Source: a virus
IMG/VR virus record: IMGVR_UViG_3300030343_000012
Strand: one strand, 5' to 3'
Length of the DNA stretch: 64,000 bases
Part shown: in pieces, positions 1-64,000 of the stretch
Numbering within the stretch: position 1 is the first letter of the stretch
Layout: the number at the start of each line of letters is the position of its first letter
The notes under the pieces: model-generated
The model's database searches: none
What the model was told of the DNA's origin: nothing
What the model saw: only the letters and a program-made list of their open reading frames with translations
Position numbers and translations under genes: made by a program

Positions 1-142
1 TTAATTCATTTGCATAATCCAATTCTAATGTAGGATCTTCTTCACTCTCAATCACCTCTTTTATTGAAGCATCACAAGCAACAGGATACTTAGCAATAAC
101 TAGCCACCAATTTCCATTAAGAAATTCTTCTTTAGATATCAT
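1..142 (-). CDS. small hypothetical protein (~47 aa; MISKEEFLNGNWW...)
   Basis: Minus-strand ATG at 140-142 overlaps the sigma-factor stop (TAATG) and the stop codon sits at 1-3. Below the ORF-track size cutoff. Confidence 0.3.
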   Translation of the reverse strand, partial: MISKEEFLNGNWWLVIAKYPVACDASIKEVIESEEDPTLELDYANEL

Positions 143-987
143 TATATTAATTTAGATAATTGTAAATTGCATCTCTTTCTTATTCTATCTAAAGCCTTTT
201 CCTTTATCTGTCTAACTCTTTCAACACCGATACCAAACATGTCTCCTACTTCTTGTTTAGACATAGGATTCATTCCTATACCAAATAGCATAATGATAAT
301 ATCATGTTCTCTAACAGGAAGTACATCTAGACATTTACATATTTCTTTATTAATGAAACTCTTATTAACTTGTTCATCAAGAGGTAGTTCTCCATCCGGA
401 ATCACATCACACACTTGACTATTTTCTTCATCCCCGCCAATAAAATCATCAACACTGACTAATCTGTTAGAAAATTGTGCTAAATAATCTATTTGCTTTT
501 CAGGAATATTAGTTAAAGTGTGTAATTCATTTGTGGTTGGATTTCTACCATTCTTTTTGATAAACTCATTAGTAGCTCTTAATATTTGAATTACTTTTAA
601 GTGTTGAGTTACCGGTAATCTAATCTCACGACCATACCAATATATGGTAGTATAAATACATTGTTTTATCCACCAAGCAGAATAATTAAGAAATTTAACA
701 CCTCTAGTTGGGTCAAACTTATTTACAGATTTACATAAGCCTTCCAATCCTGAAGATATTAAATCCATAAGAGGAATACCTCTATTTTGAAACTGCTTAG
801 CTATAGTTACTACAAATCTTAAATTAGAAGTAATTACTTTTTCTCTTGCCTTTTCATCTCCATTTTGAGCTTTAATGATTAATTCATTTATTTCTTCATT
901 ATCTAATATTTTATATTTAGATATATCTCGAAAATAACTCTGAAGTAGAGAGTCAGACTTGTCAGAAAAAATAACTCTTTTATTCAT
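142..987 (-). CDS. sigma-70 family RNA polymerase sigma factor
   Basis: Region 2-like DLISSGLEGLCKSVNKFDPTRGVKFLNYSAWWIKQ and region 4 HTH-like SKQEVGDMFGIGVERVRQIKEKALDRI are present, with a sigma-70-like domain order. Confidence 0.85.
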   Translation of the reverse strand: MNKRVIFSDKSDSLLQSYFRDISKYKILDNEEINELIIKAQNGDEKAREKVITSNLRFVVTIAKQFQNRGIPLMDLISSGLEGLCKSVNKFDPTRGVKFLNYSAWWIKQCIYTTIYWYGREIRLPVTQHLKVIQILRATNEFIKKNGRNPTTNELHTLTNIPEKQIDYLAQFSNRLVSVDDFIGGDEENSQVCDVIPDGELPLDEQVNKSFINKEICKCLDVLPVREHDIIIMLFGIGMNPMSKQEVGDMFGIGVERVRQIKEKALDRIRKRCNLQLSKLI

Positions 988-1243
988 TAATTGTAGACTT
1001 AGCTAGTTTCTTAGCTTCATCTAATTGCTTTTCTTCTTGGGTTGGTCTGTTAAGACCTATACGTATACTAAGAATAGTAAGATAAGCTTCCATTGCTCTG
1101 AGTTGAACTATTAACAAATCTTTATTAAGATCATCTATGGAAGTCTTATCTACTTTATGAATTAAGAAATCTCTAAGTTCTGTAGTTTTAATTTCTAATT
1201 CCTTATAATCAGTAATAAGTTGATTGAATACTTCTTCTTTCAT
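980..1243 (-). CDS. hypothetical coiled-coil protein
   Basis: ORF in the co-directional array; no recognisable motif. Confidence 0.5.
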   Translation of the reverse strand: MKEEVFNQLITDYKELEIKTTELRDFLIHKVDKTSIDDLNKDLLIVQLRAMEAYLTILSIRIGLNRPTQEEKQLDEAKKLAKSTINE

Positions 1244-1309
1244 TACTAGTATTTTTAATTAAAGTAGAATCTAGAACAGTAAATATCTAATATATTATCT
1301 TCTTCTTTA

Positions 1310-1999
1310 TTAATCGATTTCCAAATATGTAGGTTCATAACTAATATGATAATCATTATCAAGAATAGAAACATTATATATTTCTGTATTATCCAATTTT
1401 AGATATTTATCTTTACAAGTATGTAGATGCCCACAAAATACATATCTAGGTTTAATTCTCTGAATAGCTTCAGCTAAACTTTGACCTCCTGCATGGATAG
1501 ATTCTTGACTCCATCGACTCGGAGGTAATAAATCCAAATCTCCTAAAGCAGGAGTATCGTGGGTCAACCATATATCTATATCATCTGGAACCTGAGTATA
1601 TAAGCCTCCTAAATATAATTCACTATACATAAATGCCCAATGCCCAAATAGGTGACACTGTGGAGATCCATATACTTTATAATTTTTACCATCAGGAGCC
1701 ATATAGGTAGCACAATCATTAAGTAAATAAGTAAACTTAAAATCAGAAAGATACTCCAAAGCTTTCATTACTGGATATTCTGAAGCACATATAAAATCAT
1801 GATTACCTGCTATCATATACACCTCTTCACAAGGTAATTCCTTAATCCAGGGTAAAAAATCTTGAAAGAACCATACAATAGATTCTACTCTATTTTTCTG
1901 TATATTCAAGGGTACAACATCTCCTGCAATTAAACACAAATCACACTTTTGTATATGGATAAGATTACCATGTAAATCAGACATTGAGCATATTTTCAT
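1310..1999 (-). CDS. calcineurin-like metallophosphoesterase
   Basis: Phosphoesterase motifs DLHGN, IAGDVVP, GNHD and GHLH are present. Confidence 0.75.
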   Translation of the reverse strand: MKICSMSDLHGNLIHIQKCDLCLIAGDVVPLNIQKNRVESIVWFFQDFLPWIKELPCEEVYMIAGNHDFICASEYPVMKALEYLSDFKFTYLLNDCATYMAPDGKNYKVYGSPQCHLFGHWAFMYSELYLGGLYTQVPDDIDIWLTHDTPALGDLDLLPPSRWSQESIHAGGQSLAEAIQRIKPRYVFCGHLHTCKDKYLKLDNTEIYNVSILDNDYHISYEPTYLEID

Positions 2000-2498
2000 A
2001 TTCTATTAAATATTCAAAGAATCCATCATAAGATAAGTTATCTTTTATTGTGATAACTTCCTTTCTATTATCTACAGATTTACACCATTGATGTCCATTA
2101 ACTACTTGATATAGAGATTTATTATTATATACTATATCTAGCATAGCTTCCCAAGTAGCTATATTTCCAATATAAGAATAATCATCTCCTATAATTGCAT
2201 AGTTAAACATAAATATTAATTGCCACTTCCTAAATAAAGTGATAGCAATATAAGGATTCCATTCATGCTCAATTCTCTCATACTTCCATTTCCAACCAAC
2301 AGCGCTAAATCTAATATCTAATATTCTATTATAATATCTATCTGTTATAGGTAATCCAAAGAACCATATTTTCTTACCACAATGAATATAACAATTGGGT
2401 CTTTGAAACCAATTTCTACACTTCCACCAAACATAGAATGGGTTTCTGTATTCATTCCAATGCTTGATGAAAGTATGTACTTTATTAATTAAGTTCAT
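1977..2498 (-). CDS. hypothetical protein (Trp-rich)
   Basis: ORF in the array; no recognisable motif. Confidence 0.5.
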   Translation of the reverse strand: MNLINKVHTFIKHWNEYRNPFYVWWKCRNWFQRPNCYIHCGKKIWFFGLPITDRYYNRILDIRFSAVGWKWKYERIEHEWNPYIAITLFRKWQLIFMFNYAIIGDDYSYIGNIATWEAMLDIVYNNKSLYQVVNGHQWCKSVDNRKEVITIKDNLSYDGFFEYLIEYENMLNV

Positions 2499-3858
2499 CT
2501 TCTTTATCCATCTCTGGGTCAGATTGAGCTTTATCTACAAATTTAAAACATTTTAATTTCCAAGCGTGACCAATCATATCCTCCTTTTTAATAACTATAC
2601 CCTCATGAGGTACCTTATTAATACAAGAAGGCGATTTACATTCCATATAGAAACGCTTATCATTAGATAGTTTATCCAAAAACTTTTTTGCCCAGTCTCT
2701 ATCCTTACTATCTAATTCAGGATATAAATCCTTAGCATACCCATAATAATATTCAGTTACAGGAATTAGCCCTACTGATTTACAATACTGTTGTACTTCT
2801 CTTGCACTAAATTCATGTACTTCACCATCTATATTAGTTAGTGTGATTCTATAAGGTCTTACTTTAAAATGTTTTTCTGGCTTATATATCAAATTGTCTA
2901 CAACAGCATCAGGCTTCTCACAACCATAATCATATCCCTTTTGAATATATGTGCCAGTTGGATTGTATCCTACAATCTCTGCATAAATAGTCATACCCTT
3001 TTGAATATATGGACGTAGATAATCATCAGCATACTTCCAAGTATCACAACCATAAAATCCTGGTGTTACATTAGGATTATAATACTGATTTTTAATCACA
3101 TTCTTTGAAGCATATAGATGGTCATAAATATCAAAGTTATTACCCGTAAGCCATTTAGCTAATTTTTCTTTCCAAGTAAGTTCCTTATGACACATTACAT
3201 ATGCTGAAATATGAGACATTCCATGTATTTTCTCAGTAATACTAATTAAATCTTCAGGTTGAATTACATTAGGACATTTCTTGATAATAACTGTGTCATA
3301 ATGAAATCTGAATTGAGAAGGGATGACTTTATCGAGTTCCTTCTTAACTTTACGTGTCTTTTTTGAGCCTCCTCCAGAAGTTCCCTGTGATCCTTTAACG
3401 ATGAATTTCTTATTAACCCAAAATGTCTTGCCTTCATGTTCTACTGTATCAAATTCAGTTCCATCAATTAATTCAATATCTCTATTAGTTATAGATATAA
3501 GCCAGTTAGTAAATTCTACAGCAGGTACAATAAATCCTTCTGATAGTTCACCTTTTAACTTAACTGCTTTAACCTTACCATTATCTTCAAATAGACCAGT
3601 TTTATGTGGATTGTTGTTTTTCTCAGACTTTCTAAATAAATTATCATAAGATAAAAAATCAGGATTAATACAACAAGCTGTTGGGAAATATATATAAAGC
3701 CCAGGTTCAGCATCTATTGAAGTAATAATATTAAATCCATCAATAGTACAACACTTGAGTTTAGTCACTTCTGGATTTGAATGTTTTCTAAAAACCTTAA
3801 TATCAACTACTTTAGCTAGATAATTAATGTTACAATTTTTGCTCTTGATTAGCTTCAT
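2485..3858 (-). CDS. RNA ligase, Rnl2-like nucleotidyltransferase
   Basis: Motif I KIHGMS resembles KIHGTN of T4 Rnl2. Downstream, EIVGY, HEGIVIKKED (motif IV-like) and KLKCFKF (motif V-like) follow in the order expected for a covalent nucleotidyltransferase. Confidence 0.55.
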   Translation of the reverse strand: MKLIKSKNCNINYLAKVVDIKVFRKHSNPEVTKLKCCTIDGFNIITSIDAEPGLYIYFPTACCINPDFLSYDNLFRKSEKNNNPHKTGLFEDNGKVKAVKLKGELSEGFIVPAVEFTNWLISITNRDIELIDGTEFDTVEHEGKTFWVNKKFIVKGSQGTSGGGSKKTRKVKKELDKVIPSQFRFHYDTVIIKKCPNVIQPEDLISITEKIHGMSHISAYVMCHKELTWKEKLAKWLTGNNFDIYDHLYASKNVIKNQYYNPNVTPGFYGCDTWKYADDYLRPYIQKGMTIYAEIVGYNPTGTYIQKGYDYGCEKPDAVVDNLIYKPEKHFKVRPYRITLTNIDGEVHEFSAREVQQYCKSVGLIPVTEYYYGYAKDLYPELDSKDRDWAKKFLDKLSNDKRFYMECKSPSCINKVPHEGIVIKKEDMIGHAWKLKCFKFVDKAQSDPEMDKEDELN

Positions 3859-4165
3859 TATTAATTAATTCTTGAGAGAACTTAACATTATCTAATGAAA
3901 TAATCTCAGATACCCAAGGACACTTATCTAAGATTGCCAATCTAATTGCCTCTTTAACCTTAGTCACCATCTGTGCTTCAGTTAAATTAGCATATTTACT
4001 TTTATCTACTTTGATACACCAAGGTAGGGCTGATTCAAACCCTCCTTGATGTATTTTTATAGTAGCATCGAAATTAATAGCATATTCCCTTAGTTTAGAA
4101 ACATACTTAACTTTTGGTTTCCTTTCGATAACTACTGGTGGAACAACTGCTTTCTTTTTAGGCAT
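3830..4165 (-). CDS. hypothetical protein
   Basis: ORF in the array. Confidence 0.5.
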   Translation of the reverse strand: MPKKKAVVPPVVIERKPKVKYVSKLREYAINFDATIKIHQGGFESALPWCIKVDKSKYANLTEAQMVTKVKEAIRLAILDKCPWVSEIISLDNVKFSQELINNEANQEQKL

Positions 4166-4482
4166 TATGCAAATTCATCATCCGAAGCAACAGATTTGAA
4201 ATATTCACACAGAAAGTTGGCATATACTTGTGATTGTGCTTCACTATAGCTATTATCGAAATAGAATTGAAAACAATGGAGAAGTTCATGCCAAAATGTA
4301 TTGGTTATTTGATCTTCTGTCAACTTCACCACAGTTTTATCCTCTAATTCTATAGTCTTAGCTATAGTTATAGTATTGGTAGCATCGCACCAATTTCCAT
4401 AATTATTATTATCTGTTTTTTCTACTAATTCTACTTTAATAGTATTTCCAGCACACTTAAACTCACTTGGCAATTGCATCAA
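4165..4482 (-). CDS. hypothetical protein with HEXXH motif (possible small metallopeptidase)
   Basis: WHELLHCFQF contains HExxH. Confidence 0.45.
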   Translation of the reverse strand: MMQLPSEFKCAGNTIKVELVEKTDNNNYGNWCDATNTITIAKTIELEDKTVVKLTEDQITNTFWHELLHCFQFYFDNSYSEAQSQVYANFLCEYFKSVASDDEFA

Positions 4483-4861
4483 TAATTTTCATTACTTGTT
4501 CAGGAGTCATCTTATATATGTCTTCAGAATCTTTTAAATTTGCTCTGTCTTCTAAATAGTTAAGCAAATCATCCATTACATCTAAGGTGCCTATTGGCAA
4601 ATGATTCTTAATAACAGAATATTCTATATCAGAAAGTTCTACTGGTTCAAATTGTAATAAATCTAAACCATATTCTTGACCTTGGTACACCTCATATTCC
4701 CAGGCTTCATTAGAACCAAACCCCTTTGTAGTAAATGCACTACCTAATTTAAGTTTAGCATACATATAGATGCGATACATATCTTCATCTAATAGTTCAT
4801 AGAAAGGCATATCAAATTCATCACACCAATCTACACTATAGTTAATTAAATAATGTTTCAT
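4463..4861 (-). CDS. hypothetical protein
   Basis: ORF in the array. Confidence 0.5.
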   Translation of the reverse strand: MKHYLINYSVDWCDEFDMPFYELLDEDMYRIYMYAKLKLGSAFTTKGFGSNEAWEYEVYQGQEYGLDLLQFEPVELSDIEYSVIKNHLPIGTLDVMDDLLNYLEDRANLKDSEDIYKMTPEQVMKIIDAIAK

Positions 4862-5484
4862 GCTCCAGTTTGTGCTGTATAAAAGTTAATATTTCCAGTC
4901 CCTACTATATGGGCTTCTTCATCTACTTTATCTATATAATACTCTACTTCACCTTCAAAATCCTCAATTATAGTAGCACACCAAGGATGCTCTTCTATCC
5001 AAGATTTCCAATCAGGATTATATGCAAGTATCTCATCAAGTAAAAACACTCCTACAAGACCAGCATCTGCACAGAATCCTCCTATATAGGTATCCCCATC
5101 AAAGGTGTCTAACTCCTCACGTTTGTCATCTTTTAAAATTCGTAGAATACTTTCTAGAAGTTCTTTTGGTTCCTCCTCTGTTTGATAGGTAGTGCAACTC
5201 CAATCTCCATAAATAGTAGATTCAGAAATATAATTATGGATACCTAATACTTCCATATTCTCTCCATAATCACATTTACCCCAATCGTCATATTTACGAG
5301 ACTCACTGAAGTAATAATCTAAAGCAGCTTTATAAGCCAATTCTTCTGGAGTAGAATAATCCTTAAATGGTTTACTAATTATAGATGCTGGAAGTCCAAA
5401 ATCCTTTTCATTAGGACACTTAATAGGATTCTCCTTAATTATATAACATGGATCTGTAATTACAATAGTTCCTTTAAAATACAT
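4858..5484 (-). CDS. hypothetical protein
   Basis: ORF in the array. Confidence 0.5.
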   Translation of the reverse strand: MYFKGTIVITDPCYIIKENPIKCPNEKDFGLPASIISKPFKDYSTPEELAYKAALDYYFSESRKYDDWGKCDYGENMEVLGIHNYISESTIYGDWSCTTYQTEEEPKELLESILRILKDDKREELDTFDGDTYIGGFCADAGLVGVFLLDEILAYNPDWKSWIEEHPWCATIIEDFEGEVEYYIDKVDEEAHIVGTGNINFYTAQTGA

Positions 5485-5487
5485 TAG

Positions 5488-5622
5488 TCTGCAAAATTTA
5501 GAGTTGCTCCTACTTGAGCATTATTTAATGTATCTAAATCATATTTATCAAATCTACCTATAACTTTATTTTTATAAATTACCTCGTAGTGTCCTTTACC
5601 TATCAGTTTTATTTTCATATAT
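5488..5622 (-). CDS. small hypothetical protein (~44 aa, MKIKLIGKGHYEV...)
   Basis: Fills a 157-bp gap; minus-strand ATG at 5620-5622. Confidence 0.3.
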
Positions 5623-5641
5623 GTAAAATTACTAGTAAAAT

Positions 5642-6862
5642 TTACTCTAAATCAAAACGGAAGATTCTTAACTTAGGTTGAGTAGGAATGCCATCATCTG
5701 AATAGTTAAAGAAAGTACATTCAGCTTTGTGCCCTTTGTACTTAGTTTCAAAGTTTTCAACATATTCAGCCTTAATTTCCCTATTACCTACTGGCATAGC
5801 TTCAAAAGTACGTCCATCTTCTAATTCACAAGTAAATGTCATATCCTCAGAACCTCTAAGTCCTAATTTATACCCAATTACTTTAAAATCTTCAGACTTA
5901 TATTGTTTAATCTTTATAAGATTATTACAACGAGAACCTACTTTATAAGACTTAGAAGGGTCTGTAATTACAGCTCCTTCAAATCCTGTGGAAACCCATT
6001 CATCGTGAAGTTTTTTCATATTATCCCAACCAGATACATATTCATGTCCCAAGAGTCTAATTGGTGCTTCTGATTCATCCTCACTACTTCTATAAATAGG
6101 GAAGTTATGAGCTTCTGCAAATTTATCTTCCAAGAACTTATAACGTTCTGAGGCTATCATGTCAATATCTGTAGAGTTATAACAATCGTATACCCAATAC
6201 TGCAACCAATCACAGTCATAAGCGTTCTTCTCCATTCTAGCAGCTCCCGAAAGTTGCTGAAGAGTCTTGCCTCTTACGAAGAGCTCACCATCAAGAATAA
6301 CAGTAGGATTCTCTTTGAAGAAGGCTACTAGAGAAGGGTTAGTACGTAAATGAACTGTACTATAGTCGTAATGCTCGCCTCCTCGACTGGCTGTATAGAT
6401 CACTTTACCATCCCAGTAGAATAATGCCTTTACACCATCAAGTTTTCTACTAATTAACCATTCTTTATTAAATATCTTAGGATTTGTAACCTTATCAGCT
6501 TGTTTAGCTAATTGGGGTTTAATCACACCATACTGATTGGTCTTAACATCTCCAAATATACTAAGGAGTTCATCATCAGTATATTCGTTAGGATGTTTGT
6601 CAATTTCCTTATAGCCCTTATCTAAATATTTCTTAACTTCAGAGTTAAATTGTAAAGTATATTGCTCCTGCCAATTTCTCTTCTGTTTAGTTCTATCTAC
6701 AATAATTTGAGGTGAGAGGGTTGTTTTTCCTCTCACCTGACCATAACTACGTTGAATTATATAACCGGCTGGTTCACAATCTGAATGCCATTCTTCATCA
6801 CATTCTACAACTGCAAAACGAAATTTACCAGTACTAGCGCGTCCTAAAAGATATTTAATCAT
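5642..6862 (-). CDS. ATP-dependent DNA ligase
   Basis: Motif I KLDGVKA (KxDG) is followed by ILDGELFV (motif III-like), EGAVITDP (IV-like) and LIKIKQYK (V-like), in T7-type ligase order. Confidence 0.75.
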   Translation of the reverse strand: MIKYLLGRASTGKFRFAVVECDEEWHSDCEPAGYIIQRSYGQVRGKTTLSPQIIVDRTKQKRNWQEQYTLQFNSEVKKYLDKGYKEIDKHPNEYTDDELLSIFGDVKTNQYGVIKPQLAKQADKVTNPKIFNKEWLISRKLDGVKALFYWDGKVIYTASRGGEHYDYSTVHLRTNPSLVAFFKENPTVILDGELFVRGKTLQQLSGAARMEKNAYDCDWLQYWVYDCYNSTDIDMIASERYKFLEDKFAEAHNFPIYRSSEDESEAPIRLLGHEYVSGWDNMKKLHDEWVSTGFEGAVITDPSKSYKVGSRCNNLIKIKQYKSEDFKVIGYKLGLRGSEDMTFTCELEDGRTFEAMPVGNREIKAEYVENFETKYKGHKAECTFFNYSDDGIPTQPKLRIFRFDLE

Positions 6863-6864
6863 TC

Positions 6865-7030
6865 GAGTGACTAATTATTAGTGTATATTCTGTATCTCTA
6901 TGTGATTTAGTCATAACATCTACAAAATTATCGAGTTCTTTAGGAATAACTAAAGATAAAATATATCCAGATTTATTATAATTACAATCCGGATCAAAGG
7001 ATAAGGTAGCCTTTATATCCTTTTCAATCA
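6865..7030 (-). CDS. small hypothetical protein (~55 aa)
   Basis: Minus-strand ATG at 7028-7030; its stop overlaps the ligase start (ATGATTAA). Confidence 0.3.
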
Positions 7031-7345
7031 TTACTTACGAAACTTTTCTACAATATTCCAAAGGTCATCTACGGTTTCTGTTGGAATCTCGGAACCATCT
7101 TCATTATAGGCTTTATTTACTTCATCACCCTCAAACAAAGCAGGTCTTTCATATATCCACCAGTTAATCCAATCTACTCCATCTTCATCGAATACAATAT
7201 TCCAAATTGATTCAGCAAGATCCGCTACAGTATCTCCAATAGGAAGTTCCCACAAATTAATGCCAAAATCATCCCATCTATCATATTCTTTATTTAACTT
7301 CAATGTGTCTTCAATAACCTTTGTGAATTGTTCCTTAGTAATCAT
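7031..7345 (-). CDS. hypothetical acidic protein
   Basis: ORF in the array. Confidence 0.5.
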   Translation of the reverse strand: MITKEQFTKVIEDTLKLNKEYDRWDDFGINLWELPIGDTVADLAESIWNIVFDEDGVDWINWWIYERPALFEGDEVNKAYNEDGSEIPTETVDDLWNIVEKFRK

Positions 7346-7371
7346 ATATAATCAATATTAAATATTAAATA

Positions 7372-7400
7372 CTTATCTAATTAATCTAATAAATCTAATA
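7372..7400 (-). promoter_or_regulatory. tandem ATCTAAT x3 with 9-bp period (minus strand ATTAGAT), candidate promoter/operator
   Basis: Copies at 7375, 7384 and 7393 lie 30-54 bp upstream of the 7345 start codon. The same 7-mer recurs upstream of other genes. Confidence 0.4.
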
Positions 7401-7405
7401 TAATA

Positions 7406-7906
7406 TCAATTACGAACTCCAGTGTGCCCATAACCACCTTCTCCACGTTCCGTTTTATCGAGTTCGTCAACTAATGTAAATTCAGCTTGTTCACATTTAT
7501 AAATAATACCTTGTCCAATTTTATCTCCCTGCTGTATTGTAAATGGCTCAAATCCATTATTCTGTACAATAAGACCAATGTCTCCACGATAATCAGCATC
7601 TATAACTCCGAAAGAATTAGCCATAGTTACTCCTTTCTTGAGACCAAGACCACTTCTAGTTACAACAGCTAACATATATCCTTCTGGAATAGCCATATGC
7701 AAACCCGTAGGAATTAGAGCACGACCTCCTGGATGAATTGTAATCTCAACAATCATCTTATTTATATTACGTAAAAAGGAGCAGTTCCAAGTAAGCTTTT
7801 CCTTTACTTCAGTTACATTGGCACAGAAATCAAATCCAGCAGAGCCAGATGTTGCGTATTTAGGAAGGTCATTATTAGACTCATTAATTACAGGTACTTT
7901 CAACAT
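7406..7906 (-). CDS. dut: dUTP diphosphatase (trimeric dUTPase)
   Basis: All five dUTPase motifs are present: AGFDF, VVTRSGLGLKKGV, GVIDADYRGDIGLIV, GDKIGQG and RGEGGYGHTG. Confidence 0.93.
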   Translation of the reverse strand: MLKVPVINESNNDLPKYATSGSAGFDFCANVTEVKEKLTWNCSFLRNINKMIVEITIHPGGRALIPTGLHMAIPEGYMLAVVTRSGLGLKKGVTMANSFGVIDADYRGDIGLIVQNNGFEPFTIQQGDKIGQGIIYKCEQAEFTLVDELDKTERGEGGYGHTGVRN

Positions 7907-8174
7907 TACAATAACGATTTAAAATTTCAGAAATATTATCTAAAGTACATTCATTTGATTCACTATAAAAAGGAATCTCGTGATTATTATCTTTAAATAT
8001 AACAAAAGGGACTAATCTAGCACTATAACCACCTTTTAATCGGTATGCTTTCTTTTTCTCTAAATAATGAGACTCATTATAAGTTCTTATAGTGACACTA
8101 TAAATAGCAGCTAAGTCCTCCAATTGTTTTTTAAAATCTAAAATATCATTATTATAAGCTAACTCTAAAGTCAT
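7884..8174 (-). CDS. hypothetical protein
   Basis: ORF in the array. Confidence 0.5.
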   Translation of the reverse strand: MTLELAYNNDILDFKKQLEDLAAIYSVTIRTYNESHYLEKKKAYRLKGGYSARLVPFVIFKDNNHEIPFYSESNECTLDNISEILNRYCNVESTCN

Positions 8175-8650
8175 TAATTACTTTTACGCCAAAAATAACT
8201 AGTTATATCTTTAGTTATTGGTCTTCCGCAAGTGTTATCAATTTCCAACATTACTTGATTTGTATTGGGATTATCTAGTCCTCCTCTTTCTTCTACATAA
8301 GGACCTAATTTTACATAATCAAAATACTGCAAATCAATTTCTGGAGATAAATGACTTCTACCACTATACCAACCAACTTTTAAATTATACTCTGTTTTAA
8401 TATATTGTGCAAGAGCATTAACACTTTTTGGCTCTATGTCTCCACCCATAAATCCAACACAGGTAATACCTTTATTCTTTGTAATTAACTTATGTAAAGC
8501 TAATTCTCCTAAAGGTTCTCCTATGTCCTCAGCAAGATAAGATGAATGGCAACCAGGACAATGGCAAGGACATTGACTAATATTGATGCACAGACTAATT
8601 TCGTTAGGAAACTCTGAGAAAGTAACCATTGAATTGACATATTTAATCAT
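8174..8650 (-). CDS. nrdG: anaerobic ribonucleotide reductase activating protein (radical SAM)
   Basis: Cx3Cx2C cluster in CPCHCPGC. Size (~158 aa) and co-occurrence with nrdD fit. Confidence 0.75.
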   Translation of the reverse strand: MIKYVNSMVTFSEFPNEISLCINISQCPCHCPGCHSSYLAEDIGEPLGELALHKLITKNKGITCVGFMGGDIEPKSVNALAQYIKTEYNLKVGWYSGRSHLSPEIDLQYFDYVKLGPYVEERGGLDNPNTNQVMLEIDNTCGRPITKDITSYFWRKSN

Positions 8651-8888
8651 TTAAATAATCAACACATTCATCATAAAGAGTATCTAATCCGTCATCCCAG
8701 TTAATATCTCCAAATGTTAATCCTAAAGAGCTTAAATAAGCTTCTATAAGACTATGGATATGGTCATCTATATAATTCATTAAATCCTCGTTAGAGAGTG
8801 AACCACACTGAGGATAATAGGACTTTATATAATCAATAAAATCTTCTACTTTTACCTCTTCATAAAGGTCAAGATTTATATATGCCAT
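8643..8888 (-). CDS. hypothetical acidic protein
   Basis: ORF in the array. Confidence 0.5.
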   Translation of the reverse strand: MAYINLDLYEEVKVEDFIDYIKSYYPQCGSLSNEDLMNYIDDHIHSLIEAYLSSLGLTFGDINWDDGLDTLYDECVDYLND

Positions 8889-9592
8889 TCTTCAATTTTA
8901 TTGGTTTCTGTGTTTAACACAAATGGTTTGCAGCAATCTAACATAGCATACTTATCTGTAATTAAAGGCTTGGTTCTGCCTCCCCAAGTATGCCCAAATA
9001 TTTGATAATAGTCTTTATATGGAGTTTGTATCTGAAAGTCTTCTAGACTATTCCAAACGCAAGAACCATAAATATTATATCCTCCTCTAGAGTATGGAAT
9101 TTGGTCTAAAGGACTAAGATTAGTTATATCTATATTATTTAAATCTTTTAATTCTAGATTATTACAAACTAACCAGTCCCCAGTAATGCCTGCATGGGAG
9201 AATAAGTATTTATGAGGTTCTTTAGTAGTCAAATCTTCATATATGTAATATAATTGAGGACTTAAGCCACTAATTAACTCTTTTACTTCTTTTTGTTGCC
9301 AATAATCAAATCTACATTTACCATTTCCATTGAAATAGCTTAAATCGTGATTACCTAATAAGCATATAACATCAGAAGTATGGCGTCTATTCTCTACAAA
9401 AGCAGCTAATTCTCTAAGATTAGCTAAAGATACCGCTTTATCAGGTTCTCCATCTACGTATTCTCCATAAGGGTCATGGTAATCCCCTAAGAATACTATT
9501 TTACCTGTCCAATTATTGCATGGTTCTTTCCAAAAACCACGACCATGAATATCCGGGATTACTAATATTTTAGTCACACAAATATTGTTCAA
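8876..9592 (-). CDS. calcineurin-like metallophosphoesterase
   Basis: Motifs PDIHGRG, LGDYHD, GNHD and GHTWGG. Confidence 0.75.
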   Translation of the reverse strand: MNNICVTKILVIPDIHGRGFWKEPCNNWTGKIVFLGDYHDPYGEYVDGEPDKAVSLANLRELAAFVENRRHTSDVICLLGNHDLSYFNGNGKCRFDYWQQKEVKELISGLSPQLYYIYEDLTTKEPHKYLFSHAGITGDWLVCNNLELKDLNNIDITNLSPLDQIPYSRGGYNIYGSCVWNSLEDFQIQTPYKDYYQIFGHTWGGRTKPLITDKYAMLDCCKPFVLNTETNKIEEWHI

Positions 9593-9872
9593 ACTCTGTC
9601 ATAAATTCTTTGTTATCTAATAATTCAGTAATATTATCATTACTAATCTCACCTTCGGTATCTATTTCGGAATCTAATATAGAAAGAAATTCTTCTTTAT
9701 AATTTTTTAAGTTATCTTTTAACCAGGTAATTATAAATTCAGCATAATCATATTCTTCTGGTATATCACCATAATAAGCGAGACATAAGTTGACTAAAGC
9801 TTCAAAGAGGGTATACTTTTCAAAAGTATAATCTATTTTTAAAGTCCAATGTAATTCAATTTCATCATTCAT
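9570..9872 (-). CDS. hypothetical acidic protein
   Basis: ORF in the array. Confidence 0.5.
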   Translation of the reverse strand: MNDEIELHWTLKIDYTFEKYTLFEALVNLCLAYYGDIPEEYDYAEFIITWLKDNLKNYKEEFLSILDSEIDTEGEISNDNITELLDNKEFMTEFEQYLCD

Positions 9873-10152
9873 TTTCGTACCACTCTTTAAATTTTTCTAA
9901 GAATTTATCTTCAGTAACTAACTCCGTAATATCTTCAGCATCTATATCGCCATTAGAATAATTATAAGGAGAAGCCTCCTTAATTAATTCTTCTATATAA
10001 TTTTCAATATAATCTTGTATGCCTTCAATAATCTCGTCTATACCATCATCTTCAGTTCCTATATAGGTGCGATATACGTAAAGTAAAGCTGAGTAAAGGG
10101 CATCTTCTTCAACAAACACTTGTCGAATTTCACGCCATGTTAAATCTACCAT
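9865..10152 (-). CDS. hypothetical acidic protein
   Basis: ORF in the array. Confidence 0.5.
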   Translation of the reverse strand: MVDLTWREIRQVFVEEDALYSALLYVYRTYIGTEDDGIDEIIEGIQDYIENYIEELIKEASPYNYSNGDIDAEDITELVTEDKFLEKFKEWYENE

Positions 10153-10478
10153 TCTTCGAGTTTTAATTCTTTTAAATACTTAGTGTAGTAATCTAATAAT
10201 TTATCCTTAGCCACTTCTTCTATTTGTCTAGAGAGATCATTTTGAGACACATTATCTATAACATCTTGTTCTACATCAAAATTTTGCACAAAAGCATCAT
10301 ACCACTCATCTGGTTCACAAAAAATGTCATCTACTATATCTCTAGCAGTAACAGCCTTTTCATAAACGGTTTTGATATAATCACCATCTATATAGTTTTT
10401 AAACCATTCTATTATAGATTCTACATTATAACTATATTCACTAGCTATACTTATACTCTTTTGATATACAAAATACAT
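10146..10478 (-). CDS. hypothetical protein
   Basis: ORF in the array. Confidence 0.5.
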   Translation of the reverse strand: MYFVYQKSISIASEYSYNVESIIEWFKNYIDGDYIKTVYEKAVTARDIVDDIFCEPDEWYDAFVQNFDVEQDVIDNVSQNDLSRQIEEVAKDKLLDYYTKYLKELKLEEW

Positions 10479-10479
10479 A

Positions 10480-10794
10480 TTAATATGGTTTAAATTGCTG
10501 TTTTACTAACTTACCTTCATTATATTCAAGAGTTCGTTCACCTTCTTCTGAATTATCAGGCTCATCTCCTTCATAATAATATTTACCATCTTTGAAAAAT
10601 ACTTCATCTTCTACGATAGTACAATTATAAGGAAGCCAATCTGCATCCCAATTTTCTTCAAAAGGTACGTAAACATCATACATTGATACAGCTTCTTTAG
10701 TGGTATAATAAACATCATCAAACCATCCAAAAGCTCTTAAATTACAAGAAATGTCAGTAATAGCACTGCCATCAAATTTTCCGTATAATTTCAT
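10480..10794 (-). CDS. hypothetical protein
   Basis: ORF in the array. Confidence 0.5.
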   Translation of the reverse strand: MKLYGKFDGSAITDISCNLRAFGWFDDVYYTTKEAVSMYDVYVPFEENWDADWLPYNCTIVEDEVFFKDGKYYYEGDEPDNSEEGERTLEYNEGKLVKQQFKPY

Positions 10795-11231
10795 TGTAAT
10801 AAAGATTTAAATATTTTGACAATAGTACTCTTTTGAGCAGTAGGGAATCTACTTTGAACATCTGCAATAACCCCTTTAGTGTCCTTAATAGTAAGAGTTG
10901 TTGCTTCCATTAATTCAGCAATAAGTTCTTCAATCTCCTGCTCTGAAGGCTCTTTAGGCATTATACCTAGAATATAACCAAGTTCTCTGGTCTCTTTAAG
11001 AGCTAAATCGTCACGACCAGCTTTCTCATAAATAGCTATAGCTTTTTCACGCTCTTTAGCCATTTTCTGTAAAACTTCTAATTCAGAAACAGGCTTTTCA
11101 GAATGCTTATTATTAATTAATGCAGCCTTAATTAATTTAGCCATTTCTAAAATGAAAGTGTTAGAAGTTTTTCTAGCACCTTCAATCAAGATGTCAACTG
11201 TTTGTTCTAGTGTCTTTTTATTATCGTTCAT
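10791..11231 (-). CDS. GatB/YqeY domain protein
   Basis: Aligns end to end, by memory, with the bacterial YqeY pattern: AALINNKHSEKPVSELEVLQKMAKEREKAIAIYEKAGRDDLALKETRELGYILGIMPKEPSEQEIEELI. Confidence 0.75.
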   Translation of the reverse strand: MNDNKKTLEQTVDILIEGARKTSNTFILEMAKLIKAALINNKHSEKPVSELEVLQKMAKEREKAIAIYEKAGRDDLALKETRELGYILGIMPKEPSEQEIEELIAELMEATTLTIKDTKGVIADVQSRFPTAQKSTIVKIFKSLLQ

Positions 11232-11394
11232 CGTTAATTGTAATATTTTTGTTAACCATCCATTCTATGTCATCTAAATTAAATCCCATAGAATCTAACC
11301 AATCATCTATAGCAGTATCATCCATATTTAACCATGGTAATTTATAAATCCAGACAGACCCATCACAATAGTCTAGTACAATTATTTCCTCCAT
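11221..11394 (-). CDS. small hypothetical acidic protein (~57 aa, MEEIIVLDYCDGSVW...)
   Basis: Minus-strand ATG at 11392-11394; the stop overlaps the downstream gene start. Confidence 0.35.
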   Translation of the reverse strand: MEEIIVLDYCDGSVWIYKLPWLNMDDTAIDDWLDSMGFNLDDIEWMVNKNITINDER

Positions 11395-11396
11395 AG

Positions 11397-11618
11397 TTAG
11401 TCAAGCTTAGATTCATAGTCATAATCTATCATAGCAGTTAAATAATTAATAGCTGCTAATTCTCCACTATGTAGACTAATCTGTTTATCGTTAATTGTTA
11501 TATCCCAACCTTCTCCATTAGCCCATTCTGTTACTACTATATAATCAGAATTTAGACCATATGTAAAGTTACGTAGAGAACAATTAACTGATTTAAGCTG
11601 TTTTCTTTCCACACTCAT
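11397..11618 (-). CDS. hypothetical protein
   Basis: ORF in the array. Confidence 0.5.
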   Translation of the reverse strand: MSVERKQLKSVNCSLRNFTYGLNSDYIVVTEWANGEGWDITINDKQISLHSGELAAINYLTAMIDYDYESKLD

Positions 11619-11661
11619 ATATAGAAAAAGGAGACCTAGTTACCTAAGTCTCCTTAACCAT

Positions 11662-11892
11662 TTATAAATTATTTTCTAAATAATCTAAAATATTTTGATA
11701 GGTAGAATCATCTATTTGCATACCAACTTCACCTACCAAATTACATATACAAGATTCTAGATATTCAAGTCCTTTGTCAGTTTCTAAATAGTCTAAAATC
11801 TCATCTATGCTTTTATTTTGAAATTCTTGATTGATAAAGTCTCTTAGAGCTTCTTCATCAAGTGTTTCTTCTTTAACTAATGTTATTTCCAT
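11662..11892 (-). CDS. hypothetical acidic protein
   Basis: ORF in the array. Confidence 0.5.
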   Translation of the reverse strand: MEITLVKEETLDEEALRDFINQEFQNKSIDEILDYLETDKGLEYLESCICNLVGEVGMQIDDSTYQNILDYLENNL

Positions 11893-12146
11893 TATTTACT
11901 AAGTAATTCCTTTATCTTATTAGCTGGAACTGCTCCAGATAATCTACCTACTTCTACTCCATCTTTTAAATAGATAAGAGTAGGCATATTTCTAATCTGA
12001 TACTTTAGTGTTTTCTGCTCTTCAATCTCGCAATCTACTATTGTTAATTTAACGTCAGGAAAATCCTTGAGTACATTATCCAATGTAGGTTTAAGAGCTT
12101 TACACTGACCACACCACTCTGCTTCAAACTTTAATAACTCTTTCAT
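11892..12146 (-). CDS. thioredoxin/glutaredoxin-like redoxin (likely electron donor for NrdD)
   Basis: WCGQCK (CxxC) active site; 84 aa with a thioredoxin-fold layout. Confidence 0.75.
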   Translation of the reverse strand: MKELLKFEAEWCGQCKALKPTLDNVLKDFPDVKLTIVDCEIEEQKTLKYQIRNMPTLIYLKDGVEVGRLSGAVPANKIKELLSK

Positions 12147-12167
12147 TAAAAATCAATTTCTGTCATA

Positions 12168-12434
12168 TTAATAATTTATTTCAATAATACTACCAATATC
12201 ATCAACGCTAAAATCATCTACATTCACTCGTCCTTCATCCCAAAGCCATTCTTTTTGTTCTTTTAAAGACAAAGATTTAAATTTCTCAAAATCTTTATCA
12301 TTCAATTCCATTTCTAAATGACCCATTCTTAAATAACCTTGGACATAATCAAGATCCCCGTAAATTGTATGCATATTAAAGATTTGGTTTATATGTAAAG
12401 CTTCTATCCCCACTCTTATACTTACGTATTGCAA
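12168..12434 (-). CDS. hypothetical protein (true start probably the internal Met at ~12374)
   Basis: The listed ORF overlaps the nrdD 3' end by 59 bp. The internal MHTIYGD start would abut the nrdD stop instead. Confidence 0.4.
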   Translation of the reverse strand: MQYVSIRVGIEALHINQIFNMHTIYGDLDYVQGYLRMGHLEMELNDKDFEKFKSLSLKEQKEWLWDEGRVNVDDFSVDDIGSIIEINY

Positions 12435-14559
12435 ATTCTAGCTGTCTAGGATTACTCCAATTGTCTACACATACAAGATAACCAATAATTCTAGTATAAT
12501 ATTTAATGTGTCTGCAATGACAAATAGGACACTCGTCAATAGGAGCATTTACTACATGTCCGCATTCTCTACATTGGGACATTGGAATGTTAAATGTGAA
12601 ATAACTAGTACCTTCATCTTTAGCTACATCTAATAGGTGTAAATACTGTTGTTTACTCAAATGAGCATCAAGATTTGCATGAAGAGCTTGTCCTCCATCA
12701 CAATACTGAGCTATTCCTCTACCATGAAGCTTAAATTTATCAAGAATAGAGGTCTCATCCCATGGATTATAGAAATAACAATTATACAGATTCTGGTTTT
12801 CGGGTACTGCATAACCATCTTTCTTATCCCAATTATAGAGTTTTACACCCAATCCTTCTCCTGGGATAGCTTCACTATTAAATAGGAAGGGTCTCTTGCT
12901 ATCGTGGATAGAGTTTTTCTTATTTTCTTCTTTAACAGTACCAAATACTAATTTAAGAAAATTCTTATATGCCTCATTATTAGATACAGGTAGGCACAAG
13001 AATTGTGCAGCTTCACAATAACCTATCAATCCAATAGTAGAATACAATTTACGCATATAAATATATCCTGCATTACAATCAGAGAACATTTTAGCGTCTT
13101 CCATTTCGTAAAGCATTGTCTTATATGCAATATGATACTTGTATACTCTTTCAAGAATTGGAATTAAGTATTGTTTAAACTTATTTGCCCATTCCTCACC
13201 AGAATCCAATTCATCAGGAGTTAAAGGTGATTTTATCCAATCCTGAACAATTCTGTTAATATTAAGGGTAATTACATTACAAGAACCTGTCATAACTCCG
13301 GTCATACCTGTAGTAGAACTAAAAGTATTATCAGACATTTCATTTAAGACTCTACAACATGATGCTAAAGATGTAGGATTGTCACTAGTATAGCAGAAGA
13401 AACTTCCACCTTTAGCCCACTCTTCAGCACATAACTCTTTATATTCTGGATCCAGATATTCTTTACCATTATGTACAAGAGCCATAGTAGTTACTGGGAA
13501 TGTAAGAGGTTTAATTAACCTAATCTCTCTTAAAAGTTGCATAAAGATTCTCTGCAACTTATCTATGGCATTCCATTCAGGCTGTGTTCCATCAGGATAA
13601 TAAAATTCTCCAAAGAGTGATTTAAAATATATTTTATCATAAAAAGAAACATTAGAGAAAGGTGAATTGTAGCTTCTATTGCCTGCAGGTTGATTAACTC
13701 CATAAATAAACTGCTTCATACCCTTTCGGATATAATGTCCAACAGTATACTGATGCAGAAAGTGAGAATTAGTTACAACTTCATCCACCTTCTCATACCA
13801 TACAGGTCCAAACTCTTGAATTACATAATAATTAAGAGCTATAAAATAATCACCGAGAGCAACAGCTCCTTTACACTGAGAACTAAACAAAAACACAGCA
13901 TTAGTTACCTGACCACTAAAAGATTGAATATCATTTGGGGCGCTAGGAGTAACTCCATCAATATTACCCACACCTTCAAGCATTAAGGGATACAATGTAA
14001 CTGCTTTACAATAAGGTTTAAGTACTGGAGTACTTGCCTCATCATGAGTATAGATAATATGATTCTCCAAATCCTTAATATACTGTCTTCCAAGTTCTTG
14101 ACCTGGATACAATTTATTAAGTTTATCTTTCATTCGTTGTCTTTGAATAATTCTATTGGTTACTTTATATACTTCACCCTCAAGATTAGCTACATTCTTA
14201 GAAGCAACATTAGCATTAGCATCAGTTTCCGAAGAAGTGGATGCATTTACACCAGAATCTTTATAAGTGTCCATGTAATTAAGTCTACTTCTAATAAATC
14301 TAGCTTTCTTGTGTTCTTCTCTATAAATGGAATAAGCTCTAGCTACATCAAAATATTCGTAATTATATAAAGTCTCTTCTACTTCATCTTGAATTTCTTC
14401 TACAGTGATATTATCCCAGAATCTCATTTCTGAAACCATATCCCGAATAACATTTTCAACAGAAGTATAACCACAAGCTTTAAATGCTTTAGTTAAAGCA
14501 TTAAATATTTTATCTGCATTAAACTCTTCCTTTGTTCCGTCTCTTTTTATAATGACCAT
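12376..14559 (-). CDS. nrdD: anaerobic ribonucleoside-triphosphate reductase (class III)
   Basis: N-terminal ATP-cone (VIIKRDGTKEEFNADKIFNAL), C-terminal zinc ribbon (CRECGHVV...CPICHC) and glycyl-radical motif RIIGYLV are present. Length 727 aa. Confidence 0.9.
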   Translation of the reverse strand: MVIIKRDGTKEEFNADKIFNALTKAFKACGYTSVENVIRDMVSEMRFWDNITVEEIQDEVEETLYNYEYFDVARAYSIYREEHKKARFIRSRLNYMDTYKDSGVNASTSSETDANANVASKNVANLEGEVYKVTNRIIQRQRMKDKLNKLYPGQELGRQYIKDLENHIIYTHDEASTPVLKPYCKAVTLYPLMLEGVGNIDGVTPSAPNDIQSFSGQVTNAVFLFSSQCKGAVALGDYFIALNYYVIQEFGPVWYEKVDEVVTNSHFLHQYTVGHYIRKGMKQFIYGVNQPAGNRSYNSPFSNVSFYDKIYFKSLFGEFYYPDGTQPEWNAIDKLQRIFMQLLREIRLIKPLTFPVTTMALVHNGKEYLDPEYKELCAEEWAKGGSFFCYTSDNPTSLASCCRVLNEMSDNTFSSTTGMTGVMTGSCNVITLNINRIVQDWIKSPLTPDELDSGEEWANKFKQYLIPILERVYKYHIAYKTMLYEMEDAKMFSDCNAGYIYMRKLYSTIGLIGYCEAAQFLCLPVSNNEAYKNFLKLVFGTVKEENKKNSIHDSKRPFLFNSEAIPGEGLGVKLYNWDKKDGYAVPENQNLYNCYFYNPWDETSILDKFKLHGRGIAQYCDGGQALHANLDAHLSKQQYLHLLDVAKDEGTSYFTFNIPMSQCRECGHVVNAPIDECPICHCRHIKYYTRIIGYLVCVDNWSNPRQLEFAIRKYKSGDRSFTYKPNL

Positions 14560-14918
14560 ACATTCTTTTTATTCATTAATTTTTTAGCATCTGAAGATAA
14601 TTTATCTGGATTATAGTTATCTAAATTTATTGTAAAATTAATGAGTTTAAAATTATCAGCGACTTTATCATTTATGAGTCTTTTAACTAACTCAATTAAA
14701 GTTTCTTCAGAATACTCACTACCCTTAGCACTTTTAACTATTGTAGTATTATCAATAGTATTAAACAATGCCCAGGGAATAGCTTCTCCACATGTATAAG
14801 CTATGTAACCAACAGCATCGTTACCTTTATAAGGTATGACTATACCTGTAATTTCATTGTCAATAGCACCTAAATCAATAGCATCAGAGGTTTCACTTGG
14901 CAATATAATATCTTTCAT
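14547..14918 (-). CDS. hypothetical protein
   Basis: ORF in the array. Confidence 0.5.
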   Translation of the reverse strand: MKDIILPSETSDAIDLGAIDNEITGIVIPYKGNDAVGYIAYTCGEAIPWALFNTIDNTTIVKSAKGSEYSEETLIELVKRLINDKVADNFKLINFTINLDNYNPDKLSSDAKKLMNKKNVWSL

Positions 14919-14923
14919 ACTAT

Positions 14924-15565
14924 TTATTTTAAAGACTCTAAAAATTCATCTACAGCAGGATATTCATCATCATAGATAATATCATCAATCTTGAAATCCT
15001 TAATAGCAAAATCAGGTCTTCCATGAGATTGCCAATACTTTGTTACATACTCAGCATTAGAATTAGGACTTCCCACCATTAAAGCCATAGTCATATCGAA
15101 CTGATTAGACTCTCTAGAATGTCCACAATAAAAATTCTGACACTTTTTAATATGCTCTAGACACTTATCAGTAGCTTCCTTACCAATCAAGGTATCTAAT
15201 GCTGGGACCTTTTTATAATCTCTATAAGCAGGTCTATCCTTAGTGGCAGGTTTATAATCGTCTTCCGTGCCCCCTTTAACTAGATAATCTATTAGTAATT
15301 CAAAAGTGTCATTCCAATTATCAGTAATTCCATAAGCATCTTTATATATGTCTCTCAGATAGATAAAATTCTTTTCTGACAAATAGTGTTTCTTATATAG
15401 AGGATCTTCTTTAGAATCTTTATATCCATCTGCAATAAGCTTATCTAAATCTATAGCTGGTTGAGCCCATTTATACATTTCAACCAAGCATTTATGAATT
15501 GCCTCATTTAAAATATCACTTCTAGTTAACATATAGTTTCTATTTTTCCACGATTTGATGCTCAT
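14924..15565 (-). CDS. hypothetical protein
   Basis: ORF in the array. Confidence 0.5.
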   Translation of the reverse strand: MSIKSWKNRNYMLTRSDILNEAIHKCLVEMYKWAQPAIDLDKLIADGYKDSKEDPLYKKHYLSEKNFIYLRDIYKDAYGITDNWNDTFELLIDYLVKGGTEDDYKPATKDRPAYRDYKKVPALDTLIGKEATDKCLEHIKKCQNFYCGHSRESNQFDMTMALMVGSPNSNAEYVTKYWQSHGRPDFAIKDFKIDDIIYDDEYPAVDEFLESLK

Positions 15566-17083
15566 CTAGTTACTTCCTTTAACTGTACCCATTAACATAT
15601 CATCTTCTGTAACTACAGAATAATTAATACTCCATTTAGTATGCCCAAAATTAGCAACAATATAATTACTACTTCCATACATACTGCCTACTGAAATATA
15701 ATCAAACTGTTTGCCTGTGGTATAGGCATAGTTATGCAAATCACCCTTTACTACATAGATATATTTATTACTGATATTCTGTTCTGCTATATAGTTAGCA
15801 AAATATAATTCAGTTTGAGGATTAAGTGTAAGTGGAAATTGGCGAGACTGATTGTTATTGTCTTTGCCGTGCATGAAAATCCATGAATGTTTACCAATAG
15901 TGAAATGGTCAATGGGAAAGTTACTAATGAAACTCTTAACCCCTTCATTAGCTAAATATGCAGCTAATAACTTATTATTTAACCATCCCCAATTACCATC
16001 ATGATTACTCTCACCTATACAGAGATAATTAAACTCGTCACTCTTTATATTAGATTTAAGAGACTTAAAGAACTCCATCATACACTCTATATAAGTCTCA
16101 CTAATTTCTTTATCATCCATAACTTCAGGGAGTTGATGTCCACCTCTAGTAGTTTCTTTATTATAACCATCAATAGAATCACCAAGATTAACTACATAAA
16201 CTGCTCCATAGGACTGCCCAGCAAATGTCTGTACAATCTTAGTTAGTCTAGCCTTAATCTCCTCTTTATCATAATTAGGAAGAGTTACAAAACTACTATA
16301 CTTAGCATTATAAGCTCCAATATGTAAATCAGACAACCATATAATTAATACTGGATATGTTGGATTACTGCTATTAATGTTAACTGGAAACTCTTTATAG
16401 TCTTTATTAGTTTCTTTAATTAATTGAATTAGTTTCTCCTCACTAATGGAACTTTTCATTTGTTCTTTAGTGAGTTTAATAACTAGTTGTTTGAGGTCTC
16501 TTACCTCATTCTTTTCCACAGCTTTTAAGAAATCATTCTCCTTCTCTCTAAGTTGCATTTCCTGAAGTTCTTCTGGTGTATGCTCTTCAATTACATGAGG
16601 AGCAAATGGACTAGAAGCTTTAGTTATATTAAAAGCACGTAAGATTCTCTTAAAATCAACTAAAGAATAATCAGGAAAATGTCTACTTACTTGTCGCTGT
16701 GTGAGACTAGAACCATAATAAGAATAAAGTCTATAGATAAGATTCATTTCATCTCTAGTTAAGGCTCCTATTACAGGGGTCTTATCACGACGAAATACCT
16801 TAAATCTATAACTAACTATTGTGCCATCTTCATTACGAATCTGTTCAGTCTCAGCTCTTTCATCAGTATCAATATGCTCTACAGAATTACCTGTAGGCTT
16901 CTTTACAGAATCATATAGAGAAATAATATCTTCATCTTTACCAATACTACGAGTATATTTAATAGTATTCATTAAAGTGCTATAATTATAGTTTTTTGCA
17001 ATACAAGCTGCTTTTACACTACAATTATTCTCTTTAGCATAGTTCAATACTTTCTCAATACGATTTCTGGTTTCCTTTTTCAT
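15566..17083 (-). CDS. metallophosphoesterase-domain protein (possible Mre11/SbcD-like nuclease) with an N-terminal extension
   Basis: Motifs VVNLGDSIDG, GESNHDGN, MHGKD and GDLHNYAY in the C-terminal half. Confidence 0.45.
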   Translation of the reverse strand: MKKETRNRIEKVLNYAKENNCSVKAACIAKNYNYSTLMNTIKYTRSIGKDEDIISLYDSVKKPTGNSVEHIDTDERAETEQIRNEDGTIVSYRFKVFRRDKTPVIGALTRDEMNLIYRLYSYYGSSLTQRQVSRHFPDYSLVDFKRILRAFNITKASSPFAPHVIEEHTPEELQEMQLREKENDFLKAVEKNEVRDLKQLVIKLTKEQMKSSISEEKLIQLIKETNKDYKEFPVNINSSNPTYPVLIIWLSDLHIGAYNAKYSSFVTLPNYDKEEIKARLTKIVQTFAGQSYGAVYVVNLGDSIDGYNKETTRGGHQLPEVMDDKEISETYIECMMEFFKSLKSNIKSDEFNYLCIGESNHDGNWGWLNNKLLAAYLANEGVKSFISNFPIDHFTIGKHSWIFMHGKDNNNQSRQFPLTLNPQTELYFANYIAEQNISNKYIYVVKGDLHNYAYTTGKQFDYISVGSMYGSSNYIVANFGHTKWSINYSVVTEDDMLMGTVKGSN

Positions 17084-17138
17084 TGTTAAATGTTTAAATA
17101 AGCTATTAAGCCGTTAAAAATATAATCTATTTATAAAC

Positions 17139-17145
17139 ATCTAAT
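17139..17145 (-). promoter_or_regulatory. ATCTAAT motif upstream of the 17083 start
   Basis: Same 7-mer as at 7375-7399, 56 bp upstream of the start codon. Confidence 0.25.
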
Positions 17146-17197
17146 CATTACTGAATCTATATTATATTTTATTATTTAGCTAATTCCAAATATTTTC

Positions 17198-17974
17198 TTA
17201 TTTAATACCTAGAATCTCTTTAACTAAATAAATCTTCTCAAATTTATTAACTATATCCCTACCCTTATCATGAGTAATGATGTCTGTAAATGCCTGATAA
17301 GCATCGAACATACAAATATCCTCATTATTAGGTACAAAATAGTCAGACTTCTCGTCAATTACTAATTTTTTATAAGCATCAATAGCTGTAGATTCTGCCA
17401 ACTTTACAGTACCAAATCCCGAATTAAATTTGCTACTAATACAATTATCTACCCAATGTCCCAAATTGTCATAGAGTTCATTTCTCTTAATATATGTATT
17501 AGCTAAATTTTCCAGCATCACCTTTGTATTATCAGTCATTTCCATAACTTGATTTACAAAGGTATATTCCATAGCTGTTTCAGGTTCTAATTCTCTAACT
17601 TGCAGCATATTTGGAGAAAATACACACATATTTAAACAAGCACTACGTACTGCATTTTGAAATATCTTATATACTGGTTTACGGGTATCTAAAGCATACA
17701 GAAGACTAACTGACTGAGTGTGACCCTCATAAGCATATTCTCCTGGAAGTTGTGCTTCTACCCACACTCTATTATATACGATATTTTCAAAATTAACTTC
17801 ACCATCATTAGTTAGACTAATTTGATCTGCGGGTTTAACCTGAATTTCAAACTTGTCTGTAAATTTAGACATTCTGTCTATAAATGGCATTACATACTGC
17901 TCAGTCGTAAAATATTCCTTTTCTTTAATTCTAGTGGCTTTTCCTGAATAAAGTTGCTCTAAAGTTACTTGCAT
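17198..17974 (-). CDS. hypothetical protein
   Basis: ORF in the array. Confidence 0.5.
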   Translation of the reverse strand: MQVTLEQLYSGKATRIKEKEYFTTEQYVMPFIDRMSKFTDKFEIQVKPADQISLTNDGEVNFENIVYNRVWVEAQLPGEYAYEGHTQSVSLLYALDTRKPVYKIFQNAVRSACLNMCVFSPNMLQVRELEPETAMEYTFVNQVMEMTDNTKVMLENLANTYIKRNELYDNLGHWVDNCISSKFNSGFGTVKLAESTAIDAYKKLVIDEKSDYFVPNNEDICMFDAYQAFTDIITHDKGRDIVNKFEKIYLVKEILGIK

Positions 17975-18025
17975 TTAATTTAATTACTTAATTATTTAAA
18001 GTAATCTAGCTATTAATGTATCTAA

Positions 18026-18062
18026 AGAAAAAAAGGTGACTATCCTCACGGACAATCACCTT
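18026..18062 (-). terminator. rho-independent terminator (7-bp stem AAGGTGA/TCACCTT followed by a T7 run on the minus strand)
   Basis: Hairpin aaggtga-N16-tcacctt is read on the minus strand followed by TTTTTTT, immediately downstream of CDS 18102..18683. Confidence 0.7.
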
Positions 18063-18101
18063 ACTTAATTCTAACAGCAATGTTAGTTACCCAATATATT
18101 A

Positions 18102-18683
18102 TTATGCATTCTCAATACCAAAAGCAATGTATGAACCTGGCTTAGTATTCTTAGAAGGAGTATACTTAGCTGTAGCTACAACTGCATTACCCTCTACTAC
18201 ATCCTTTGTCTTTACCAACTTAGCATCACCTCTAAATGCACCGCTCTTATAGAGTTCCTTGATAGCATTCTTAGCATCAGCCTTATTAGTATCAACCTGA
18301 CATACTGTCTTACCTTCAGCGTCAATCCACTTATACATTGACTTAAACTTTCTCTTACCCTCGCTCTTTACATCTTCAATCTTATATGGACGCTCACGAG
18401 TGTCACCAATAGCAGCCTCTACTACAATAATGTAACCAGCACCTGGACAGCTCTTACCTTTCTTCTCCAAATAATCCAACTTAAATGCCTTGTCGTCACG
18501 CTCTGTCCAAACACCCTGATGCTTAGCCTTTGCGTTCTTGTAAGCCTGAGTTGCATCACCGTTAATATGGAAATACTGCTCTTCAATGTTTGCGATTGCT
18601 ACATCCTTAGACTCTGCTGATACTGCTACACTCTTAAAATTCAAAACCTTTGTACTCATAATTATTAAATCCTTATTAAACAT
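18102..18683 (-). CDS. Lys-rich hypothetical protein, probably highly expressed
   Basis: A long upstream intergenic region and a strong intrinsic terminator flank it as a monocistronic unit. Confidence 0.55.
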   Translation of the reverse strand: MFNKDLIIMSTKVLNFKSVAVSAESKDVAIANIEEQYFHINGDATQAYKNAKAKHQGVWTERDDKAFKLDYLEKKGKSCPGAGYIIVVEAAIGDTRERPYKIEDVKSEGKRKFKSMYKWIDAEGKTVCQVDTNKADAKNAIKELYKSGAFRGDAKLVKTKDVVEGNAVVATAKYTPSKNTKPGSYIAFGIENA

Positions 18684-18835
18684 TAATCATTTTCATGTCA
18701 TCTACGAAATACTTATCTAAAATCAGTTTTCTTGACTGATGTAAACAACAATAATCCATTTAGGAAATTATCCAAGGATTATAGTGTTAATTAATGTTAA
18801 TCTAAATAATTGTACAAATTTTTGATAAAATATTA

Positions 18836-19183
18836 TCAAAATGGTACATAAGAATCTAATAATTTTTTAAGCTGTTTTGGCATATTTTTGAGAGGCACTC
18901 CATAGTCCGGGAAGTCTTTAACTCCATACATAAAGTCCTCACAAATAGCACCAAGTGATTTCAGAAAGGTTTCTTTTTCTTCTTTTCCGAAATCTTTTCC
19001 TACCTTTAATAAAACATCATAACAAGTAATTTCTTTGTCTTTTTTCCTGAGTTCATTAGTTATATAACAAGTTAAGGCTATTACAGCTAATTTATCACCC
19101 AAGTTACTGTTTAAAAAATGAACACTAAAGAACTTTTTATATATTGCTAGAGTCTTATCAAAGTCTAAATCTTTGAGTTCCAT
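18836..19183 (-). CDS. hypothetical protein
   Basis: ORF in the array. Confidence 0.5.
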   Translation of the reverse strand: MELKDLDFDKTLAIYKKFFSVHFLNSNLGDKLAVIALTCYITNELRKKDKEITCYDVLLKVGKDFGKEEKETFLKSLGAICEDFMYGVKDFPDYGVPLKNMPKQLKKLLDSYVPF

Positions 19184-20208
19184 TAAAGAGAATATCCTTT
19201 ATAGCAAATTAAATATGCTACATGACGTAACAAGGTTCCTAACTCATACATACCTTCTTGTATTTCCTTATTAGTTACAGGTCTAACTTTAGTATAGTAT
19301 TGTGGAATAGTAGATACTACTAAATAATTAGCCTTTATTGAAGGTTTTGATATATTGTATTCCTTTGCTACATACAAATTTAATAGGTATAAATATTCAG
19401 CTAATTCCCTACTATAGTGATATCTATTGATATTATCATCGATAGCAGACACTACTTTACTAATAGTTTTAACATCATTTACAGTAATAATGTCTTGCTC
19501 CGTATCAATGGTAAAATTATCAAGTTTAGCTTTTAAGTGTAATATGGTTTTCTTACCATTAGCACATTCAGCCTCTATATCTAATAGGAATGCTTGTTCA
19601 TTCATAGAAAGAGGAGGATCTAAGAGTCCTGAAGGATTAAGTAACTCTTGAATTTGTGGATTCTTAGTTAATGCTTCTACACAATTATATACAGTATCAC
19701 GACTTTTATCATCTAAATAGATAAGTTCCTTGGTACTATTTAATTGTGCATTCTTTCTAGCTTTCCAATATGGAATACATTGCTCATTCACCCTTTTAAT
19801 AATATCTGGAGTGAGCTTATTTTTATAGTAATTAACCTTACTTGAAGCTTCTTCAATATCAGAGGTTCTAATAGGATGTTGTAACCATACTGGATAAAGT
19901 TCATCTGCCATAGCTCCTAGTTTAGCAGTAGGTTTTCCTAGAGCAGGAGCAAGTTCAAAACTCTCATCCTGCAAAGTGAGACAATGAACTGCAGAACCTA
20001 TAACTAAACTAGAAACAAATCCTTCGTCTTTGAACCCTGCAAAGAAAGCATCTGTTGAACCTCCTTGAAATGGATTAAGTAATCCTAACCTTGAATTACT
20101 TATATAACTTCCATATTTAGAAGAGAAATACTCTGCATCATCAATTTTAACTAATTTAAGAGTGTCAATTAATGGAGTAAGTTTAACTATGTCTCTTAAT
20201 TTTGCCAT
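19183..20208 (-). CDS. hypothetical protein (weak resemblance to a PD-(D/E)XK/YqaJ-type exonuclease)
   Basis: VIGSAVHCLTL resembles a G.SA motif and acidic/Lys residues follow. The call is weak. Confidence 0.45.
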   Translation of the reverse strand: MAKLRDIVKLTPLIDTLKLVKIDDAEYFSSKYGSYISNSRLGLLNPFQGGSTDAFFAGFKDEGFVSSLVIGSAVHCLTLQDESFELAPALGKPTAKLGAMADELYPVWLQHPIRTSDIEEASSKVNYYKNKLTPDIIKRVNEQCIPYWKARKNAQLNSTKELIYLDDKSRDTVYNCVEALTKNPQIQELLNPSGLLDPPLSMNEQAFLLDIEAECANGKKTILHLKAKLDNFTIDTEQDIITVNDVKTISKVVSAIDDNINRYHYSRELAEYLYLLNLYVAKEYNISKPSIKANYLVVSTIPQYYTKVRPVTNKEIQEGMYELGTLLRHVAYLICYKGYSL

Positions 20209-20756
20209 TCTAAGACATTTAACTCATTCATATATGCATCTAGGATTTCTTCATAATCTAAATTATAAATGCGAAATTCACACTCCACATTTTGATTGTG
20301 TGGTCTATCAATAAGAAGGGCAGGTAATCCACTCTGTATAGCCTTAGTTACATTAAATAAACTATCATCTATAAGAACATCACATCTTCCCTTTATTATA
20401 TCAGCTTTATTACCATTTTGATTATAAGTCTGATAAATGGGTTTTATTGGCAAACCATTTTTAATTAAAGAATTACGAGTGTAACTCTTTTGATTTATAC
20501 GTTTAGTTGAGTAAATATGAGGTTCAAAATTAGGACGCTCTAATAACTCTAGATTTTCCCAAAATTCTCTATCATACTGTAACTTACGTACATTTCTGGT
20601 AATTATATGTTGCACTAAATTACGTTCACCAGGAAAACGCTTTTGATAAGCCTCAAACCACTTTAAAATGGTATCATCTATATCTAGTGCAATACGTAGG
20701 TTATTCATATTCTTCAATTTCATGAATGCTTCCCAAGAAAATATCGTGATTATCAT
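20196..20756 (-). CDS. HAD-superfamily hydrolase (5'-nucleotidase-like); start probably MNNLRIALDIDDT at ~20708
   Basis: HAD motif I LDIDDTIL is present, with a later LIDD. Confidence 0.55.
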   Translation of the reverse strand: MIITIFSWEAFMKLKNMNNLRIALDIDDTILKWFEAYQKRFPGERNLVQHIITRNVRKLQYDREFWENLELLERPNFEPHIYSTKRINQKSYTRNSLIKNGLPIKPIYQTYNQNGNKADIIKGRCDVLIDDSLFNVTKAIQSGLPALLIDRPHNQNVECEFRIYNLDYEEILDAYMNELNVLEWQN

Positions 20757-20928
20757 ATATCAACTGCATAAATTCTTCGTAATCTGTACACTCTGCCAAA
20801 GCATCTGAATCAAATTCTTCTGCATAATGTTTAATTACTTTGTCTACACAGTCTTCATAACTATTTGCGGTAATTTTGAGAATATCGCACTCTCCTGGGT
20901 CACTCCAAGGAATCAAATAAGTATTCAT
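20701..20928 (-). CDS. hypothetical acidic protein
   Basis: ORF in the array. Confidence 0.5.
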   Translation of the reverse strand: MNTYLIPWSDPGECDILKITANSYEDCVDKVIKHYAEEFDSDALAECTDYEEFMQLIYDNHDIFLGSIHEIEEYE

Positions 20929-20929
20929 T

Positions 20930-21457
20930 TTATTTACTAATTAGTTGGTAAAAGTAATCTATCGGTATAACGGCAACTGTACCAGGACTTTGTTCTCCAT
21001 CTTTGCCTGCTTTCTTCCAACACATTACAAAAGGCTTGTCCTTTAAACTACAAGCATCTCTAATTGTGAAGTAATTAGGCATGTTCTGAGTATATTTAGC
21101 TTGTATATAACAAGGAACTTCCTCATCACAAATATCCACTTTATTAGCGTCTAAAGTTTTATCTTTATTACGGCTAGTCATGCAATTAGGATATCCAATT
21201 TCCCTTAATTTATGTACAATATCAAGTTCAAAGCTAGATCCCTTTTTCTTACTCTTTTTAGCAGTAAGACTTCTTCTAACAGCAGGATCTGCCCATTGAA
21301 ATGTCATTCCATCTTTAGATTTAGCTCCAGAGCCAGGTTTATTAGCTCTAGACTTAATTGAATTAACTGTTAATTTAGTTACTTCGGAAGCTTCTTCTAT
21401 TGTTTGGAATGTTTGTGTGTCGCCATTCTTATATTTTACTGTTACACTAGTATTCAC
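20930..21457 (-). CDS. hypothetical protein, possible Hjc-like Holliday-junction resolvase domain
   Basis: KGSSFELDIVHKLREIGY...SR...KVDI...IQAK resembles Hjc GSxFE...R..S...KVDL...E.K, but Q replaces the catalytic E. Confidence 0.35.
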   Translation of the reverse strand: MNTSVTVKYKNGDTQTFQTIEEASEVTKLTVNSIKSRANKPGSGAKSKDGMTFQWADPAVRRSLTAKKSKKKGSSFELDIVHKLREIGYPNCMTSRNKDKTLDANKVDICDEEVPCYIQAKYTQNMPNYFTIRDACSLKDKPFVMCWKKAGKDGEQSPGTVAVIPIDYFYQLISK

Positions 21458-22458
21458 CTATGTCTTTCCCATTCTTTTATATATTTAATAGATTCTTTAA
21501 TAAATTTAATAGTCTCCTCTCTCCCATACTTCTTATAGAAATCACTAATATCCTTAGCCCCATACCTTCTAGGTATAATACAAGGAATTAAGAAATCATA
21601 TTTCCTACGCAGTACATTAGTATAGTGTATTCCTGTAAGATCTGAATCAAATAAAAGTACTATTTTATCAAATCTCTGCTTTAAATCTTCTAAGATAGTA
21701 TTAGAAATAAATTGAGTTTCACTTTGTGGAGCACATGCAGGTATTCCCATACTATATAAACAAGCACAATCTTTTAAACTCTTAGTTATTACTAATAACT
21801 TACCATTCTTAGGTAATTGTCTATAACCTTGAATAGTTTTAGTAGATATATTACCTATAAATCTATAATCAGACCTTTTCGGATAATATATTTTCCACTG
21901 TTCTACATGTTCCTTCTTTCCAAAGTAATATCCATAACTAGGGCATTTTGGAGTAGACTGACTAACTATAGAACCATTTAAAAAGACTGTTCTACAACTA
22001 AATATTCTATACTTATTTAATATAGGTTTAGTTATACCATACTGATTCCACCATTTTAGTTCCTCTTCGGAAAATTCTTGTGCCTCTATTTGAATGAAAG
22101 TTTGTTTGTCTCCTTTAAATTCAGCTTGCTTAACTACAGGTTTAGATATAGGAGATTCTCCCTTAATAAACCCAAAGTCTTTAGCTATAATTCTCAGAGC
22201 CTCATGGTAATTACAATTAAACTTTTTCATTACAACATTTTCAAAGGCAAAGCATTCTCCGGTAGCAAAGTCTTTAAAGTAAAGTCTGCCAGATTTACCT
22301 CTAAAAAATCCACAAGTTTTATGATGGTCAGAACGTAGAGGAGACACATACAAGCCCTTATCTACAGGTATTCCTAAATAATAACTCATATATGTCTCCT
22401 CATTGTTTTCACTTAGAAGAAACTCCCTAGTAACTTTAGGTTCAAAACTAAAGTCCAT
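21454..22458 (-). CDS. DNA primase (Toprim domain)
   Basis: LLVITKSLKDCACL...VLLFDSDLTG is a Toprim acidic motif, and the gene sits next to a helicase. Confidence 0.5.
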   Translation of the reverse strand: MDFSFEPKVTREFLLSENNEETYMSYYLGIPVDKGLYVSPLRSDHHKTCGFFRGKSGRLYFKDFATGECFAFENVVMKKFNCNYHEALRIIAKDFGFIKGESPISKPVVKQAEFKGDKQTFIQIEAQEFSEEELKWWNQYGITKPILNKYRIFSCRTVFLNGSIVSQSTPKCPSYGYYFGKKEHVEQWKIYYPKRSDYRFIGNISTKTIQGYRQLPKNGKLLVITKSLKDCACLYSMGIPACAPQSETQFISNTILEDLKQRFDKIVLLFDSDLTGIHYTNVLRRKYDFLIPCIIPRRYGAKDISDFYKKYGREETIKFIKESIKYIKEWERHR

Positions 22459-22472
22459 AGAGAATTATTTAA

Positions 22473-23162
22473 TTAAAGCAAGCTATCGAGATCCAAATCG
22501 TCCTTAGGAGCTTCATCTACTCCCGCTGTATCTGCGACAGCCTTATCTGGATCAGTAGGAGTTGACTTCAAATACTCATCACGCTTACCAGCCTCATAAT
22601 CAGACCAGAAAAGCTTTGGACCAATATAATTGTCACAAATAAATGCTTCTCCCTCCTTATTCAAAGCCAAGATGCGTGGAATCTGAGCAACTACCTTACC
22701 GTCACGATTCTTACCTGTCAATTTAATTTTAATATCTGTATCAATAGCTGGTGTAGTTACTTTAATGAAAGTCTTTGCAACATCATCAAAACTCTTAAAC
22801 TTAACACTCAGCTTTTGCATCTGTTCAAAACCTTTAGGGTTAAGAACCTGTGCAGTCTGTTTTACTATTGCCATAGTGGTCTCAAATGAGGAAGCCATCT
22901 GAACCTTACCACCATTAGCACCATCAAATTCTGGTCGTACATCATCACCATCTTTAGGGAAGAATAAATCTACATTAAAATAGCCATCCTCATTCTCATA
23001 TTTAATAGAGAGCAACTTATAATGAGCGTTAGGGTCTTTCTTACCGTTAAACTCACGAATTTCAGCTCCTTTAAACTTTACATCATGGATTTCCCATGGT
23101 GCGAGTGGACGACGACTGTTACGAACTGCAGAATCAGATGAAATAGCAAAATTAAATGACAT
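22473..23162 (-). CDS. hypothetical protein, candidate single-stranded DNA-binding protein
   Basis: Acidic C-terminal tail DDLDLDSLL and a position inside the replication module. No OB fold was verified. Confidence 0.35.
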   Translation of the reverse strand: MSFNFAISSDSAVRNSRRPLAPWEIHDVKFKGAEIREFNGKKDPNAHYKLLSIKYENEDGYFNVDLFFPKDGDDVRPEFDGANGGKVQMASSFETTMAIVKQTAQVLNPKGFEQMQKLSVKFKSFDDVAKTFIKVTTPAIDTDIKIKLTGKNRDGKVVAQIPRILALNKEGEAFICDNYIGPKLFWSDYEAGKRDEYLKSTPTDPDKAVADTAGVDEAPKDDLDLDSLL

Positions 23163-23195
23163 ATATTATATAATTTTCAAAATTTAAGTAATCAT

Positions 23196-23222
23196 AATCT
23201 AATAAATTAATTGTTATCTAAT
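23196..23222 (-). promoter_or_regulatory. two ATCTAAT copies upstream of the 23162 start
   Basis: Copies at 23196 and 23216, which are 34 and 54 bp upstream of the start codon. Confidence 0.3.
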
Positions 23223-23244
23223 ATATTTAATTAACTCTATTTTA

Positions 23245-23808
23245 TTAGAGAGTATAACTCAGACCAGATAGGTCTGTAGATTCCTCTTCTATAGCATCCA
23301 AGTTAGTTATATCAAGCTCATCCTCAATATTAACTAACTCTTTTGGAACCTCTTGTTCTTCAGGCATTTTGTCTCCTACAAGCCAATAAATACCCTCATC
23401 TTCAGTTGGTTCCATTTTAAAGGTAGTACCATATCCTGCTAACTTCTTATTATTAGCACCTCCATATCTTACAGTATTCTTACCTGAAAGTAAATTACCT
23501 CCCTTAGATTTAAAAGCAGCATCTGTTCCAATCTTTGGAAGCAGCTGTTTGCCCTTCTTGTCATACTTGATGTCTATACGACAATCTTCACAGACTTGTA
23601 ATAAATCAACTGCTCCTTGGGTAAGCGTTAATTTAGTAGAATCAAGTGTTACAATAGGCTCAGGGTTTTCATCTTTCTTAGTAGAACTCTTTCTGGAAGA
23701 AGAAGAAGTTTTCTTAGCAGTGTCTACCTTAATCTCATCTTTACCAATAAAAGTGATTTCTCCTGTTGCTTCATCAACAGAATAGTGCATTACAATGTCC
23801 AGCTTCAT
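23245..23808 (-). CDS. hypothetical Lys-rich protein
   Basis: ORF in the array. Confidence 0.5.
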   Translation of the reverse strand: MKLDIVMHYSVDEATGEITFIGKDEIKVDTAKKTSSSSRKSSTKKDENPEPIVTLDSTKLTLTQGAVDLLQVCEDCRIDIKYDKKGKQLLPKIGTDAAFKSKGGNLLSGKNTVRYGGANNKKLAGYGTTFKMEPTEDEGIYWLVGDKMPEEQEVPKELVNIEDELDITNLDAIEEESTDLSGLSYTL

Positions 23809-23845
23809 ATATTCAATAATTAGTTAATTAGTTAGTTAAATAGTC

Positions 23846-24541
23846 TTAATCTTCGTTTTCAAATGCATTAATAGTATCTATAACCAGTTTCATATCAGGC
23901 TCAATATACTTTTCGTCAAAACAGCCTGCCACACTTCTACAAGTATCATTACCATCTGTTCTAGTCTTAAAACGATAATGTACTTCTCCATCTACATCAT
24001 CCACAATTCTTTCTGAATAAATAATGTATGAAAACATTCCATCCAAATTAATTTGGTTAGTTAACATCTTACCAGTTGTCCAGAGACGATATTGTGGATC
24101 CAAATCAGTTCCAAAATTTTCAGTATGTGAAATAACTACAATAGTTAAATCATCACGAAGAAGTTGACACTCTGCTAGCAAATCATAATAATTCTTTGCC
24201 ATCAATGTAAACTTCTCATATCCCTTGGTAGTAGCATTCTCAAAGGTTTCATTAGATAACAGATAATTAATATCATCAAGAACTACTACCTTTATATCTG
24301 GTCGAGAATCAGAAATCATATGCAATACATTCTCAATTTTAGTATAATTATTCTGAATATACCAATTGCCAATGAGCTTTTTATCTCTAATAGCTACCTT
24401 AGGATACTTCTTACGAAATCCTGGAATCTGAAGCTGCTTATTAGTACAACTTATAATAAATGTAGACTCTGGGTCAAGAGTGCGTAGACTAGTTGATTTT
24501 CCACTATTTGATAAACCTGCCAAGCAAATAAGATTACTCAT
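23846..24541 (-). CDS. AAA_24/Sak4-like P-loop ATPase (RecA-like recombination/annealing helper)
   Basis: Walker A GLSNSGKST and Walker B-like VVVLDD in a ~230-aa protein. Confidence 0.5.
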   Translation of the reverse strand: MSNLICLAGLSNSGKSTSLRTLDPESTFIISCTNKQLQIPGFRKKYPKVAIRDKKLIGNWYIQNNYTKIENVLHMISDSRPDIKVVVLDDINYLLSNETFENATTKGYEKFTLMAKNYYDLLAECQLLRDDLTIVVISHTENFGTDLDPQYRLWTTGKMLTNQINLDGMFSYIIYSERIVDDVDGEVHYRFKTRTDGNDTCRSVAGCFDEKYIEPDMKLVIDTINAFENED

Positions 24542-25677
24542 AATATAAATGAATATTTAGAATTTTGATTGTTATCATCTATTTCTTCTTCATCTATATG
24601 ATTAAGTTCAACATTTAATTGCTGAACCCCATCTTCTAATAAATAATTAGGACTAGTATATTTCTCCCAGTCAAATATATTCTCAGGTTTAGGTAAATCT
24701 GCATAATGACTGCAATCACCATAAAAACCGGTAGGAATCATTAAGTCTGAAGAACCAAATCTACTTTTTAAGATAAATACACCAATAAAACACTGCTCTA
24801 GTATCTTGATATTATATTTCTTATAAGTAGATAATTTATATTTATGTGGACTAAATAAACCTATAGCTACTTGTGAGTCTTCAAGTAATGATCCACTGTC
24901 TTTATAGTCTTCCATAGATGGGTCTTGTAGACCTTGTTTCATTCTCTCCTGACCATTAGCATTTCTATTAAACTGAGAAATCATTATCGGAGATACAATT
25001 TTAGTATTATTTCTGATTTGAACAGAATCTCTAGAAATTGCATCAATTTCATCTTTCTTAGTTCGACCACCACTTGCCTTTACCAAGGTCATATGGTCAA
25101 TCATAATACCTAGAAACATGTTAGGATTATTTGGAATGTATTTACCATTCTCAAATTTACCCCACTTTAATAATTCCTCATTTACTTCCTTTAAATAGAC
25201 TGCTTCTGTAAGACTACCTTCATAAAAAGATAATCTTTCATCAAGAATTTTGATAAAGTCAGCACTCCTAGTTAAGAGTTCATACTCTTCATCAGATAAT
25301 ACACAGTCTTTTCCTCTAGAGAATATCTGCTTAAATCGCAATTCAACTCCAAAATTGTCAAATATGTACATACTAACTAACTTAGCATATACTTGACTAC
25401 GAGTCATCTCTAGTGAGAATAATAACCATCTAGGGTCTCTTTCTGGACTATCCCCATTTAAATAATGCATTAATGGTTGATATACGTAAGTCCAAAGTGC
25501 CCAGGTAGATTTACCACTGCCTGAAGCACCTCCTATTAAATAAGAGGTACCTGGAAGAACTCCATCGGTATATAAATCTAACTTAGGTGAACCTGTACTA
25601 AGTCCTATATTGTGTCCTTCTCTTCCTTCTTTAACTAATTGAAAGAACTCCTCTAAACCACTAATTCTCTCTGCCAT
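24538..25677 (-). CDS. DnaB-like (SF4) replicative helicase domain protein
   Basis: Walker A GGASGSGKSTWALW and H4-like GIMIDHMTL. Confidence 0.55.
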   Translation of the reverse strand: MAERISGLEEFFQLVKEGREGHNIGLSTGSPKLDLYTDGVLPGTSYLIGGASGSGKSTWALWTYVYQPLMHYLNGDSPERDPRWLLFSLEMTRSQVYAKLVSMYIFDNFGVELRFKQIFSRGKDCVLSDEEYELLTRSADFIKILDERLSFYEGSLTEAVYLKEVNEELLKWGKFENGKYIPNNPNMFLGIMIDHMTLVKASGGRTKKDEIDAISRDSVQIRNNTKIVSPIMISQFNRNANGQERMKQGLQDPSMEDYKDSGSLLEDSQVAIGLFSPHKYKLSTYKKYNIKILEQCFIGVFILKSRFGSSDLMIPTGFYGDCSHYADLPKPENIFDWEKYTSPNYLLEDGVQQLNVELNHIDEEEIDDNNQNSKYSFIL

Positions 25678-25686
25678 AATATTTAA

Positions 25687-26292
25687 TTATACAACCTTAA
25701 TAGCGTCAAAATTAGTATTGGCTAAATCTCCATTACGAAGAGCTTCTAATTCATCCCATCTATGATCTATTACAAAGTTACACAAACTTACACAGAGAAT
25801 ATTATTCTCTCGAGCCCATTTAACTAATTCAATAATATGGTCATGAGTTTCCTGTTTCCACCTAATAGTCTTTCCATAGAAGCGATAAAAGTCTTCTAGA
25901 CTATCAAACTTCTTAGAAACACTACGTATACCAACTGGATTCCCATTGATGAAACCGAATTGAGGATATTCTTCAAACAGTTCTTTACCTAATTCAAAAG
26001 AACACTTATAAAAGTCTTTTACAAGATTTCTATTAATAGGAATACTAAATAAATCTAATCGTTCACCTTTTTTAGGTAACTTATAAGACTTTAATATTAC
26101 TCCTACCTCTTGTAATCTAATTAATTGTTCCAATAGGCTTCCCTTTGCCTCTGATTGAAAATAAAGCTGGACAAGTTCTGCATCGTCACCCTCTTGAGCG
26201 ATGAGAATAATTTCTAGCAACAATAATTGATTTGCATCAATTTTATATTTTTCACAAAATACAAGCTGCTGTTTAAGTTCTAAATTCTTCAC
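25687..26292 (-). CDS. hypothetical protein (possible helicase loader by position)
   Basis: ORF in the array. Confidence 0.45.
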   Translation of the reverse strand: MKNLELKQQLVFCEKYKIDANQLLLLEIILIAQEGDDAELVQLYFQSEAKGSLLEQLIRLQEVGVILKSYKLPKKGERLDLFSIPINRNLVKDFYKCSFELGKELFEEYPQFGFINGNPVGIRSVSKKFDSLEDFYRFYGKTIRWKQETHDHIIELVKWARENNILCVSLCNFVIDHRWDELEALRNGDLANTNFDAIKVV

Positions 26293-26381
26293 GTATAATT
26301 AACATATTTAGCTAGTTAACACTAGACTTGTAATACTTGTTATAGCTTTAGAGTCTAGTTACGTGAATATTATAGACTTAT

Positions 26382-26645
26382 CTATTCAGTGGTTTCTTCA
26401 GCCACTGGATCCATTTCAAAATCTGGTTCGAATACCACCTCTTTAGTGTATTCTAATTCCTTTACTTTCTTCTGAAGCTTTTCAATCTGCTTCTTCAAAC
26501 GCTTATTCTCACTAGTAAGAGCATTTTTCATTTGATTATACTCTCGCTTTGTGTAATACATTTCCATTTCTAATGTCTTAAAACCTAAATGTAAAATTCT
26601 TAATCTTCCTTTTATAAAGCTCGTATGGTTCCCCTTTAAGGACAT
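26382..26645 (-). CDS. hypothetical coiled-coil protein (start likely MEMYY at ~26567)
   Basis: The listed start overlaps the helicase 3' end; an internal Met avoids the overlap. Confidence 0.4.
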   Translation of the reverse strand: MSLKGNHTSFIKGRLRILHLGFKTLEMEMYYTKREYNQMKNALTSENKRLKKQIEKLQKKVKELEYTKEVVFEPDFEMDPVAEETTE

Positions 26646-27861
26646 GCATTAAATTCTCTACATCAATAATTTCAATCTGAGAATCCTTCTTGGCATTTTG
26701 CATCCATTTAGTTTCTACAGTATCATTAATTACTAATGTAAAAAACTCAGCACCAAGTTTACCCTTCGCCAATCGTACTACTCTTCCAAGAGACTGCACC
26801 GCTTTAGTTTTACTACTATCTATACCAGTTTGTATACCTACTGATAAATCGGGTACATCCAAGCCTTCAATTGCCATTTTACAACTGTTTAGCACTCCAC
26901 TTGGCATTTTAGAAAACTCTTCTAGGGTTATTCTATTTTTCTTTTTACCTTCTTTACCGGTATAAACATATCCCTCTTTATAAGCTTCAGCCATAGCTGT
27001 ATTGGCATTAAAAGTGACAATTTTCTTATCGCTTCTATACTTAATTATCTCTTTAGCTATTCTTATTTTCTCAGGATGATTCTGTACAAACTTCTTTCTA
27101 GATTGCATAGTTTTCATAAAACCCATAGCATGAAATGTAACAGATTTTAAATAGTCTTTTTGCATAGCATAATCATCAGGATAGGTATCCTTACAATATT
27201 GCCATCTATTAGTAAAACCATTTTTACCTGTCATAGACATAACCTTGTTGAAGTCCCATTGAAAGAATTCAAAGTGTTCATTAAATTCTTTATTATATTT
27301 CTGATAAACATCAATATCAGGGACATCAATAACAACTACAAAGTCTTTATATTTAGCTACCCATCCATTAAAGAGGGCATCCTCCATAGTTATAGTGTCT
27401 ACAACTGGAGCATATTTAGCTAAAATTTCATGTCTTCCATCCAGTCTTTCGAAAGTAGCAGTTAAACCAAGTATCAATTTAAACTTAGTATTTGTAAGAA
27501 CATTACTAAGAACTTCACTATTGATTTTATGGGCTTCATCGATAATTAGTAAATCACAAGACCATTCCTTTTTAGATGCTCCCATCATTACTCTTACATC
27601 AGTATTAAATCCCAAACCTCTCTCATCAAGTTCTTTAGACCATTGTTCTTTTAAGTTATCGAAAGGTACTACCACTAGTACTGACATTGTAGGATACTTT
27701 GATCGTAATTTAGTTATAGCATTTATAGCTACCCTAGTCTTGCCGAATCCCGTACATCCTACAATAGTTCCGTGTCCTTTAGCTTTAATCCAAGCTTTAA
27801 GTGCTTGAGCCTGTCTTTCATCTCGAGAAACAGGCTCAAATAAATCGTGCATTACTGGCAC
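26578..27861 (-). CDS. SF2 DEAD/DEAH-box helicase (UvsW/Res-subunit-like)
   Basis: Motif I GCTGFGKT, motif II IIDEAH, motif III TAT and motif VI QSLGRVVR. Confidence 0.7.
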   Translation of the reverse strand: MPVMHDLFEPVSRDERQAQALKAWIKAKGHGTIVGCTGFGKTRVAINAITKLRSKYPTMSVLVVVPFDNLKEQWSKELDERGLGFNTDVRVMMGASKKEWSCDLLIIDEAHKINSEVLSNVLTNTKFKLILGLTATFERLDGRHEILAKYAPVVDTITMEDALFNGWVAKYKDFVVVIDVPDIDVYQKYNKEFNEHFEFFQWDFNKVMSMTGKNGFTNRWQYCKDTYPDDYAMQKDYLKSVTFHAMGFMKTMQSRKKFVQNHPEKIRIAKEIIKYRSDKKIVTFNANTAMAEAYKEGYVYTGKEGKKKNRITLEEFSKMPSGVLNSCKMAIEGLDVPDLSVGIQTGIDSSKTKAVQSLGRVVRLAKGKLGAEFFTLVINDTVETKWMQNAKKDSQIEIIDVENLMHVLKGEPYELYKRKIKNFTFRF

Positions 27862-27894
27862 TTATGACAATATTTTCACTAGTATGCTAACTTA

Positions 27895-28764
27895 TTACAA
27901 GTCAGCACGTGTTACATCCCAACCTTTATCTGCAGCAACTTTATTAATTTCATCTATCTTAGTAAGCCATTGCTTAGCCTGCTCTTCACACTGAATCTGG
28001 AAACGATACAGAATTTTATTAGAAAGTAATTTAAGTTGCTCACTAGTTAAGTTAGAATATTTATCTCTCTGCAGCATATAGATTGCCTTAAACTCAGTAT
28101 AAGACAAACCTGTATCACAAATACGTAAATACTGATTAGGTCTCAAACTAATTCTAAGTTCTTCCTTAACTACATCAAAACGATTTCTAGCCTTACCAGT
28201 TTCAGGGTCTTTACGATACAAATCCTTTTGCATCTCACGTGGTGTAAACCACAGACCCATTTTAAGAATAAAGTTAAGTGTAATATGGCTATTATCAAAA
28301 ATTCCCAAAAGGTCAAGACAAGCATCCATTACCAATTTAACAGGCACTTGCTGATAGTCGATAGGAAGACCATCCATTACCTTACTAATAGGGAATGATT
28401 TAATTGCCTCTGGGGTTAGTGTATCTTTATTGTTACTGATTAACTTTCGTAAATCTTCCAAACATCTTGTGTTAGAATACTGCTTCTCAGCCATAAGCCA
28501 TCTTATAAGAAGTTCTGCTCTACAACGACTAATTTGATCCTGTACAATCTCAAGTAAGGTAACTCTTCCTGGATTTTTAGAATCCTCATTATAAAGCATT
28601 TGCTGACAATGACGATACCACTTTTTAAGTTGATCAAAGGAAGCATCAATCATTAAGATTTCTTGCTGCTCTCCATTAACCTTTGGACCCTTCCATACAT
28701 AAGTAGTAATATCACTTGCCTTTTTACTCATAGCTGCCTGAAGCTTATCTCCTAATACTGTCAT
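27895..28764 (-). CDS. hypothetical protein
   Basis: ORF in the array. Confidence 0.5.
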   Translation of the reverse strand: MTVLGDKLQAAMSKKASDITTYVWKGPKVNGEQQEILMIDASFDQLKKWYRHCQQMLYNEDSKNPGRVTLLEIVQDQISRCRAELLIRWLMAEKQYSNTRCLEDLRKLISNNKDTLTPEAIKSFPISKVMDGLPIDYQQVPVKLVMDACLDLLGIFDNSHITLNFILKMGLWFTPREMQKDLYRKDPETGKARNRFDVVKEELRISLRPNQYLRICDTGLSYTEFKAIYMLQRDKYSNLTSEQLKLLSNKILYRFQIQCEEQAKQWLTKIDEINKVAADKGWDVTRADL

Positions 28765-28824
28765 ATAATTAAATTCAAATAATGTTTCATAGTAATCTAA
28801 TAATTAATAATCTACAATATAAAT

Positions 28825-29142
28825 TTAATCTAAAATAATTTCACTTATATCAACTTTAGGTTTATCCTCAATAAACTTGAGAAATATGACATTAGTATAT
28901 TTATAAGGTATTAGGTTCTGACCATCAAACCATGTATCTTTTCCTCCTTCTACATATCTTATATTTAAATATCCAATTTCATCAATTTCGATACTTTTTT
29001 GCTCCCAATTAGGAAATCGAACACACATTATATATCTAAAGTCTTCATCCTTAGGATTTAAATCTTCAAATACATAATTAGTATATCCCATTCCGTCTAT
29101 TTGTTCCGCAACTAGTTTAGCATGAATTGTTATTTGCTCCAT
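28825..29142 (-). CDS. hypothetical protein
   Basis: ORF in the array. Confidence 0.5.
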   Translation of the reverse strand: MEQITIHAKLVAEQIDGMGYTNYVFEDLNPKDEDFRYIMCVRFPNWEQKSIEIDEIGYLNIRYVEGGKDTWFDGQNLIPYKYTNVIFLKFIEDKPKVDISEIILD

Positions 29143-29296
29143 TAATGAAACACATTCATATCATCAAAGTGCTTACATCCATATTTAGCAAAATCGCTAT
29201 ATAACTTATCCATATTAGCTATACATGGATATTTTAAACATCTTTTACAACTTCTTTCTGGATGTTTATAAGTTAATCCATTTGGATCTTTATAGT

Positions 29297-29665
29297 TTAC
29301 TTTACTAACAGGCATGCAAGAATGATATTTAATATTATACTAATCTTAGTTACAACTTTATATTTTTTGTGTGAACTTTGTAATTGTGTTATTCTAATGC
29401 TATCCTTTTTAATAATAGCGTTATATTGCTTTTCATTAATTCTTCTTATAGAATCAGTATGTAACCAAGATTTATTTATCTTTTCTAGTGTTTCAATCTT
29501 CTTATTCAACAATGGAACTTCTTTTGTATATTTCTCATGCTCTAGAAATATAAGATTAGTTGTTTTCAGTTGTTCCGGAGTTATTGTAATGGTTGATGTA
29601 GTTTGTGAAAAACTGTATGTCGGCAGAAGTATCATTAGACATAATAATAGCTTTCTTATCTTCAT
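29297..29665 (-). CDS. hypothetical protein with N-terminal signal peptide and C-terminal TM
   Basis: MKIRKLLLCLMILLPTYSFSQ signal. Overlaps the next ORF by ~110 bp. Confidence 0.4.
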   Translation of the reverse strand: MKIRKLLLCLMILLPTYSFSQTTSTITITPEQLKTTNLIFLEHEKYTKEVPLLNKKIETLEKINKSWLHTDSIRRINEKQYNAIIKKDSIRITQLQSSHKKYKVVTKISIILNIILACLLVK

Positions 29666-29873
29666 ACGTCTCTCTTATTTTTACTATTTTAATTGTTAAG
29701 GAATCCTTAGTGTGATTTAGAGTATCCCTAACTAAAGAATCTCTAATTATTTCTTTATTAGAAGGGACACTCTGTATATTATTATTTAATTGTTCTATAC
29801 GTACAATTATAAATAAAATTCCTACAATTATAAATAGTTTAATCAACCAACTTAGAACCGTTTTCAATTGCAT
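29556..29873 (-). CDS. hypothetical membrane protein (N-terminal TM)
   Basis: LIKLFIIVGILFIIV is a TM segment. Overlaps the previous ORF by ~110 bp, so a frameshift or alternative start is possible. Confidence 0.4.
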   Translation of the reverse strand: MQLKTVLSWLIKLFIIVGILFIIVRIEQLNNNIQSVPSNKEIIRDSLVRDTLNHTKDSLTIKIVKIRETYEDKKAIIMSNDTSADIQFFTNYINHYNNSGTTENN

Positions 29874-30393
29874 CTACTAGGGTCTTTGTCTTATCAATAA
29901 CTCCCTGCACATCTACCCCTCTAGACATTAAGGTTAATATCGCTTGTTCTGCAGGAGAGGCACTCTGAATGTATTCTTTCTCCTTCTGAATCTGCTCATA
30001 CTTAGCCTTATTAGCATTGTAATCCTTAATAACTATCTCAGGATTCTTGATAAAGTGATTAATTTTCTCAGTCAGAAGTGCATCAATACACTCTTTAGTA
30101 ATTACACCACCTTTACCAATAAACCAACAAGGATCTCCTGCAAGAGCTTTCTTATAAGCTTGTTCCTTACCAAAAGTGAGATTGAACTCATCTTCTGGAT
30201 TGTATACTGCAATGCCGATAGATATAGCTCGTACAATCTCGAAAGAATCCTCAACACCTGGAATATTCCAAGTTGCAGTAAGACCTTCCTTCACTGGCAT
30301 ACTTACAGCACAAGCAACTACCAATCTTTCAACACCCTTAAAGTCAACAAACTGACCAAGCTTATAACTAGCAATTTCTTTCTTCATTTTCAT
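29839..30393 (-). CDS. hypothetical protein
   Basis: ORF in the array. Confidence 0.5.
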   Translation of the reverse strand: MKMKKEIASYKLGQFVDFKGVERLVVACAVSMPVKEGLTATWNIPGVEDSFEIVRAISIGIAVYNPEDEFNLTFGKEQAYKKALAGDPCWFIGKGGVITKECIDALLTEKINHFIKNPEIVIKDYNANKAKYEQIQKEKEYIQSASPAEQAILTLMSRGVDVQGVIDKTKTLVDAIENGSKLVD

Positions 30394-30668
30394 TTACTAT
30401 TAATTAGTGTATAACCCTCTTTAATTAAGTAGGATTCTGGAGCAAATTCCAGAGTTAAAAATCTAATAAAATACTCATCTGCTTTTTTCTTCCTATTTAT
30501 AAAGTCTTTCTTTTTAAGTTTCAAAGGTTTATTAGTACTATATTGTTTTTCTTCAAATAAAGAAATCCCACCTTTAAATACCTTATAGATAGAATCTTCA
30601 TAAATAAAAGAATTATGTGTTTGAACTATCTGACCTTCCTTCTCGTAAATCGCTACTGAAGTTGTCAT
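30390..30668 (-). CDS. hypothetical protein
   Basis: ORF in the array. Confidence 0.45.
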   Translation of the reverse strand: MTTSVAIYEKEGQIVQTHNSFIYEDSIYKVFKGGISLFEEKQYSTNKPLKLKKKDFINRKKKADEYFIRFLTLEFAPESYLIKEGYTLINSK

Positions 30669-31122
30669 ATATTAAATTAATTATATATTTAATAAACTTA
30701 TTTTTAGCAATTTCATAAAAAGAGTTCCAAATATTATTAGTATAGAAGTTGTATATATCTTGTGAAGTGACATTACTATAATGAAAATATTCTTCATCAC
30801 TATATTCACCTACATTAATTTTATATGTATCCTTAATAGGTTTAGCCTCTAGACATATATGATATACTGAATCATTTAAGTCTTCAAAATCATCAGGATA
30901 GCCATCATCTTCATAGCAAGGTTCTGAAACTAATACTTCAAATGGAATATCTTCTCTTTCAAGTATTTCTGCTATTACATAGGCTATATAACAACAACCA
31001 CCAGAGTTTGTATGATATATTGTATTCAAACAATCACACAAACTATTTATTTTATTAAATAGGTCTGAATAATTATCTTCCGACTTCTTTATAGATCTCC
31101 TCTTGAATTTGCTTGAAAACAT
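30613..31122 (-). CDS. hypothetical protein
   Basis: ORF in the array. Confidence 0.45.
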   Translation of the reverse strand: MFSSKFKRRSIKKSEDNYSDLFNKINSLCDCLNTIYHTNSGGCCYIAYVIAEILEREDIPFEVLVSEPCYEDDGYPDDFEDLNDSVYHICLEAKPIKDTYKINVGEYSDEEYFHYSNVTSQDIYNFYTNNIWNSFYEIAKNKFIKYIINLIYDNFSSDLREGRSDSSNT

Positions 31123-31348
31123 TTAAATATTCTTTCAAGGTCGTAATCTCATCTTTTCCATATTTGCTATTAATAGCATATCTAATTATTCTACCAATAG
31201 CAGAATCTAAAGGCATACCATAGCCCTCTAATTGAAATTCTTCTCTGGGATTGGTTTTACTATTCACTTTTCTAAGCAAATACAAATCCCATAATGGAGA
31301 ATTATCATTTATTGGTTCAATTCGATAAAAATTACCTTGAATTATCAT
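31073..31348 (-). CDS. hypothetical protein
   Basis: ORF in the array. Confidence 0.45.
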   Translation of the reverse strand: MIIQGNFYRIEPINDNSPLWDLYLLRKVNSKTNPREEFQLEGYGMPLDSAIGRIIRYAINSKYGKDEITTLKEYLNVFKQIQEEIYKEVGR

Positions 31349-31603
31349 TTAAATATCGCGATTAAGCATTTTGAAGAATTTGGAAACTGGATTAGAACCT
31401 GCTAAATTAGAACCATCATGACACCAAATAGTTAATAATACACCAAATACTATTACTTCTATGATGTTAAGTACAGGAACAAATAACAGTAGTAATGCTA
31501 TTATAAATACGTAGAGAGGAATCCCTACCTTTGGCTTTAAATCTATGACAAGCATAAATTCAATAGCTGCCACAACTAAACAGAATATAAATAAACCAAA
31601 CAT
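31349..31603 (-). CDS. small membrane protein (2-3 TM; holin-like topology)
   Basis: 84 aa, almost entirely hydrophobic helices. Confidence 0.45.
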   Translation of the reverse strand: MFGLFIFCLVVAAIEFMLVIDLKPKVGIPLYVFIIALLLLFVPVLNIIEVIVFGVLLTIWCHDGSNLAGSNPVSKFFKMLNRDI

Positions 31604-31609
31604 AATAAA

Positions 31610-32389
31610 TTAATTATCAAGTCCTACTAATGTTGATGAGTTACCTGTAACCTTAGGAAGATGTCCGTCCCAAGCTTCAATCCACTGCTTCTTAACAAGC
31701 AATGGTGTAAGAGAAGCATTTACAATGGCATTAGCTTTAGCTTCTGCTTCAGCTACTACAATCTTCTTCTTTGCCTCTGCTTCAGCTACTTGTACTTCAT
31801 TAGCTGCTTTCTGTGCTAACTGAATAGCTCTATTCTTAGCATCTACAGCTTCTACAATAGTCTTAGGATATTGCAAACCACTAGTAAACTGGTCAAGTAC
31901 AAATCCTTCCTTGTCAAGAAGTTTAGAAAGACGCTTCTCAATCGCTTGTTCTACAGCTTCACGATTTGACACAATCTGGTCTGTAGTAAATTTATTAATC
32001 TCAATGCGGCAAGCATCCTTTACATACTTAAATACAGGACCATTAATCACATCAGTTAATTCTTTGCGATACTTACGAAATACTTTTGGAGCAGCACCAT
32101 CCTTAACTTTAAGATTGACATTTGGATCAACTTTAAATTCGGAACCGTCCTTAGCATTAATTGTAAATGGTTCATAATCAATAGTCTGAACGTAAGTAGG
32201 ATACTCATATACTTCTTGAGTAGCTGGATTATAGAATACTCGTCCAGTTACCATAGATACATCATCTACACCTCTTTCAGAGCCATAGAGATTAACTAAG
32301 ATACCTTCACAACCAGCATCAATACGTTCACAACTAGTAAAGCTTAATGATAACATTAAAGCACTCGCAAATAAAAAGACTTTTCTCAT
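31610..32389 (-). CDS. SPFH/band-7 (prohibitin-like) lipoprotein
   Basis: Lipobox LSFTSC signal and an Ala/Glu-rich C-terminal stretch QLAQKAANEVQVAEAEAKKKIVVAEAEAKANAI typical of SPFH proteins. Confidence 0.55.
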   Translation of the reverse strand: MRKVFLFASALMLSLSFTSCERIDAGCEGILVNLYGSERGVDDVSMVTGRVFYNPATQEVYEYPTYVQTIDYEPFTINAKDGSEFKVDPNVNLKVKDGAAPKVFRKYRKELTDVINGPVFKYVKDACRIEINKFTTDQIVSNREAVEQAIEKRLSKLLDKEGFVLDQFTSGLQYPKTIVEAVDAKNRAIQLAQKAANEVQVAEAEAKKKIVVAEAEAKANAIVNASLTPLLVKKQWIEAWDGHLPKVTGNSSTLVGLDN

Positions 32390-32613
32390 TTAAATAAACT
32401 TTTTAATTTATCAACACTTTCAACAACTAAGGTAACTACTAACACAGCCATAGTTGCTAATATTAGCATACCCATAATGCAACAAAATGTACTCTCACTA
32501 CTAATTAAGTAAGTACACATACTTATTAAGTATATCATAGCTATAAAACCAATGACATATTTAATAACTTTAAAAACCAATTTATACTTTCTCAAGAATT
32601 TTGGGGTTTCCAT
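32386..32613 (-). CDS. small membrane protein (2 TM)
   Basis: Hydrophobic 75-aa ORF. Confidence 0.45.
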   Translation of the reverse strand: METPKFLRKYKLVFKVIKYVIGFIAMIYLISMCTYLISSESTFCCIMGMLILATMAVLVVTLVVESVDKLKSLFK

Positions 32614-32877
32614 AAAATATAATGTTTTCTTTCAGTAAACCAATTATACCAAATAATTATCTTATCTTGTTGTATGTCTATATAAGGATTTAGTAATATA
32701 AGACATACTAGAACAATAATTAAGATAATCATCGAGTCTTTACTGAACCTGGTTTAGTTGTTGCCTTCTGTACTGAAGCTGGTAATTTTGACCACCAATT
32801 CTGCTTCATCTGTAACCACTCACGCTTATGCTTTGCTTTCATTTTCAAATTAATTAGAATATTTAATTGTAATCTAA

Positions 32878-33297
32878 CTAATCTGCAAAATGACTAGCTT
32901 CCACAGCCAATCTATCTGCTAGATTATTATATTCATCTATGTTATGTCCTTTTGTCCATTCAAATTTTATATCTGAACAAAATTCTTTAGCTCTATTATA
33001 TACCTTGTCAAATAGCTGCCAATAATTCTGATTCTTCTTGCGCTTCCATCCTTTATTGATACATCCTAGAACGTATTGTGAATCAGATACCACAGTAATG
33101 GAATCAAAGTTTGTACTAATGGCATGTAAAGCATAAATAACAGCCATTATCTCCATTTGATTATTAGTTACATTTTTGAAGTGTTTATTAAATTGATAAA
33201 TTACTTCATTATCTTTAATAAATACAACTCCAACACCTCCATTACCTGTAGACACTTGACAAGCTCCATCTGTATATATGGTTAATAATTTCCCCAT
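32878..33297 (-). CDS. rnhA: ribonuclease H (RNase HI)
   Basis: YTDGACQ...GGVGVV, EIMAVIYAL, SDSQYV and a C-terminal HNIDEYNNLADRLA catalytic-site pattern. Confidence 0.85.
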   Translation of the reverse strand: MGKLLTIYTDGACQVSTGNGGVGVVFIKDNEVIYQFNKHFKNVTNNQMEIMAVIYALHAISTNFDSITVVSDSQYVLGCINKGWKRKKNQNYWQLFDKVYNRAKEFCSDIKFEWTKGHNIDEYNNLADRLAVEASHFAD

Positions 33298-33665
33298 GAT
33301 TCTACTACGAAGTCAAGAGTTAAATTACCATATAAATAAGTTACTTTAAATGGACCTGAGGCTATACCCTGATAATTACTTTTAGGGTTTTTATGTACTT
33401 CTTTAATTACATCATCTAGTAATTTTTCTGCACAGCAATACAAATCGTAAACATTGGGTACCCTGAGTTCATGCTTTGTAAGTATTTTCCAAGGTTCATA
33501 TCCAATGATTTCTGGCTCCTCTTCATTCTTATAGATAGGCAAACATGGAGAAGCCATAATCATAGCTACTTGTTCAAAATGAAAATTACTCAGAATATCC
33601 TTTTTTTGGTCTTCTAAGCTACCTCTGTAGGCATCTTCCGAATTAATTACTTTTGGTTCTAACAT
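33282..33665 (-). CDS. hypothetical protein
   Basis: ORF in the array. Confidence 0.5.
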   Translation of the reverse strand: MLEPKVINSEDAYRGSLEDQKKDILSNFHFEQVAMIMASPCLPIYKNEEEPEIIGYEPWKILTKHELRVPNVYDLYCCAEKLLDDVIKEVHKNPKSNYQGIASGPFKVTYLYGNLTLDFVVESWGNY

Positions 33666-33702
33666 AAATAAATAAAAAGAGCTACCCCTTTCAGAGTAGC
33701 TT
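33664..33702 (-). terminator. rho-independent terminator (GAGCTAC/GTAGCTT hairpin plus T-rich run on the minus strand)
   Basis: Hairpin at 33679-33702 with the T-run complement at 33664-33678, immediately downstream of the lipoprotein gene. Confidence 0.55.
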
Positions 33703-33973
33703 AATCAGGACACACCATAGAAAATGATGTGCTATCTACAGAATTTACAGTATCAACTTTAACAGAATCTACTGTATCACAAGTATCGACAAATGTAGAA
33801 TCTACACTGCCTGTTGTCCTAGAACAACCATTACCACAACTTGAACAGAGGGCAATGATTGCGAAAGCAAAAACAAATAATTTCTTCATAATTAAATAAA
33901 TTAAATTAAATAATAAAGGGTGGAGAGTTTCTCCACCCCTTGATTGTAGGAAATCAACCTCCCGATTTCTCAT
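33701..33973 (-). CDS. small lipoprotein with VD(S/T) repeats; true start probably MKKLFVF at ~33889
   Basis: Lipobox ALCSSC. The N-terminal 28 codons of the listed ORF translate the upstream terminator hairpin, so the real start is the internal Met. Confidence 0.5.
   Translation of the reverse strand: MRNREVDFLQSRGGETLHPLLFNLIYLIMKKLFVFAFAIIALCSSCGNGCSRTTGSVDSTFVDTCDTVDSVKVDTVNSVDSTSFSMVCPD
33903..33937 (-). terminator. rho-independent terminator (GGGTGGAG/CTCCACCC hairpin plus T-rich run on the minus strand)
   Basis: 8-bp GC-rich stem at 33917-33937 with a 5-nt loop, followed on the minus strand by TTTATTATTTA. Confidence 0.7.
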
Positions 33974-34079
33974 CTTGAAAAGTATAGGAATTAAAAGTCA
34001 CTATAATCTTAATTATAGAAGCACCTACAGTTTAAAGAAACATAGGACAAACTAAAGAATATCATAAGGATTAGCAGCA

Positions 34080-34141
34080 TAGACTTAGAATGTGTCTTAG
34101 CTTTAGACTCGTTCCCACGACTTAGACTTAGACTTAGACCA
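34080..34141. repeat. short direct repeats of ACTTAG/TTAGAC (3 tandem copies at 34121-34140 plus dispersed copies) in a 343-bp intergenic region
   Basis: The region reads catagacttagaatgtgtcttagctttagactcgttcccacgacttagacttagacttagacc. A second repeated word, ATATGTGG, occurs at ~34200 and ~34225. Confidence 0.6.
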
Positions 34142-34316
34142 AGTAACACCGCATAACATTTTTAGCCCTATTATGTTTTAGGTGATACTTATAAATAAAA
34201 ATATGTGTGGAAACGACCATTAAACATACCTAATATGTGGTATTGCGACAATCCCGCAACAAATTATATTATTCCTGTAATATATTTAATGCTAATCCTT
34301 AATCTATTCTTATTAA

Positions 34317-35213
34317 TTACTCAGTAAGTAAAGCCTTAATAGACTTATATGTTTCCATCAAAGAATCCGGAACATTAATTTTAAGTTTACTAATCTTTTC
34401 TTTCTCAGTAATTATATATTGATTAAATCTTGACTGTAAATCTTCATTTTTGTCAAGCCAATCATTATATTCTTTAGAATAAGCAGTTCTAGCTTTCTGA
34501 TACTCCTGCTCATTAGCTATATTCTGTTTATTTGCTTCTTCAATAGCATCAGCTTTAATACTATTAAGTTGAGCATTTAAATTTCTATGTTCAGACATTA
34601 AAGATAAGAACATGCCATCTACATCATCAACATTTACAGAAGGTGTATATTTGTATACTACAGTATCTCTACCGGCTCCACTAATCTTATTTGGTTCAGC
34701 AAGTACCTTACCTAACATTACCTTAGCTCTAGAAACGCTACCACCTTCATGTATAAATTTACCAATAGCAGCAGCTTTAGACTGCAAAGTAAAATATTTA
34801 TTAAGTTCTGTAGCTCCTAAGTTTCTAATTACATCCTCTTTAGTTACTGTAGCCTCTTTACTTGGAGATTTAGGAGCAGGATAATATTCATATTCTGACC
34901 AATCTTGAATACGTGTACTTGATAATTCACCAAGTGCTTCCTCCTTATTTTTAATAGCTTCTTTAAGCCAAGCAATCAAAGAGTTATACCGACCTATTGT
35001 TACTATTTCATCTTGAATCCAAGACACATTTCTAGTACCAATACCTGCATGTATTTCATTATCTGAAGATATAATACTAGTTATGGAAGTATTGTAAAAT
35101 TGAACAGAATTAAGATGTTCTGTTAATCTTGCAATAATTTCGTTAGCTACATTACAAATATTTTGAGCTTCTGTTGATGTAAGAAACCCATCTTTAAAAA
35201 ATACATTATTCAT
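34317..35213 (-). CDS. hypothetical protein
   Basis: ORF in the array. Confidence 0.5.
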   Translation of the reverse strand: MNNVFFKDGFLTSTEAQNICNVANEIIARLTEHLNSVQFYNTSITSIISSDNEIHAGIGTRNVSWIQDEIVTIGRYNSLIAWLKEAIKNKEEALGELSSTRIQDWSEYEYYPAPKSPSKEATVTKEDVIRNLGATELNKYFTLQSKAAAIGKFIHEGGSVSRAKVMLGKVLAEPNKISGAGRDTVVYKYTPSVNVDDVDGMFLSLMSEHRNLNAQLNSIKADAIEEANKQNIANEQEYQKARTAYSKEYNDWLDKNEDLQSRFNQYIITEKEKISKLKINVPDSLMETYKSIKALLTE

Positions 35214-35258
35214 GTTCCTATGATATATAATATTTAATTACTTATTAGTTAATAATTG

Positions 35259-35594
35259 TTAATCAATAAATTCAATAGTATCTACCATTGTATTATACTT
35301 TAATCTACCATCTTCTAATTCTATAATATAATAATAGTCCTCCCAAGTTTCTTCTATACCCTTAAACACACCTACTATATCATGTGATTTACATTTGTGT
35401 CCTATAAAAGGTATTAATTCTTGTACTTGAGAACTACAATCTTTAGCATCCTCTGAACTCTTTATTATTCTCCGAGTTTCAAATATGTATGCAGTTCTAG
35501 CTAATTCAATAGCCTTAATCATTGCATCTTTTTCTTCTAGAGTAGCTTCATCCCAATTAAGGATAAATCCCTCTGAGTTTAATTTAAATATCAT
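35259..35594 (-). CDS. hypothetical protein
   Basis: ORF in the array. Confidence 0.5.
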   Translation of the reverse strand: MIFKLNSEGFILNWDEATLEEKDAMIKAIELARTAYIFETRRIIKSSEDAKDCSSQVQELIPFIGHKCKSHDIVGVFKGIEETWEDYYYIIELEDGRLKYNTMVDTIEFID

Positions 35595-35905
35595 CCGAAA
35601 TTACCTCCTAATGGTTTTTGTGGCGTATCTAAATTATCTATAAGAACTTCTTGTAGTTTAAAAGACTTTCCTTTAACTTCTACATTATTATATACAAAGT
35701 TGTAAAGATAATCAATGGACATAAATCTAGTTGGAGTAGTAATACAATGATCATGTTGAGAATCTTTTTTATACTTTTCAACATGTTTAGTTATATTACC
35801 ATCTTTATATAATCTATAAATTATAGTTCCCTCCCATTCATTTATAGGAGAGATACCTGTGATATATAAATCACTATTATTTAAATGTACCTGTTGTATT
35901 ATCAC
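35591..35905 (-). CDS. hypothetical protein
   Basis: ORF in the array. Confidence 0.5.
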   Translation of the reverse strand: MIIQQVHLNNSDLYITGISPINEWEGTIIYRLYKDGNITKHVEKYKKDSQHDHCITTPTRFMSIDYLYNFVYNNVEVKGKSFKLQEVLIDNLDTPQKPLGGNFG

Positions 35906-36588
35906 TCTAATTGTATTTTTTGAATTTCATTGGATTCCAAACTTTTTATATAATTATATACCCTACTAAGATTCCCTTCACTAAATAGAGTTTTATTACT
36001 AAAGATTAATATCTTATATAGATTTATAGCCTGTATAAAACTTACTTTATTTTCTTTTAGATATTTAGTAAATATAGTATTAAATCCGCAAGATTGCTTA
36101 AAATATTGCATGATTGCTTGTTTAAGACACTTTATTTCTGAATTTGACCAGTAATCTTCTTTCTTTTTAAATATCCTATTTGTTGCAGAATCCTTTATAG
36201 GTCTTGGTATATATAAAGTTTCTGGTAAAATTAATTCATCCTTCTTAACAGCTTCAGCAAATGTTATAGTCGAAGTACTTAACAATTCATTAACTTGTGC
36301 ATAATGTATTATAAAGTCTATAGTATTAGAAGCATTAATTATCATAATCTTAGCACTTCCTCTTATAAATACAGCATAGTTAATGGAATCAAATACAGAA
36401 GATTTAATTATTTGTAATTCCCCAGTACTTTGCTTTGCCATATGGTCTGAATATCTAATCTCTAAGTTTTTATAATAGAAATATAAAGAATTACTAGTCT
36501 GTCCATTGTCTTTTAATGTACAATTAGTCCATAACCATTTTTCAAGTTTGTTCATTTCTTTTAATCTGTTAAGTATTAATCTATACAA
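35902..36588 (-). CDS. hypothetical protein
   Basis: ORF in the array. Confidence 0.5.
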   Translation of the reverse strand: MYRLILNRLKEMNKLEKWLWTNCTLKDNGQTSNSLYFYYKNLEIRYSDHMAKQSTGELQIIKSSVFDSINYAVFIRGSAKIMIINASNTIDFIIHYAQVNELLSTSTITFAEAVKKDELILPETLYIPRPIKDSATNRIFKKKEDYWSNSEIKCLKQAIMQYFKQSCGFNTIFTKYLKENKVSFIQAINLYKILIFSNKTLFSEGNLSRVYNYIKSLESNEIQKIQLE

Positions 36589-36693
36589 AAATAGCTCACC
36601 TAAATTAATAGATGAGCTATATACTACAAGTAGGTTGACTTTGTAATAGGATCTTATTCTCTACCATTACTAGTTCTCTACTTTATTAATTAG

Positions 36694-36777
36694 TTGTCTA
36701 GGAGAGATTCGAACTCCCGAAGCTAAATAGCAGCTGATTTACAGTCAGCCGTGTTTGACCACTTCACATACTAGACA
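36694..36777 (-). tRNA. tRNA-Tyr (anticodon GTA), class II with a long variable arm
   Basis: Folded by hand: acceptor TGTCTAG/CTAGACA, anticodon stem GCTGA/TCAGC with loop CTGTAAA, variable hairpin GCTA-TT-TAGC and T-arm GGGAG-TTCGAAT-CTCTC. Confidence 0.7.
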
Positions 36778-36795
36778 ATAAATTTTTTTATAAGT

Positions 36796-36864
36796 TGCGG
36801 ATGTTCGATTCGAACGACTACTCTAGGTTATGAGCCTAGTATGTTACCATTACACCACATCCGC
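36796..36864 (-). tRNA. tRNA-Met-like (anticodon CAT; could be initiator, elongator or Ile-lysidine type) with a shortened T-stem
   Basis: Acceptor GCGGATG/CATCCGC, D-stem GTGT/ACAT and anticodon stem CTAGG/CCTAG with loop CTCATAA. The T-loop TTCGAAT is flanked by only a 3-bp stem, giving 69 nt in total. Confidence 0.45.
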
Positions 36865-37043
36865 GATATATTGTTTTAAAGAATTTTCGGCGGAGCAAAG
36901 TCTTTAAGTACCATCTATCGATGACTTTTTATAAGGTTCTCTTAACCTTCGACATGACTATATTATGAGTAACGTTACCTCTCTTTTCAATGCCCCTTGA
37001 GTTAAAATACTTCTTTGGTACATGCTCCATATTAAATATAAAG

Positions 37044-37115
37044 AGCTTCAAGTAGGATTTGAACCCACGACCTGCACTTTACAAGAGTGCTGCACTACCA
37101 CTGTGCTATTGAAGC
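37044..37115 (-). tRNA. tRNA-Thr (anticodon TGT)
   Basis: Acceptor GCTTCAA/TTGAAGC, D-stem GCAC/GTGC, anticodon stem GCACT/AGTGC with loop CTTGTAA, and T-arm GTGGG-TTCAAAT-CCTAC. Confidence 0.8.
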
Positions 37116-37260
37116 TAAAATAAAGACGAATATGGCATTAGACGGGTGAACTATCATGACCATATTCTAATAATACATTGAGCTATCAGGCATACTCGTG
37201 GATCACCACCGCTACCTCTAACAACCGCCTAGTTAAATGCTAGGTCCTCTCCATTATTTG

Positions 37261-37333
37261 TGGACCGTGTCGGACTTGAACCGCAATGATTGCTTGCAAA
37301 GCAATAGTGTTAGCCAGTTACACTACACAGCCC
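37261..37333 (-). tRNA. tRNA-Ala (anticodon TGC) with G3:U70 pair and a shortened T-stem
   Basis: Acceptor GGGCTGT/ACGGTCC includes a G3-T70 wobble, the Ala identity element. D-stem GTGT/ACAC, anticodon stem ATTGC/GCAAT with loop TTTGCAA. T-loop TTCAAGT has a 3-bp stem and there is one extra nucleotide in the 8-9 linker. Confidence 0.5.
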
Positions 37334-37349
37334 ATTTCTAGTATTTTTG

Positions 37350-37426
37350 CGGAATATAAGGGACTCGAACCCTTAGTTTTACTAGAGTGACAGTCTAGTT
37401 CCCTTACCAACAGGGCTTAATACTCC
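37350..37426 (-). tRNA. tRNA-Asp (anticodon GTC)
   Basis: Acceptor GGAGTAT/ATATTCC (one G-U), anticodon stem CTAGA/TCTAG with loop CTGTCAC, and T-arm AAGGG-TTCGAGT-CCCTT. Confidence 0.65.
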
Positions 37427-37717
37427 AGGCGCCTCTTGTGTACACATTTCTTTTCGAGAAGGTAATGAACCTTAGAAATAAGAGGCATATATTTAAATTT
37501 ACTCTTCCAACATCAGTAAGTACCCATTTGGCACTTACTAGTAGAAATCTAATTAGATTACTGTAAAAGGCAATACTCGATAATCTCTAACATCATACCA
37601 AGCTGCTACAGTTTTCATTCCTTTCCACCATGATTTGATAATTCTTTTCATACAGTTTAAAATTTAATTGTTAATTAAATAATCTAATTGTATAGAAGGA
37701 AGAAGAAGTAAACATCG

Positions 37718-37789
37718 TGCAGAAAACCGGATTCGAACCGACAAATCCTGCTTGGAAGGCAGGCATGTTACCATTAACACCATTTCTGC
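37718..37789 (-). tRNA. tRNA-Gly (anticodon TCC)
   Basis: Acceptor GCAGAAA/TTTCTGC, D-stem GTGT/ACAT, anticodon stem CCTGC/GCAGG with loop CTTCCAA, and T-arm GTCGG-TTCGAAT-CCGGT. Confidence 0.75.
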
Positions 37790-38079
37790 ATTAAAAATTC
37801 ATTTATTAACTTAACAAGTCAACAGTATATTGAATTACTGAAATTAAATAGTTAATAAATATTAAATATATATTTATAGTAATACCCATATAGATAGTCT
37901 TTGCCTTAAACGGCAAGTTCTCTACGAGAACAATATAAGAGCATTTCCTTCTCTCCAAGTTAAGAAATGTTAAAAATTCTAAACAGAGATTAAGAAATGC
38001 TCTCCACCTAAATAATCACACTACTTTACAGATGGATGACTATTTGTAGGTGTTGTCTCACTAAAATAATTATCTGTTT

Positions 38080-38472
38080 TCATAATTTAATCTTGTTAAT
38101 AAATTCATTATATTTATCAATAAATTCTTGCTCTGTAATTATATCGCCTCTATTAGCCAAAGTTAAAGATTCTTCGCAATATGAAATAGAACCAAATTTG
38201 TTAGATTCTCTCAAGTGTAATTCTAGAACAGTACAGTTACATTCATTAACCGAAATGATTTTATACCAATACATGTCTTCACCATAATCACAATATCTAT
38301 ATCTATTTTTGGATAATTCAGCCTTCAATATTGTATCTTGTATCTCACTTTGTTTAACTAATAGGTCAGCTATCTGTTTACTTATATCTTTTAAAGTTTC
38401 AGAATTAGTCATTAAATAACTTTTCAATAGATTTCTTATAATCTGAATTCTTATGTACGAAATACAGAGCAC
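38080..38472 (-). CDS. hypothetical protein
   Basis: ORF in the array. Confidence 0.45.
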   Translation of the reverse strand: MLCISYIRIQIIRNLLKSYLMTNSETLKDISKQIADLLVKQSEIQDTILKAELSKNRYRYCDYGEDMYWYKIISVNECNCTVLELHLRESNKFGSISYCEESLTLANRGDIITEQEFIDKYNEFINKIKL

Positions 38473-38626
38473 ATATAGTATTTATTAGAGGGCATAATAC
38501 TATAAATAAAGTTAGCAAATTTATTTCTACTTTCTTAAGGTCCATGCGATAACTAATGTAGAAGCAACTTGCAAGATATATTACTATGCAAATAAGTCCT
38601 ATAATAAGTAACTCTCCAAAACTCAT
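38405..38626 (-). CDS. small membrane protein (2 TM)
   Basis: Hydrophobic 73-aa ORF whose start overlaps the PurA-like stop. Confidence 0.4.
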   Translation of the reverse strand: MSFGELLIIGLICIVIYLASCFYISYRMDLKKVEINLLTLFIVLCPLINTICALYFVHKNSDYKKSIEKLFND

Positions 38627-39807
38627 AATTCTTTAATATCAGAATCTTCAGACTTTCCTAGATATATATCATTTATAATACAATTACTTGTACGTAATTG
38701 TTCTATAAAACGTATTATACCGATAATTCTTGGAGATTTATCTTGATAATCACATATAGTAGGAATGTACTTAGTCTTAAGGCAATCCCAATGAGTTATG
38801 ACAATGTTAAACTTACAATGATATGTCTCACTATAATTATCTAAACAATGTCTTTCTACAGCTCTTTTAAACAAAGGATAGTCAAAAGGACCTGTTTTAA
38901 ACTCTCCTTGTGGTCCATCGTTAGTATTTGATGGTTCTTCTAGAGTAAAATACATTCCTAAGTCCATAGAATAAGGATTGTATCCATTTCCATGTCTAGT
39001 TAAATATGGACGCATAACTAAGTATACTTCTGCATTTTCTAGACACTTCTCTGGGATTCCATTTAATCCTACTTTACTAGGAGTACAGTGAGGCATAAAT
39101 CCTCTTTCCATATCTAGAAGAAGACCTTGTGAACCCTCCCAAATAACAGTATCAACCTCATCAGGATAATAAGTTCCGATTATAAAAGTCTCAGGATGTT
39201 CTTTAATAAAGGTACAAGCCTCTTTAAAAAGATCATCTAGTTTAGTGTCCCGTTCTAGATTATGATAATCCCTTACAGTCTGTAAAGCTACATCTGCATA
39301 TTCATCTGTATAAGGACACATACGAGCACTATAAGTTACATTATCTTTGTTTCTTTTAAAACAAGCATGTATACCTTTACCACAAGTTCCATTATACTTC
39401 ACTCGTCCATCCATAGAGTCAGCTAATACATCATAAGGTGTAATAACTCTACAGTTAGGATTTATATATAACTTAGGAACTTCAATACCCTCACTAACTA
39501 AGACTTTATATTCATTATAAATACATATTGGGTCAATGAATACTTCCTTATATAAGCAAGTTGGTACTCCTAGCAAAACACCGCTTCCCCAAGAAGAACA
39601 TACGTGTGATTTACCTTTATAAACCACACGATGACCGGCTTGTGGACCTCCACTAAATCTGATGACAACAGGTTTGTAACTATTCATACATAGCCATTGT
39701 ACTACATTACCCTTACCCTCATCACCAAATAGAGATCCAAGTACTATTTGATTACGAATTTGTTTGCTGTCCATAACTGTTAGAAACAATACGAGCAATA
39801 GATTCAC
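38623..39807 (-). CDS. adenylosuccinate synthetase homologue (PurA/PurZ-like); start probably MDSKQIRN at ~39774
   Basis: N-terminal NQIVLGSLFGDEGKGNVV matches the PurA P-loop NVVVLGTQWGDEGKGK. WEGSQGLLLDMERGFMP matches PurA EGAQGTLLDIDHGTYP. Length ~380 aa. Confidence 0.7.
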   Translation of the reverse strand: MNLLLVLFLTVMDSKQIRNQIVLGSLFGDEGKGNVVQWLCMNSYKPVVIRFSGGPQAGHRVVYKGKSHVCSSWGSGVLLGVPTCLYKEVFIDPICIYNEYKVLVSEGIEVPKLYINPNCRVITPYDVLADSMDGRVKYNGTCGKGIHACFKRNKDNVTYSARMCPYTDEYADVALQTVRDYHNLERDTKLDDLFKEACTFIKEHPETFIIGTYYPDEVDTVIWEGSQGLLLDMERGFMPHCTPSKVGLNGIPEKCLENAEVYLVMRPYLTRHGNGYNPYSMDLGMYFTLEEPSNTNDGPQGEFKTGPFDYPLFKRAVERHCLDNYSETYHCKFNIVITHWDCLKTKYIPTICDYQDKSPRIIGIIRFIEQLRTSNCIINDIYLGKSEDSDIKEL

Positions 39808-40564
39808 CTACATGCTCTTTATCTGAAATAATAAGATTGTCTCCTACATAAGGCTTCCAACTATCTGAAACCCTTTCTACACTATAATAACCATCATGTT
39901 CTACATGAATGTGATAAATATCCCACTTCTCAGCGCACTCTCTGTAAATGAAAGAGGTAGCTAAATCTTCACTACACTCATCACCTATATAATGAGTTAC
40001 TGCTTCTTTAGGAAGAGTTTTATGAATTGGCTCATCACTAATTGTGATTAAACAGCCTTTAATACCTCTTTTCTCCAGAGCATCGGTCTTAATATGATTA
40101 GCAGCGAAGTACCAACACATATGAGGATCTTCTCCTCCATTGCCACCTCCTTTACCTTCAAGGTCAACTTTACGGAGCCATTTCTCCATAAGTTCATCAC
40201 TTGATTCAAACTGTCCTACTTGTAAAGGAGCCTCTTCATAACAGCCCTCTACATCGCCAAATGCCATAAAACAGATTTGAGGATTATCAATACCTGCCTT
40301 CATAATACTAGCTACACAATCTGGTAAAGTATTATCAATAAGATATTTAGGCACTTTACCCATAGAACCAGTCTCATCCAAAGCAATAATGATAGGGAAT
40401 GATTCTGGGTGTTCTTCAGAATCACAAGACTCTCTGAAATTAATGTTAAGAGGATTCATTTCAGGGTCTAACTTTTTCTTGCTGAATGTCTTTTCAATAG
40501 ACTGAGATCTGTAACTATGACTTCTAGCTACAGCATCATTATACGAATAACTACCACATCCCAT
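39752..40564 (-). CDS. von Willebrand factor A (vWA) domain protein, TerY-like
   Basis: MIDAS-like IIIALDETGSMG (DxTGS) about 60 aa from the N-terminus; ~270 aa with a Rossmann-like hydrophobic periodicity. Confidence 0.55.
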   Translation of the reverse strand: MGCGSYSYNDAVARSHSYRSQSIEKTFSKKKLDPEMNPLNINFRESCDSEEHPESFPIIIALDETGSMGKVPKYLIDNTLPDCVASIMKAGIDNPQICFMAFGDVEGCYEEAPLQVGQFESSDELMEKWLRKVDLEGKGGGNGGEDPHMCWYFAANHIKTDALEKRGIKGCLITISDEPIHKTLPKEAVTHYIGDECSEDLATSFIYRECAEKWDIYHIHVEHDGYYSVERVSDSWKPYVGDNLIISDKEHVGESIARIVSNSYGQQTNS

Positions 40565-41625
40565 TACGCTTCCTCCTTTGCTTGTGATTTAATATTACTA
40601 GCTAATGCACTAACTAAAGCATTTACATTATCTGTAAGTGCATCTACCTTAGCATTAATTTTATCTAATTCCGATGGTTCTGAAGTTTCAGTAGCAGGTT
40701 TGCTTGCTGCACCAAACATATTACCAAACATATTACCACCTCCCATAAGCTGACTCATCATCATCATAGTCATAAAATCAGAACTATTATTATCAGCGAG
40801 AGCCATAAGCATCATAGGATTGAATCCCTTACCTGCATTATTAAATAGTCCACCACCATTCATAGCAGACATCATAAGCAGATTCTTAACATCAAATTTA
40901 TTTCCACTCATATAAGCAAGAGCAAGTGGATTAAATCCATTAGAAGAATCAAAGTTAAATGGATTGACAATAACTCTAAATGTTGCAGAACCCATCAACT
41001 CATCTTCAATAGCAATCTTATTGTTAATATTGCCATTAAAGTTCATAATCTTGATAGAACCATCTTCTGCTTTAGTCTTAACTACACCATAAGACCTGCC
41101 TGATTTTACAATATCTCCGATTACAATTTGATCAGAGTTCTTGCTAATATTGTAAATACAAGGCATAGGGAAAGTCATCTTATACTTCTTGAGTTTACCT
41201 GCCGGAGAAACGCCTACGTATGCACCGTCACTATTCTTAAAACAAAGAACACCATCAGTGATACTGATTCTAGCACTCTCCTCAGCCTGTGGCATAAACT
41301 CATTATACATATCTTTAGTTAAATCTCCAAAGACATTATCAACATTCATTTTTCCAAATTGTTCCATACTTGAAATATTTTTACTTATAGTATTAATTTG
41401 TTTACCATTAATCTCAGAAATTGTTACCGTCTCATAACTTTCTTGTTCTCTAGAACTTGCATAAGTCCAGACAACTTGAAACTTACTGTCATAACCTACA
41501 AGTTGTACTAAATCACCTCTTTTAAGCCCAGGACACTCATTAGCTACTATATAAGGTACAGTAGTTTCTGAATTCATTCTAGTAGGACTTAATTTAGTAT
41601 TTGTAAATATACCTCTAATTACCAT
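40564..41625 (-). CDS. hypothetical protein with a Gly/Met/Asn-rich low-complexity C-terminal region
   Basis: The C-terminus carries repeated NGGGLFNNAGKGFNPMMLMALADNNSSDFMTMMMMSQLMGGGNMFGNMFG. Confidence 0.5.
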   Translation of the reverse strand: MVIRGIFTNTKLSPTRMNSETTVPYIVANECPGLKRGDLVQLVGYDSKFQVVWTYASSREQESYETVTISEINGKQINTISKNISSMEQFGKMNVDNVFGDLTKDMYNEFMPQAEESARISITDGVLCFKNSDGAYVGVSPAGKLKKYKMTFPMPCIYNISKNSDQIVIGDIVKSGRSYGVVKTKAEDGSIKIMNFNGNINNKIAIEDELMGSATFRVIVNPFNFDSSNGFNPLALAYMSGNKFDVKNLLMMSAMNGGGLFNNAGKGFNPMMLMALADNNSSDFMTMMMMSQLMGGGNMFGNMFGAASKPATETSEPSELDKINAKVDALTDNVNALVSALASNIKSQAKEEA

Positions 41626-41627
41626 AA

Positions 41628-41855
41628 TTATAAACTATTAAGTATGCTTTTATATCTATCTAAATATTTAGAACCTAATGCAGACATTATTTTATAAAAT
41701 CCTGACCTAAATCCATCATCAGAACTAACTAATTGTTTTATGCTCTTTATATAATAATCAGGTATATCAGATCTACATTCATGTTGCATTAAGTTCCTAG
41801 CTAGTGCCATTTTATTTAATATTTCACCAGCTGCCTTAGCTTTATCTTCAGTCAA
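41628..41855 (-). CDS. hypothetical protein
   Basis: ORF in the array. Confidence 0.45.
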   Translation of the reverse strand: MTEDKAKAAGEILNKMALARNLMQHECRSDIPDYYIKSIKQLVSSDDGFRSGFYKIMSALGSKYLDRYKSILNSL

Positions 41856-41918
41856 GTTTAAATATAACTAAATATACTAATAAAAAGACCAAAGCTACTC
41901 CTAGAATATCTATAAACA

Positions 41919-42068
41919 TTCAAATAGCTCTAATAGATTTAAATGGATAACGTTTCTGATCATAGCTACTAATGAAGTTTTCTTTTACTTTAGCTTCATT
42001 AATACCTGTAAGTCTAATGGTTTGTTCTTTGTTTTTTAAAGAATCAAAATAAGTTACTTCAAATTTCA
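41919..42068 (-). CDS. small hypothetical protein (~49 aa, MKFEVTYFDSLKNKEQ...)
   Basis: Fills a 210-bp gap; below the ORF-track cutoff. Confidence 0.3.
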
Positions 42069-42473
42069 TATAAAAGATTCTCTATTATTAAATTTATTTT
42101 GAGCATCAAGTACTCCTTCTTTATCTGTAATATCTACAATAAGTCCTATTTGTCGTAACCAAACATCAAATGGACCACTGTACCCTAGGTCACCAACCCA
42201 ACCTCCTTTACAAAATACTATTTTCTTCCAAACAAAAATAGCACATAATATCCCATCAACTTCACATAAATGTTTGCCTTCTGGAATATCTAGGAATGTT
42301 GGAGCTAAACCTACTCCCTCTCGATAATATTTAGATATTCGAGTATGAAATACATCATCCTGCATAACTACTGCATCTGTCTCATAATTAGTAGACAATT
42401 TACCATGCAAATAAAAATCAGGCTGATAAATCCAATTCTCGTTTCGACTACTTAATGGCTTAAATTTAATCAT
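42066..42473 (-). CDS. hypothetical protein
   Basis: ORF in the array. Confidence 0.5.
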   Translation of the reverse strand: MIKFKPLSSRNENWIYQPDFYLHGKLSTNYETDAVVMQDDVFHTRISKYYREGVGLAPTFLDIPEGKHLCEVDGILCAIFVWKKIVFCKGGWVGDLGYSGPFDVWLRQIGLIVDITDKEGVLDAQNKFNNRESFI

Positions 42474-42574
42474 TTATGTTTCTTTTTCCATCGAAACCAT
42501 AAACCTAATACAATACCAATTATAAACCAAACTAGTATTGTAATAATAAAGGTTCCAATATTAAGTACAATCAT
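42472..42574 (-). CDS. very small single-TM peptide (~34 aa, MIVLNIGTFIITILVWFIIGIVLGLWFRWKKKHK)
   Basis: Lies immediately downstream of, and co-oriented with, the P-type ATPase. It has a hydrophobic helix followed by a basic tail. Confidence 0.35.
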
Positions 42575-42625
42575 AATCTAATATTTATAGAGAGGGCTAG
42601 CTATTAACCAGTCCTCTCTCGTTAA

Positions 42626-45085
42626 TTACTTGAATAACTTTTTAGCCCAATACAGGAGTTCTCTACAAACTGGTACAATTGCAGTAAGACCTACAATCTC
42701 CAACCATGTTTCAATACTTAATGGCTCTGTTCTGAACACATCGCCACCAAATTGAACTATCAAAATTTGACCAATAAATATAACCAAACATATTCCAATA
42801 AATGCAGGATTACTTAACAAACCATTAAAGATACTTCTGTCTTGTCCAAATACTCTTGCATTAAACAAGTTCCAGAATTGTAACATAACAAAAATAGTGA
42901 AGAACTCTGTAAGGCTATATGTATTACTAATCAGCAAATATAATAATATGCCGAAATACAAAATACCTACACCAAAGATTTCATACCACATTCTCTTTGT
43001 GATAATAAATGCCTTAGGATCACGTGGCTGTTCAGACATTACTGCTTCATTAGCTGGTTCTGTAGCCAATGCTAAAGCAGCAAAAGTATCCATAATTAAG
43101 TTAACCCATAGCATTTGGATAACAGTGAATGGTAAGTCTACCCCAATAAATGGACCTACACAAGCAATACCAATAGCTACAACATTTACAGTAAGCTGGA
43201 AAAGAATAAAGTGCTGAATATTCTTATACAAGCTTCTTCCCCACTTAACTCCTAAGATAACAGAAGGGAATGAATTATCAAGAAGAATAACATCAGCTGC
43301 ATTCTTAGCAATATCAGTACCATTATTCATAGCTACACCTACTTCAGCTTGGTTAAGAGCAGCTGAATCATTAGTTCCATCACCAGTTACAGCTACTACT
43401 TCTCCCATTCTCTGGAATCTCTTAACAAGTGTCTGCTTGTCTTCAGGTTTAGTTCTGGCAAATACATCTACTTTACGTAAATTAGTATCTGTCTGAGCTT
43501 CGACTTCCTTACCAAGCATTGTGTTAGGAGTCTGAGAGATATTAGCTTGAGCAGCGATAGAAGCAGCTGTTTCAGGATTATCACCTGTCACAATCTTAAC
43601 TTTAATTCCTGCGTTTCTAGCAGCCTGAATTGCATCAGGTACATTACTTCTTACTGGGTCTTCGATAGCTACGTAGCCATCCCATATGAAGTCTGAGAGG
43701 GTATTTATATCAGAACCAATCTTGTGTGCAAAAGCAATACATCTTCTGCCTTTAGATTGTTGTTCTGCAAAATTAGGTATGTTCTCATTAGAGCAGAAAT
43801 TCATTACTATTTCTGGAGCTCCCTTAATATAAGTAACTGCTCCATCACTAGTAATCATATATTTATTCTTAGAATTAAATTCTACTCTACCTGTTATATG
43901 AGTTTTATTTCTTTTATCGGTGATGTCAACTGACTTTTGTACATATTGCAGACAAGCACCCTCTGTAGGATTTCCTACTACTTCTCCTGCAGGACTAAGA
44001 TTAGCAGTAGAATTAAGTACAATATTATTTATGACAGCATTTCTATCTGTAAAGTCCTGGAATACTACTTTCATTTTATTCTCTGTAAGAGTTCCTGTCT
44101 TATCAGTAAGAATAAGAGTTGTAGCACCGAGAGTTTCACAAGCATGCATCTTTCTAATAAGGTTATTAGCTTTAGCCATTCTCTTCATAGAATAAGCAAG
44201 AGCAAGAGTTACCGCCATAGGTAAACCTTCTGGTACTGCTACTACAATAAGAGCTACTGCAATCATTAAGAATTGTAAGCAATCATTTACAATATCAATA
44301 GTATCTTTGCCTACATATCCTTGCTCTATAAATATATAACGTATAGCAAGAGACACAATAAGGATACCTGCAGCTGTGAATGCTATCTTATTAATTAAGC
44401 TAGCTAATCCATTAAGCTGTTTATTAAGAGGTGTTTCTACATCAGTAATAGAAGATGCTTCTCTAGCAGTCTTACCTACTTCTGTTTCATCTCCTACTGC
44501 AAATACTTCACCTACACAAGTACCCTCAGCTACAATAGTGCTTTTATAAATTCTATTTGTAGGATAGGTAGCAGTCTCTGATTCAAAATTAGTTTTAGTT
44601 ACAGGATTTGTTTCTCCAGTTAAAGAAGCTTCACTTACCTTCAAATTGCTATATTCTCTAACAATAATATCGGCAGGAACTTCTTCACCAGCTTCAAGTA
44701 TTACAATATCCCCTACAACTAAGTCTTTACGAGCTACTTGAATTACTCCATTATCTCGTCTTACCTTAACTAGAGTATCATCACTACTAGTTAAAAGAAG
44801 GTCAAACTTTTTAGCTGCTGACCAGGTATTCCAAAAACCAATACCTACAGCTAAAGCAATGGCTACAATAATACCAATAGGCTCTGTAAATTCACCCTTT
44901 ACAAATCCTAAGGCAATAGATACTGCAGCTGCAATAAGTAATATTACAATAAGTGGGTCTTTAAATCCATCAAGTAACATTACATACCAAGCATCTCTCT
45001 TCGGAGGTGTCAATACATTAATGCCATGTCTAGCACGTGAATCTTCTACTTCTGTTAAGCTAAGACCGTAATTTATATCTGTCAT
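42626..45085 (-). CDS. P2-type cation-transporting P-type ATPase (Ca2+-ATPase-like)
   Basis: Phosphorylation site DKTGTLT, TM4 PEGLP (VPEGLPMAVTLALA), TGDN (VTGDNPETAA) and hinge GDGTNDSAAL. About 10 predicted TM segments, no CPC metal motif, 819 aa. Confidence 0.9.
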   Translation of the reverse strand: MTDINYGLSLTEVEDSRARHGINVLTPPKRDAWYVMLLDGFKDPLIVILLIAAAVSIALGFVKGEFTEPIGIIVAIALAVGIGFWNTWSAAKKFDLLLTSSDDTLVKVRRDNGVIQVARKDLVVGDIVILEAGEEVPADIIVREYSNLKVSEASLTGETNPVTKTNFESETATYPTNRIYKSTIVAEGTCVGEVFAVGDETEVGKTAREASSITDVETPLNKQLNGLASLINKIAFTAAGILIVSLAIRYIFIEQGYVGKDTIDIVNDCLQFLMIAVALIVVAVPEGLPMAVTLALAYSMKRMAKANNLIRKMHACETLGATTLILTDKTGTLTENKMKVVFQDFTDRNAVINNIVLNSTANLSPAGEVVGNPTEGACLQYVQKSVDITDKRNKTHITGRVEFNSKNKYMITSDGAVTYIKGAPEIVMNFCSNENIPNFAEQQSKGRRCIAFAHKIGSDINTLSDFIWDGYVAIEDPVRSNVPDAIQAARNAGIKVKIVTGDNPETAASIAAQANISQTPNTMLGKEVEAQTDTNLRKVDVFARTKPEDKQTLVKRFQRMGEVVAVTGDGTNDSAALNQAEVGVAMNNGTDIAKNAADVILLDNSFPSVILGVKWGRSLYKNIQHFILFQLTVNVVAIGIACVGPFIGVDLPFTVIQMLWVNLIMDTFAALALATEPANEAVMSEQPRDPKAFIITKRMWYEIFGVGILYFGILLYLLISNTYSLTEFFTIFVMLQFWNLFNARVFGQDRSIFNGLLSNPAFIGICLVIFIGQILIVQFGGDVFRTEPLSIETWLEIVGLTAIVPVCRELLYWAKKLFK

Positions 45086-45106
45086 TTTTTCTGTTATTAT
45101 AATTAA

Positions 45107-45733
45107 TTAAAGAAATGAAATTGTTGGACGCTTCATAGCATCAATTGAAGTCCAACCTCCGAACTCACCAACTGCCTTAAAGCGCCATTCACCATCCTTT
45201 TTATAGGCAACACCAAGGATAACTGCCTGCTTATCAGAAATCTTAGTACCTTCCTTACCGTCTTCAAGATTAAACTTAGCTAAGACATTTACAGGAGTAT
45301 TAGTGTTTCTCTGTACTCTATCACCTGTATAAATACGAAGACCCATATAAGGAATCTCACCAAATGTCTGGTGTGTAAAGTTATTGAGAGTAAATGCAAT
45401 ATACTCAACACGTGGGTCAAGCTCATTTAAGCGTACCTCAATAGTCTCATTATCAAGACCATCATTACCATTTGTATCACCCGAACGATCATCACCACTA
45501 TGACGAATACCTGGAGCACTTAAATTGTAATAAGCTACTTCGCCAATACAATTCTTATTAGCATCATACAGAAGAACAGTAGAATCCAAATCTACCTTCT
45601 CGATAGAACCGCCAATGCCAAATAAACCCTTACGTCTGATAGCTCCCCAGTTTGAACCAAAGAATAATTTACTCAAACCATTGTTAGACTCTTTAGACAG
45701 ATTGATTCTGCCACCTTTACTTAAATTAATCAT
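45107..45733 (-). CDS. TerD-domain protein (Ca2+-binding, tellurite-resistance TerD/TerE family)
   Basis: SGDDRSGDTNGNDGLDNETIEV matches the TerD Ca-binding signature GDNxTGEGDGDDE. N-terminal INLSKGGRINLSK is also typical. Confidence 0.75.
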   Translation of the reverse strand: MINLSKGGRINLSKESNNGLSKLFFGSNWGAIRRKGLFGIGGSIEKVDLDSTVLLYDANKNCIGEVAYYNLSAPGIRHSGDDRSGDTNGNDGLDNETIEVRLNELDPRVEYIAFTLNNFTHQTFGEIPYMGLRIYTGDRVQRNTNTPVNVLAKFNLEDGKEGTKISDKQAVILGVAYKKDGEWRFKAVGEFGGWTSIDAMKRPTISFL

Positions 45734-45844
45734 AAAGCTTTATTAAATAATTGTGAATTACTAATTAACTAAAAATGGGAGTACCTAATTAAAGATACTC
45801 CCTTATAGAATCAAGAATTAAAACCGAATTAATTTATCAATTAA

Positions 45845-46447
45845 TTAAATAGCTGGGGCATCTGGCAAGATGAGTCCATAGTTACGAAGAATATCACGAT
45901 AGATAACATTCTGATAACTACCCTTGTCTTCTCCAAGAGCCTTGAACTTCCAATCACCATTGTGGCGATAAAGTTGGCAGAATACAACACAGCGAGACAT
46001 ACTTGCATCCTCAGTAAGATCAAACTTAGCCAAAGGAGTAGTGTTACCTTTAGCATACAAGTTGCAATAAGCATTGTTAACCATACCAAAGTTCTGCTGA
46101 CGATTCTTAGCATCGTGAATATTAACTAAGATGATAATTTTCTGGACATCTGCAGGAACCTTAGTAGTGTCTACTACAATTGTCTCATCATCTCCAGCAC
46201 CAGCACCTGTACGGTTATCACCTGAATGCTTAATAGCATCTTTCCAATTTGGGTTATTGTAGAAAATGAAACCATTGTCAGGATCTACTGCTTTATCCTG
46301 AGCATTCAAAGGAATAGTAGCTACATCCAAGTCAAATTCTACACCTGCCTGGGATGCTACATCCCAACCCAAACCAATTGAAAACTCTGTTACACCATTT
46401 GCTTCTTTAGCGAGGTTGATGTTACCTCCTTTACTTAATTGAATCAT
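45845..46447 (-). CDS. TerD-domain protein (paralogue)
   Basis: IQLSKGGNINL and HSGDNRTGAGAGDDETIVVD match the TerD signature. Confidence 0.75.
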   Translation of the reverse strand: MIQLSKGGNINLAKEANGVTEFSIGLGWDVASQAGVEFDLDVATIPLNAQDKAVDPDNGFIFYNNPNWKDAIKHSGDNRTGAGAGDDETIVVDTTKVPADVQKIIILVNIHDAKNRQQNFGMVNNAYCNLYAKGNTTPLAKFDLTEDASMSRCVVFCQLYRHNGDWKFKALGEDKGSYQNVIYRDILRNYGLILPDAPAI

Positions 46448-46461
46448 AATTGTGAATTGAA

Positions 46462-46653
46462 TTAATATTTACCGCAAAATTTACGGCTAATTATAGTCAT
46501 AACTTTATCATAAGTTAACTTTTTAGCTTCCTTCTCAGAATAACCTTCTATAATATAAGAATCTACTATTTTCTCAATTGCAGCATTCATTTCAGAGAAT
46601 AAGTATTTTTGTTCTTTAGTTAACTTATCATCATATAAATAAGATTTATTCAT
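46462..46653 (-). CDS. hypothetical protein
   Basis: ORF in the array. Confidence 0.45.
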   Translation of the reverse strand: MNKSYLYDDKLTKEQKYLFSEMNAAIEKIVDSYIIEGYSEKEAKKLTYDKVMTIISRKFCGKY

Positions 46654-46912
46654 CTACTTGTAAATCAGCCTGAGTACTTTCTATATAATCTTTTACATCT
46701 AAGTCTGTAATAAGATTAACTAAGTCTCCAACAGTCTTTAGATTCTGAACTTTATCATCTGTGATAGGATAACCAAACTCCTGTTCACACTCAGTAATAA
46801 TCTCTACTAAATCAAGACTGTCTGCATACAAATCATCGAAAGTATCTTCACTCTTGGCATCTACACCTAGTTCTTCATTAATTATATTAATGACCCTTGT
46901 TTCTATACTCAT
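46646..46912 (-). CDS. acyl carrier protein
   Basis: DDLYADSLDLVEIITECEQEFG contains the phosphopantetheine-attachment DSL motif in a ~88-aa acidic four-helix-type sequence. Confidence 0.7.
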   Translation of the reverse strand: MSIETRVINIINEELGVDAKSEDTFDDLYADSLDLVEIITECEQEFGYPITDDKVQNLKTVGDLVNLITDLDVKDYIESTQADLQVDE

Positions 46913-47304
46913 GCTTCAGGTCTTACTGGATAAATAGCGTCCTCGAAACCATCAATATCATCAGCATCAAGACCACTAATAGGCTTATCACTGAATAGCT
47001 GATTATGAATTGCTACGTCAATACTAATGGAGCGAGCAAGAATAACTAATTCTTCAGCTGCAGCATTAACATCTGTAGTGAATTTAACTGGATCAATACT
47101 TCTAATCTTAGAAGCAATATCCATAGTAGTGTCATCTCCGAGATCTAACAGAGAATCAAACTTCATTCTCTTGTTACGGAAATTCACCACTTTGCTCTGA
47201 ATGTTCTGTTCAGAGACACTTGCCATGTTCTTTAAGGCACTACTAACTCTAGAATCTTTTAAATCCTTAGTTGAAGCACCTACTACTTCTTTAATACTTT
47301 TCAT
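46909..47304 (-). CDS. hypothetical protein
   Basis: ORF in the array. Confidence 0.5.
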   Translation of the reverse strand: MKSIKEVVGASTKDLKDSRVSSALKNMASVSEQNIQSKVVNFRNKRMKFDSLLDLGDDTTMDIASKIRSIDPVKFTTDVNAAAEELVILARSISIDVAIHNQLFSDKPISGLDADDIDGFEDAIYPVRPEA

Positions 47305-47310
47305 TCTTAA

Positions 47311-47886
47311 TTAAATTAATAAACGTTTATTTAAAATTACTGGTGTACCCTTTGATTCCTTAGTTGGACCTGGTGCAGGGAGTGCTTGAGACTCTTCACC
47401 CTTAGGCTTATAATGTTCTTGTATATATGTACTGAAGGGCTTTGAATCAAGTAACGTTGGAATATGCCAATCAAAAAGCTCATAATGGATAGCTACTTCA
47501 TTATCTACCTTATAAGTATCTGTACGAGCTAGAACCTTTTTAAGATCCATTTTATTTTCCTTAGGCTCATCAAATATGTAAGCTATTGAATTTTCATCTG
47601 GCACTAATCCTATGACAAATAGAAAATTATATCCTTTGTTACATAGAGATGGAACGCCAAATAAACCTACACAATAAGCATTTAGATATGACATGTTCTT
47701 TTCACACGCTTTATAAAAAGGCCCCTTGTTATAATCAGGTTTCTCCTTCATTATATATACTGTCTTACTATCTTCAGGACGTATTAAATAGTATTTAGCA
47801 TCAGGAATAGAGTCTTTGGAATTATTTCCAAAAAAACCCACTTCTGTCGAGGGAATACAACCCTTTACTACCTCATCTTCATTCAT
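47311..47886 (-). CDS. hypothetical protein
   Basis: ORF in the array. Confidence 0.5.
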   Translation of the reverse strand: MNEDEVVKGCIPSTEVGFFGNNSKDSIPDAKYYLIRPEDSKTVYIMKEKPDYNKGPFYKACEKNMSYLNAYCVGLFGVPSLCNKGYNFLFVIGLVPDENSIAYIFDEPKENKMDLKKVLARTDTYKVDNEVAIHYELFDWHIPTLLDSKPFSTYIQEHYKPKGEESQALPAPGPTKESKGTPVILNKRLLI

Positions 47887-48689
47887 TATATATCTTCCTT
47901 TTTAGTGTTAAACACATGTTCAGTATGGGTAGAAGTAAATCCTGGATTATATTGTAATTTCTGAATACCAAGTATCTTATTATACATTACATTAGGAAAA
48001 GAATCCAACATCGAGTTCTGTTGCCTTACTGTTTCCATGCATGCTTCTTCTAACTTGTAATACTCTTCTCGTTGTCCATTTACAAATCCAGATAAGTCAC
48101 CATAAAATTTAGTAAATTCAGAATAAGGAATATTTTGATTCTCTTGGAGCCATTTCCAAGTAACTTGCGCTCCATCATGTCTCCCCTCCATAATCATATT
48201 AGTGACTTCCAAGAAAGTATTCTTATTTAATTCACAAATTTCATACTTCTGAAGATACACTTTCCATAATTTATCGAAGAACATTTTACGGGCATACTGT
48301 TGCTTGTCTAACTGATTAGTATATTCAATATTCTTATTATACAATTTTATTATAGCGCCAATAGGACTTATAAACCAACACAATATAATAATTCCGGGAA
48401 TTATAATCCACTTTTTCTTAATATTTATATTTGAATAGTCTTCTGTTTTATCATTAAATGCACATATAGCAGTAATGGCAGTGACAAAAGTCGCAATAAA
48501 TAAAACCCATTGAATGACACAATGACAAAAACCCATCCTTATAGCATTAGGGGAACCCTCTAAAGTTAGAAATCCCTTGTCACTAATCATATCATCAAAT
48601 ATCTGAGTATTCCATAAAAGTAAGAACAGAATGGCACATATAATAGATGCACCTAAAAATAATAAACCATGCTTAATATTATTTTTCAT
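47886..48689 (-). CDS. hypothetical integral membrane protein (about 4 TM)
   Basis: Several hydrophobic helices in the N-terminal half. Confidence 0.5.
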   Translation of the reverse strand: MKNNIKHGLLFLGASIICAILFLLLWNTQIFDDMISDKGFLTLEGSPNAIRMGFCHCVIQWVLFIATFVTAITAICAFNDKTEDYSNINIKKKWIIIPGIIILCWFISPIGAIIKLYNKNIEYTNQLDKQQYARKMFFDKLWKVYLQKYEICELNKNTFLEVTNMIMEGRHDGAQVTWKWLQENQNIPYSEFTKFYGDLSGFVNGQREEYYKLEEACMETVRQQNSMLDSFPNVMYNKILGIQKLQYNPGFTSTHTEHVFNTKKEDI

Positions 48690-48693
48690 ATTA

Positions 48694-48870
48694 TTTAATT
48701 AAAAATTTATTAAATTTATCATGAAGAGGCTGAAATTCTTTTCTAAGTTCTACTAGTTCTCCCATTTCTTCTATAGAACTAACATCACTTAGTTTAATGT
48801 TATTAATTATATTCAAAGCATCTCTAAGACGACATTGAATACCTTTTATTGGAGTGTCATTTACCATAAT
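48694..48870 (-). CDS. small hypothetical protein (~58 aa, MVNDTPIKGIQCRLRD...)
   Basis: Fills the 48690-49020 gap; below the ORF-track cutoff. Confidence 0.3.
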
Positions 48871-49027
48871 TAAGATTCTATAAAGACTATTATAATTAAA
48901 AAGATAAGTGCAATAAGTGCTGTCGTTTTACAAAACTCAATGAGTTCCATATTCTGTACAGCAAGCACACTTTCTATTATACCAAATAGCAATAAACTAC
49001 CGCTAATTATTATAAGTTTTTTAATCA
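48869..49027 (-). CDS. small membrane peptide (~52 aa, MIKKLIIISGSLLLFGII...)
   Basis: Hydrophobic small ORF in the same gap. Confidence 0.3.
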
Positions 49028-49332
49028 TCACCTAATAAACCTAATTCCTCCAATGTAGAAGTGTCATCAATATCTACATGTAATGGATAATCCTTATCCT
49101 TAATATCTCTATTAAACTCCATACGAGTTGCCCCATAATAAGCATCTAAATAAGCTTTTCGTAAAAGTCCTAAAAATAGACTAGTGGATAAAGTAATAGT
49201 ACCATTAACTTCTTCTAATCCCTCTAAATATTTACGACACCATTCATATGATGCGACTTTAGATAAGGGCTGTGAAGTACACATAGCAAAACCATCAAAA
49301 TCAGGACATTTTGGACAATATAATTTAGCCAT
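49021..49332 (-). CDS. hypothetical protein
   Basis: ORF in the array. Confidence 0.5.
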   Translation of the reverse strand: MAKLYCPKCPDFDGFAMCTSQPLSKVASYEWCRKYLEGLEEVNGTITLSTSLFLGLLRKAYLDAYYGATRMEFNRDIKDKDYPLHVDIDDTSTLEELGLLGDD

Positions 49333-49339
49333 AATTAAT

Positions 49340-49723
49340 CTACTTAAGAATTTTAATTTTTACATGTCTTATACTAATTCTCTTAGAGTTTTTGGGGTGT
49401 ATTAATATATCAATACGATGTTTATGTCTTTTGTTCATAACATCCCTAACTTCATATATTCCAAATCCTTCTATAAACACTTTTTTAGGTTTATTCTTTG
49501 GAAATAAATAAAGTAAATCACGAGATATAGCACACCATTTAATACTGCCCCTTTTTAAATGACGCAAGTTAATTTTAGAACCATCAGCTGTAACTAATGG
49601 TTTACTGTCACACTGACTCTTTACTGGTTGATAACAAGTAAGAGTTACATGAGTAGTTGTTTGGCAGAAAGCCTTACTCATGAAGCTTAATAATAATAAA
49701 AATATTAATATCTGTTTCCTCAT
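49340..49723 (-). CDS. secreted 3D-domain protein (MltA/YabE-like peptidoglycan-binding or lytic domain)
   Basis: Signal peptide MRKQILIFLLLLSFMSKAFCQ, then TADGSKI...AISRDLL...IEGFGIYEVRDVMNKRHKHRIDIL with the three conserved Asp of a 3D domain. Confidence 0.5.
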   Translation of the reverse strand: MRKQILIFLLLLSFMSKAFCQTTTHVTLTCYQPVKSQCDSKPLVTADGSKINLRHLKRGSIKWCAISRDLLYLFPKNKPKKVFIEGFGIYEVRDVMNKRHKHRIDILIHPKNSKRISIRHVKIKILK

Positions 49724-50872
49724 TTAATATATCTGATTAAGCTTACCTGAAGCACTTGAAGTGTATCCAGATTTAATTATATAAATATTAAAATTACATA
49801 AACTGGTTACAACGTAACGCTTTTGAGGGTCTATGTAGAATATAGTACGATCGTCAAACTCTTCTCCTATTTTGAGATACTTTATCTCCTTATTAGATAT
49901 AATAGTATCTGTGCGCATATAAGTGCCCTCCAGGACTTTCTTAGCTTCCAATTCTCTCTCAGAATATTCTTTAATAGGCTTTCCTGCAGCTTGGCACACT
50001 ATTTCTCGACTTTCGACTATCTTATCAAAGAGTTGTCCATCAATATGAGGACTATTCCTTAATAATCCATCTCTTAATTCTAGAGATTCTACAAAATAGG
50101 TAAAATTAGAGAACTCAAGATTAAAGTCTCTACGGATTGCCTCAATTTTGTCTTTACCATGAATATTAACTTCCTGAGCAAGAGCTTTTACTAGATCAAC
50201 AGTAATTATCTGCATCTGTCTAATTAAGTCTAGTACTGGCTCTATTGCATCTTTGTCAATTAAAATATCATTAAGTAATTCAAGTGTAGTTTCTTCAGGT
50301 AGATTACCAAAAGAACGTACATATCTAATACGTGATGGGCGACCTAACAAATTATTATTAATTTCCAACTCATTAGTGGTAAGTAGAAATATTTTACGAT
50401 ATTGTGAATTGTGAACACCGTCCATAAAAGAGAGAACTGATGAAGATTCCCTAAATTCTTTTTCGTATTCATCAAAGAAGAAGATACAGTCAAAGTTAAT
50501 TTGAGTAGCTAAGAATTTAAGCATATCATTTACTTCTTTACAGGATTTAACAATAATAACTGGAAGTCCGATACGATTACAAAGCTCTTCTGCAGTAACT
50601 GTTTTACCTGTTCCCTTGATACCATTAAATAATACTCCTAAATTACCTGTAGTATTATTGTAAGTTTTTACAAAATGATCAATAAACTCACTATTAATAC
50701 CATACAATTTGTAATTAAATACAAAAGAATCTCCAAGTCTATTTAAATAATAACCTGTCATTGATTCTTTAACTTCATAAATTCCTTTAGGCAATCCTTC
50801 AGGATGTGCTTTTGTTGTGGCACTACCCTTCACAAAAGTATTACCATCTTGAATCCAAATGTTTTGTTCCAT
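49724..50872 (-). CDS. AAA+ ATPase
   Basis: Walker A GIKGTGKT and Walker B CIFFFDEYE. Confidence 0.6.
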   Translation of the reverse strand: MEQNIWIQDGNTFVKGSATTKAHPEGLPKGIYEVKESMTGYYLNRLGDSFVFNYKLYGINSEFIDHFVKTYNNTTGNLGVLFNGIKGTGKTVTAEELCNRIGLPVIIVKSCKEVNDMLKFLATQINFDCIFFFDEYEKEFRESSSVLSFMDGVHNSQYRKIFLLTTNELEINNNLLGRPSRIRYVRSFGNLPEETTLELLNDILIDKDAIEPVLDLIRQMQIITVDLVKALAQEVNIHGKDKIEAIRRDFNLEFSNFTYFVESLELRDGLLRNSPHIDGQLFDKIVESREIVCQAAGKPIKEYSERELEAKKVLEGTYMRTDTIISNKEIKYLKIGEEFDDRTIFYIDPQKRYVVTSLCNFNIYIIKSGYTSSASGKLNQIY

Positions 50873-50890
50873 AATTAAATTATTTTATCT

Positions 50891-51283
50891 TTATAATCTC
50901 ATATCAGAGTTTAACTCTAAACCAAATAGAAAATGTTGAAGTTGATGGACATATCTAATCTTTTTGAAGCGATGCTTAGTCTTACCACGACAAAGTTCCC
51001 ATACAGAAGGATAATCTTTATTTGGTTTAATGAAGTAATATACACCATCAAATCTTGCTCTCCACCATGTATATCTCTTAGACTTTAACCTTTTCCATTT
51101 GTTTTTGTCTAATATTTCTGGGGTAAGGGGGATTGGAACTATATCAGTACACTCAATATCTACATCATTATAATTTGCATCTAGAGCTTCATAGTAATAT
51201 TTACCACTGCTCATAATTGTATAATTATTGCAAAACTTTGGTATATAAACTAAATCTCCAGGAATATATTGAATTCGTTCCAT
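50891..51283 (-). CDS. hypothetical protein, paralogue of 60299..60670
   Basis: N-terminal MERIQYIPGDLVYIP and C-terminal YVHQLQHFLFGLELNSDMRL match MEQEYIKGDIVMYDN and YIHELQHLLFGLNLNHEIEV in the other copy. Confidence 0.55.
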   Translation of the reverse strand: MERIQYIPGDLVYIPKFCNNYTIMSSGKYYYEALDANYNDVDIECTDIVPIPLTPEILDKNKWKRLKSKRYTWWRARFDGVYYFIKPNKDYPSVWELCRGKTKHRFKKIRYVHQLQHFLFGLELNSDMRL

Positions 51284-51285
51284 AA

Positions 51286-51873
51286 TTAAACTAGATTATT
51301 CAACTTCTTATATTCTTCAAATACTTTATCTTCCGCTTCATCTCCCCACATAGTATATATTAGTACTCCATAAGGACAGTATTGAAATATTATAGGGTCT
51401 ATTGGTTTAGAAGATATAATAGTTTTTATTTGAAGTTCAGACTCAGGACAAGCTATAAAGAAACAATTTTTATCTACACAAGTTCTCTTAAATATAACAC
51501 AATCTGCCCATTTTTGATCTTTGAAAAAATCTTTTATTTCCCATCCCATTTTTACATGAAAGATACTAAAGGTAGCATCCAAAGACTTCTGAATTAATTT
51601 ATTACTATAATCACTATAATTTTGTACACCAGTAACCCTCCAAATATCCTCATTTATGCGAAGTTCATAGTACTTATTACTTAATTTATACTTAATACGT
51701 GCTAATTCTTCTAGATTAGCTGCAGGCACAACTCCAGTATAATTTTGTAGACGACCTATAGATAAATTATATTTATGACATAATTCATAGAAAGCTGAGG
51801 TACTAACTAATATTACTGAATCTCCTAAAAGTTCATTTATCACTTTTATATATTCCAGTAATTTTTTTTGCAT
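51286..51873 (-). CDS. hypothetical protein
   Basis: ORF in the array. Confidence 0.5.
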   Translation of the reverse strand: MQKKLLEYIKVINELLGDSVILVSTSAFYELCHKYNLSIGRLQNYTGVVPAANLEELARIKYKLSNKYYELRINEDIWRVTGVQNYSDYSNKLIQKSLDATFSIFHVKMGWEIKDFFKDQKWADCVIFKRTCVDKNCFFIACPESELQIKTIISSKPIDPIIFQYCPYGVLIYTMWGDEAEDKVFEEYKKLNNLV

Positions 51874-52165
51874 TTACAATAGCTTTATTATGATAATTAA
51901 TATTATCTAATTGTCTTTTAATAATTTTAGCATTAGCACTATTTTTCAATCCCAAATCAACCAGCTTATTATACTCACTGCTTAAATTATCTTCATCTAA
52001 TGGAACTAATGAAGTATTCTTAGCAGCTCCAATTACTTCTATAGCTAAATTAGCTAAAGATTCTTTAATAGTTGGTTCTACTACAGGTTTTGTAGGAACT
52101 TTTACAACTACGGGATTTTCCTCCTCTTTTGAATTTAGCTCAAATAAATTACTTAATATACCCAT
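51833..52165 (-). CDS. hypothetical protein
   Basis: ORF in the array. Confidence 0.45.
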   Translation of the reverse strand: MGILSNLFELNSKEEENPVVVKVPTKPVVEPTIKESLANLAIEVIGAAKNTSLVPLDEDNLSSEYNKLVDLGLKNSANAKIIKRQLDNINYHNKAIVNAKKITGIYKSDK

Positions 52166-52174
52166 TATTTAAAA

Positions 52175-52408
52175 TTATTTAATTGTTTCACCTACTCTGT
52201 AATCATCCCCATCGCACACACGAATAGTTTTAATCTCATATCGATTAGTTTTCTTATTATACATTCGTATTTTGAAAGCATAATACTCTAAGCATATTGT
52301 TTTTGATATTATTACCCCTCCCTTATAATTCAATATAGAATCCTTACATTGAATTGAAGGACCACACGATACCAATAAAGATAAAATTACTAATACTATT
52401 ACTTTCAT
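52175..52408 (-). CDS. small lipoprotein
   Basis: Lipobox LLVSCG after an N-terminal hydrophobic signal. Confidence 0.5.
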   Translation of the reverse strand: MKVIVLVILSLLVSCGPSIQCKDSILNYKGGVIISKTICLEYYAFKIRMYNKKTNRYEIKTIRVCDGDDYRVGETIK

Positions 52409-52492
52409 AATAATTTAAATACAAAAATCCCTGAACTATATAGGTAGCCCAGGGATTAAAATAACGTTAAATAATAAAAACAGTTCTATGAA

Positions 52493-52620
52493 CCGGTGGA
52501 GCATTGGAGAGTCGAACTCCAGTCACTCCGATTTGCATCAAAACATTCTTACAGCATAGGTTTTAAAGACTATCCTTGTCTGCTAGGGTTGACAAGATTA
52601 ACATATTGTCAACTTCCACC
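52493..52620 (-). ncRNA. tRNA-like structured element: T-arm TGGAG-TTCGACT-CTCCA plus an acceptor-like helix, 128 nt end to end, not a canonical cloverleaf
   Basis: Minus-strand sequence GGTGGAAGTTGACAA...GGAGTGACTGGAGTTCGACTCTCCAATGCTCCACC. GGTGGA pairs with TCCACC at the ends. An internal 7-bp hairpin TTGACAA/TTGTCAA is present. A local minihelix GGAGTGA/ATGCTCC plus T-arm is also possible. It sits in a ~740-bp region with no convincing CDS. Confidence 0.3.
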
Positions 52621-52992
52621 ACTCTGTTCCTAAAGTATACAGAGAACTTACAAAAGAAATGGAAAATAGTGCACCTTTCTGTTCCTAAGCAAGTGCTGCT
52701 CGGCTTCTCAGGCTGCGATAGCGTAAGAAGCGGAAGTGTTATTTACTTCGCCAATTAATTTTTTACTTGTCTATCCAAGTTGTCTTGCTGTGTTCCTTAT
52801 CTCCTCGAAGTTCAAAACCACGAATGCCCCATTTAAAAGAGTCCTAATAGAACTCTTTAATATCTTCTGATTCTTCTACTATATGGAGAACCCATATCAT
52901 ACCAATCATCTGGATCTATTCTATCTTCGTCACCCATAATCTAAAAATTAATTAATGTTAAAAACTATATGTTAATCTGTTTCTTTTCGGAA

Positions 52993-53135
52993 TCATCTTC
53001 TAAATAATATAATTCTGTTTATTATACGGAAAGCCCTTTTAACTGCAGGTATTTTGGAATCATCTGGATGTAAATGATAATTCCTAATAACTACATTAGC
53101 CTCATGTAGTTTCTTGATTTCTCTTAAACTATACA
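52993..53135 (-). CDS. small hypothetical protein (~47 aa, MYSLREIKKLHEANVV...)
   Basis: Small minus-strand ORF at the edge of the non-coding region; below the cutoff. Confidence 0.25.
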
Positions 53136-53149
53136 TAAATATGACTTTA

Positions 53150-53755
53150 TTATTCTTTATTAATCATACATTGTCTTAATATAGTTTCATTAATTATATT
53201 ATCATTTTCTCTTGCGAGTTTATCTAACAACTCTAGATTAAATTCTTCCTTTTGAAACTTAAATTGAATCCAATTAGGTTCAAATTCTCTGTAATCTAGA
53301 TGAGACAAAGGTTTATCTGTATTTAATACATATTTAACTAATCTAGTTAAACGTTCTCCAGCTAGTTTAGATACTACAAAACCAGATAAATCATAACCTA
53401 TACCTCTACTTCTCCAATATTCACCTATTTCAGGCTTAGAGTCTGGAGCAACATAGAACATTTTATAATAGTCTGAAGAACCTAAAGTTACATAAGTACC
53501 TAACTGACCACTACATATAGATAATCCTACATAGGAATATAAAGTATCATTATGATCTAGTGTAAGAAATACTGGGACTTTATCAGGATCCAAATTATTA
53601 ATCTCACAATGATGCAGTGCAGTATGCACATACTCAAGTAATTTAGATACTGATATAGTACTTAGTTTGGTATCTTCTTCACCTTTGTTCTCTTTAATGG
53701 CAGCATCAGAACATCTAGTGTGCCAATTTTTCCATTTATCTCCTTCTAAATACAT
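53150..53755 (-). CDS. hypothetical protein
   Basis: ORF in the array. Confidence 0.5.
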   Translation of the reverse strand: MYLEGDKWKNWHTRCSDAAIKENKGEEDTKLSTISVSKLLEYVHTALHHCEINNLDPDKVPVFLTLDHNDTLYSYVGLSICSGQLGTYVTLGSSDYYKMFYVAPDSKPEIGEYWRSRGIGYDLSGFVVSKLAGERLTRLVKYVLNTDKPLSHLDYREFEPNWIQFKFQKEEFNLELLDKLARENDNIINETILRQCMINKE

Positions 53756-53864
53756 AGTAATTAACTTATATAATACAATAAAAAAGTCATAGAAACAATT
53801 AATATTCCTATTATAATAAAGAATAGAATTACAAATTGAATATCTGCATCCATATTATAGATAC

Positions 53865-54077
53865 TTAATCATCATAAGACAAACTATCCAAATACTGAGG
53901 AATAGTTACTTCCGTATTATTCTTCTCTTTTTCAAGTTGCTGAATAGCATTCGCCTGTCTAGTGACAGTTGCTTGTAACTCTTCAATTTCTATCTTTTGA
54001 GATGTGTTACTAACAGTTAAGCCTAGTACAGATATTACTAGACAAAACATTATTATTTTCCAAATTATATTATTCAT
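53865..54077 (-). CDS. small membrane protein (N-terminal TM plus coiled coil; spanin/holin-like topology)
   Basis: IIWKIIMFCLVISVLGLTV is a TM segment, followed by a coiled-coil region. Confidence 0.45.
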   Translation of the reverse strand: MNNIIWKIIMFCLVISVLGLTVSNTSQKIEIEELQATVTRQANAIQQLEKEKNNTEVTIPQYLDSLSYDD

Positions 54078-54081
54078 ATCT

Positions 54082-54321
54082 TTACCATATTATATAAAGT
54101 CCAGGGTCTCCATTAGCTAAATAAGATGTTTTAAATCCTAAACTATAAAAATAATCAAAATAAGCTTTTTCAGGCTTCATTTCTTTATGTATAAGGGTAA
54201 TATTTGCACAGCGGTTACCCTTACTAGCTTCTGCAATTATAGCAGAGTTTACTCGGTCTAATATATGCTGGTCTAATACGACAGACCTAGATATAGCTTT
54301 TGCATCTTTTGCTTTAATCAT
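54082..54321 (-). CDS. hypothetical protein
   Basis: ORF in the array. Confidence 0.45.
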   Translation of the reverse strand: MIKAKDAKAISRSVVLDQHILDRVNSAIIAEASKGNRCANITLIHKEMKPEKAYFDYFYSLGFKTSYLANGDPGLYIIW

Positions 54322-54489
54322 TTATTATTTCTTTAAATTTATATAAATGTTTTAAATACTCTAAATCTGCGATTAATGAATTTCTTAATCCAGGAGAAGC
54401 CCACTCACAATATTTATCAACTATGTCAGCTGTAGATAAATGACCTTCTACTAAGTCATATATCATAAGTTTCGTACATTCTTCTACTG

Positions 54490-54894
54490 TCATAACTCTT
54501 TAACTTTTAAACTGGCGTCTTTAAACCATATATTAAGTCTATCTATGGCACTTTCCCACTCAGATTGAGAACAGATTTTATAATATTTTAAAAAGTCGAT
54601 AGTATCTGCATTGAACTGGTATATACCCATACATTTACCACCAGGAGTGATTTTAGTCACAGTATATCCAGTACCATCATTGATAACTACTTTTAAATAA
54701 GATGCGTTGTCTTTATAGTAAGGATGTTCTCTAAGAGCATGATTATTAACTTGTATCTTTTTAGCTCTTATATTACTTACTATTTCTCCTATAGTATTCT
54801 CTATATTATCTCTCTGACTTAGAAACTTTATTTTTAGTTTCTCCAAGTCCTCAATGGACATTTCTGAATAATTGCTTATATTTTCTGTTTCCAT
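54490..54894 (-). CDS. hypothetical protein
   Basis: ORF in the array. Confidence 0.5.
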   Translation of the reverse strand: METENISNYSEMSIEDLEKLKIKFLSQRDNIENTIGEIVSNIRAKKIQVNNHALREHPYYKDNASYLKVVINDGTGYTVTKITPGGKCMGIYQFNADTIDFLKYYKICSQSEWESAIDRLNIWFKDASLKVKEL

Positions 54895-54896
54895 AA

Positions 54897-55193
54897 CTAT
54901 AATTTTTTTAATATCTTTACATTTTTAATTAATGGCTCACCATCAGTACCAGTTTCATCTAACAAATCCCCTATTACTAGATATTTATTACCAGTAAAAT
55001 GTCTTATATAATATATAAAATCATTAAATGCCATCTCATTTGTCGGAAATGGGAGAACGGGAGAGTATGTTCCATTTATGTTTTTATGAGCTTCATAAAC
55101 CGAAACCCCAGGTTCTTCTCCAATTTTTTCGTCACCTCTCCAAATACATGATTTTTCATTTTTAGGAATTTCATTAAATCTATAAAATATCAT
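54897..55193 (-). CDS. hypothetical protein
   Basis: ORF in the array. Confidence 0.5.
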   Translation of the reverse strand: MIFYRFNEIPKNEKSCIWRGDEKIGEEPGVSVYEAHKNINGTYSPVLPFPTNEMAFNDFIYYIRHFTGNKYLVIGDLLDETGTDGEPLIKNVKILKKL

Positions 55194-55313
55194 TTTTTAT
55201 AATATACATAATTATAGAAAAGATACTTACTGTAGCAGCTACTACACTAATAACTGCTATCAGAATCATTATAATTAATAAAGGAATACCCATAGCTATT
55301 TTGTTTAATCTTA

Positions 55314-55493
55314 TTTAAGTTCTACTGGCTCATCATTCCAAGATAATTCTCTTCCGATGAGTTTTTTGATACTGCCATTTGGAATACGAACTATTCCAAG
55401 ATAACTCCACCAACAACCTATCTCAGTTCTGAAAGGTTCTTCTTCATAGATGTATTCGATACTATCTTTATCTACTGCTACCCATGCCATAAC
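55314..55493 (-). CDS. small hypothetical protein (~59 aa, MAWVAVDKDSIEYIY...)
   Basis: Fills the 55194-55502 gap; just below the cutoff. Confidence 0.3.
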
Positions 55494-55502
55494 TATTTTT
55501 TA

Positions 55503-55961
55503 TTACAATTTACCAGTATCTATCCACTCTTTACTAAATATGATATTATCAGGAATTGGACCAGCTTCTAGAAACATATCTATCATCTCTAGTCCAGTAT
55601 ATCCATTAAGAGAAGTAGAATAAGTATTTCTATAAGCTATTTTAAACTGTTTATCAGAATATTGTTTAGCAGTTTCATAAAGCTTTTTAATAGACTTTAT
55701 AATGTCTTCTTTTGAGATACTTCTTAGACCCCAATTTTCTTTCACTCGAAGATCTTTAGTAGGTAAAGCATAAGCATTACCTTGTAGACCTTCACCCTGA
55801 CCATAAATAGCACCAAATTGATTTCTTGCTACTTTAGCTGCTCCTGCACCATGTCTTCCTTCAGGGTTACTACCAAATACAAATATAGTATTTGTCTCAG
55901 GAGTAATATTACCAATATAAAATTTTCTCATAACTATTTCTTCATTTTTGAATAAGGACAA
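55503..55961 (-). CDS. hypothetical protein, possible SLOG/DprA-LOG-like Rossmann-fold nucleotide-binding domain
   Basis: A Gly-rich loop IFVFGSNPEGRHGAGAAKVA follows a hydrophobic strand. The assignment is from memory of the family and is weak. Confidence 0.3.
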   Translation of the reverse strand: MSLFKNEEIVMRKFYIGNITPETNTIFVFGSNPEGRHGAGAAKVARNQFGAIYGQGEGLQGNAYALPTKDLRVKENWGLRSISKEDIIKSIKKLYETAKQYSDKQFKIAYRNTYSTSLNGYTGLEMIDMFLEAGPIPDNIIFSKEWIDTGKL

Positions 55962-56031
55962 ACTACTACTTTTCGATAGTGTTCACACTTATCCTTGTAA
56001 TTACAAATATCACAAAAACAATATGCCATAA

Positions 56032-56274
56032 CTATTCCTCCAACTTTGGACTCCAATATTTTGTCCCACAGTAATCTTCCCCACATAGCTCTCTATTGTT
56101 CTGATACTGACAATTAGAACAACTTCTCTCGCTTGGATTCCACAGCATGAAATAAATCGCATTACGAAAACCTTGGTCATATATCTCTTGTTCATATGCG
56201 CTAAAATCTTCTATATAAGCTCCTTCTTCTTTTGCTTGTTGAATTATTTCATCTATTTTTTCATTAATTTCCAT
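56032..56274 (-). CDS. hypothetical Cys-rich protein
   Basis: CSNCQYQNNRELCGEDYCG. Preferred over the overlapping frame at 56010..56195. Confidence 0.45.
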   Translation of the reverse strand: MEINEKIDEIIQQAKEEGAYIEDFSAYEQEIYDQGFRNAIYFMLWNPSERSCSNCQYQNNRELCGEDYCGTKYWSPKLEE

Positions 56275-56276
56275 AA

Positions 56277-56687
56277 CTATTTCTCCACTTTTACACCGAA
56301 TGGACTGTCATCAATAAAGGTGAAATCTTCGAATATATCCTTTAGAAAGAGTATTTCTGAGTTACACATACAGACAGAATTGTCTGAATTTATACTTCCA
56401 ATAAAAGTTTTATTGCCGTCTCTATCTTTTACCCACCCAAATGGTTGATGCTTTTGCATTTCATTCCAGCATTCTTTTAGGTTTTCAAATGGATAATACT
56501 TTGGTTCTGGCTTGATGCGATATCTTTGTGGGGTAGCTATGAGAGTATCAAGAAACAAACCTTCTTCATTGCCATCTATATCTACCCAGCTATCACCATT
56601 TACTCCAAATTGAATAGTTTTACCTTCTGCAAATGCTTTAAGAATAGGCATCAATTTATTAATATCTTTTTTATAAATTTTTTCCAT
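56277..56687 (-). CDS. hypothetical protein
   Basis: ORF in the array. Confidence 0.5.
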   Translation of the reverse strand: MEKIYKKDINKLMPILKAFAEGKTIQFGVNGDSWVDIDGNEEGLFLDTLIATPQRYRIKPEPKYYPFENLKECWNEMQKHQPFGWVKDRDGNKTFIGSINSDNSVCMCNSEILFLKDIFEDFTFIDDSPFGVKVEK

Positions 56688-56874
56688 ATTCTAACCTATA
56701 TAATTTTTTATTCTTCCGCACTTTCGGCATTCTTCAAAGTTGATTCTGCCGTATTCTTTATAGACATACTTATGACGACAAGTAACATTTTGCTGCCACC
56801 ATGTCTTTAAGAATAAAATTATATCTCCTATCATAATTAATTCTTCATCTCTTTTATTAATAAATTACTTTTTC

Positions 56875-57210
56875 CTAACTATTTAAATTGGTTTTATAAA
56901 AGTCTGGAACTCTATTGACTTCCCACCAAAAACTTCCTTCGTCTCCCCAAGATACTATCCATACTGGTTCTTTAGTATCTTTATCTCGACAATATACTAT
57001 ACCTTGAACCTCTTCTTGCATATCGAAAGGGCTGACTTCAAAGTCTAAATCCTCTAAAGTGGTATAGACTTTACAAGAAAACACATCTCTTTCTTCACCA
57101 TAGAATCTAGCAGCGGATTCTTCATCATTGCACAAGTCTATTTTAAGTATTTCTAGATTATTCTCTTCAACAACCTCTAGAATTGATTCTTTAACATTCA
57201 TTTTACCCAT
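56875..57210 (-). CDS. hypothetical protein
   Basis: ORF in the array. Confidence 0.5.
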   Translation of the reverse strand: MGKMNVKESILEVVEENNLEILKIDLCNDEESAARFYGEERDVFSCKVYTTLEDLDFEVSPFDMQEEVQGIVYCRDKDTKEPVWIVSWGDEGSFWWEVNRVPDFYKTNLNS

Positions 57211-57422
57211 TATTTATCCTTCTTGTTACAGTCCAAATATATCCTCATTATCAATGTCACATTCAATAAATGCATTATGTTTACTATCTACATTAATTGC
57301 AATTAAATGCAAACAACCCAAACAATCATGGCAATCTTTTCTTGGTCTATCATTGTCTGGCACAAGTTCAAAAACATCTATATTCATATCTTTTTGAGTT
57401 TATTTAATAATTAATTTGTTAA

Positions 57423-57710
57423 TTAAGTATTCATAAAATCTTCTATTGGGTCTGATAAATATATCCATTCATCAGTTCCCTTTCTTCTGGCTTGAAACTC
57501 CATAGGTGGAACATTTTCCCAATCATCAAAATTATACTTTTGGTGAGCATCAATCAGACATTCATATAAATCTTCACTGAAAGGTTTATCAAATATTGAA
57601 CTTGGCTTATATTCTTTCGATGTAAATAATACATCTACCACATTATCTTTCTCATCCAATATAACTAATCTAAATTGGATTAAATCAATGCACTTATTAT
57701 ACCATGTCAT
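57423..57710 (-). CDS. hypothetical protein
   Basis: ORF in the array. Confidence 0.5.
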   Translation of the reverse strand: MTWYNKCIDLIQFRLVILDEKDNVVDVLFTSKEYKPSSIFDKPFSEDLYECLIDAHQKYNFDDWENVPPMEFQARRKGTDEWIYLSDPIEDFMNT

Positions 57711-57755
57711 ATTTCCTCTTTCTACCCTCTCCCTTTCTCAGGAGAGGGTAATTTG

Positions 57756-58088
57756 CTAATCTGTTACAACTTCCCAATCTTCTGCAAACACATCGCTAGA
57801 AGAAGGAACCCATGAATCTGCTCTACCATCGAGATTGATAATTAACATTTGATTGGTATAGTCAATGTGAGGATTGTCACGAGACATCAAGATGTCCTTA
57901 GCAGATTGAGGAAGCGATTGCATCTTAGGAATGATATCACCTTCAATGTGTGAAGGAACCTGCTTAACGATAAACAATCCTTTACCATTCCAACCGCTAC
58001 GACGGCAAGCTTTACCCTCTTTCAAAAACTGAATGGCATTTCCAAAATCAAAATGCCTATTTGCTAAATACTCATTATTTTCTGTCAT
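57756..58088 (-). CDS. hypothetical protein
   Basis: ORF in the array. Confidence 0.5.
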   Translation of the reverse strand: MTENNEYLANRHFDFGNAIQFLKEGKACRRSGWNGKGLFIVKQVPSHIEGDIIPKMQSLPQSAKDILMSRDNPHIDYTNQMLIINLDGRADSWVPSSSDVFAEDWEVVTD

Positions 58089-58122
58089 ATTACAAATTAT
58101 TTTATATTCTCATAGGAGATGG

Positions 58123-58608
58123 TTAGTCTTTCTTAGGCTTAATGCCCCAAGCAATACATCCAAATCTAGTGTCTGTGTCAATATTTGAACCGTCAAATAC
58201 AATTTCTTCTCCACCGATAGATGTTAAAGTAATACCTGTAGGTAAAGAAGGATAAAGATATAGTGGAATTAAACGAAGTCCAAGAGTATTTTTCTGGTTA
58301 GCAACCTTCTTCTCAAATTCTTCCTTTGTAAGATGCCCCTTCCCAAATTCAGACCGAATGAGAGAAATCTCTTCTTCAACATCTTCATCAGATTGCCAAC
58401 TTCCAAAATGCAAAGCCTTACATTGACTTTCTGTAAGAGTGCTCCAATCAATGTCTTTCTTGAACTGCTTTTGGACTTTTTGCCAAGCATCATTGAAACT
58501 TTTCTTTTTATAATCTTCACCCCAATGATATACTTGAATACATGCAATTTGATTTGCAAGCCATTTCAAGGTATTATTAACCTTTTCTTCTAATGAAATT
58601 TGTTTCAT
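58123..58608 (-). CDS. hypothetical protein
   Basis: ORF in the array. Confidence 0.5.
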   Translation of the reverse strand: MKQISLEEKVNNTLKWLANQIACIQVYHWGEDYKKKSFNDAWQKVQKQFKKDIDWSTLTESQCKALHFGSWQSDEDVEEEISLIRSEFGKGHLTKEEFEKKVANQKNTLGLRLIPLYLYPSLPTGITLTSIGGEEIVFDGSNIDTDTRFGCIAWGIKPKKD

Positions 58609-58774
58609 ATTACTTACATTTATGTCCTATAAGGACTGATTATTCTTCCACTTCAATGTACTTAACGGGATTGTTTGGGTCTGCACAACATGCGTGCTGA
58701 ATACATTCAAACTTACCGTCATATACACATCCCTCACACATCAAAGTAGGGTCAGGAACTTCTTTAATCATAAT

Positions 58775-59233
58775 CTATTTATTATTTAATGTATCTTTAA
58801 TATAACCTTCTTCAACACACCAATTATAGGCATTCTTGGCAGCTTCAAAGGGAGTTACTCCTTTTATTACTTCTATAGAATCACTCTCCTCTGCGTCTAT
58901 CCAATCAATAGCCCACATTCCTTCAAACTTGTATAAAGTAGGAATATAAGCCCAATCATTATCTGTTGTTTCAAGTTTACCATTCTTAAAAGTAAAGTAA
59001 GGAAGTGCTATAATATAATCCTCCAATGTTGGTGTTGAATATTTAAGTTCACAGAAACTTACCATTGTTGCAGTTTTTCCATGTTCCTTAGTCTTAGCTT
59101 CTTCAAAAGCTTCAACATCTTCTTGAGTCATCATGGATTTCACTTCATAGATAGCTGTATACTCAAGATAAGGAATTGTTGATGTTTCTGATATGTCTAC
59201 TCGATAGTTTACTAAATATTTTCTCATTGTCAA
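58775..59233 (-). CDS. hypothetical protein
   Basis: ORF in the array. Confidence 0.5.
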   Translation of the reverse strand: MTMRKYLVNYRVDISETSTIPYLEYTAIYEVKSMMTQEDVEAFEEAKTKEHGKTATMVSFCELKYSTPTLEDYIIALPYFTFKNGKLETTDNDWAYIPTLYKFEGMWAIDWIDAEESDSIEVIKGVTPFEAAKNAYNWCVEEGYIKDTLNNK

Positions 59234-59405
59234 ATATTTTATTCTTCTAATTCTTTTTGAATATCATCCAACATCTCTGAAACTTCATCTATAGATAAAT
59301 TAGAATCAAGATCAGGATGACGAGCTCTATAATAGAGGTCTCTTCGAAATTCGATGATTTTATTTATAGCTGTAATCTTACTCATCTATTAATTTAAGTT
59401 TATTA

Positions 59406-59837
59406 TTAAAATATTGAGTGTCTTTTAGTTATAGTGAATTTAGATAAATCTTGAACATCCTTTATATCGGGTCTTCCCTTTGGACTAAGCCAGTAATCAT
59501 ATCTAATATACAATTCATCATAGTCACCAAGTAACCAACATTTACGTCCATTTGAAATATCTACCAATTCATCATCTATGCAGACAACGTTTCCCTGACT
59601 ATCTTTAAGATTTGTAGTTCTCCTTATTTTAAACCAATAAGTTAGAACATCCTTAGTTTTCTTATTAATGTATACAGAAAAATCTACCGTACTTCCATAA
59701 AGTAAATTATAACCTGGATATTTAGTAAATATCTCCTTCTCTGTATCTTCAAGCTCTTCCCAAGAATGAACTATTTTATACAGTTCCTTATTTAAATATA
59801 CAAAGAACTCTGTTTTTACTATTTTACCAACGTTCAT
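59406..59837 (-). CDS. hypothetical protein
   Basis: ORF in the array. Confidence 0.5.
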   Translation of the reverse strand: MNVGKIVKTEFFVYLNKELYKIVHSWEELEDTEKEIFTKYPGYNLLYGSTVDFSVYINKKTKDVLTYWFKIRRTTNLKDSQGNVVCIDDELVDISNGRKCWLLGDYDELYIRYDYWLSPKGRPDIKDVQDLSKFTITKRHSIF

Positions 59838-60107
59838 TAATTAATATATTTATAAAAGTGCACAACCTATAATAGTAGCTGTAGTTATAAGTATTAATAT
59901 AACCCATCCTAATGCTTCATCTACTTCTGTCATTTATTTATATTTAATCCTTTATAGGATAATTAATCAATTTTTATTATTGCCATAGAGGAAACATCCC
60001 TGATATTTCCATAACAAGTGTATACTGCCTCTATGAAATCGTTCTTAGTGAGAAACTTTTCATCAGGAGGCAATGTTATATCTATTGTGAACTTAATATG
60101 TTTCATA

Positions 60108-60302
60108 CTAATATCTATTTATGTTCAAAGTGTTAAACATCAGACATATTAAACTTAAAGAGGATACTGACATAATGACTACTCCGAATATGAAAAGAGG
60201 AACACCTACAACAGCAAACCATATACTCTTAGTCATTTCCATCCCGGAATAAGACATAATATAACCAAAAAGTATTGCTATTATTAACAATACTATATTC
60301 AT
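60108..60302 (-). CDS. small membrane protein (2 TM)
   Basis: Hydrophobic 64-aa ORF. Confidence 0.45.
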   Translation of the reverse strand: MNIVLLIIAILFGYIMSYSGMEMTKSIWFAVVGVPLFIFGVVIMSVSSLSLICLMFNTLNINRY

Positions 60303-60670
60303 ACTTCTATCTCATGATTAAGATTTAGACCAAAGAGAAGATGCTGTAGTTCATGAATATATTGTATGATGTTTAAACACTCACTATTATATACAATTCT
60401 TAGAGTGTCTTTTCTAATTATAATAACTATAAATTTACTTATACTTTTCTTTCTATAATAAAGCTGTGTTTTAAAAGAAGCTTCTTCATCTTTTTCCCAT
60501 CCATTCTTCTCTAGAATCTCTGGAGTAACAGGAACACCTGATAATTCTAATTGGTGTACTGGATGTTCTACATAAGATAGCTCATAATTATTTACCCCAA
60601 GCGTATCCATAATTGTATGTATTTTATTATCATACATAACAATATCACCTTTGATATATTCTTGCTCCAT
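60299..60670 (-). CDS. hypothetical protein, paralogue of 50891..51283
   Basis: Shares N- and C-terminal blocks with 50891..51283, including ELQHLLFGLNLN. Confidence 0.55.
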   Translation of the reverse strand: MEQEYIKGDIVMYDNKIHTIMDTLGVNNYELSYVEHPVHQLELSGVPVTPEILEKNGWEKDEEASFKTQLYYRKKSISKFIVIIIRKDTLRIVYNSECLNIIQYIHELQHLLFGLNLNHEIEV

Positions 60671-61028
60671 ATACTTTACTTATTATCCATCGCAAGAGCT
60701 ATATCGTGCACTTTGCGACACATTTGACAAACATCTTCAAGACTTCTTGTATCCCAATCACAATACATTCTTCCGTGGTCTTCGGTTATTACTATAATCT
60801 GTTTATCACAGAGGATTCGCCATATCATTCTTAATTTTTGTTTCATATGCTTTACTCCTTAACTTCTTTAAAAATTACCGATTTTCCATCTGAGCGTACA
60901 CCTTCACAACATGCAAATTTTATACATACTGGATTATCCTCAAAGAAGCAACCTCTACAACCATTTTGCTCAACTGCTTCAAGAGTGATTCTTTCTCCGA
61001 CTTTAAGCTCTTTCATACGTCTAGTCTT

Positions 61029-61217
61029 TTATATATATTCATTTACCTCACCTAAAACCTTTGTTAACAGGTTTTTTAGAATCTGTAATTCATCATATGA
61101 ATATGCAGGTATCGGATCACCATTAATGGTAATATTGCCACTACTACGGTTTATCTTTAAGAAGCATTTGTTAAAGATACTATCTTTAGCTTCTACTGTT
61201 TTATTATTGTCCATCAT
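61029..61217 (-). CDS. hypothetical protein
   Basis: ORF in the array. Confidence 0.4.
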   Translation of the reverse strand: MMDNNKTVEAKDSIFNKCFLKINRSSGNITINGDPIPAYSYDELQILKNLLTKVLGEVNEYI

Positions 61218-61219
61218 AT

Positions 61220-62185
61220 CTAGCCCTCCACGTTATTTGTTGTACCTAACAATGATTCGTTGCCGATGTAAGGAATGCACTGCTTAAAAGCAAAATCTGT
61301 CATACTACGTCGGTTCATTATATGATATGGCTTATTCCAAGTACTATCAAACTTCTCAAAGAACCCTGGGAACCATTCTTCTGTATCGGTATTTCTAACA
61401 AGCACCTTATCGAAAGGCTTGAACTCAACCTTTAGCTTCAAATCAACAATCTGTTTCTTCTCTGCATCCCAAGCTTTTCCTACCTTTGAAAGGGCATCAA
61501 AAAGTTCTTTCTTTTCATCTTCTCTAGCAGGATAAAGTCTTGAAAGAAGAAAATTATCTATAGGTATATTAATTTTAACAAGTTTCTTATGTCTAACCAA
61601 AGAAACTATTGATTCTGTTATATTTTCATCCTTATGAAGTATTAAGGTTGTATGTCTTGTATATGAATCTTCATCACAACTAAGTATATCTCCATCTTTA
61701 AACTTAGGCTGAGCTTTTTCAATTTTCGAAATCTCAAGATTGAGTTTACCGTTATTTATTTCTTCTACGCTTTTGATAAATTCAAGAGCTTCTTTCTTTG
61801 ATGCTAAGATATAATAAGCTGTATCATAATAATAATAATGTGAATCCCCTAAGACTTTAATCTTGCCAAGGAACTTCGTGTAATCTTCATTCACCCATTT
61901 ATCAAAGAATACCTTGAAACCTGAACTATTTGTCAATACATCACCCTTTTTCCAAGCAAATTTACTCCAGTCTCGCATTTTCTTTGATGGGAAAATGATG
62001 CATTCTCCACTATCATACATTTTCCCATTTGACTTGACTGAATGCACATTAGTGTCTTCTGAAAAGAAGTATACTTTATCTTTGTGAACACCATTAAATT
62101 TTATATAGCCAAAAGTGGAACTATACAATTTAAGCTCGACGGGCTTATCCTTTAGGATTTCTGCTATGTTAAGTTTCTGTTCCAT
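61220..62185 (-). CDS. hypothetical protein
   Basis: ORF in the array. Confidence 0.5.
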   Translation of the reverse strand: MEQKLNIAEILKDKPVELKLYSSTFGYIKFNGVHKDKVYFFSEDTNVHSVKSNGKMYDSGECIIFPSKKMRDWSKFAWKKGDVLTNSSGFKVFFDKWVNEDYTKFLGKIKVLGDSHYYYYDTAYYILASKKEALEFIKSVEEINNGKLNLEISKIEKAQPKFKDGDILSCDEDSYTRHTTLILHKDENITESIVSLVRHKKLVKINIPIDNFLLSRLYPAREDEKKELFDALSKVGKAWDAEKKQIVDLKLKVEFKPFDKVLVRNTDTEEWFPGFFEKFDSTWNKPYHIMNRRSMTDFAFKQCIPYIGNESLLGTTNNVEG

Positions 62186-62338
62186 AATCTACTTAATTTT
62201 AACGAAATATATTGTATATTATATCTTCATATTTAAGTTTGTCTATTACTTTATTCAAGTAATCGATAGCTACTGTACAATCAGGTCTAAATTTTTTTAT
62301 TTCAGTAACTAATTGCTCTAAATCTGATAATCTAGTAT

Positions 62339-62530
62339 TCATTTATAAGTTTTATAATCGTTATTGCGTAGTTCATCGACTGAAATTTTAATATTTTCTA
62401 TAGATTCTCTTGCAAGAGTCCGTAGCTGAGTTCTGCGAACAGTATTAGAGTATAGTTTAGTCCACTGTGATTTATCCTTGAGAATCTTCACAGTATTAAT
62501 CTTTATCTTCATTACTTTCTTTATTAACAC
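62339..62530 (-). CDS. hypothetical basic protein
   Basis: ORF in the array. Confidence 0.4.
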   Translation of the reverse strand: MLIKKVMKIKINTVKILKDKSQWTKLYSNTVRRTQLRTLARESIENIKISVDELRNNDYKTYK

Positions 62531-62915
62531 TAGTTACAATAGAGTTATAAACTATATCCCAATTAGATTCTTCTTTATCTTTGAAATCAGGGTCTTGAAG
62601 ATCCTTTATTACAGCAAGATAAGCATTTTTAAATTGTTCTGATGTAATTTTCTCCCAGTTTCTAATATCATATATATTAGATACATATCTACTAATAGAA
62701 TCACGTTTTAAGCATATAAAATATATCCAATTATTTTTTATTGAAACAATTTTTAATAAATAGTTCCATACTTTATCTATGTAACAATCACCAACAGTAA
62801 ACTTTGAACGAGCCTCTTTCTTCTCTAATGCCCTAATTTTACTGTAAATATTATTACTTTCTTCCTGTAATTTCTTATATTTATTCCTTAGTTCTTCTAA
62901 TGTTTCCATAATCAA
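62496..62915 (-). CDS. hypothetical protein
   Basis: ORF in the array. Confidence 0.5.
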   Translation of the reverse strand: MIMETLEELRNKYKKLQEESNNIYSKIRALEKKEARSKFTVGDCYIDKVWNYLLKIVSIKNNWIYFICLKRDSISRYVSNIYDIRNWEKITSEQFKNAYLAVIKDLQDPDFKDKEESNWDIVYNSIVTSVNKESNEDKD

Positions 62916-63538
62916 TTTTTATAAATGGCATCAAGAATATCTTTAAAATTAGGATTATCTATTACATATTGTGCATCAGCTTCATTTTTAAATACTGGAT
63001 TACCATAATATACATCAGAAGTTGGATTAATAATATTAACTTTATAATAAGGTTTTTTTATACTCCTATCATAAGCTATCATATAGCCGCGTTCACCGCT
63101 ATTAACTTTATATTTCCAATCACCATTAAAATATTTAGCAATATCCATAAGATTACTTATTGCAATTATTTTCTTACGAGTTGACGTACTTACAGTAATA
63201 GATGAATTAAGATATTCACACGCAACAATTTCTGCTATTGTTATCCATTTACTCCTAAATTTGATAATACCCTTAGCTAAATCACTATTTTCCAAGTCTA
63301 TCTCCATTCCTTCAGGAATATCAATAGTTAATTGATTATTCTTTATTTCCATATCTTTTATTTCTTTAAATATTACACTAGTGTTATCCGATCTGCTATT
63401 AGGTATACAATTACCCACAGATGGTCCAATAAGACCACATAGTTTACCATTAAATGCACAATGTGTACATAAAATAGATTTTACTACTTGATAGGTTTTA
63501 CCATCATAAGTAAATACTTCACCTATTTTTCTTTCCAT
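62912..63538 (-). CDS. hypothetical protein
   Basis: ORF in the array. Confidence 0.5.
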   Translation of the reverse strand: MERKIGEVFTYDGKTYQVVKSILCTHCAFNGKLCGLIGPSVGNCIPNSRSDNTSVIFKEIKDMEIKNNQLTIDIPEGMEIDLENSDLAKGIIKFRSKWITIAEIVACEYLNSSITVSTSTRKKIIAISNLMDIAKYFNGDWKYKVNSGERGYMIAYDRSIKKPYYKVNIINPTSDVYYGNPVFKNEADAQYVIDNPNFKDILDAIYKN

Positions 63539-63966
63539 AATTTTCTTGTATCATATTTTTTATCTGGCTGTACTTTTATATAGTTACCAGTATATATAAG
63601 CCTATTTGATACTACTTCACCATTACTATTTAAACAATACAGAGTACCTGCAGGAATAAGAAATTCTCCTAAAAATATTGAATACTCTAATAGAGATAAA
63701 GTATACCGAAGATTTTTTTGAGTATATAAATCTACAGCAGCTGGATATAGTGGATATAATATACAGTTAAGATAACTATGTAATCCATATTCTATTGAAT
63801 CTGCAAATATAATTGGTTCAACTACTAATTGATTTGCAGGATAGTCAAAATTACTATAGAAAAATGGTTTAAAAGTACCCTTATCAGCATAAGTACCTAT
63901 CTTATATACTTTAATACCTCTTTTAGCTACTAGTACCTTACTTTCTTTAGTCATATAAAAACACAT
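63523..63966 (-). CDS. hypothetical protein
   Basis: ORF in the array. Confidence 0.5.
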   Translation of the reverse strand: MCFYMTKESKVLVAKRGIKVYKIGTYADKGTFKPFFYSNFDYPANQLVVEPIIFADSIEYGLHSYLNCILYPLYPAAVDLYTQKNLRYTLSLLEYSIFLGEFLIPAGTLYCLNSNGEVVSNRLIYTGNYIKVQPDKKYDTRKLWKEK

Positions 63967-64000
63967 AAGCTCGATATTAAATTGAATTAAAAGATTCTTT

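Follow-up and report, generated by a model that had tools for sequence, protein, structure and literature searches.

Ter systems of jumbo phages were reviewed in 2021 (PMC7824862), and Ca2+ ATPases and TerD genes of gut phages were published in 2026 (PMC12880540). The latter study reported four pump-encoding phages of 159-197 kb, the same size class as the phage described here. In its Jug phages the pump is highly transcribed and a TerD gene adjoins a pspA-like gene; a link between TerD and the pump is not discussed there. Ca2+ binding by Klebsiella TerD has been published, and PMC8123226 cites TerD Ca2+ binding and a part in Ca homeostasis. For the phage PurA homologue PurZ, the S-2L enzyme has a conserved Ser23 beside the 2-amino group of dGMP (PMC8342488). 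TerD is present in 133 GenBank phage records, and earlier publications cover TerD and Ter systems in phages as well as Ca2+ pumps in gut phages, so the view of an earlier note on this DNA that such a gene combination is unusual in a phage was overstated. We found no description in the literature of an adjacency of TerD and pump, nor of a vWA/PurA-like cassette.

The window analyzed here is a 64 kb stretch from a human-gut phage of about 183 kb with a GC content of 31%. The genes of interest span 8.7 kb, all on the minus strand, in the replication and nucleotide-metabolism region of the phage, where NrdD, dUTPase and a dCTP-deaminase-like gene accompany the PurA-like gene; the window also holds an SPFH/Band 7 gene. 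Two TerD genes, the pump, a vWA-like gene, a PurA homologue and an acyl carrier protein (ACP) gene were all located where the earlier note had placed them. We consider it likely that two functionally independent units lie side by side, one formed by TerD and the pump (Unit A) and the other by the vWA-like and PurA-like genes (Unit B), accompanied by variable filler genes that include the ACP. The clustering is non-random inside each of these two sub-blocks only, and not across them.

Table 1. Features of the TerD/pump and vWA/PurA-like region, in window coordinates.
Feature	Coordinates	Strand	Basis or remark
PurA-like GTP-type ligase, phage-specific subfamily	38623..39774	-	Pfam PF00709, 8e-35
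vWA-fold protein, MIDAS-type DxTxS motif, partner of the PurA-like gene	39752..40564	-	AF2, Foldseek, conserved residues
u353, uncharacterised 353-aa protein	40564..41625	-	One of two genes that alternate upstream of the vWA/PurA-like pair
75-aa ORF	41628..41855	-	Precedes u353 by 2 nt; retained only in G1 and L017
135-aa ORF downstream of the pump	42066..42473	-	Conserved in G1 and L017 only
34-aa single-pass hydrophobic peptide, basic tail; unannotated, just after the pump	42470..42574	-	ORF reads MIVLNIGTFIITILVWFIIGIVLGLWFRWKKKHK
PMCA-type (P2B-like) Ca2+-translocating P-type ATPase, 819 aa	42626..45085	-	TIGR01517, four Pfam cation-ATPase domains
TerD-b, divergent TerD paralogue, 208 aa	45107..45733	-	Pfam TerD, 83 bits
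Terminator-like hairpin with T-run, between TerD-a and TerD-b	45777..45802	-	Consensus scan only
TerD-a, canonical TerD-domain Ca2+-binding protein, 200 aa	45845..46447	-	Pfam PF02342, solved-structure matches, loop
63-aa ORF between ACP and TerD-a	46462..46653	-	Conserved only within the window family
Acyl carrier protein, 88 aa	46646..46912	-	PP-binding 3e-13, DSL serine
131-aa protein	46909..47304	-	HMM of the ~126-aa family, which is found ahead of the vWA-like gene in most phages

TerD-a scored 199 bits against the Pfam TerD family and 174-180 bits against the solved TerD structures 3IBZ and 2KXT, and its Ca loop GDNRTGAGAGDDE is intact, with the GDNxTGxGxGDDE pattern conserved. TerD-b matched 2KXT with 50 bits and has a 4-residue insertion in the loop (GDDRSGDTNGNDGLDNE); it lies 21 nt upstream of the pump gene, and lineages G1 and G2 and locus L069 conserve it along with TerD-a and the pump. 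The hairpin between the TerD genes, a putative terminator with a 10-bp stem and 5 GC pairs followed by ATTTTTAGTT, sets TerD-a apart from TerD-b and the pump, which counts against Unit A. The pump passed the cutoff of the NCBIfam PMCA-type equivalog (628 bits, cutoff 507) and carries DKTGT, Glu286 of PEGLP, and Asn662 and Asp666 of WVNLIMD, all invariant in A4. The 34-aa peptide is a candidate pump-associated micropeptide, and loci L015 and L017 encode a 36-aa counterpart of diverged sequence in the same position. Its stop codon is overlapped by the start codon of the 135-aa ORF, which showed no family match, PADLOC included.

Comparison across phages indicates that the linkage of TerD to a Ca2+-type pump, proposed in the earlier note, is a genuine unit that recurs in divergent lineages. 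A P-type ATPase lies near TerD in 67 of 79 TerD-bearing viral loci, mostly as a direct neighbour. The arrangement recurs in five lineages and takes two forms, TerD-TerD-pump and, in L082, pump-TerDx3-PspA-like; lineage G6 consists of IMG/VR contigs that are putative phage. The gaps between TerD and the ATPase range from 16 to 973 nt, with one of 3.9 kb. With only about 30% identity, the L082 pump still scores above the PMCA-type cutoff. No P-type ATPase was found within 10 kb of TerD in 80 bacterial TerD loci, a sample that is skewed to Proteobacteria and Cyanobacteria and does not cover the likely gut hosts.

The pump would insert in the host inner membrane and export cytoplasmic Ca2+ using ATP, a prediction made because it passes the equivalog threshold and its Ca-site and phosphorylation residues are intact. 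The cytosolic TerD proteins would bind Ca2+ through the conserved loop, as expected from their homology to Klebsiella TerD, and, coupled to the pump, would buffer or sense Ca2+. Unit A, of which the membrane micropeptide is perhaps a part, would keep cytosolic Ca2+ low, or reset its level, in the infected cell under envelope stress, and may also exclude superinfecting phage.

In Unit B, the vWA-like protein had no match in Pfam, NCBIfam or PADLOC, and none of its 1713 homologues carries a Pfam domain. Its AlphaFold (AF2) model (pLDDT 92.5) matched integrin I-like, vWF-A3, SpaC and TFIIH p44 vWA domains in Foldseek with probability 1.0; the motif D63-x-T65-G-S67 is conserved, and the invariant residues are held across four host phyla. 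Profile searches recovered the TerD, Adenylsucc_synt and PP-binding families suggested by the earlier note, whereas its vWA protein with a MIDAS-like motif was borne out by predicted fold and motif and not by any vWA profile. The proposed relationship to TerY did not hold, as the protein lacks a vWA/TerY profile match and is accompanied here by neither a PP2C nor a kinase partner.

The PurA-like ORF as originally listed (38623-39807) opens at a GTG at 39807, and translation probably begins from the ATG at position 39774. The best solved-structure matches of its product are bacterial PurA proteins, and the equivalents of the phosphotransfer residues Asp13, His41 and Gln224 are kept. The protein falls below both NCBIfam cutoffs, with 104 bits against 402 for PurA and 38 against 300 for PurZ. 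Alignment to E. coli PurA revealed that V273 is replaced by His and TTGRRRR by xQGx[FMI][KR] throughout the subfamily, so that V273, T300/T301, R303 and R305 are all replaced. Judged from its sequence, the enzyme is neither PurA nor PurZ, and its aspartate pocket is probably remodelled, unless other residues compensate. In L210 and L221 a homing-endonuclease insertion falls exactly within the P-loop codons of the gene, implying that this site is conserved and functional. PurA uses the retained P-loop Asp, His and Gln in the GTP-dependent phosphorylation of a 6-oxopurine nucleotide at O6. We infer both a chemistry and a complex for the phage protein: it would most likely activate IMP or a related (deoxy)nucleotide and join it to an amine other than aspartate or, alternatively, it might be active only in complex with its vWA partner.

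The PurA-like gene is on the same strand in 78 of 80 vWA-anchored viral loci and within about 1 kb in 74 of them; the two genes of the window overlap by 23 nt and are translationally coupled. Large phages infecting at least four host phyla carry the cassette, and the same pairing is found in cultured phages of Mycobacterium (Ghost gp261/gp263), Vibrio (phiKT1024) and Rhizobium (RHph_TM40), whose PurA-like proteins share the subfamily signature with that of the window. This near-invariable pairing, independent of TerD, argues against the vWA protein as a Ter component, and neither TerD nor a pump was present within 10 kb in 63 vWA-anchored loci outside the window's phage family. Directly upstream of the vWA-like gene, u353 is found in 13 loci, the distant L225-L233 and L276 among them; it has no Pfam match, and its AF2 model (pLDDT 65) gave no significant PDB match. 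The 131-aa protein is the sole window ORF that matched the HMM of the ~126-aa family (E 7e-5; hhalign probability 84%, E 7e-6, 101 columns). It is a probable divergent member of that family by these profile comparisons, and its tie to the cassette is tentative because it is missing from several close relatives. The 75-aa ORF showed no family match.

A true adenylosuccinate synthetase, acting as an auxiliary metabolic gene that boosts AMP/dATP for an AT-rich genome with the vWA protein as a stabilising or regulatory subunit, would suit the base composition and nucleotide-metabolism surroundings, the catalytic Asp, His and Gln together with a THxD guanine-type motif, and the GenBank annotation of the Ghost, phiKT1024 and RHph_TM40 versions as adenylosuccinate synthetase. 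We regard it as unlikely, given the score far under the PurA equivalog cutoff, the family-wide replacement of the E. coli aspartate determinants and a near-obligate vWA pairing that has no counterpart in cellular PurA; moreover, any PurA match occurs in just 1 of the 80 bacterial TerD loci and the vWA family in none. It is extremely unlikely that the gene is PurZ and the phage swaps adenine for 2-aminoadenine, even if the best PHROG match, phrog_1211, takes its family name from the PurZ-type enzyme. At the P-loop position of Ser23 in S-2L PurZ the protein has Asp (GDEGKG), the PurZ score is very low, the PDB matches include no PurZ structure and are headed by bacterial PurA, and the window ORFs scanned contain no HD-type DatZ or MazG-type MazZ. 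PurZ identity is refuted at the level of these defining residues.

In analogy to plasmid ter operons, TerD and the pump might serve to exclude superinfecting phages or to resist pore-forming toxins, and not to optimise the phage's own replication. Phage inhibition and colicin resistance are ascribed to ter operons (PMC8123226), Iyer et al. propose such a role for jumbo-phage Ter genes (PMC7824862), a PspA-like gene for membrane repair is found after the TerD genes of L082 and beside a TerD gene in Jug phages, and the SPFH/Band 7 gene also fits. This purpose is doubtful, since PADLOC holds no matching model and the unit lies among replication genes and not lysogeny or moron genes; it bears on purpose alone and would fit the proposed Ca2+ mechanism. 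In the earlier note, the TerD pair, the vWA protein (taken as TerY-like), the PurA-like enzyme, the pump and the ACP were read as a single dispersed system of the Ter type, sensing metal and producing a nucleoside-like metabolite. The shared strand and short span agree with this, as do the occurrence of both units within 10 kb of each other in the two related clades G1 and G2, the presence of both a TerD gene and the vWA/PurA-like pair in the Rhizobium RHph_TM group, and the description of jumbo-phage Ter systems with nucleotide-metabolite enzymes (PMC7824862). In the ~205 kb genomes of the Rhizobium phages, however, TerD maps to ~93-94 kb and the pair to ~10 kb, and the comparison of gene neighbourhoods across phages, a check proposed with the single module, splits the genes into two units that part in natural variants and in all other lineages. 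L020, L069 and the pump-bearing loci among L075-L102 have TerD and pump without the pair; L019 has a Unit A 93-98% identical to that of the window but lacks u353, the vWA-like and the PurA-like genes; in L004 and L005 the vWA-like gene is gone and the PurA-like gene truncated; and L041-L044 have the pair with no TerD or pump within 10 kb. Divergence is also discordant, the PurA-like and vWA-like proteins being 39-52% identical to distant megaphage cassettes and 30-35% to clade G2, against 57-66% for TerD-a and the pump to G2. Among the ORFs scanned over the 64 kb, none was a TerC, TerB, TelA, PRTase, HAD or ATP-grasp gene. The ACP, which scores below the NCBIfam AcpP cutoffs, is lacking in L015, L017 and L030, which are close relatives, and outside lineage G1 altogether; it is a variable accessory gene, dispensable among relatives, that lies outside both conserved units and cannot be counted as a module member. 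The 63-aa ORF beside it had no family match. The co-occurrence data largely refute the single Ter-like module, which we hold to be very improbable, and there may be a lineage-specific functional connection between Units A and B in G1 and G2.

Compared with the pumps of Jug and other huge gut phages (PMC12880540), the window pump has the same four cation-ATPase Pfam domains, DKTGT and a PMCA/LMCA1-like Ca site; the habitat and the presence of multiple TerD genes per genome are also shared, and the TerD–pspA-like adjacency recurs in L082. Jug phages differ in that the pump is co-transcribed with an upstream protein of 77-91 aa and the TerD genes form separate operons, whereas here and in four other lineages TerD abuts the pump, and a peptide of 34-36 aa comes after it. 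Cultured phages with TerD but without such a pump also exist; together with the Jug arrangement this indicates that TerD needs no phage pump. The Ca2+-loop TerD and the proposed membrane-stress or exclusion role resemble bacterial Ter stress systems (Anantharaman/Iyer/Aravind model; for phage, PMC7824862), which unlike this locus have TerF/TerY and the other Ter partners; a Ca2+ pump here replaces the membrane component. Unit B shares with PurA (E. coli 1ADE, Legionella 6BS7) the fold family, the GDEGKG Asp, GGxxAGH His and EGxQG Gln, and (T)HxD at the guanine-specificity position, and differs by an identity of ~26%, the failed cutoff, the replaced V273/TTGRRRR, a shortened C-terminal region and the adjoining vWA gene. 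PurZ (S-2L, phiVC8), likewise a phage-borne PurA homologue with altered substrate use, is a precedent for PurA-type enzymes producing non-canonical purine nucleotides, whereas its Ser, its use of aspartate and its synteny with DatZ/MazZ do not apply here. A further parallel is the Bixzunavirus mycobacteriophage Ghost, where the 'PurA-like adenylosuccinate synthetase' gp263 and the upstream hypothetical gp261 form the same two-gene cassette with the same signature in both proteins, at only 24-36% identity; a small ORF separates the two genes in Ghost and a Ser/Thr kinase abuts the vWA-like gene, where gut-phage cassettes have u353 or the ~126-aa protein upstream.

All of the genes that the earlier note had grouped as one dispersed Ter-like module were found at their positions (see table), and the comparison of viral loci shows that they make up two units placed side by side in a variable region: a TerD-pump unit, with two TerD genes and a gene for a PMCA-type Ca2+ P-type ATPase (the pump), and a cassette of a vWA-fold protein and a PurA-like enzyme. 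All of these genes are on the minus strand, with a GC content of ~31%. The large ORFs of the window belong to replication and nucleotide metabolism (NrdD, helicases, primase, ligases and exonucleases), and a dUTPase, a dCTP-deaminase-like gene, RNase H and a sigma factor are also encoded, a setting in which the stretch belongs to a large phage's early/middle replication region. The window belongs to IMGVR_UViG_3300045988_081687, a phage contig of ~183 kb from a human-gut dataset, in which TerD-a and pump sequences identical to those of the window are present. The phage sigma-70 family factor may direct the phage's own transcription programme; a scan of the module region for sigma-70 consensus promoters returned 41 sites against 42.8 expected by chance. 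The Tad2-like protein is likely an anti-defence gene unrelated to either unit.

Positions of the features in the window and the evidence for each assignment
Feature	Position	Strand	Evidence
Sigma-70 family factor, regions 2, 3, 4	142-987	-	
SPFH/Band 7 (stomatin/HflK-like) membrane-scaffold protein, 259 aa	31610-32389	-	Pfam 1e-18
Six tRNA genes (Tyr, Met, Thr, Ala, Asp, Gly) and tmRNA, tag peptide GEVNNTSASYAIAA	36693-37789 and 52495-52830	-	
PurA homologue	38623-39807 (probable ATG start 39774)	-	Pfam Adenylsucc_synt 8e-35
vWA-fold protein	39752-40564	-	AlphaFold model pLDDT 92.5 and Foldseek
u353, 353-aa protein	40564-41625	-	
34-aa single-pass hydrophobic peptide, basic C-terminal tail, unannotated	42470-42574	-	directly after the pump
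PMCA-type (P2B) Ca2+ P-type ATPase, 819 aa	42626-45085	-	TIGR01517 627.8 bits against curated cutoff of 507.05
TerD-b, divergent paralogue	45107-45733	-	Pfam TerD PF02342 83 bits
TerD-a	45845-46447	-	Pfam TerD PF02342 199 bits
ACP	46646-46912	-	PF00550 PP-binding 50 bits against cutoff of 20.8; DSL serine (YADSLDLVE)
131-aa gene, probable divergent P126	46909-47304		
Tad2-like (Thoeris anti-defence 2) domain protein, 110 aa	57756-58088	-	Pfam 1.1e-18

Viral loci were gathered by anchoring on each component, and their neighbours were scored by tblastn. The link between the TerD genes and the P-type ATPase that had been proposed for the window was borne out, since 67 of the 79 TerD-bearing viral loci carry a P-type ATPase, nearly always adjoining (16-973 nt away, and 3.9 kb in one locus). 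The link was seen in the window family (G1), in the locus L017, in G2, a second clade of ~180-195 kb with a pump identity of 61-66%, in L069, a contig of 306 kb (pump identity 49%), and in G6, a set of 27 loci whose pump is ~30% identical and still above the PMCA-type cutoff. The gene order in G6 is the pump, then the TerD genes (three in the locus L082), then a PspA/IM30-like protein; this coiled-coil protein in L082 (11837-12604, plus strand) scored 25 bits against the Pfam cutoff of 34 bits, with nearly the whole profile covered. None of 80 bacterial TerD loci from a genome scan, mostly of Proteobacteria and Cyanobacteria, had a P-type ATPase within 10 kb, and the TerD-pump pairing may have originated with gut hosts. 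An ATPase-anchored viral scan with clade-specific patterns returned relatives only.

Both TerD proteins exceed the Pfam PF02342 gathering cutoff of 25.3 bits. TerD-a matched the solved TerD structures 3IBZ and 2KXT at 174-180 bits with its Ca2+-binding loop GDNRTGAGAGDDE intact; the Klebsiella-type loop GDN(R/L)TGxGxGDDE is complete in TerD-a and only partial in TerD-b, whose variant GDDRSGDTNGNDGLDNE carries a four-residue insertion. The Ca2+-binding signature ascribed to both proteins thus holds for TerD-a and only in part for TerD-b. A strong terminator-like hairpin is found 3' of TerD-a, so that TerD-a may be expressed above TerD-b and the pump. In the pump, DKTGT and the M4 (P285-E286-G-L-P) and M6 (W660-V-N662-L-I-M-D666) motifs are invariant in our alignment A4, and specificity for the Ca ion is predicted; the pump homologues of the loci L020 and L082 likewise score above the PMCA-type cutoff. 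The 34-aa peptide, whose stop codon and the ATG of the following gene overlap, has a 36-aa counterpart of diverged sequence at the same position in L015 and L017, and may be a pump-associated micropeptide.

Genes of both units are interrupted in some loci. The pump gene is split after residue 570, between GDG and TND, by an insert of 1.1 kb that holds a 242-aa ORF in the close relatives L115 and L116 (10001-13584), and the PurA-like gene is split in its P-loop codons, between GDE and GKG, in the relatives L210 and L221 (10785-13196), where the insert of 1.25 kb has a LAGLIDADG-like, endonuclease-type product. These inserts look like mobile introns, which typically target conserved functional sites. 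No Rfam intron model matched at either split site; a group I catalytic intron (RF00028, 86 bits) was detected in L116 at 4420-4676 on the plus strand, ~5.5 kb upstream of the pump.

For decades it has been uncertain what TerD proteins do biochemically, with Ca2+ binding as the main lead. Family assignments, intact catalytic and Ca-site residues and recurrent adjacency are established for the TerD-pump unit. The pump would export cytosolic Ca2+, while TerD-a and TerD-b, going by published work on Klebsiella and Streptomyces TerD, would bind it; because of these two putative activities, TerD may act as a buffer or sensor of the Ca2+ exported by the pump. The text of PMC8123226 that cites this work refers to Ca2+ binding by Klebsiella TerD and to a Streptomyces TerD gene in Ca homeostasis. 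The PspA-like neighbour, found in G6 and in the Jug phages (the gut huge phages of PMC12880540), and the SPFH/Band 7 gene of the window point to an envelope-stress theme for the unit, to which the SPFH/Band 7 gene may itself belong. As for its purpose, the unit could optimise the infected cell, as hypothesised for the pump by the Jug-phage authors (PMC12880540), or it could exclude other phages or toxins, as proposed for phage Ter genes by Iyer et al. (PMC7824862). The recurrence of the unit in several gut-phage lineages, with differing gene orders and pumps only ~30% identical, gives a genetically testable hypothesis on TerD and Ca2+ and carries further what was reported on phage Ca2+ pumps in 2026.

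The neighbourhood comparison did not uphold the proposed co-occurrence of TerD, pump, vWA and PurA-like genes, as a TerD gene or pump was found within 10 kb in none of the 63 vWA-anchored loci outside the window family. The two blocks also separate from each other: in L019 the TerD genes and pump are kept at 93-98% identity without u353, the vWA-like gene and the PurA-like gene, and in L004 and L005 the vWA-like gene is lost and the PurA-like genes are truncated. Their divergence is discordant, since the PurA-like and vWA-like proteins of the window are 39-52% identical to those of megaphage cassettes and only 30-35% to those of G2, whose TerD-a and pump are 57-66% identical to the window's. 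The gene orders differ as well, being P126-like (a family of ~126 aa), ACP, u63, TerD, TerD, pump, u135, u75, u353, vWA and PurA in G1 (u63, u135 and u75 are small ORFs of 63, 135 and 75 aa), and P126, vWA and PurA, then 4-7 kb, then TerD, TerD and pump in G2. The ACP, which was counted as a member of the module, is missing in L015, L017, L030 and all other lineages compared; it is not of the housekeeping AcpP type, since it does not reach the AcpP equivalog cutoffs (61.8 against 71). No TerC, TerB or TelA was detected when the module, the genes around it and most of the remaining window ORFs of at least 90 aa were scanned with Pfam and PHROG; the window likewise gave no PRTase, HAD phosphatase or ATP-grasp biosynthetic genes, and the sole HAD-type matches in it are the pump's own P-domain. 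Because the blocks separate, diverge discordantly and differ in order, and because the ACP is missing in relatives and no other Ter genes were found in the window, the data do not support a single Ter-like system. Proximity of genes in a phage accessory region need not mean one system.

Of 80 vWA-anchored loci from many environments, 78 carry a PurA-like gene on the same strand, 74 of them within ~1 kb downstream, and in the two unpaired loci the sequence ends <200 nt past the vWA gene. The pairing is also annotated in Vibrio phage phiKT1024, in Rhizobium phage RHph_TM40 and in Ghost, a Mycobacterium phage of the Bxz1 group, where gp261 is followed by gp263, annotated as 'PurA-like adenylosuccinate synthetase'. 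Of 72 loci, 53 encode a ~126-aa protein upstream of the vWA-like gene and 13 a u353-type protein. A domain relationship between u353 and the ~126-aa partner was rejected, the two not being homologous (hhalign probability 0.07%). u353 consists of two small beta-barrel domains, a disordered stretch that is rich in Met, Gly and Asn and in which GFNP recurs, and a C-terminal helix; its model (pLDDT 65) gave no significant PDB match, and its BFVD matches were uncharacterised phage proteins only. Several database proteins (P0047, P0012 and P0122) look like fusions of u353 to the vWA-like or PurA-like protein, in agreement with the overlapping stop and start codons. The match between the 131-aa gene and P126 had raised the idea of an ancestral P126-vWA-PurA triad that received the TerD/pump block as an insertion. 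This idea was weakened, since the window cassette is of the u353 type and several close relatives retain the pair but have no P126-like gene, for which reason the 131-aa gene was given no weight; the data are equally well explained if a related cassette took the place of the earlier one, or if islands were simply shuffled.

The vWA fold was recognised by structure prediction alone, because the Pfam and NCBIfam (E<=0.01) and PADLOC searches gave no match, and none of the 1,713 homologues in the family has a Pfam annotation. Foldseek matched the model with a probability of 1.0 (TMq ~0.5) to integrin βI and αI domains and vWF-A3, and also with a probability of 1.0 to the SpaC adhesin and the vWA domains of TFIIH p44/Ssl1. 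The MIDAS-type motif D63-x-[TS]65-G-S67, for which a metal site is predicted, is conserved across phyla, as is D177 further along the chain, and QFE, a GxGGG(N/Q)xxE loop and IxDE are invariant in the family across phyla. The description of this protein as TerY-like with a MIDAS-like motif therefore stands for the fold and the DxTxS motif but not for TerY membership, and of the profiles proposed for the module, TerD, Adenylsucc_synt and PP-binding were matched while the vWA gene had no match. The N-terminal Met-Gly (usually MGGGSY) is invariant in phages of four host phyla (alignment A6), and could be the mark of N-terminal processing or of a reactive glycine amine.

The PurA-like enzyme, whose probable start is at the ATG in the table because relatives align from residue 10 or later, scores well below the PurA cutoffs (NF002223, 104 bits against 402; TIGR00184, 93 against 396) and the NCBIfam PurZ cutoff (38 against 300), and the solved structures nearest to it are bacterial PurA. 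The catalytic Asp13, His41 and Gln224 (E. coli numbering) are kept, with GD[EAS]GKG, GGxxAGH and EG[AS]QG invariant in alignments A2 and A5, and a THxD motif occupies the guanine-specificity position. In all of the vWA-paired phage proteins, from gut, Mycobacterium, Vibrio and Rhizobium phages alike, the HMMER alignment places His at E. coli V273 and xQGx[FMI]-[KR] at the TTGRRRR loop, elements which in E. coli PurA we take to recognise L-aspartate and the IMP 2'-OH. The L-aspartate recognition elements (V273; T300, T301, R303 and R305) thus appear not to be retained. Residue roles in E. coli PurA are treated in the Fromm/Honzatko literature. The PurZ reading suggested by the PHROG name was rejected by the residues, the scores and the window ORFs scanned, which hold no companion genes (no HD or MazG domain in the datZ/mazZ synteny test); S-2L PurZ has Ser23 in place of the P-loop Asp of PurA (PMC8342488), whereas the PurA-like enzyme retains the Asp.

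The altered pocket suggests that the enzyme uses GTP to activate a 6-oxopurine nucleotide and has changed its amine partner, or that it shares a composite site with the vWA protein. We give only a small chance to the full proposal that the cassette is an unrecognised two-protein enzyme acting on a GTP-activated 6-oxopurine (deoxy)nucleotide and a non-aspartate amine, and that the TerD-pump operon is the first genomic-context evidence of TerD proteins working with Ca2+ transport. If so, the cassette would yield a non-canonical purine nucleotide, either N6-substituted or directly aminated, which would serve to modify DNA bases, to repair the nucleotide pool after defences of the deaminase type, or as an immune signal or an agent against one. 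The cassette would then join PurZ as a second case in which canonical purine chemistry is left behind; PurZ is the precedent for enzymes of this kind rewriting the chemistry of nucleotides. Large phages commonly carry the cassette, in a range that extends from Bacteroidota-type gut phages to mycobacteriophages, with >1,700 phage protein clusters, and its enzyme is annotated as plain 'adenylosuccinate synthetase' although it apparently does without the aspartate pocket. Its chemistry could be resolved quickly, since it is present in cultivable, engineerable phages (Bxz1 group). The analysis thus leaves no unified Ter-like system but two hypotheses open to clean tests, one of which concerns cultivable phages.

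The components of the TerD-pump unit are known, since TerD is annotated in 133 GenBank phage records, jumbo-phage Ter systems were described in 2021 (PMC7824862), and Ca2+ P-type ATPases with multiple TerD genes were published in 2026 for gut huge phages, including four phages of 159-197 kb (PMC12880540). In the Jug phages the pump and TerD genes are in separate operons and no TerD-pump link was drawn; the main text of the same paper mentions neither adenylosuccinate synthetase nor vWA. Our literature search found no paper on the vWA and PurA pairing or on a mycobacteriophage PurA-like gene, and, within the reach of this search, neither the repeated occurrence of TerD genes beside the pump nor the vWA/PurA-like cassette and its remodelled pocket had been described. 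No kinase or PP2C gene adjoins the vWA gene in the window. In Bixzunavirus phages such as Ghost (L204 2709-4837) the Ser/Thr kinase gp260 abuts the vWA-like gp261, an arrangement not seen in the other lineages, which recalls the vWA-kinase associations of bacterial TerY-type systems, and the order of TerD genes and PspA-like gene in L082 echoes the TerD-pspA adjacency of the Jug phages (PMC12880540).

Follow-up and report, generated by a model that had tools for sequence, protein, structure and literature searches.

A PurA-like protein with a rebuilt aspartate site, encoded beside a vWA-domain partner in phages and bacteria

A 64,000-nucleotide stretch of viral DNA (IMG/VR record IMGVR_UViG_3300030343_000012; hereafter the window) encodes a protein homologous to adenylosuccinate synthetase (PurA), which raises the question of whether the protein serves ordinary AMP synthesis, Z-DNA synthesis as a PurZ-type enzyme, or another nucleotide chemistry. 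The gene and its immediate neighbours are as follows.

38405..38626, minus strand: 73-aa ORF, overlapping the PurA-like stop by 4 nt
38623..39774, minus strand: putative PurA-like GTP-dependent ligase, 383 aa (ORF call, Pfam, PHROG, structural match)
39752..40564, minus strand: vWA partner, 270 aa, integrin-beta-I-like vWA domain with intact MIDAS (fold search)
40564..41625, minus strand: clade-specific 353-aa protein of no known family, with a Met/Gly-rich coiled-coil C-terminus
41628..41855, minus strand: 75-aa ORF, ending 2 nt before the 353-aa gene and found in close relatives only (cluster 26, 10 members)

The PurA-like gene and its vWA partner

The PurA-like ORF in full spans 38623..39807 on the minus strand and encodes 394 aa from a GTG in the ORF list. 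Translation is likely to begin at the ATG at 39774-39772, which gives 383 aa, as in homologues P0003, P0008, and P0012; the final 23 nt of the upstream partner gene (stop at 39754-39752) overlap this start. The ORF is real, and its homology to adenylosuccinate synthetase is far above chance. The protein matched Pfam PF00709 at E=8.1e-35 (profile positions 1-319 of 416) and PHROG 1211 at E=3.8e-43, and phmmer gave E=5e-20 against bacterial PurA structures as compared to 1.4e-3 against PurZ0 (7vf6). The P-loop and EGSQGLLLD motifs quoted in the original prediction are both present (as FGDEGKGN and WEGSQGLLLD), at about 20-27% identity to canonical PurA. In tblastn searches of the window, E. coli PurA found the gene at 1e-21, while PurZ queries missed it. 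An AlphaFold model (pLDDT 88, pTM 0.90) was confident across the entire PurA fold, including the nucleotide-substrate domain. When this model was searched with Foldseek, ranks 1-31 were all long-form canonical PurA, followed by PurZ0 at rank 32 and PurZ structures at ranks 35-43. The NCBIfam models nonetheless scored far under their cut-offs, at 104 bits for NF002223 (cut-off 402), 93 bits for TIGR00184 (cut-off 395), and 38 bits for the PurZ model NF038379 (cut-off 300). Public records label the protein as an ordinary PurA, and PHROG 1211 bears a PurZ-type label. Megablast of 8 kb against INPHARED gave a single match, at 95%, over the tRNA cluster, and PADLOC reported nothing for the PurA-like protein, the vWA partner, their neighbours, or the TerD genes of the window.

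Searches by sequence or profile matched the partner to nothing in Pfam (including its vWA models), NCBIfam, or the PDB, and its identity was obtained by fold search alone, with the vWA domains of BchD and NorD among the structural matches. The predicted structure has the Rossmannoid vWA fold, with strands at residues 56-63 and 170-176. A MIDAS is defined by a motif of the DxSxS type that follows strand 1, together with an Asp following strand 4 (PMC7159879); the partner carries D63-x-T65-x-S67 and D177, conserved at 100% (D63), 99% (T65), 100% (S67), and 98% (D177) across 142 representatives. The N terminus reads M-G-x-[GST]-x-[YWF] in 133 of 141 diverse representatives; after the Met, the window partner has GCGSYSY and its close relatives GGGSYSY. 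The family amounts to 1,340 clusters at 50% identity (E<=1e-10).

Among 86 phage loci, a complete PurA-like ORF was found in 84, a partner ORF in 84, and both in 82. The partner lay upstream, on the same strand and within 1.7 kb, in 79 of the 82 paired phage loci (abutting or overlapping in 46) and in all 57 paired bacterial loci. One phage locus, L028, has the partner 8-10 kb from the PurA-like gene. The pair is present in Vibrio phage phiKT1024, Rhizobium phage RHph_TM2_3B, and Mycobacterium phage TinyTim, whose PurA-like protein is gp261; IMG/VR contains at least 551 loci, and the family also occurs in bacterial chromosomes. Apparent fusions of partner and PurA-like protein in high-GC bacteria were long-ORF artefacts, the true arrangements being partner-partner-PurA-like or partner-PurA-like-partner. 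Flavobacterial neighbours of the pair include SUKH-1, DUF1266, DUF6892, and HD_4. They hint at a variable region concerned with conflict or immunity, but may simply reflect synteny that related genera share, and they were left out of the evidence.

Gene adjacency by itself is no proof of a physical or functional complex between the two proteins. Interprotein covariation (95 pairs) gave signals that were weak and confounded by phylogeny, with the partner N terminus unlinked to the active site, and this result was left out of the evidence for coupling. A full-text literature search returned no paper joining PurA or adenylosuccinate synthetase with vWA proteins or antiphage defence, and PurA is absent from a vWA conflict-system survey (PMC7159879) and from a jumbo-phage survey (PMC7824862).

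Upstream of the partner, a further position is filled by one of three mutually exclusive occupants in 52/65 groups: a small helical protein, a kinase-like protein, or the 353-aa protein seen here, whose stop overlaps the partner start by 1 nt. The 353-aa protein is a possible third component of the module because it fills the slot that the small helical or kinase-like protein takes elsewhere. In L028, its gene still adjoins the partner, away from the PurA-like gene. HMM search detected no small helical protein in the window (best E=0.33), and hhalign of that family against the 353-aa and 75-aa families gave probabilities below 1%. The Hanks-type kinase-like gene is found beside the partner in Myxococcota, Planctomycetota, mycobacteriophage TinyTim, and some metagenomic phages; the encoded proteins have HGA where HRD is expected, and those of phages have J-domain-like N termini. 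At the edges of the locus, the 75-aa ORF appears to open the same tight operon, and the 73-aa ORF, judged by eye from its hydrophobic stretches, resembles a small membrane protein with two helices. A similar small ORF lies 3' of the PurA-like gene in L001, a close relative of the window; whether the 73-aa ORF is part of the module is uncertain.

Active-site signature of the clade

The active site was scored over 84 phage and 58 bacterial PurA-like sequences (n=142) in E. coli PurA numbering. The resulting signature is GD(E/A)GKG, Q38, H41, C129, EGSQGLLLD, T239, TRHG (His273), Q301-G, a deleted Arg303, F305, and T-(C/H)-x-D333. The core residues for binding GTP-Mg2+ and for phosphorylating the 6-oxo group of a purine nucleotide are kept, namely the P-loop, Asp13 (140/142, the other two being gaps), His41 (142/142), Gln224 in the EGAQG block (142/142), Thr239 (139/142), and the guanine-specific Asp333 (140/142). 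Within the (N/T)KxD motif, Thr330 and Asp333 are conserved while Lys331 is His or Cys. GTP use by the PurA-like protein is likely. In PurA, it is the purine nucleotide and not GTP that Gln224, Thr239, and the TRHG-loop position contact.

In contrast to this core, the L-aspartate site, which we take from E. coli mutagenesis and structures to comprise Arg131, Thr300/301, Arg303, and Arg305, is replaced in all 142 sequences. Arg303, whose role in this site is stated in PMC8342488, is deleted in every member. Arg305 has become Phe in 128/142 and Thr301 has become Gln in 140/142, while Thr300 has given way to an aromatic residue or Pro, and Arg131 to Val, Leu, or Lys. Two 5'-phosphate (IMP) ligands of PurA are altered as well, with Cys in place of Thr129 and Arg143 unconserved. 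Further changes from E. coli PurA are Asn38 to Gln, Gln34 to Ser, and Val273 to His, the last in 142/142. The assignment of a changed second substrate is built on this alignment and on published mutagenesis, the loop alignments near residues 131, 143, and 298-306 could be shifted, and Lys/Arg306 or His273 might still bind aspartate.

Canonical PurA (EC 6.3.4.4; E. coli PurA, PDB 1ADE/1CG0) has the same long-form fold (TM about 0.7) and shares the GDEGKG P-loop with Asp13, His41, Gln224 in EG(A/S)QG, Thr239, and Asp333, but the PurA-like clade differs in its rebuilt aspartate site and its obligate vWA pairing. These differences bear on the most conventional reading, in which an auxiliary metabolic PurA would drive more IMP towards AMP during infection, at the cost of aspartate and GTP, with host PurB finishing the pathway. 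The public annotation agrees with that reading, as do the conserved catalytic core with Asp333 and the best structural matches, all of which are PurA; NrdD and dUTPase genes in the window are in keeping with it, and the lack of any PurB-like lyase near the pair across about 166 loci fits dependence on host PurB. We nonetheless consider it unlikely, as the protein scores only a quarter of what the NCBIfam equivalog model requires, the aspartate-site residues are uniformly replaced along with changes at Thr129 and Arg143, and it would go unexplained why the gene is so strictly coupled, across phyla, to a vWA protein. Moreover, the bacteria with the pair are free-living and would presumably possess a housekeeping purA already.

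The active site also separates the clade from PurZ. The original prediction of a PurA/PurZ-like homologue is borne out insofar as the protein is a PurA-superfamily member, though no routine PurA; the retained Asp13 and the score of 38 against 300 bits argue against its PurZ component, and the rebuilt aspartate site is unlike that of canonical PurA. Asp13 is replaced by Ser in 100% of 147 phage PurZ/PurZ0 proteins (PMC12884076), and in its T-H-x-D motif the window protein retains the guanine-binding Asp333, a position occupied by Gln or Asn in the PurZ proteins of S-2L and phiVC8. Phe at the Arg305 position is seen in the aligned PurZ sequences too.

Switch, Ter, and Z-DNA readings in the context of the window

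Other features of the window that bear on function are as follows.

1310-1999 and 8876-9592: two calcineurin-like phosphoesterases, 29-37 kb from the PurA-like gene
7406-7906: dUTPase-family gene
20196-20756: the only HAD-like ORF of the window, with a 'DIDDT' motif, 18 kb from the PurA-like gene
42626-45085, minus strand: P-type cation ATPase (context, not core)
45107-45733 and 45845-46447, minus strand: two TerD-domain proteins (context, not core)
49724-50872: the only AAA match of the window, about 9 kb away

The PurA-like protein could instead be a GTP-driven switch or chaperone, a regulatory NTPase that remodels or loads a client at the partner MIDAS as MoxR does with its vWA co-chaperone. 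A pure GTPase would also keep Asp13 and His41, the three mutually exclusive third components are compatible with such a machine, and the kinase-like proteins of phages have J-domain-like N termini, a hint that a chaperone is recruited. We know of no PurA homologue that acts as a switch. The pairing of an NTPase with a vWA protein, joined by a third component that varies, is a recognised theme (PMC7159879), and MoxR-vWA ternary systems, BchI-BchD, and NorQ-NorD resemble the present pair in joining a P-loop protein to a MIDAS-containing vWA protein. However, where a MoxR-vWA system has a MoxR-clade AAA+ protein beside the vWA gene, the neighbouring NTP-binding protein here is PurA-type, and the analogy is one of architecture only. 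The invariance of the nucleotide-contacting Gln224 (EGSQGLLLD), Thr239, and TRHG loop, together with a PurA fold retained in full, nucleotide-substrate domain included, makes a pure switch improbable.

The proximity of TerD genes recalls the Ter-type metabolite named as an alternative in the original prediction; on this reading, the locus would be part of a Ter-type system for stress or exclusion, carried by the phage, that makes the predicted nucleoside-like Ter metabolite. Two TerD genes and a P-type cation ATPase stand 2-6 kb from the pair in the window and in L001, and in other lineages a kinase-like gene precedes the partner. A vWA protein, a kinase, and a phosphatase reportedly form a triad in Ter systems. 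PMC7824862 summarises this triad and is silent on PurA. The TerY-P triad (TerY-type vWA, Ser/Thr kinase, and PP2C) is echoed by a vWA gene beside a Hanks-type kinase-like gene, with TerD nearby in the window; the present locus differs in that no PP2C was seen, HGA replaces HRD, the partner misses the Pfam vWA models, and the TerD linkage is restricted to one clade. That linkage was found in 3/65 dereplicated phage groups for the TerD cluster and 2/65 for the ATPase cluster, all within the window's own clade. Of the combination expected of a Ter system (TerD, TerB/TerC/TelA, and a PRTase/ATP-grasp/HAD module), only the two TerD genes were found; the window ORFs that were scanned included no TerB, TerC, TelA, PRTase, ATP-grasp, or PP2C. 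The phosphoesterases and HAD nucleotidase originally placed at the same locus lie tens of kilobases off, as listed above, and the HAD-like ORF had no Pfam match at E<=1e-3. We regard a Ter role as very unlikely.

The Z-DNA reading, in which a PurZ or PurZ0 would convert dGMP to the 2-aminoadenine precursor, has next to no standing and is refuted at the sequence level: the structures of PurZ/PurZ0 (PDB 6FM1, 7ODX, 7VF6) likewise represent phage-encoded, divergent PurA homologues with an altered pocket, and PHROG 1211 carries the corresponding label, but the protein keeps Asp13 and the long-form fold, matches PurZ structures below every PurA structure, has a vWA partner in place of Z partners, and belongs to a family found in bacterial chromosomes. 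PurZ itself takes dGMP as substrate, has a short archaeal-type fold, and occurs with DatZ/MazZ/DpoZ or DutZ/DmtZ (PMC8342488, PMC12884076). The S-2L and phiVC8 DatZ, MazZ, and DpoZ queries had no tblastn match in the window (64 kb of a ~188-kb genome), and no HD or MazG Pfam match occurred among the window ORFs scanned, in agreement with the earlier remark that no DatZ/HD or MazZ-like gene is visible. PurZ0 phages do carry the Dut-like DutZ (PMC12884076), but dUTPases are common in phages, and the dUTPase-family gene is uninformative.

Proposed activity and significance

The reading we favour, at a probability of roughly 60%, is that the PurA-like enzyme represents a distinct, uncharacterised branch of the PurA superfamily with a changed second substrate, acting as a unit with the vWA partner. 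Because the aspartate-binding site is lost and the vWA pairing is near constant, the enzyme probably makes something other than adenylosuccinate; its role is not Z-DNA synthesis and probably not plain AMP synthesis. Nucleotide-analogue synthesis, the broader idea of the original prediction, comes close to the best reading because the aspartate pocket is rebuilt, and is retained as a candidate.

Under the favoured reading, the enzyme would retain the first half-reaction, the GTP-dependent activation of an IMP-like substrate, and the activated carbon would then be joined to some nucleophile that is not free aspartate and that suits the more hydrophobic pocket. The vWA partner may recruit, present, or regulate the second substrate or a protein target by way of its MIDAS metal, and a lineage-specific third protein (small helical, kinase-like, or here the 353-aa protein) would complete the module. 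A more specific version, which we regard as a long shot, is a novel conjugation in which an activated 6-oxo IMP-like nucleotide is attacked by a vWA-held peptide amine to give a protein-linked N6-substituted adenylate. Two candidate donors are the partner's own N-terminal glycine, after removal of the initiator Met, or an Asp- or Glu-containing peptide at the MIDAS site. Were this the case, the pair with one of three third proteins would constitute a new module for nucleotide tagging or signalling, common to bacteria and large phages.

For annotation, PHROG 1211 and RefSeq name these Asp13-bearing proteins "2-aminooxy adenylosuccinate synthetase," and the name is spreading. It wrongly implies Z-DNA for the cluster C mycobacteriophage records so labelled (a group of about 200 Mycobacterium-phage records in the search) and for Vibrio, Rhizobium, and gut phages. 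The PurA-like proteins form a large clade whose sequence signature is testable. In this clade PurA chemistry has apparently been redirected to another second substrate, and it is a candidate for new nucleotide chemistry. Cultured carriers include TinyTim and other cluster C phages, phiKT1024, Rhizobium phages, and isolates of Flavobacteriaceae and Myxococcus. A PurA-type enzyme with a MIDAS-containing vWA protein and three interchangeable third components, found in phages and bacterial chromosomes, is an undescribed module, the role of which could be in stress response, intergenome conflict, or host takeover.

PurA fold with a rebuilt aspartate pocket

The PurA homolog originally predicted in this phage lies within a run of minus-strand genes, the principal members of which are as follows.

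38623..39807 (-): PurA-like ORF, 394 aa if a GTG start is used
39752-40564 (-): partner, a vWA/MIDAS protein of 270 aa, directly upstream of the PurA-like gene; PHROG 2971, a function-unknown family
40564-41625 (-): 353-aa protein, candidate third component

The predicted ORF is real, and both of the motifs attributed to it (GDEGKGN and EGSQGLLLD) were found in the protein. Translation likely starts at the ATG at 39774-39772, giving 383 aa, a length shared with several PurA-like homologs; this ATG is 23 nt within the 3' end of the upstream gene (stop at 39754-39752). Homology to adenylosuccinate synthetase is unambiguous, being backed by Pfam PF00709 (E=8.1e-35, with only profile positions 1-319 of 416 covered), PHROG 1211 (E=3.8e-43), bacterial PurA structures in a sequence search (E=5e-20), and an AlphaFold model (pLDDT 88, pTM 0.90) for which the best 31 matches in a structure search of the PDB were canonical PurA throughout (TM about 0.7).

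Scores against NCBIfam PurA equivalog models were about a quarter of the cut-offs (104 versus 402 bits and 93 versus 395 bits). The protein was aligned to E. coli PurA, whose numbering is used here, with 116 close family members first and then with 84 phage and 58 bacterial members. The PurA fold retains its GTP/Mg2+/phosphotransfer residues and the purine-contacting Gln224 and Thr239, while the aspartate pocket has been rebuilt. The conserved core comprises the P-loop (G12-D13-x-G15-K16-G17), His41, Gln224 (in EGSQGLLLD), Thr239, and Thr330-x-x-Asp333, and the first half-reaction, GTP-dependent phosphorylation of the purine 6-oxo group, therefore looks preserved as judged from sequence. Replacements at aspartate-site and nucleotide-contact positions are family specific and nearly invariant. 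Among the residues that bind aspartate in E. coli PurA, Arg131 is replaced by Val, Leu, or Lys, Thr300 by Phe, Tyr, Trp, or Pro, Thr301 by Gln (140/142 members), and Arg305 by Phe (128/142). Of two residues that bind the IMP phosphate in E. coli PurA, Thr129 is replaced by Cys and the Arg143 position is variable. Val273 is His in all 142 members, Asn38 is Gln, Gln34 is Ser, and Lys331 is His or Cys. Arg303, which in PurA touches both the IMP 2'-OH and the aspartate substrate (PMC8342488), is deleted in 142 of 142. The second-substrate pocket is thus predicted to be more hydrophobic and to lack its arginines.

An ordinary PurA would share the first half-reaction residues, as this protein does, but the membership scores place the protein outside PurA; this reading is unlikely. 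About 166 loci were checked for a PurB-like lyase in the vicinity of the pair, and none had one. A possible lead comes from PurA homologs of nucleoside-antibiotic pathways (ToyG, toyocamycin), which illustrate that PurA chemistry is applicable to non-IMP purine analogs.

Co-encoding with a vWA partner and an interchangeable third gene

In phages and bacteria alike, the PurA-like gene is almost always encoded with, and often overlaps, the gene for a MIDAS-competent vWA protein; an interchangeable third gene accompanies the two. Pfam, NCBIfam, and PDB sequence searches with the partner returned no match. Across 142 partner representatives (clusters at 50% identity), the MIDAS residues D63 (100%), T65 (99%), S67 (100%), and D177 (98%) are conserved, with further invariant acidic positions at D104, E120, and E145. 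The N terminus is also unusually conserved, with Met-Gly in 133 of 141 representatives and Tyr, Trp, or Phe at position 6 in 126 of 133.

The phage set comprised 86 loci: 80 from IMG/VR (drawn from at least 551 confirmed relatives), three metagenomic contigs, and three cultured phages. A complete PurA-like ORF was present in 84 (L038 and L059 end within the gene), a partner ORF in 84, and both in 82. In 79 of these 82 the partner lay no more than 1.7 kb upstream, on the same strand, and in 46 the genes abutted or overlapped. It was wholly absent in L030 only. The cultured carriers are Vibrio phage phiKT1024, Rhizobium phage RHph_TM2_3B, and Mycobacterium phage TinyTim (gp260/gp261), with BLAST matches to the window's partner of 2e-56, 4e-43, and 1.5e-29, respectively. 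In three phage loci, from both close and distant relatives, the pair is disrupted: the partner is cut down to its last 33 codons (L013 9922-10020), split by an insertion of ∼1.2 kb (L024 7906-9917), or separated from the PurA-like gene by a 1.3 kb insertion (L015 8712-10034), which suggests mobile insertions at the locus. Database homologs P0132, P0133, and P0167 show partial coverage and odd lengths consistent with insertions.

When one genome per prokaryotic species was queried with the partner, at least 572 stretches were recovered, including complete chromosomes, from Flavobacteriaceae, Sphingobacteriia, Myxococcota, Planctomycetota, Gammaproteobacteria, Spirochaetota, and others. The partner precedes the PurA-like gene in 57 of 57 bacterial loci with both ORFs called. 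In high-GC lineages the PurA-like gene either comes after two tandem partners or has one partner on each side, and no partner/PurA-like fusion was found in them. Exhaustive HMM search placed the partner family at 1,340 clusters (50% identity, E≤1e-10); the bacterial proteins bear only the public names "adenylosuccinate synthetase" and "hypothetical / VWFA domain-containing protein". Covariation over 95 dereplicated pairs (partner 105, 123, 128, and 148 versus PurA-like positions about 74-95) was weak and phylogeny-confounded and is not counted as evidence.

In 52 of 65 dereplicated phage groups, the slot directly 5' of the partner is occupied by one of three unrelated, mutually exclusive genes. 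The first (36 groups) encodes a helical protein of about 116-135 aa that forms one family in phages, Flavobacteria, and other bacteria (the phage HMM matches all 43 bacterial copies); it is missing from the window. The second (8 groups) encodes a Hanks-type kinase-like protein, found also in Myxococcus, a deltaproteobacterium, a planctomycete, and TinyTim, with PknB as best PDB match (1e-7) and a Pfam Pkinase match on TinyTim gp259 (1.2e-9). Examples from the fetched loci, each upstream of the partner, are as follows.

L006 3823-4896: kinase-like gene (TinyTim gp259)
L043 7422-8309: kinase-like gene
L148 2483-3505: kinase-like gene
L163 4908-5891: kinase-like gene

These proteins have HGA in place of the kinase HRD, and in the bacterial ones the DFG Asp is missing as well, which makes it possible that they are pseudokinases. 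A weakly J-domain-like N terminus containing HPD marks the phage versions; the bacterial versions carry a zinc ribbon. In 11 loci (8 groups) with this third component, the stretch after the PurA-like gene encodes an R2K-clade ATP-grasp and an ATP-dependent DNA ligase (L043 11507-13418 and related). The third occupant (8 groups) is the 353-aa protein of the window's clade, which stays beside the partner even in L028, a locus where the partner and PurA-like genes are 8-10 kb apart. In the window the run is tightly packed, with 1-23 nt overlaps, and extends from a 75-aa ORF through the 353-aa, partner, and PurA-like genes to a 73-aa ORF of membrane-protein-like appearance.

In bacterial loci L090-L134 (e.g., L109 5648-8007), the small protein and partner form clusters of at least 90% identity across many Flavobacteriaceae genera (Polaribacter, Mesonia, Winogradskyella, Formosa, Maribacter, Zunongwangia, and others), implying recent horizontal spread or very strong constraint. 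Neighbors there include SUKH-1/SMI1_KNR4, DUF1266, DUF6892+DUF7738, and HD_4 proteins.

The window itself is part of a large phage genome (GC 31%, every gene on the same strand). Its products include NrdD, a DnaB-like helicase, ligases, and a sigma factor, and it also has six tRNA genes and a tmRNA gene. Along the 383-aa match, IMG/VR contig IMGVR_UViG_3300045988_075357 (188,124 bp) shows 100% identity to the gene region, and an 8-kb query (window 36000-44000) found no close relative among deposited phages. The sole part of this query near-identical to deposited phage DNA (94.9%, human-faecal phage MT835492) was the six-tRNA cluster (Tyr, Met, Thr, Ala, Asp, Gly; 36693-37789). The phage-encoded tmRNA (52495-52830) specifies the tag peptide GEVNNTSASYAIAA, and a 110-aa protein (57756-58088) has a Tad2-like (Thoeris anti-defence 2) domain (Pfam E=2.7e-16). 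A crAss001_48-related protein is encoded at 980-1243, and the nearest relatives of the pair in 'bacterial' assemblies (L100, L116, L123, L130) are Prevotellaceae/Bacteroidales MAG contigs from gut and rumen, which points either to Bacteroidales as the host or to phage contigs having been binned with MAGs.

Ter-type and Z-DNA interpretations

A Ter-type metabolite had been offered as an alternative product. In the window and in locus L001, the region 2-6 kb upstream of the pair contains two TerD genes and a P-type cation ATPase gene, but such linkage occurs in only 2-3 of 65 groups, and no other Ter components, PRTase, or ATP-grasp were found in the window ORFs scanned. The phosphoesterases said to share the locus are 29-37 kb from the PurA-like gene, and the only HAD-like ORF is 18 kb distant. 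The most that the Ter reading can claim, then, is an association particular to one clade. That HAD-like ORF (186 aa, 20196-20756) is probably the predicted 'HAD nucleotidase'; it has motif I 'ALDIDDTIL', a later 'LIDDS', and likeness to 5'(3')-deoxyribonucleotidases, with no Pfam match at E≤1e-3. At 42626-46912, a Ca2+-type P-type ATPase (819 aa), two TerD-domain proteins, and an acyl-carrier-like PP-binding protein form a calcium-flavored set unusual in a phage, and L001 is syntenic.

Sequence evidence refutes the Z-DNA interpretation. The PurA catalytic Asp13 is Ser in 100% of 147 phage PurZ/PurZ0 and kept in 99% of bona fide PurA (PMC12884076); it is present in the window's protein and in 140 of 142 aligned relatives, the other two having gaps at that position. 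The guanine-specific Asp333 is also kept in the family and is Asn or Gln in two PurZ sequences compared. The protein scored 38 bits against the NCBI curated PurZ model (cut-off 300), outside PurZ membership; tblastn with S-2L and phiVC8 PurZ did not find the gene, which E. coli PurA finds at 1e-21; and PurZ0 ranked 32nd and PurZ structures 35-43 among structural matches. The predicted absence of Z-pathway partners from the window was upheld, with no DatZ, MazZ, or DpoZ similarity by tblastn and no HD or MazG domain in the ORFs scanned with Pfam. A dUTPase-family gene (7406-7906) is uninformative, since dUTPases are common in phages. The family is also encoded in bacterial chromosomes, which does not fit a dedicated Z-DNA enzyme. 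Asp13-bearing proteins in phage records (e.g., NC_031080, NC_054720, NC_070966) carry the RefSeq/PHROG-derived label '2-aminooxy adenylosuccinate synthetase', a PurZ-type name unsupported by the diagnostic residue and probably a mis-annotation that is propagating via PHROG-based pipelines.

Proposed mechanism and relation to known systems

The PurA-like enzyme would use GTP to activate an IMP-like nucleotide, which it would then couple to some nucleophile different from free aspartate. The metal site of the vWA partner might recruit or present that second substrate, or a protein target, and the third protein could fit the module to lineage-specific inputs or targets. In combining an NTP-dependent P-loop protein and a vWA protein with a third component that varies, this arrangement is reminiscent of MoxR-vWA ternary systems (PMC7159879), but the MoxR ATPase is absent. 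The vWA-kinase arrangement of Ter systems is another parallel, but here without a PP2C phosphatase. Full-text literature searches found no description of PurA-vWA pairing, and PurA is unmentioned in two surveys that could have covered it (jumbo phages; vWA conflict systems). The gene is a member of a large, uncharacterized, vWA-coupled PurA-superfamily clade with a changed second-substrate pocket, one that is widespread and directly testable in cultured phages and bacteria.

Follow-up and report, generated by a model that had tools for sequence, protein, structure and literature searches.

What is encoded between positions 52409 and 53149 of this viral DNA, a stretch that appears empty in an otherwise densely coding region? 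The 64-kb window (the whole stretch of DNA that was analyzed) has a G+C content of ~31%, 84% of it is covered by open reading frames (ORFs) of at least 70 amino acids (aa), and its sizeable ORFs all lie on the minus strand. The stop codons of the window ORFs are TAA (64), TGA (20), and TAG (13). Among the encoded products are NrdD, two RNA-ligase-domain proteins, a DNA ligase, helicases, a sigma-70-family protein, a PurA/PurZ-like enzyme, a P-type ATPase, TerD proteins, a Tad2-like protein, and six tRNAs. The source of the window is a large phage. A 201-aa protein adjoining the locus described here occurs in identical sequence on contigs of 175 to 190 kb, and the full genome is roughly that of a ~190-kb gut phage. 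The initial annotation had described the 52409-to-53149 stretch as a gene-free island holding a tRNA-like structured RNA. All positions given are those of the window, and the features discussed are on the minus strand.

When the window was scanned with ARAGORN, a transfer-messenger RNA (tmRNA) was called on the minus strand at 52495 to 52830, with the tag GEVNNTSASYAIAA followed by a stop. A scan against all Rfam families placed the tmRNA model RF00023 at 52494 to 52830, with a score of 51.0 bits, an E value of 3.7e-17, and all model positions (1 to 374) covered. The two programs call the same strand, and their ends differ by no more than 1 nt. The RF00023 score of the window tmRNA is just 4 bits over the gathering score of 47, and scores among relatives reach 69.3 bits. 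The predicted gene is a one-piece tmRNA (ssrA) gene of 336 nt, running from 5' GGGGCAUUCG to AAUGCUCCACC 3', with 319 nt between its acceptor strands and the tag frame located within them. Public gene callers leave this stretch empty. The tRNA-like character seen in the initial annotation was therefore real, since both programs call a one-piece tmRNA, and the Rfam scan that it had proposed for tRNA, tmRNA, and group I intron families found the tmRNA, with no tRNA called in the island and no group I intron (RF00028) matched in the window even at an E value of ≤1. A permissive Rfam rescan of 52100 to 53300 (E value of ≤1) returned the tmRNA alone, besides a subthreshold echo of the permuted-tmRNA model, and this rescan found no riboswitch attached to the tmRNA. 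A permuted two-piece tmRNA was considered and rejected, as RF04321 scored 19.9 bits against a threshold of 47 and the acceptor strands follow the usual order. The single-sequence minimum free energy fold of the tmRNA, a method that is blind to pseudoknots, was mildly better than that of shuffled sequences (z = -2.0). We consider it highly probable that the island contains a complete one-piece tmRNA gene that is phage borne and probably functional. As far as sequence can indicate, this gene shows the hallmarks of a tmRNA.

The tRNA-like domain is closed by an acceptor stem in which the 5' strand GGGGCAU (52824 to 52830) pairs with AUGCUCC (52498 to 52504), including a G3:U70 wobble. The 3' strand is followed by the discriminator A and then by CC (52495 to 52504 for the entire segment). 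Since a G comes next, the gene encodes only part of the CCA. Because the gene reads A-C-C-G, the final A must be added posttranscriptionally, and this end is in keeping with the tRNA genes of the window, none of which encodes CCA (0 of 6). The T-arm UGGAG-UUCGACU-CUCCA, which the initial annotation had correctly reported in DNA letters, is located at 52505 to 52521, and its loop, UUCGACU, has the canonical 7-nt form (UUCRANY). Helix 2a is formed by ACUUCGA (52805 to 52811) and UCGGAGU (52525 to 52531).

These helices were compared across 26 distinct sequences, using 24 pairs drawn from the acceptor stem, helices 2a and 2b, and the T stem. MAFFT misregistered the 5' ends of the three tRNA-like-domain types, and the first 20 nt were therefore reregistered by hand before pairs were counted by script. 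All 24 pairs are canonical in 100% of the 26 sequences, and 13 of the 24 have double-sided (compensatory) changes. When the 3' partner was slid by 1 to 3 columns, pairing fell to 33 to 50% with 0 to 2 double-sided pairs, and 1,000 column shuffles gave a mean pairing of 81% and a maximum of 85%. In the acceptor stem, all 7 pairs are formed in 26 of 26 sequences, with three versions of the stem and compensatory changes at pairs 5 to 7, and G3:U70, an alanine identity element, is invariant across the set. Helix 2a is likewise paired in every sequence; it exists in four versions, each complementary, with compensatory changes at 5 of 7 pairs. Helix 2 as a whole (H2a, H2b, and H2c) is 100% paired. 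The T stem is paired in 26 of 26 sequences and has compensatory changes at 4 of 5 pairs. The comparison with related phages that had been suggested for the tRNA-like RNA therefore supports a structured RNA, and the pattern of substitutions identifies the predicted tmRNA as a structurally intact gene under selection in the phage lineage.

The initial annotation had instead closed the structure with GGTGGA (52496 to 52501) and TCCACC (52617 to 52622), giving a tRNA-like minihelix of ~128 nt that might serve in priming or processing or represent a tRNA with an insertion. Both hexamers are present, they are complementary, and their pairing is unbroken in the 26 sequences. However, they do not form the terminal helix. 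Their pairing has a single one-sided change and no informative variation, and a 6-mer with a complement inside a few hundred nucleotides is, by our estimate, unremarkable. The proposed helix overlaps the acceptor strand and the ACC tail and would bury the discriminator and the CC end, and the overlapping 3' strand, AUGCUCC, shows covariation with GGGGCAU, located 336 nt upstream. The possibility of a tRNA (RF00005) interrupted by an insertion or an intron was rejected as well, since neither ARAGORN nor Rfam calls a tRNA anywhere in 52409 to 53149. The covariation of the true acceptor stem, AUGCUCC with GGGGCAU at 52824 to 52830, refutes the 128-nt minihelix, and we assign this reading practically no probability. 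The RNA had been judged too short for a classic tmRNA because its 3' end was paired with the wrong 5' partner; the true 5' end lies ~210 nt beyond the one proposed, and the 336-nt RNA is a one-piece tmRNA of canonical length rather than a minihelix, an interrupted tRNA, or a minimal tmRNA. Nothing in the analysis supports a role in priming or as a replication origin.

The mRNA-like part of the predicted tmRNA contains a tag frame at 52708 to 52752 (ARAGORN coding positions 79 to 123), which reads GGC GAA GUA AAU AAC ACU UCC GCU UCU UAC GCU AUC GCA GCC UGA. The frame has no start codon and begins with a G-initial resume codon, GGC, after an A-rich stretch. A U and an A at positions -5 and -4 from the resume codon presumably correspond to the U85/A86 frame-setting motif of Escherichia coli. 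The encoded peptide has 14 residues, ends in YAIAA, and is followed by UGA. A G-initial tag occurs naturally in Bacteroides (GETNYALAA) (bioRxiv 10.1101/2025.03.18.644028), and natural tags ending in AIAA are found in Clostridioides difficile (ADDNFAIAA) and Xanthomonas campestris (PMC12493166, Table 1). Tags in the relatives are GEVNNTS[AV]SYAIAA, ARVINMTPVSYAIAA, ARVINMTPAYQAAA, and ARVINMTPATAVAIAA, and a divergent relative, L057, has GRVNNSSVSYAVAA. Within the tag type of the window, the differences are UCC/UCU, AUC/AUU, UGA/UAA, and one Ala/Val change. Over all tag types, the nucleotide differences inside a type also include AGA/AGG and GCU/GCC and are synonymous or stop-to-stop, with the Ala/Val change as the one exception. 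Judged by these substitutions, the tag codons are under coding constraint. Helix 5, GCUUCU...AGAAGC (52703 to 52731), surrounds the last part of the tag together with its stop codon, and it covaries in the relatives, appearing as GCUUCU/AGAAGC, GUUUCU/AGAAAC, or GCUUAU/AUAAGU.

The pseudoknot regions were assigned with various degrees of comparative evidence. At the position of PK1, the hairpin ACUUG-GAUAGA-CAAGU (52765 to 52780) aligns to the annotated PK1 stem of Rfam and covaries, ACUUG/CAAGU in the window corresponding to GUUG/CAAC in relatives; no second stem for PK1 was evident by inspection. Two putative H-type pseudoknots were drawn by inspection and share a 17-nt repeat. PK2 (52671 to 52700) would be formed by the stems AGCA/UGCU and GCAC/GUGC, is invariant among close relatives, and has two compensatory changes in stem 1 in the divergent L057 (GGUA/UACC). 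PK3 (52612 to 52644) would be formed by CUCUGU/ACAGAG and ACUU/AAGU; it is invariant in the relatives, and covariation is therefore uninformative. The first hairpin of the PK4 region, GUUGACAA-loop-UUGUCAAC (52588 to 52613), shows compensatory changes in relatives, an A-U pair being replaced by G-C in L002 and a G-C pair by A-U in L057. The initial annotation had noted this hairpin as TTGACAA/TTGTCAA; it is present where described, and its length is 8 bp rather than 7. Seven of the eight pairs are formed in all 26 sequences, and the remaining pair, next to the loop, can be aligned in only 8, as 18 relatives have a 2-nt deletion there. No pseudoknot partner for this hairpin was found by inspection.

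The island is not entirely gene free, as it contains two short ORFs in addition to the tmRNA gene at 52495 to 52830. A hidden coding sequence, including one in an alternative genetic code, was looked for and rejected: the longest open stretch is at most 63 codons in any frame, even with read-through of TGA or TAG. A 26-aa ORF, MGDEDRIDPDDWYDMGSPYSRRIRRY, is located at 52857 to 52937, and a nucleotide match to it was recovered in 30 related loci. Its N terminus, MG[ND]EDRIDPDDWY, is kept in most of these 30 relatives, and the C termini occur in two versions. A 47-aa ORF (52993 to 53136), for which no PHROG match was found, is predicted as a gene on four public contigs. Between the 26-aa ORF and the tmRNA gene, an inverted repeat predicts a 9-bp leader hairpin, AAAGAGUUC-UAUUA-GGACUCUUU (52836 to 52858), which is nearly invariant in relatives. 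The hairpin stops 5 nt short of the mature 5' end and overlaps with the 26-aa ORF at its stop codon. A consensus scan found two terminator-like sites, compared with 0.3 expected. One is a hairpin with a U-run directly 3' of the tmRNA (52481 to 52495), and the other is a stronger hairpin of 13 pairs followed by UUUUGU (52426 to 52457). Matches to a sigma-70-type promoter at 52905 to 52878 and 52945 to 52918 are weak consensus matches only. The Bacteroides-type promoter motif TAnnTTTG is not enriched (84 found and 89 expected), and none is located upstream of the tmRNA gene.

Searched by blastn, a set of 50,697 deposited phage records yielded one match, MT835492, a 121.6-kb unannotated contig from human feces, at 83% identity; in all, only two deposited phage genomes match, both of them unannotated fecal contigs from which no annotation could be drawn. 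Two exact-pattern scans of IMG/VR recovered 32 further loci on contigs of 94 to 225 kb, all with a homolog at 80 to 95% identity. A scan with the neighboring AAA ATPase recovered further loci, including a divergent 384-nt tmRNA in L057, whose ATPase is 55% identical. In total, at least 35 related viral loci have a homolog (L001 to L033 plus L057 and L059), and the predicted tmRNA is conserved, with compensatory changes, across a lineage of viral contigs of ~95 to 225 kb. In more distant relatives (ATPase identity of 38 to 42%), no tmRNA was found within 5 kb of the ATPase. When 185,579 GTDB species genomes were scanned with an exact 17-mer from PK3, an insensitive probe, no related bacterial ssrA was found; the three matches were all due to chance, and none had tmRNA homology.

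The features of the gene suggest the following course of events during infection. The tmRNA gene would be transcribed in the direction common to all of its neighbors. Both ends of the transcript would be trimmed, the 5' end by RNase P-type cleavage just past the leader hairpin, and a host enzyme would complete the CCA. Host alanyl-tRNA synthetase (AlaRS) would then charge the RNA with alanine via G3:U70. The charged tmRNA would bind host SmpB and EF-Tu and enter ribosomes stalled on broken or stop-less mRNAs, where translation would switch to the GGC resume codon and add the tag peptide; the ribosome would be released and the peptide marked for host proteases. SmpB has no match among the 97 ORFs of the window, and this required partner must therefore come from the host or from the remaining ~125 kb of the genome. 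Most likely, then, the phage tmRNA would rescue stalled ribosomes during infection with the help of host AlaRS and SmpB. The phage would benefit by keeping ribosomes available while mRNA is degraded during infection, alongside its tRNAs and RNA ligases. A sustained translation capacity during transcript breakdown is the likely advantage; this proposal is entirely inferred, and it fits the tRNA and RNA-ligase genes of the phage. A ribosome-rescue benefit during infection has been proposed as a role for other phage tmRNAs (PMC9004378, PMC7162821).

The RNA might instead be a decoy, a mimic that inhibits host trans-translation by soaking up host SmpB, or AlaRS or EF-Tu, and does not rescue ribosomes. 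Mycobacteriophage DS6A speaks for this reading, as its RNA has little beyond a tRNA-like domain and RNAs of that kind are strong inhibitors of tmRNA, possibly through titration of SmpB (PMC4131195). The DS6A RNA is also the kind of minihelix that had first been envisaged for this island. The lack of an smpB match in the window and the noncanonical T-loop of 13 sequences in the comparison set of 34 (33 relatives and the window) are compatible with such a decoy. In contrast to the DS6A RNA, however, the window RNA is full length and retains the entire mRNA-like part with its pseudoknots, tag variation is synonymous, stops are kept, and helix 5 covaries around the stop codon. A pure decoy would need no constraint on the tag frame, and this reading is therefore disfavored; we regard it as quite improbable.

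The gene might also be a host ssrA copy that was acquired by recombination and is now passively carried or decaying, with no role in the phage. Prophages commonly integrate at ssrA, so phages can pick up ssrA sequence (PMC9004378), and the marginal Rfam score would suit a copy in decay. Yet the gene persists in at least 35 contigs, among which the neighboring ATPase has diverged to ~50% identity, its helices are all compensated, and its tags are intact. Nor did the 17-mer probe find a similar bacterial sequence in the GTDB species genomes, and we consider a decaying copy very improbable. In the work of Williams, ssrA is reported to be a frequent target of integration. A temperate phage could use an ssrA fragment to integrate into the host tmRNA gene, of which the locus would be the attP remnant, and the frequency with which ssrA is targeted lends this reading some plausibility (PMC9004378). 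However, attP copies are 3' fragments, whereas the window gene extends all the way from G1 to the ACC end. Integrase or recombinase families match 0 of the 97 ORFs of the window, and the neighbors of the tmRNA gene are all small proteins of unknown function. An attP remnant is barely credible on these grounds. A functional phage tmRNA that would rescue ribosomes with host factors is the reading that we carry forward.

The predicted RNA resembles bacterial one-piece tmRNAs (RF00023) in its 7-bp acceptor stem with G3:U70, its UUCGANU T-loop, and its long helix 2. Further common features are the 336-nt length, the presence of several pseudoknot-like elements, and an mRNA-like part in which an A-rich stretch precedes the resume codon, the 14-residue tag ends in YAIAA, and helix 5 contains the stop codon. 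Unlike the bacterial tmRNAs, the window RNA is phage encoded, has only a hairpin evident at PK1 and a repeat common to PK2 and PK3, does not fully encode CCA, and scores barely above the Rfam threshold. tmRNAs have been found in 402 of 18,146 phage genomes (PMC9004378) and are documented in huge phages (PMC7162821) and in Bxz1-like mycobacteriophages and Bacillus phage G (PMC4131195). With these phages and with marine myophages such as Melnitz, the window shares a complete ssrA in a large phage that also carries tRNAs and translation or RNA-repair genes (PMC4131195, PMC7162821, PMC9004378). It differs in having no blastn-level similarity to any tmRNA in the 50,697 deposited phage records, except for one unannotated fecal contig. 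Whereas marine phage tmRNAs are permuted, that of the window is one-piece, and whereas some huge phages encode SmpB, none was seen in the 64-kb window.

tmRNA is rare in phages yet already known there, and the finding in this window is real and fairly ordinary. It does not overturn current understanding. With it, what looked like a noncoding gap in a large, unannotated gut phage becomes a defined gene, and a human-gut lineage joins the ~2% of phages known to have a ribosome-rescue RNA of their own (PMC9004378). Host assignment could be aided by the tag sequence and the tRNA-like domain, and natural variants within the lineage provide material for studying how a phage benefits from encoding a tmRNA. 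Since gene callers leave the stretch empty and ~40% of the alleles of the lineage escape standard tmRNA detectors, phage tmRNAs are probably undercounted.

Among the relatives, the tmRNA gene is a mosaic in which three tRNA-like-domain cassettes are combined with varying helix 2a versions and tags. The type A cassette is that of the window, type B has the acceptor stem GGGGAUG/CAUCUCC, and type C has GGGGCUA/UAGCUCC. Of the 34 sequences compared (the window and 33 relatives), 13 belong to type C, all of them relatives; examples are MT835492 (4017 to 4351) and locus L001 (3073 to 3407). Type C has a noncanonical T-loop, GGCAGUA, and a D-loop without GG, while its stems are fully compensated and G3:U70 is kept. 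Detectors miss this type: ARAGORN makes no call, and RF00023 is silent even at an E value of ≤1. These unusual aspects (cassette swapping, the noncanonical elbow, and intron-split alleles) belong to the relatives and not to the window. It is conceivable, if rather unlikely, that the tmRNA of the lineage is a fast-evolving, cassette-swapping locus in which three tRNA-like domains, at least four helix 2a versions, and at least five tags have been recombined, with a remodeled GGCAGUA elbow and alleles split by introns. If so, cassette swapping would be consistent with a conflict over ribosome rescue, in which, for instance, the phage tmRNA is cleaved or sequestered by host factors or the phage tags are adjusted to change the set of proteases that recognize tagged proteins. 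It would also follow that there is a class of tmRNAs with a noncanonical elbow.

Group I intron matches were found in relatives only (L005, L033, and L078). In two of them, L033 and L005, the intron is inside the tmRNA gene (Rfam scores of 85.9 and 87.3 bits, respectively). The L033 intron lies between U55 and C56 of the T-loop, is ~867 nt long, and carries a 209-aa ORF on the opposite strand. A comparable arrangement is found in the tmRNA gene of Clostridium botulinum, where a group I intron near the 3' end leaves a 3' exon of 24 nt (PMC2729099 and its reference 10). The T-loop intron of L033 similarly leaves a short 3' exon, whereas the allele of the window itself is intronless.

When the tmRNA genes of 33 related viral loci (L001-L033) were aligned with that of the window (52495-52830), the gene proved to be a mosaic. 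Three tRNA-like-domain cassettes, four versions of helix 2a and at least five versions of the tag are variously combined, and these differing combinations, as seen in the alignment, imply that recombination has occurred within the tmRNA gene.

One of the cassettes, the type C tRNA-like domain, is carried by 13 of the 34 tmRNA sequences compared (33 relatives plus the window). Type C alleles lie at L001 3073-3407 and also in L006, L007, L009-L016, L018, L020 and L031. The G3:U70 pair is retained, and every change in the acceptor and T stems is matched by a compensatory one, but the T-loop has GGCAGUA in place of UUCGANU and the D-loop differs too. ARAGORN made no call on type C alleles, and an Rfam search run on L001 left the allele unreported even at E<=1.

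In two relatives, L033 and L005, the tmRNA gene is split by a group I intron (9877-10743 and 397-648, respectively), identified by Rfam at 85.9 and 87.3 bits. The L033 intron is inserted in the T-loop, between U55 and C56, and its opposite strand contains a 209-aa ORF (10044-10673). The intron is absent from the window tmRNA allele.

Immediately upstream of the window tmRNA is a 26-aa ORF (52857-52937, minus strand), which is not called by public gene finders. It was found in 30 relatives; the N-terminus MG[ND]EDRIDPDDWY is conserved in most of them, and the C-terminus occurs in two alternative versions. A leader hairpin overlaps the stop codon of this ORF. A 12-nt stretch of the tmRNA's 5' leader (window 52847-52858) matches the complement of its 3' trailer (52478-52489) at all but one position. 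This complementarity could form a precursor processing stalk, or could simply reflect the similarity of the two hairpins on either side of the gene. Within the gene, pseudoknots PK3 and PK2 each contain one copy of a directly repeated 17-nt sequence (UUAGGAACAGA..GGUG in the RNA; window 52617-52633 and 52672-52688), which suggests that the pair was derived by duplication.

Five more distant relatives (L069-L071, L076 and L078), whose neighbouring ATPase shows 38 to 42% identity, carry tRNAs near the ATPase gene, but a tmRNA is absent from the 5 kb around it. Because of this, the tmRNA may be restricted to a subclade or may be sited elsewhere. A group I intron also lies in L078, at 798-1047.

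Six tRNA genes (Tyr, Met, Thr, Ala, Asp and Gly) are clustered in the window at 36693-37789 (minus strand), and none of them encodes CCA. Putative suppressor tRNAs in two relatives, with anticodons UUA (L007 7491-7576) and CUA (L076 1770-1840), hint at stop-codon recoding in parts of the phage group. TAA, TGA and TAG all end ORFs of the window itself.

Elsewhere in the window, an adenylosuccinate-synthetase homolog (38623-39807, minus strand) matches phrog_1211 (E=3.8e-43), which is annotated as the PurZ-type enzyme; the homolog may be either PurA or PurZ. It could point to 2-aminoadenine (Z) DNA. We consider the 819-aa P-type cation-transporting ATPase (42626-45085, minus strand; E1-E2 ATPase and Cation_ATPase_C/N) unusual for a phage. 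The gene at 142-987 (minus strand) encodes a member of the sigma-70 family that has regions 2, 3 and 4. Somewhere between 31076 and 63966 are also encoded two TerD-domain proteins, a Tad2-like (anti-Thoeris) protein, an acyl-carrier-type PP-binding protein, an SPFH/Band 7 protein and a crAss001_48-related protein.
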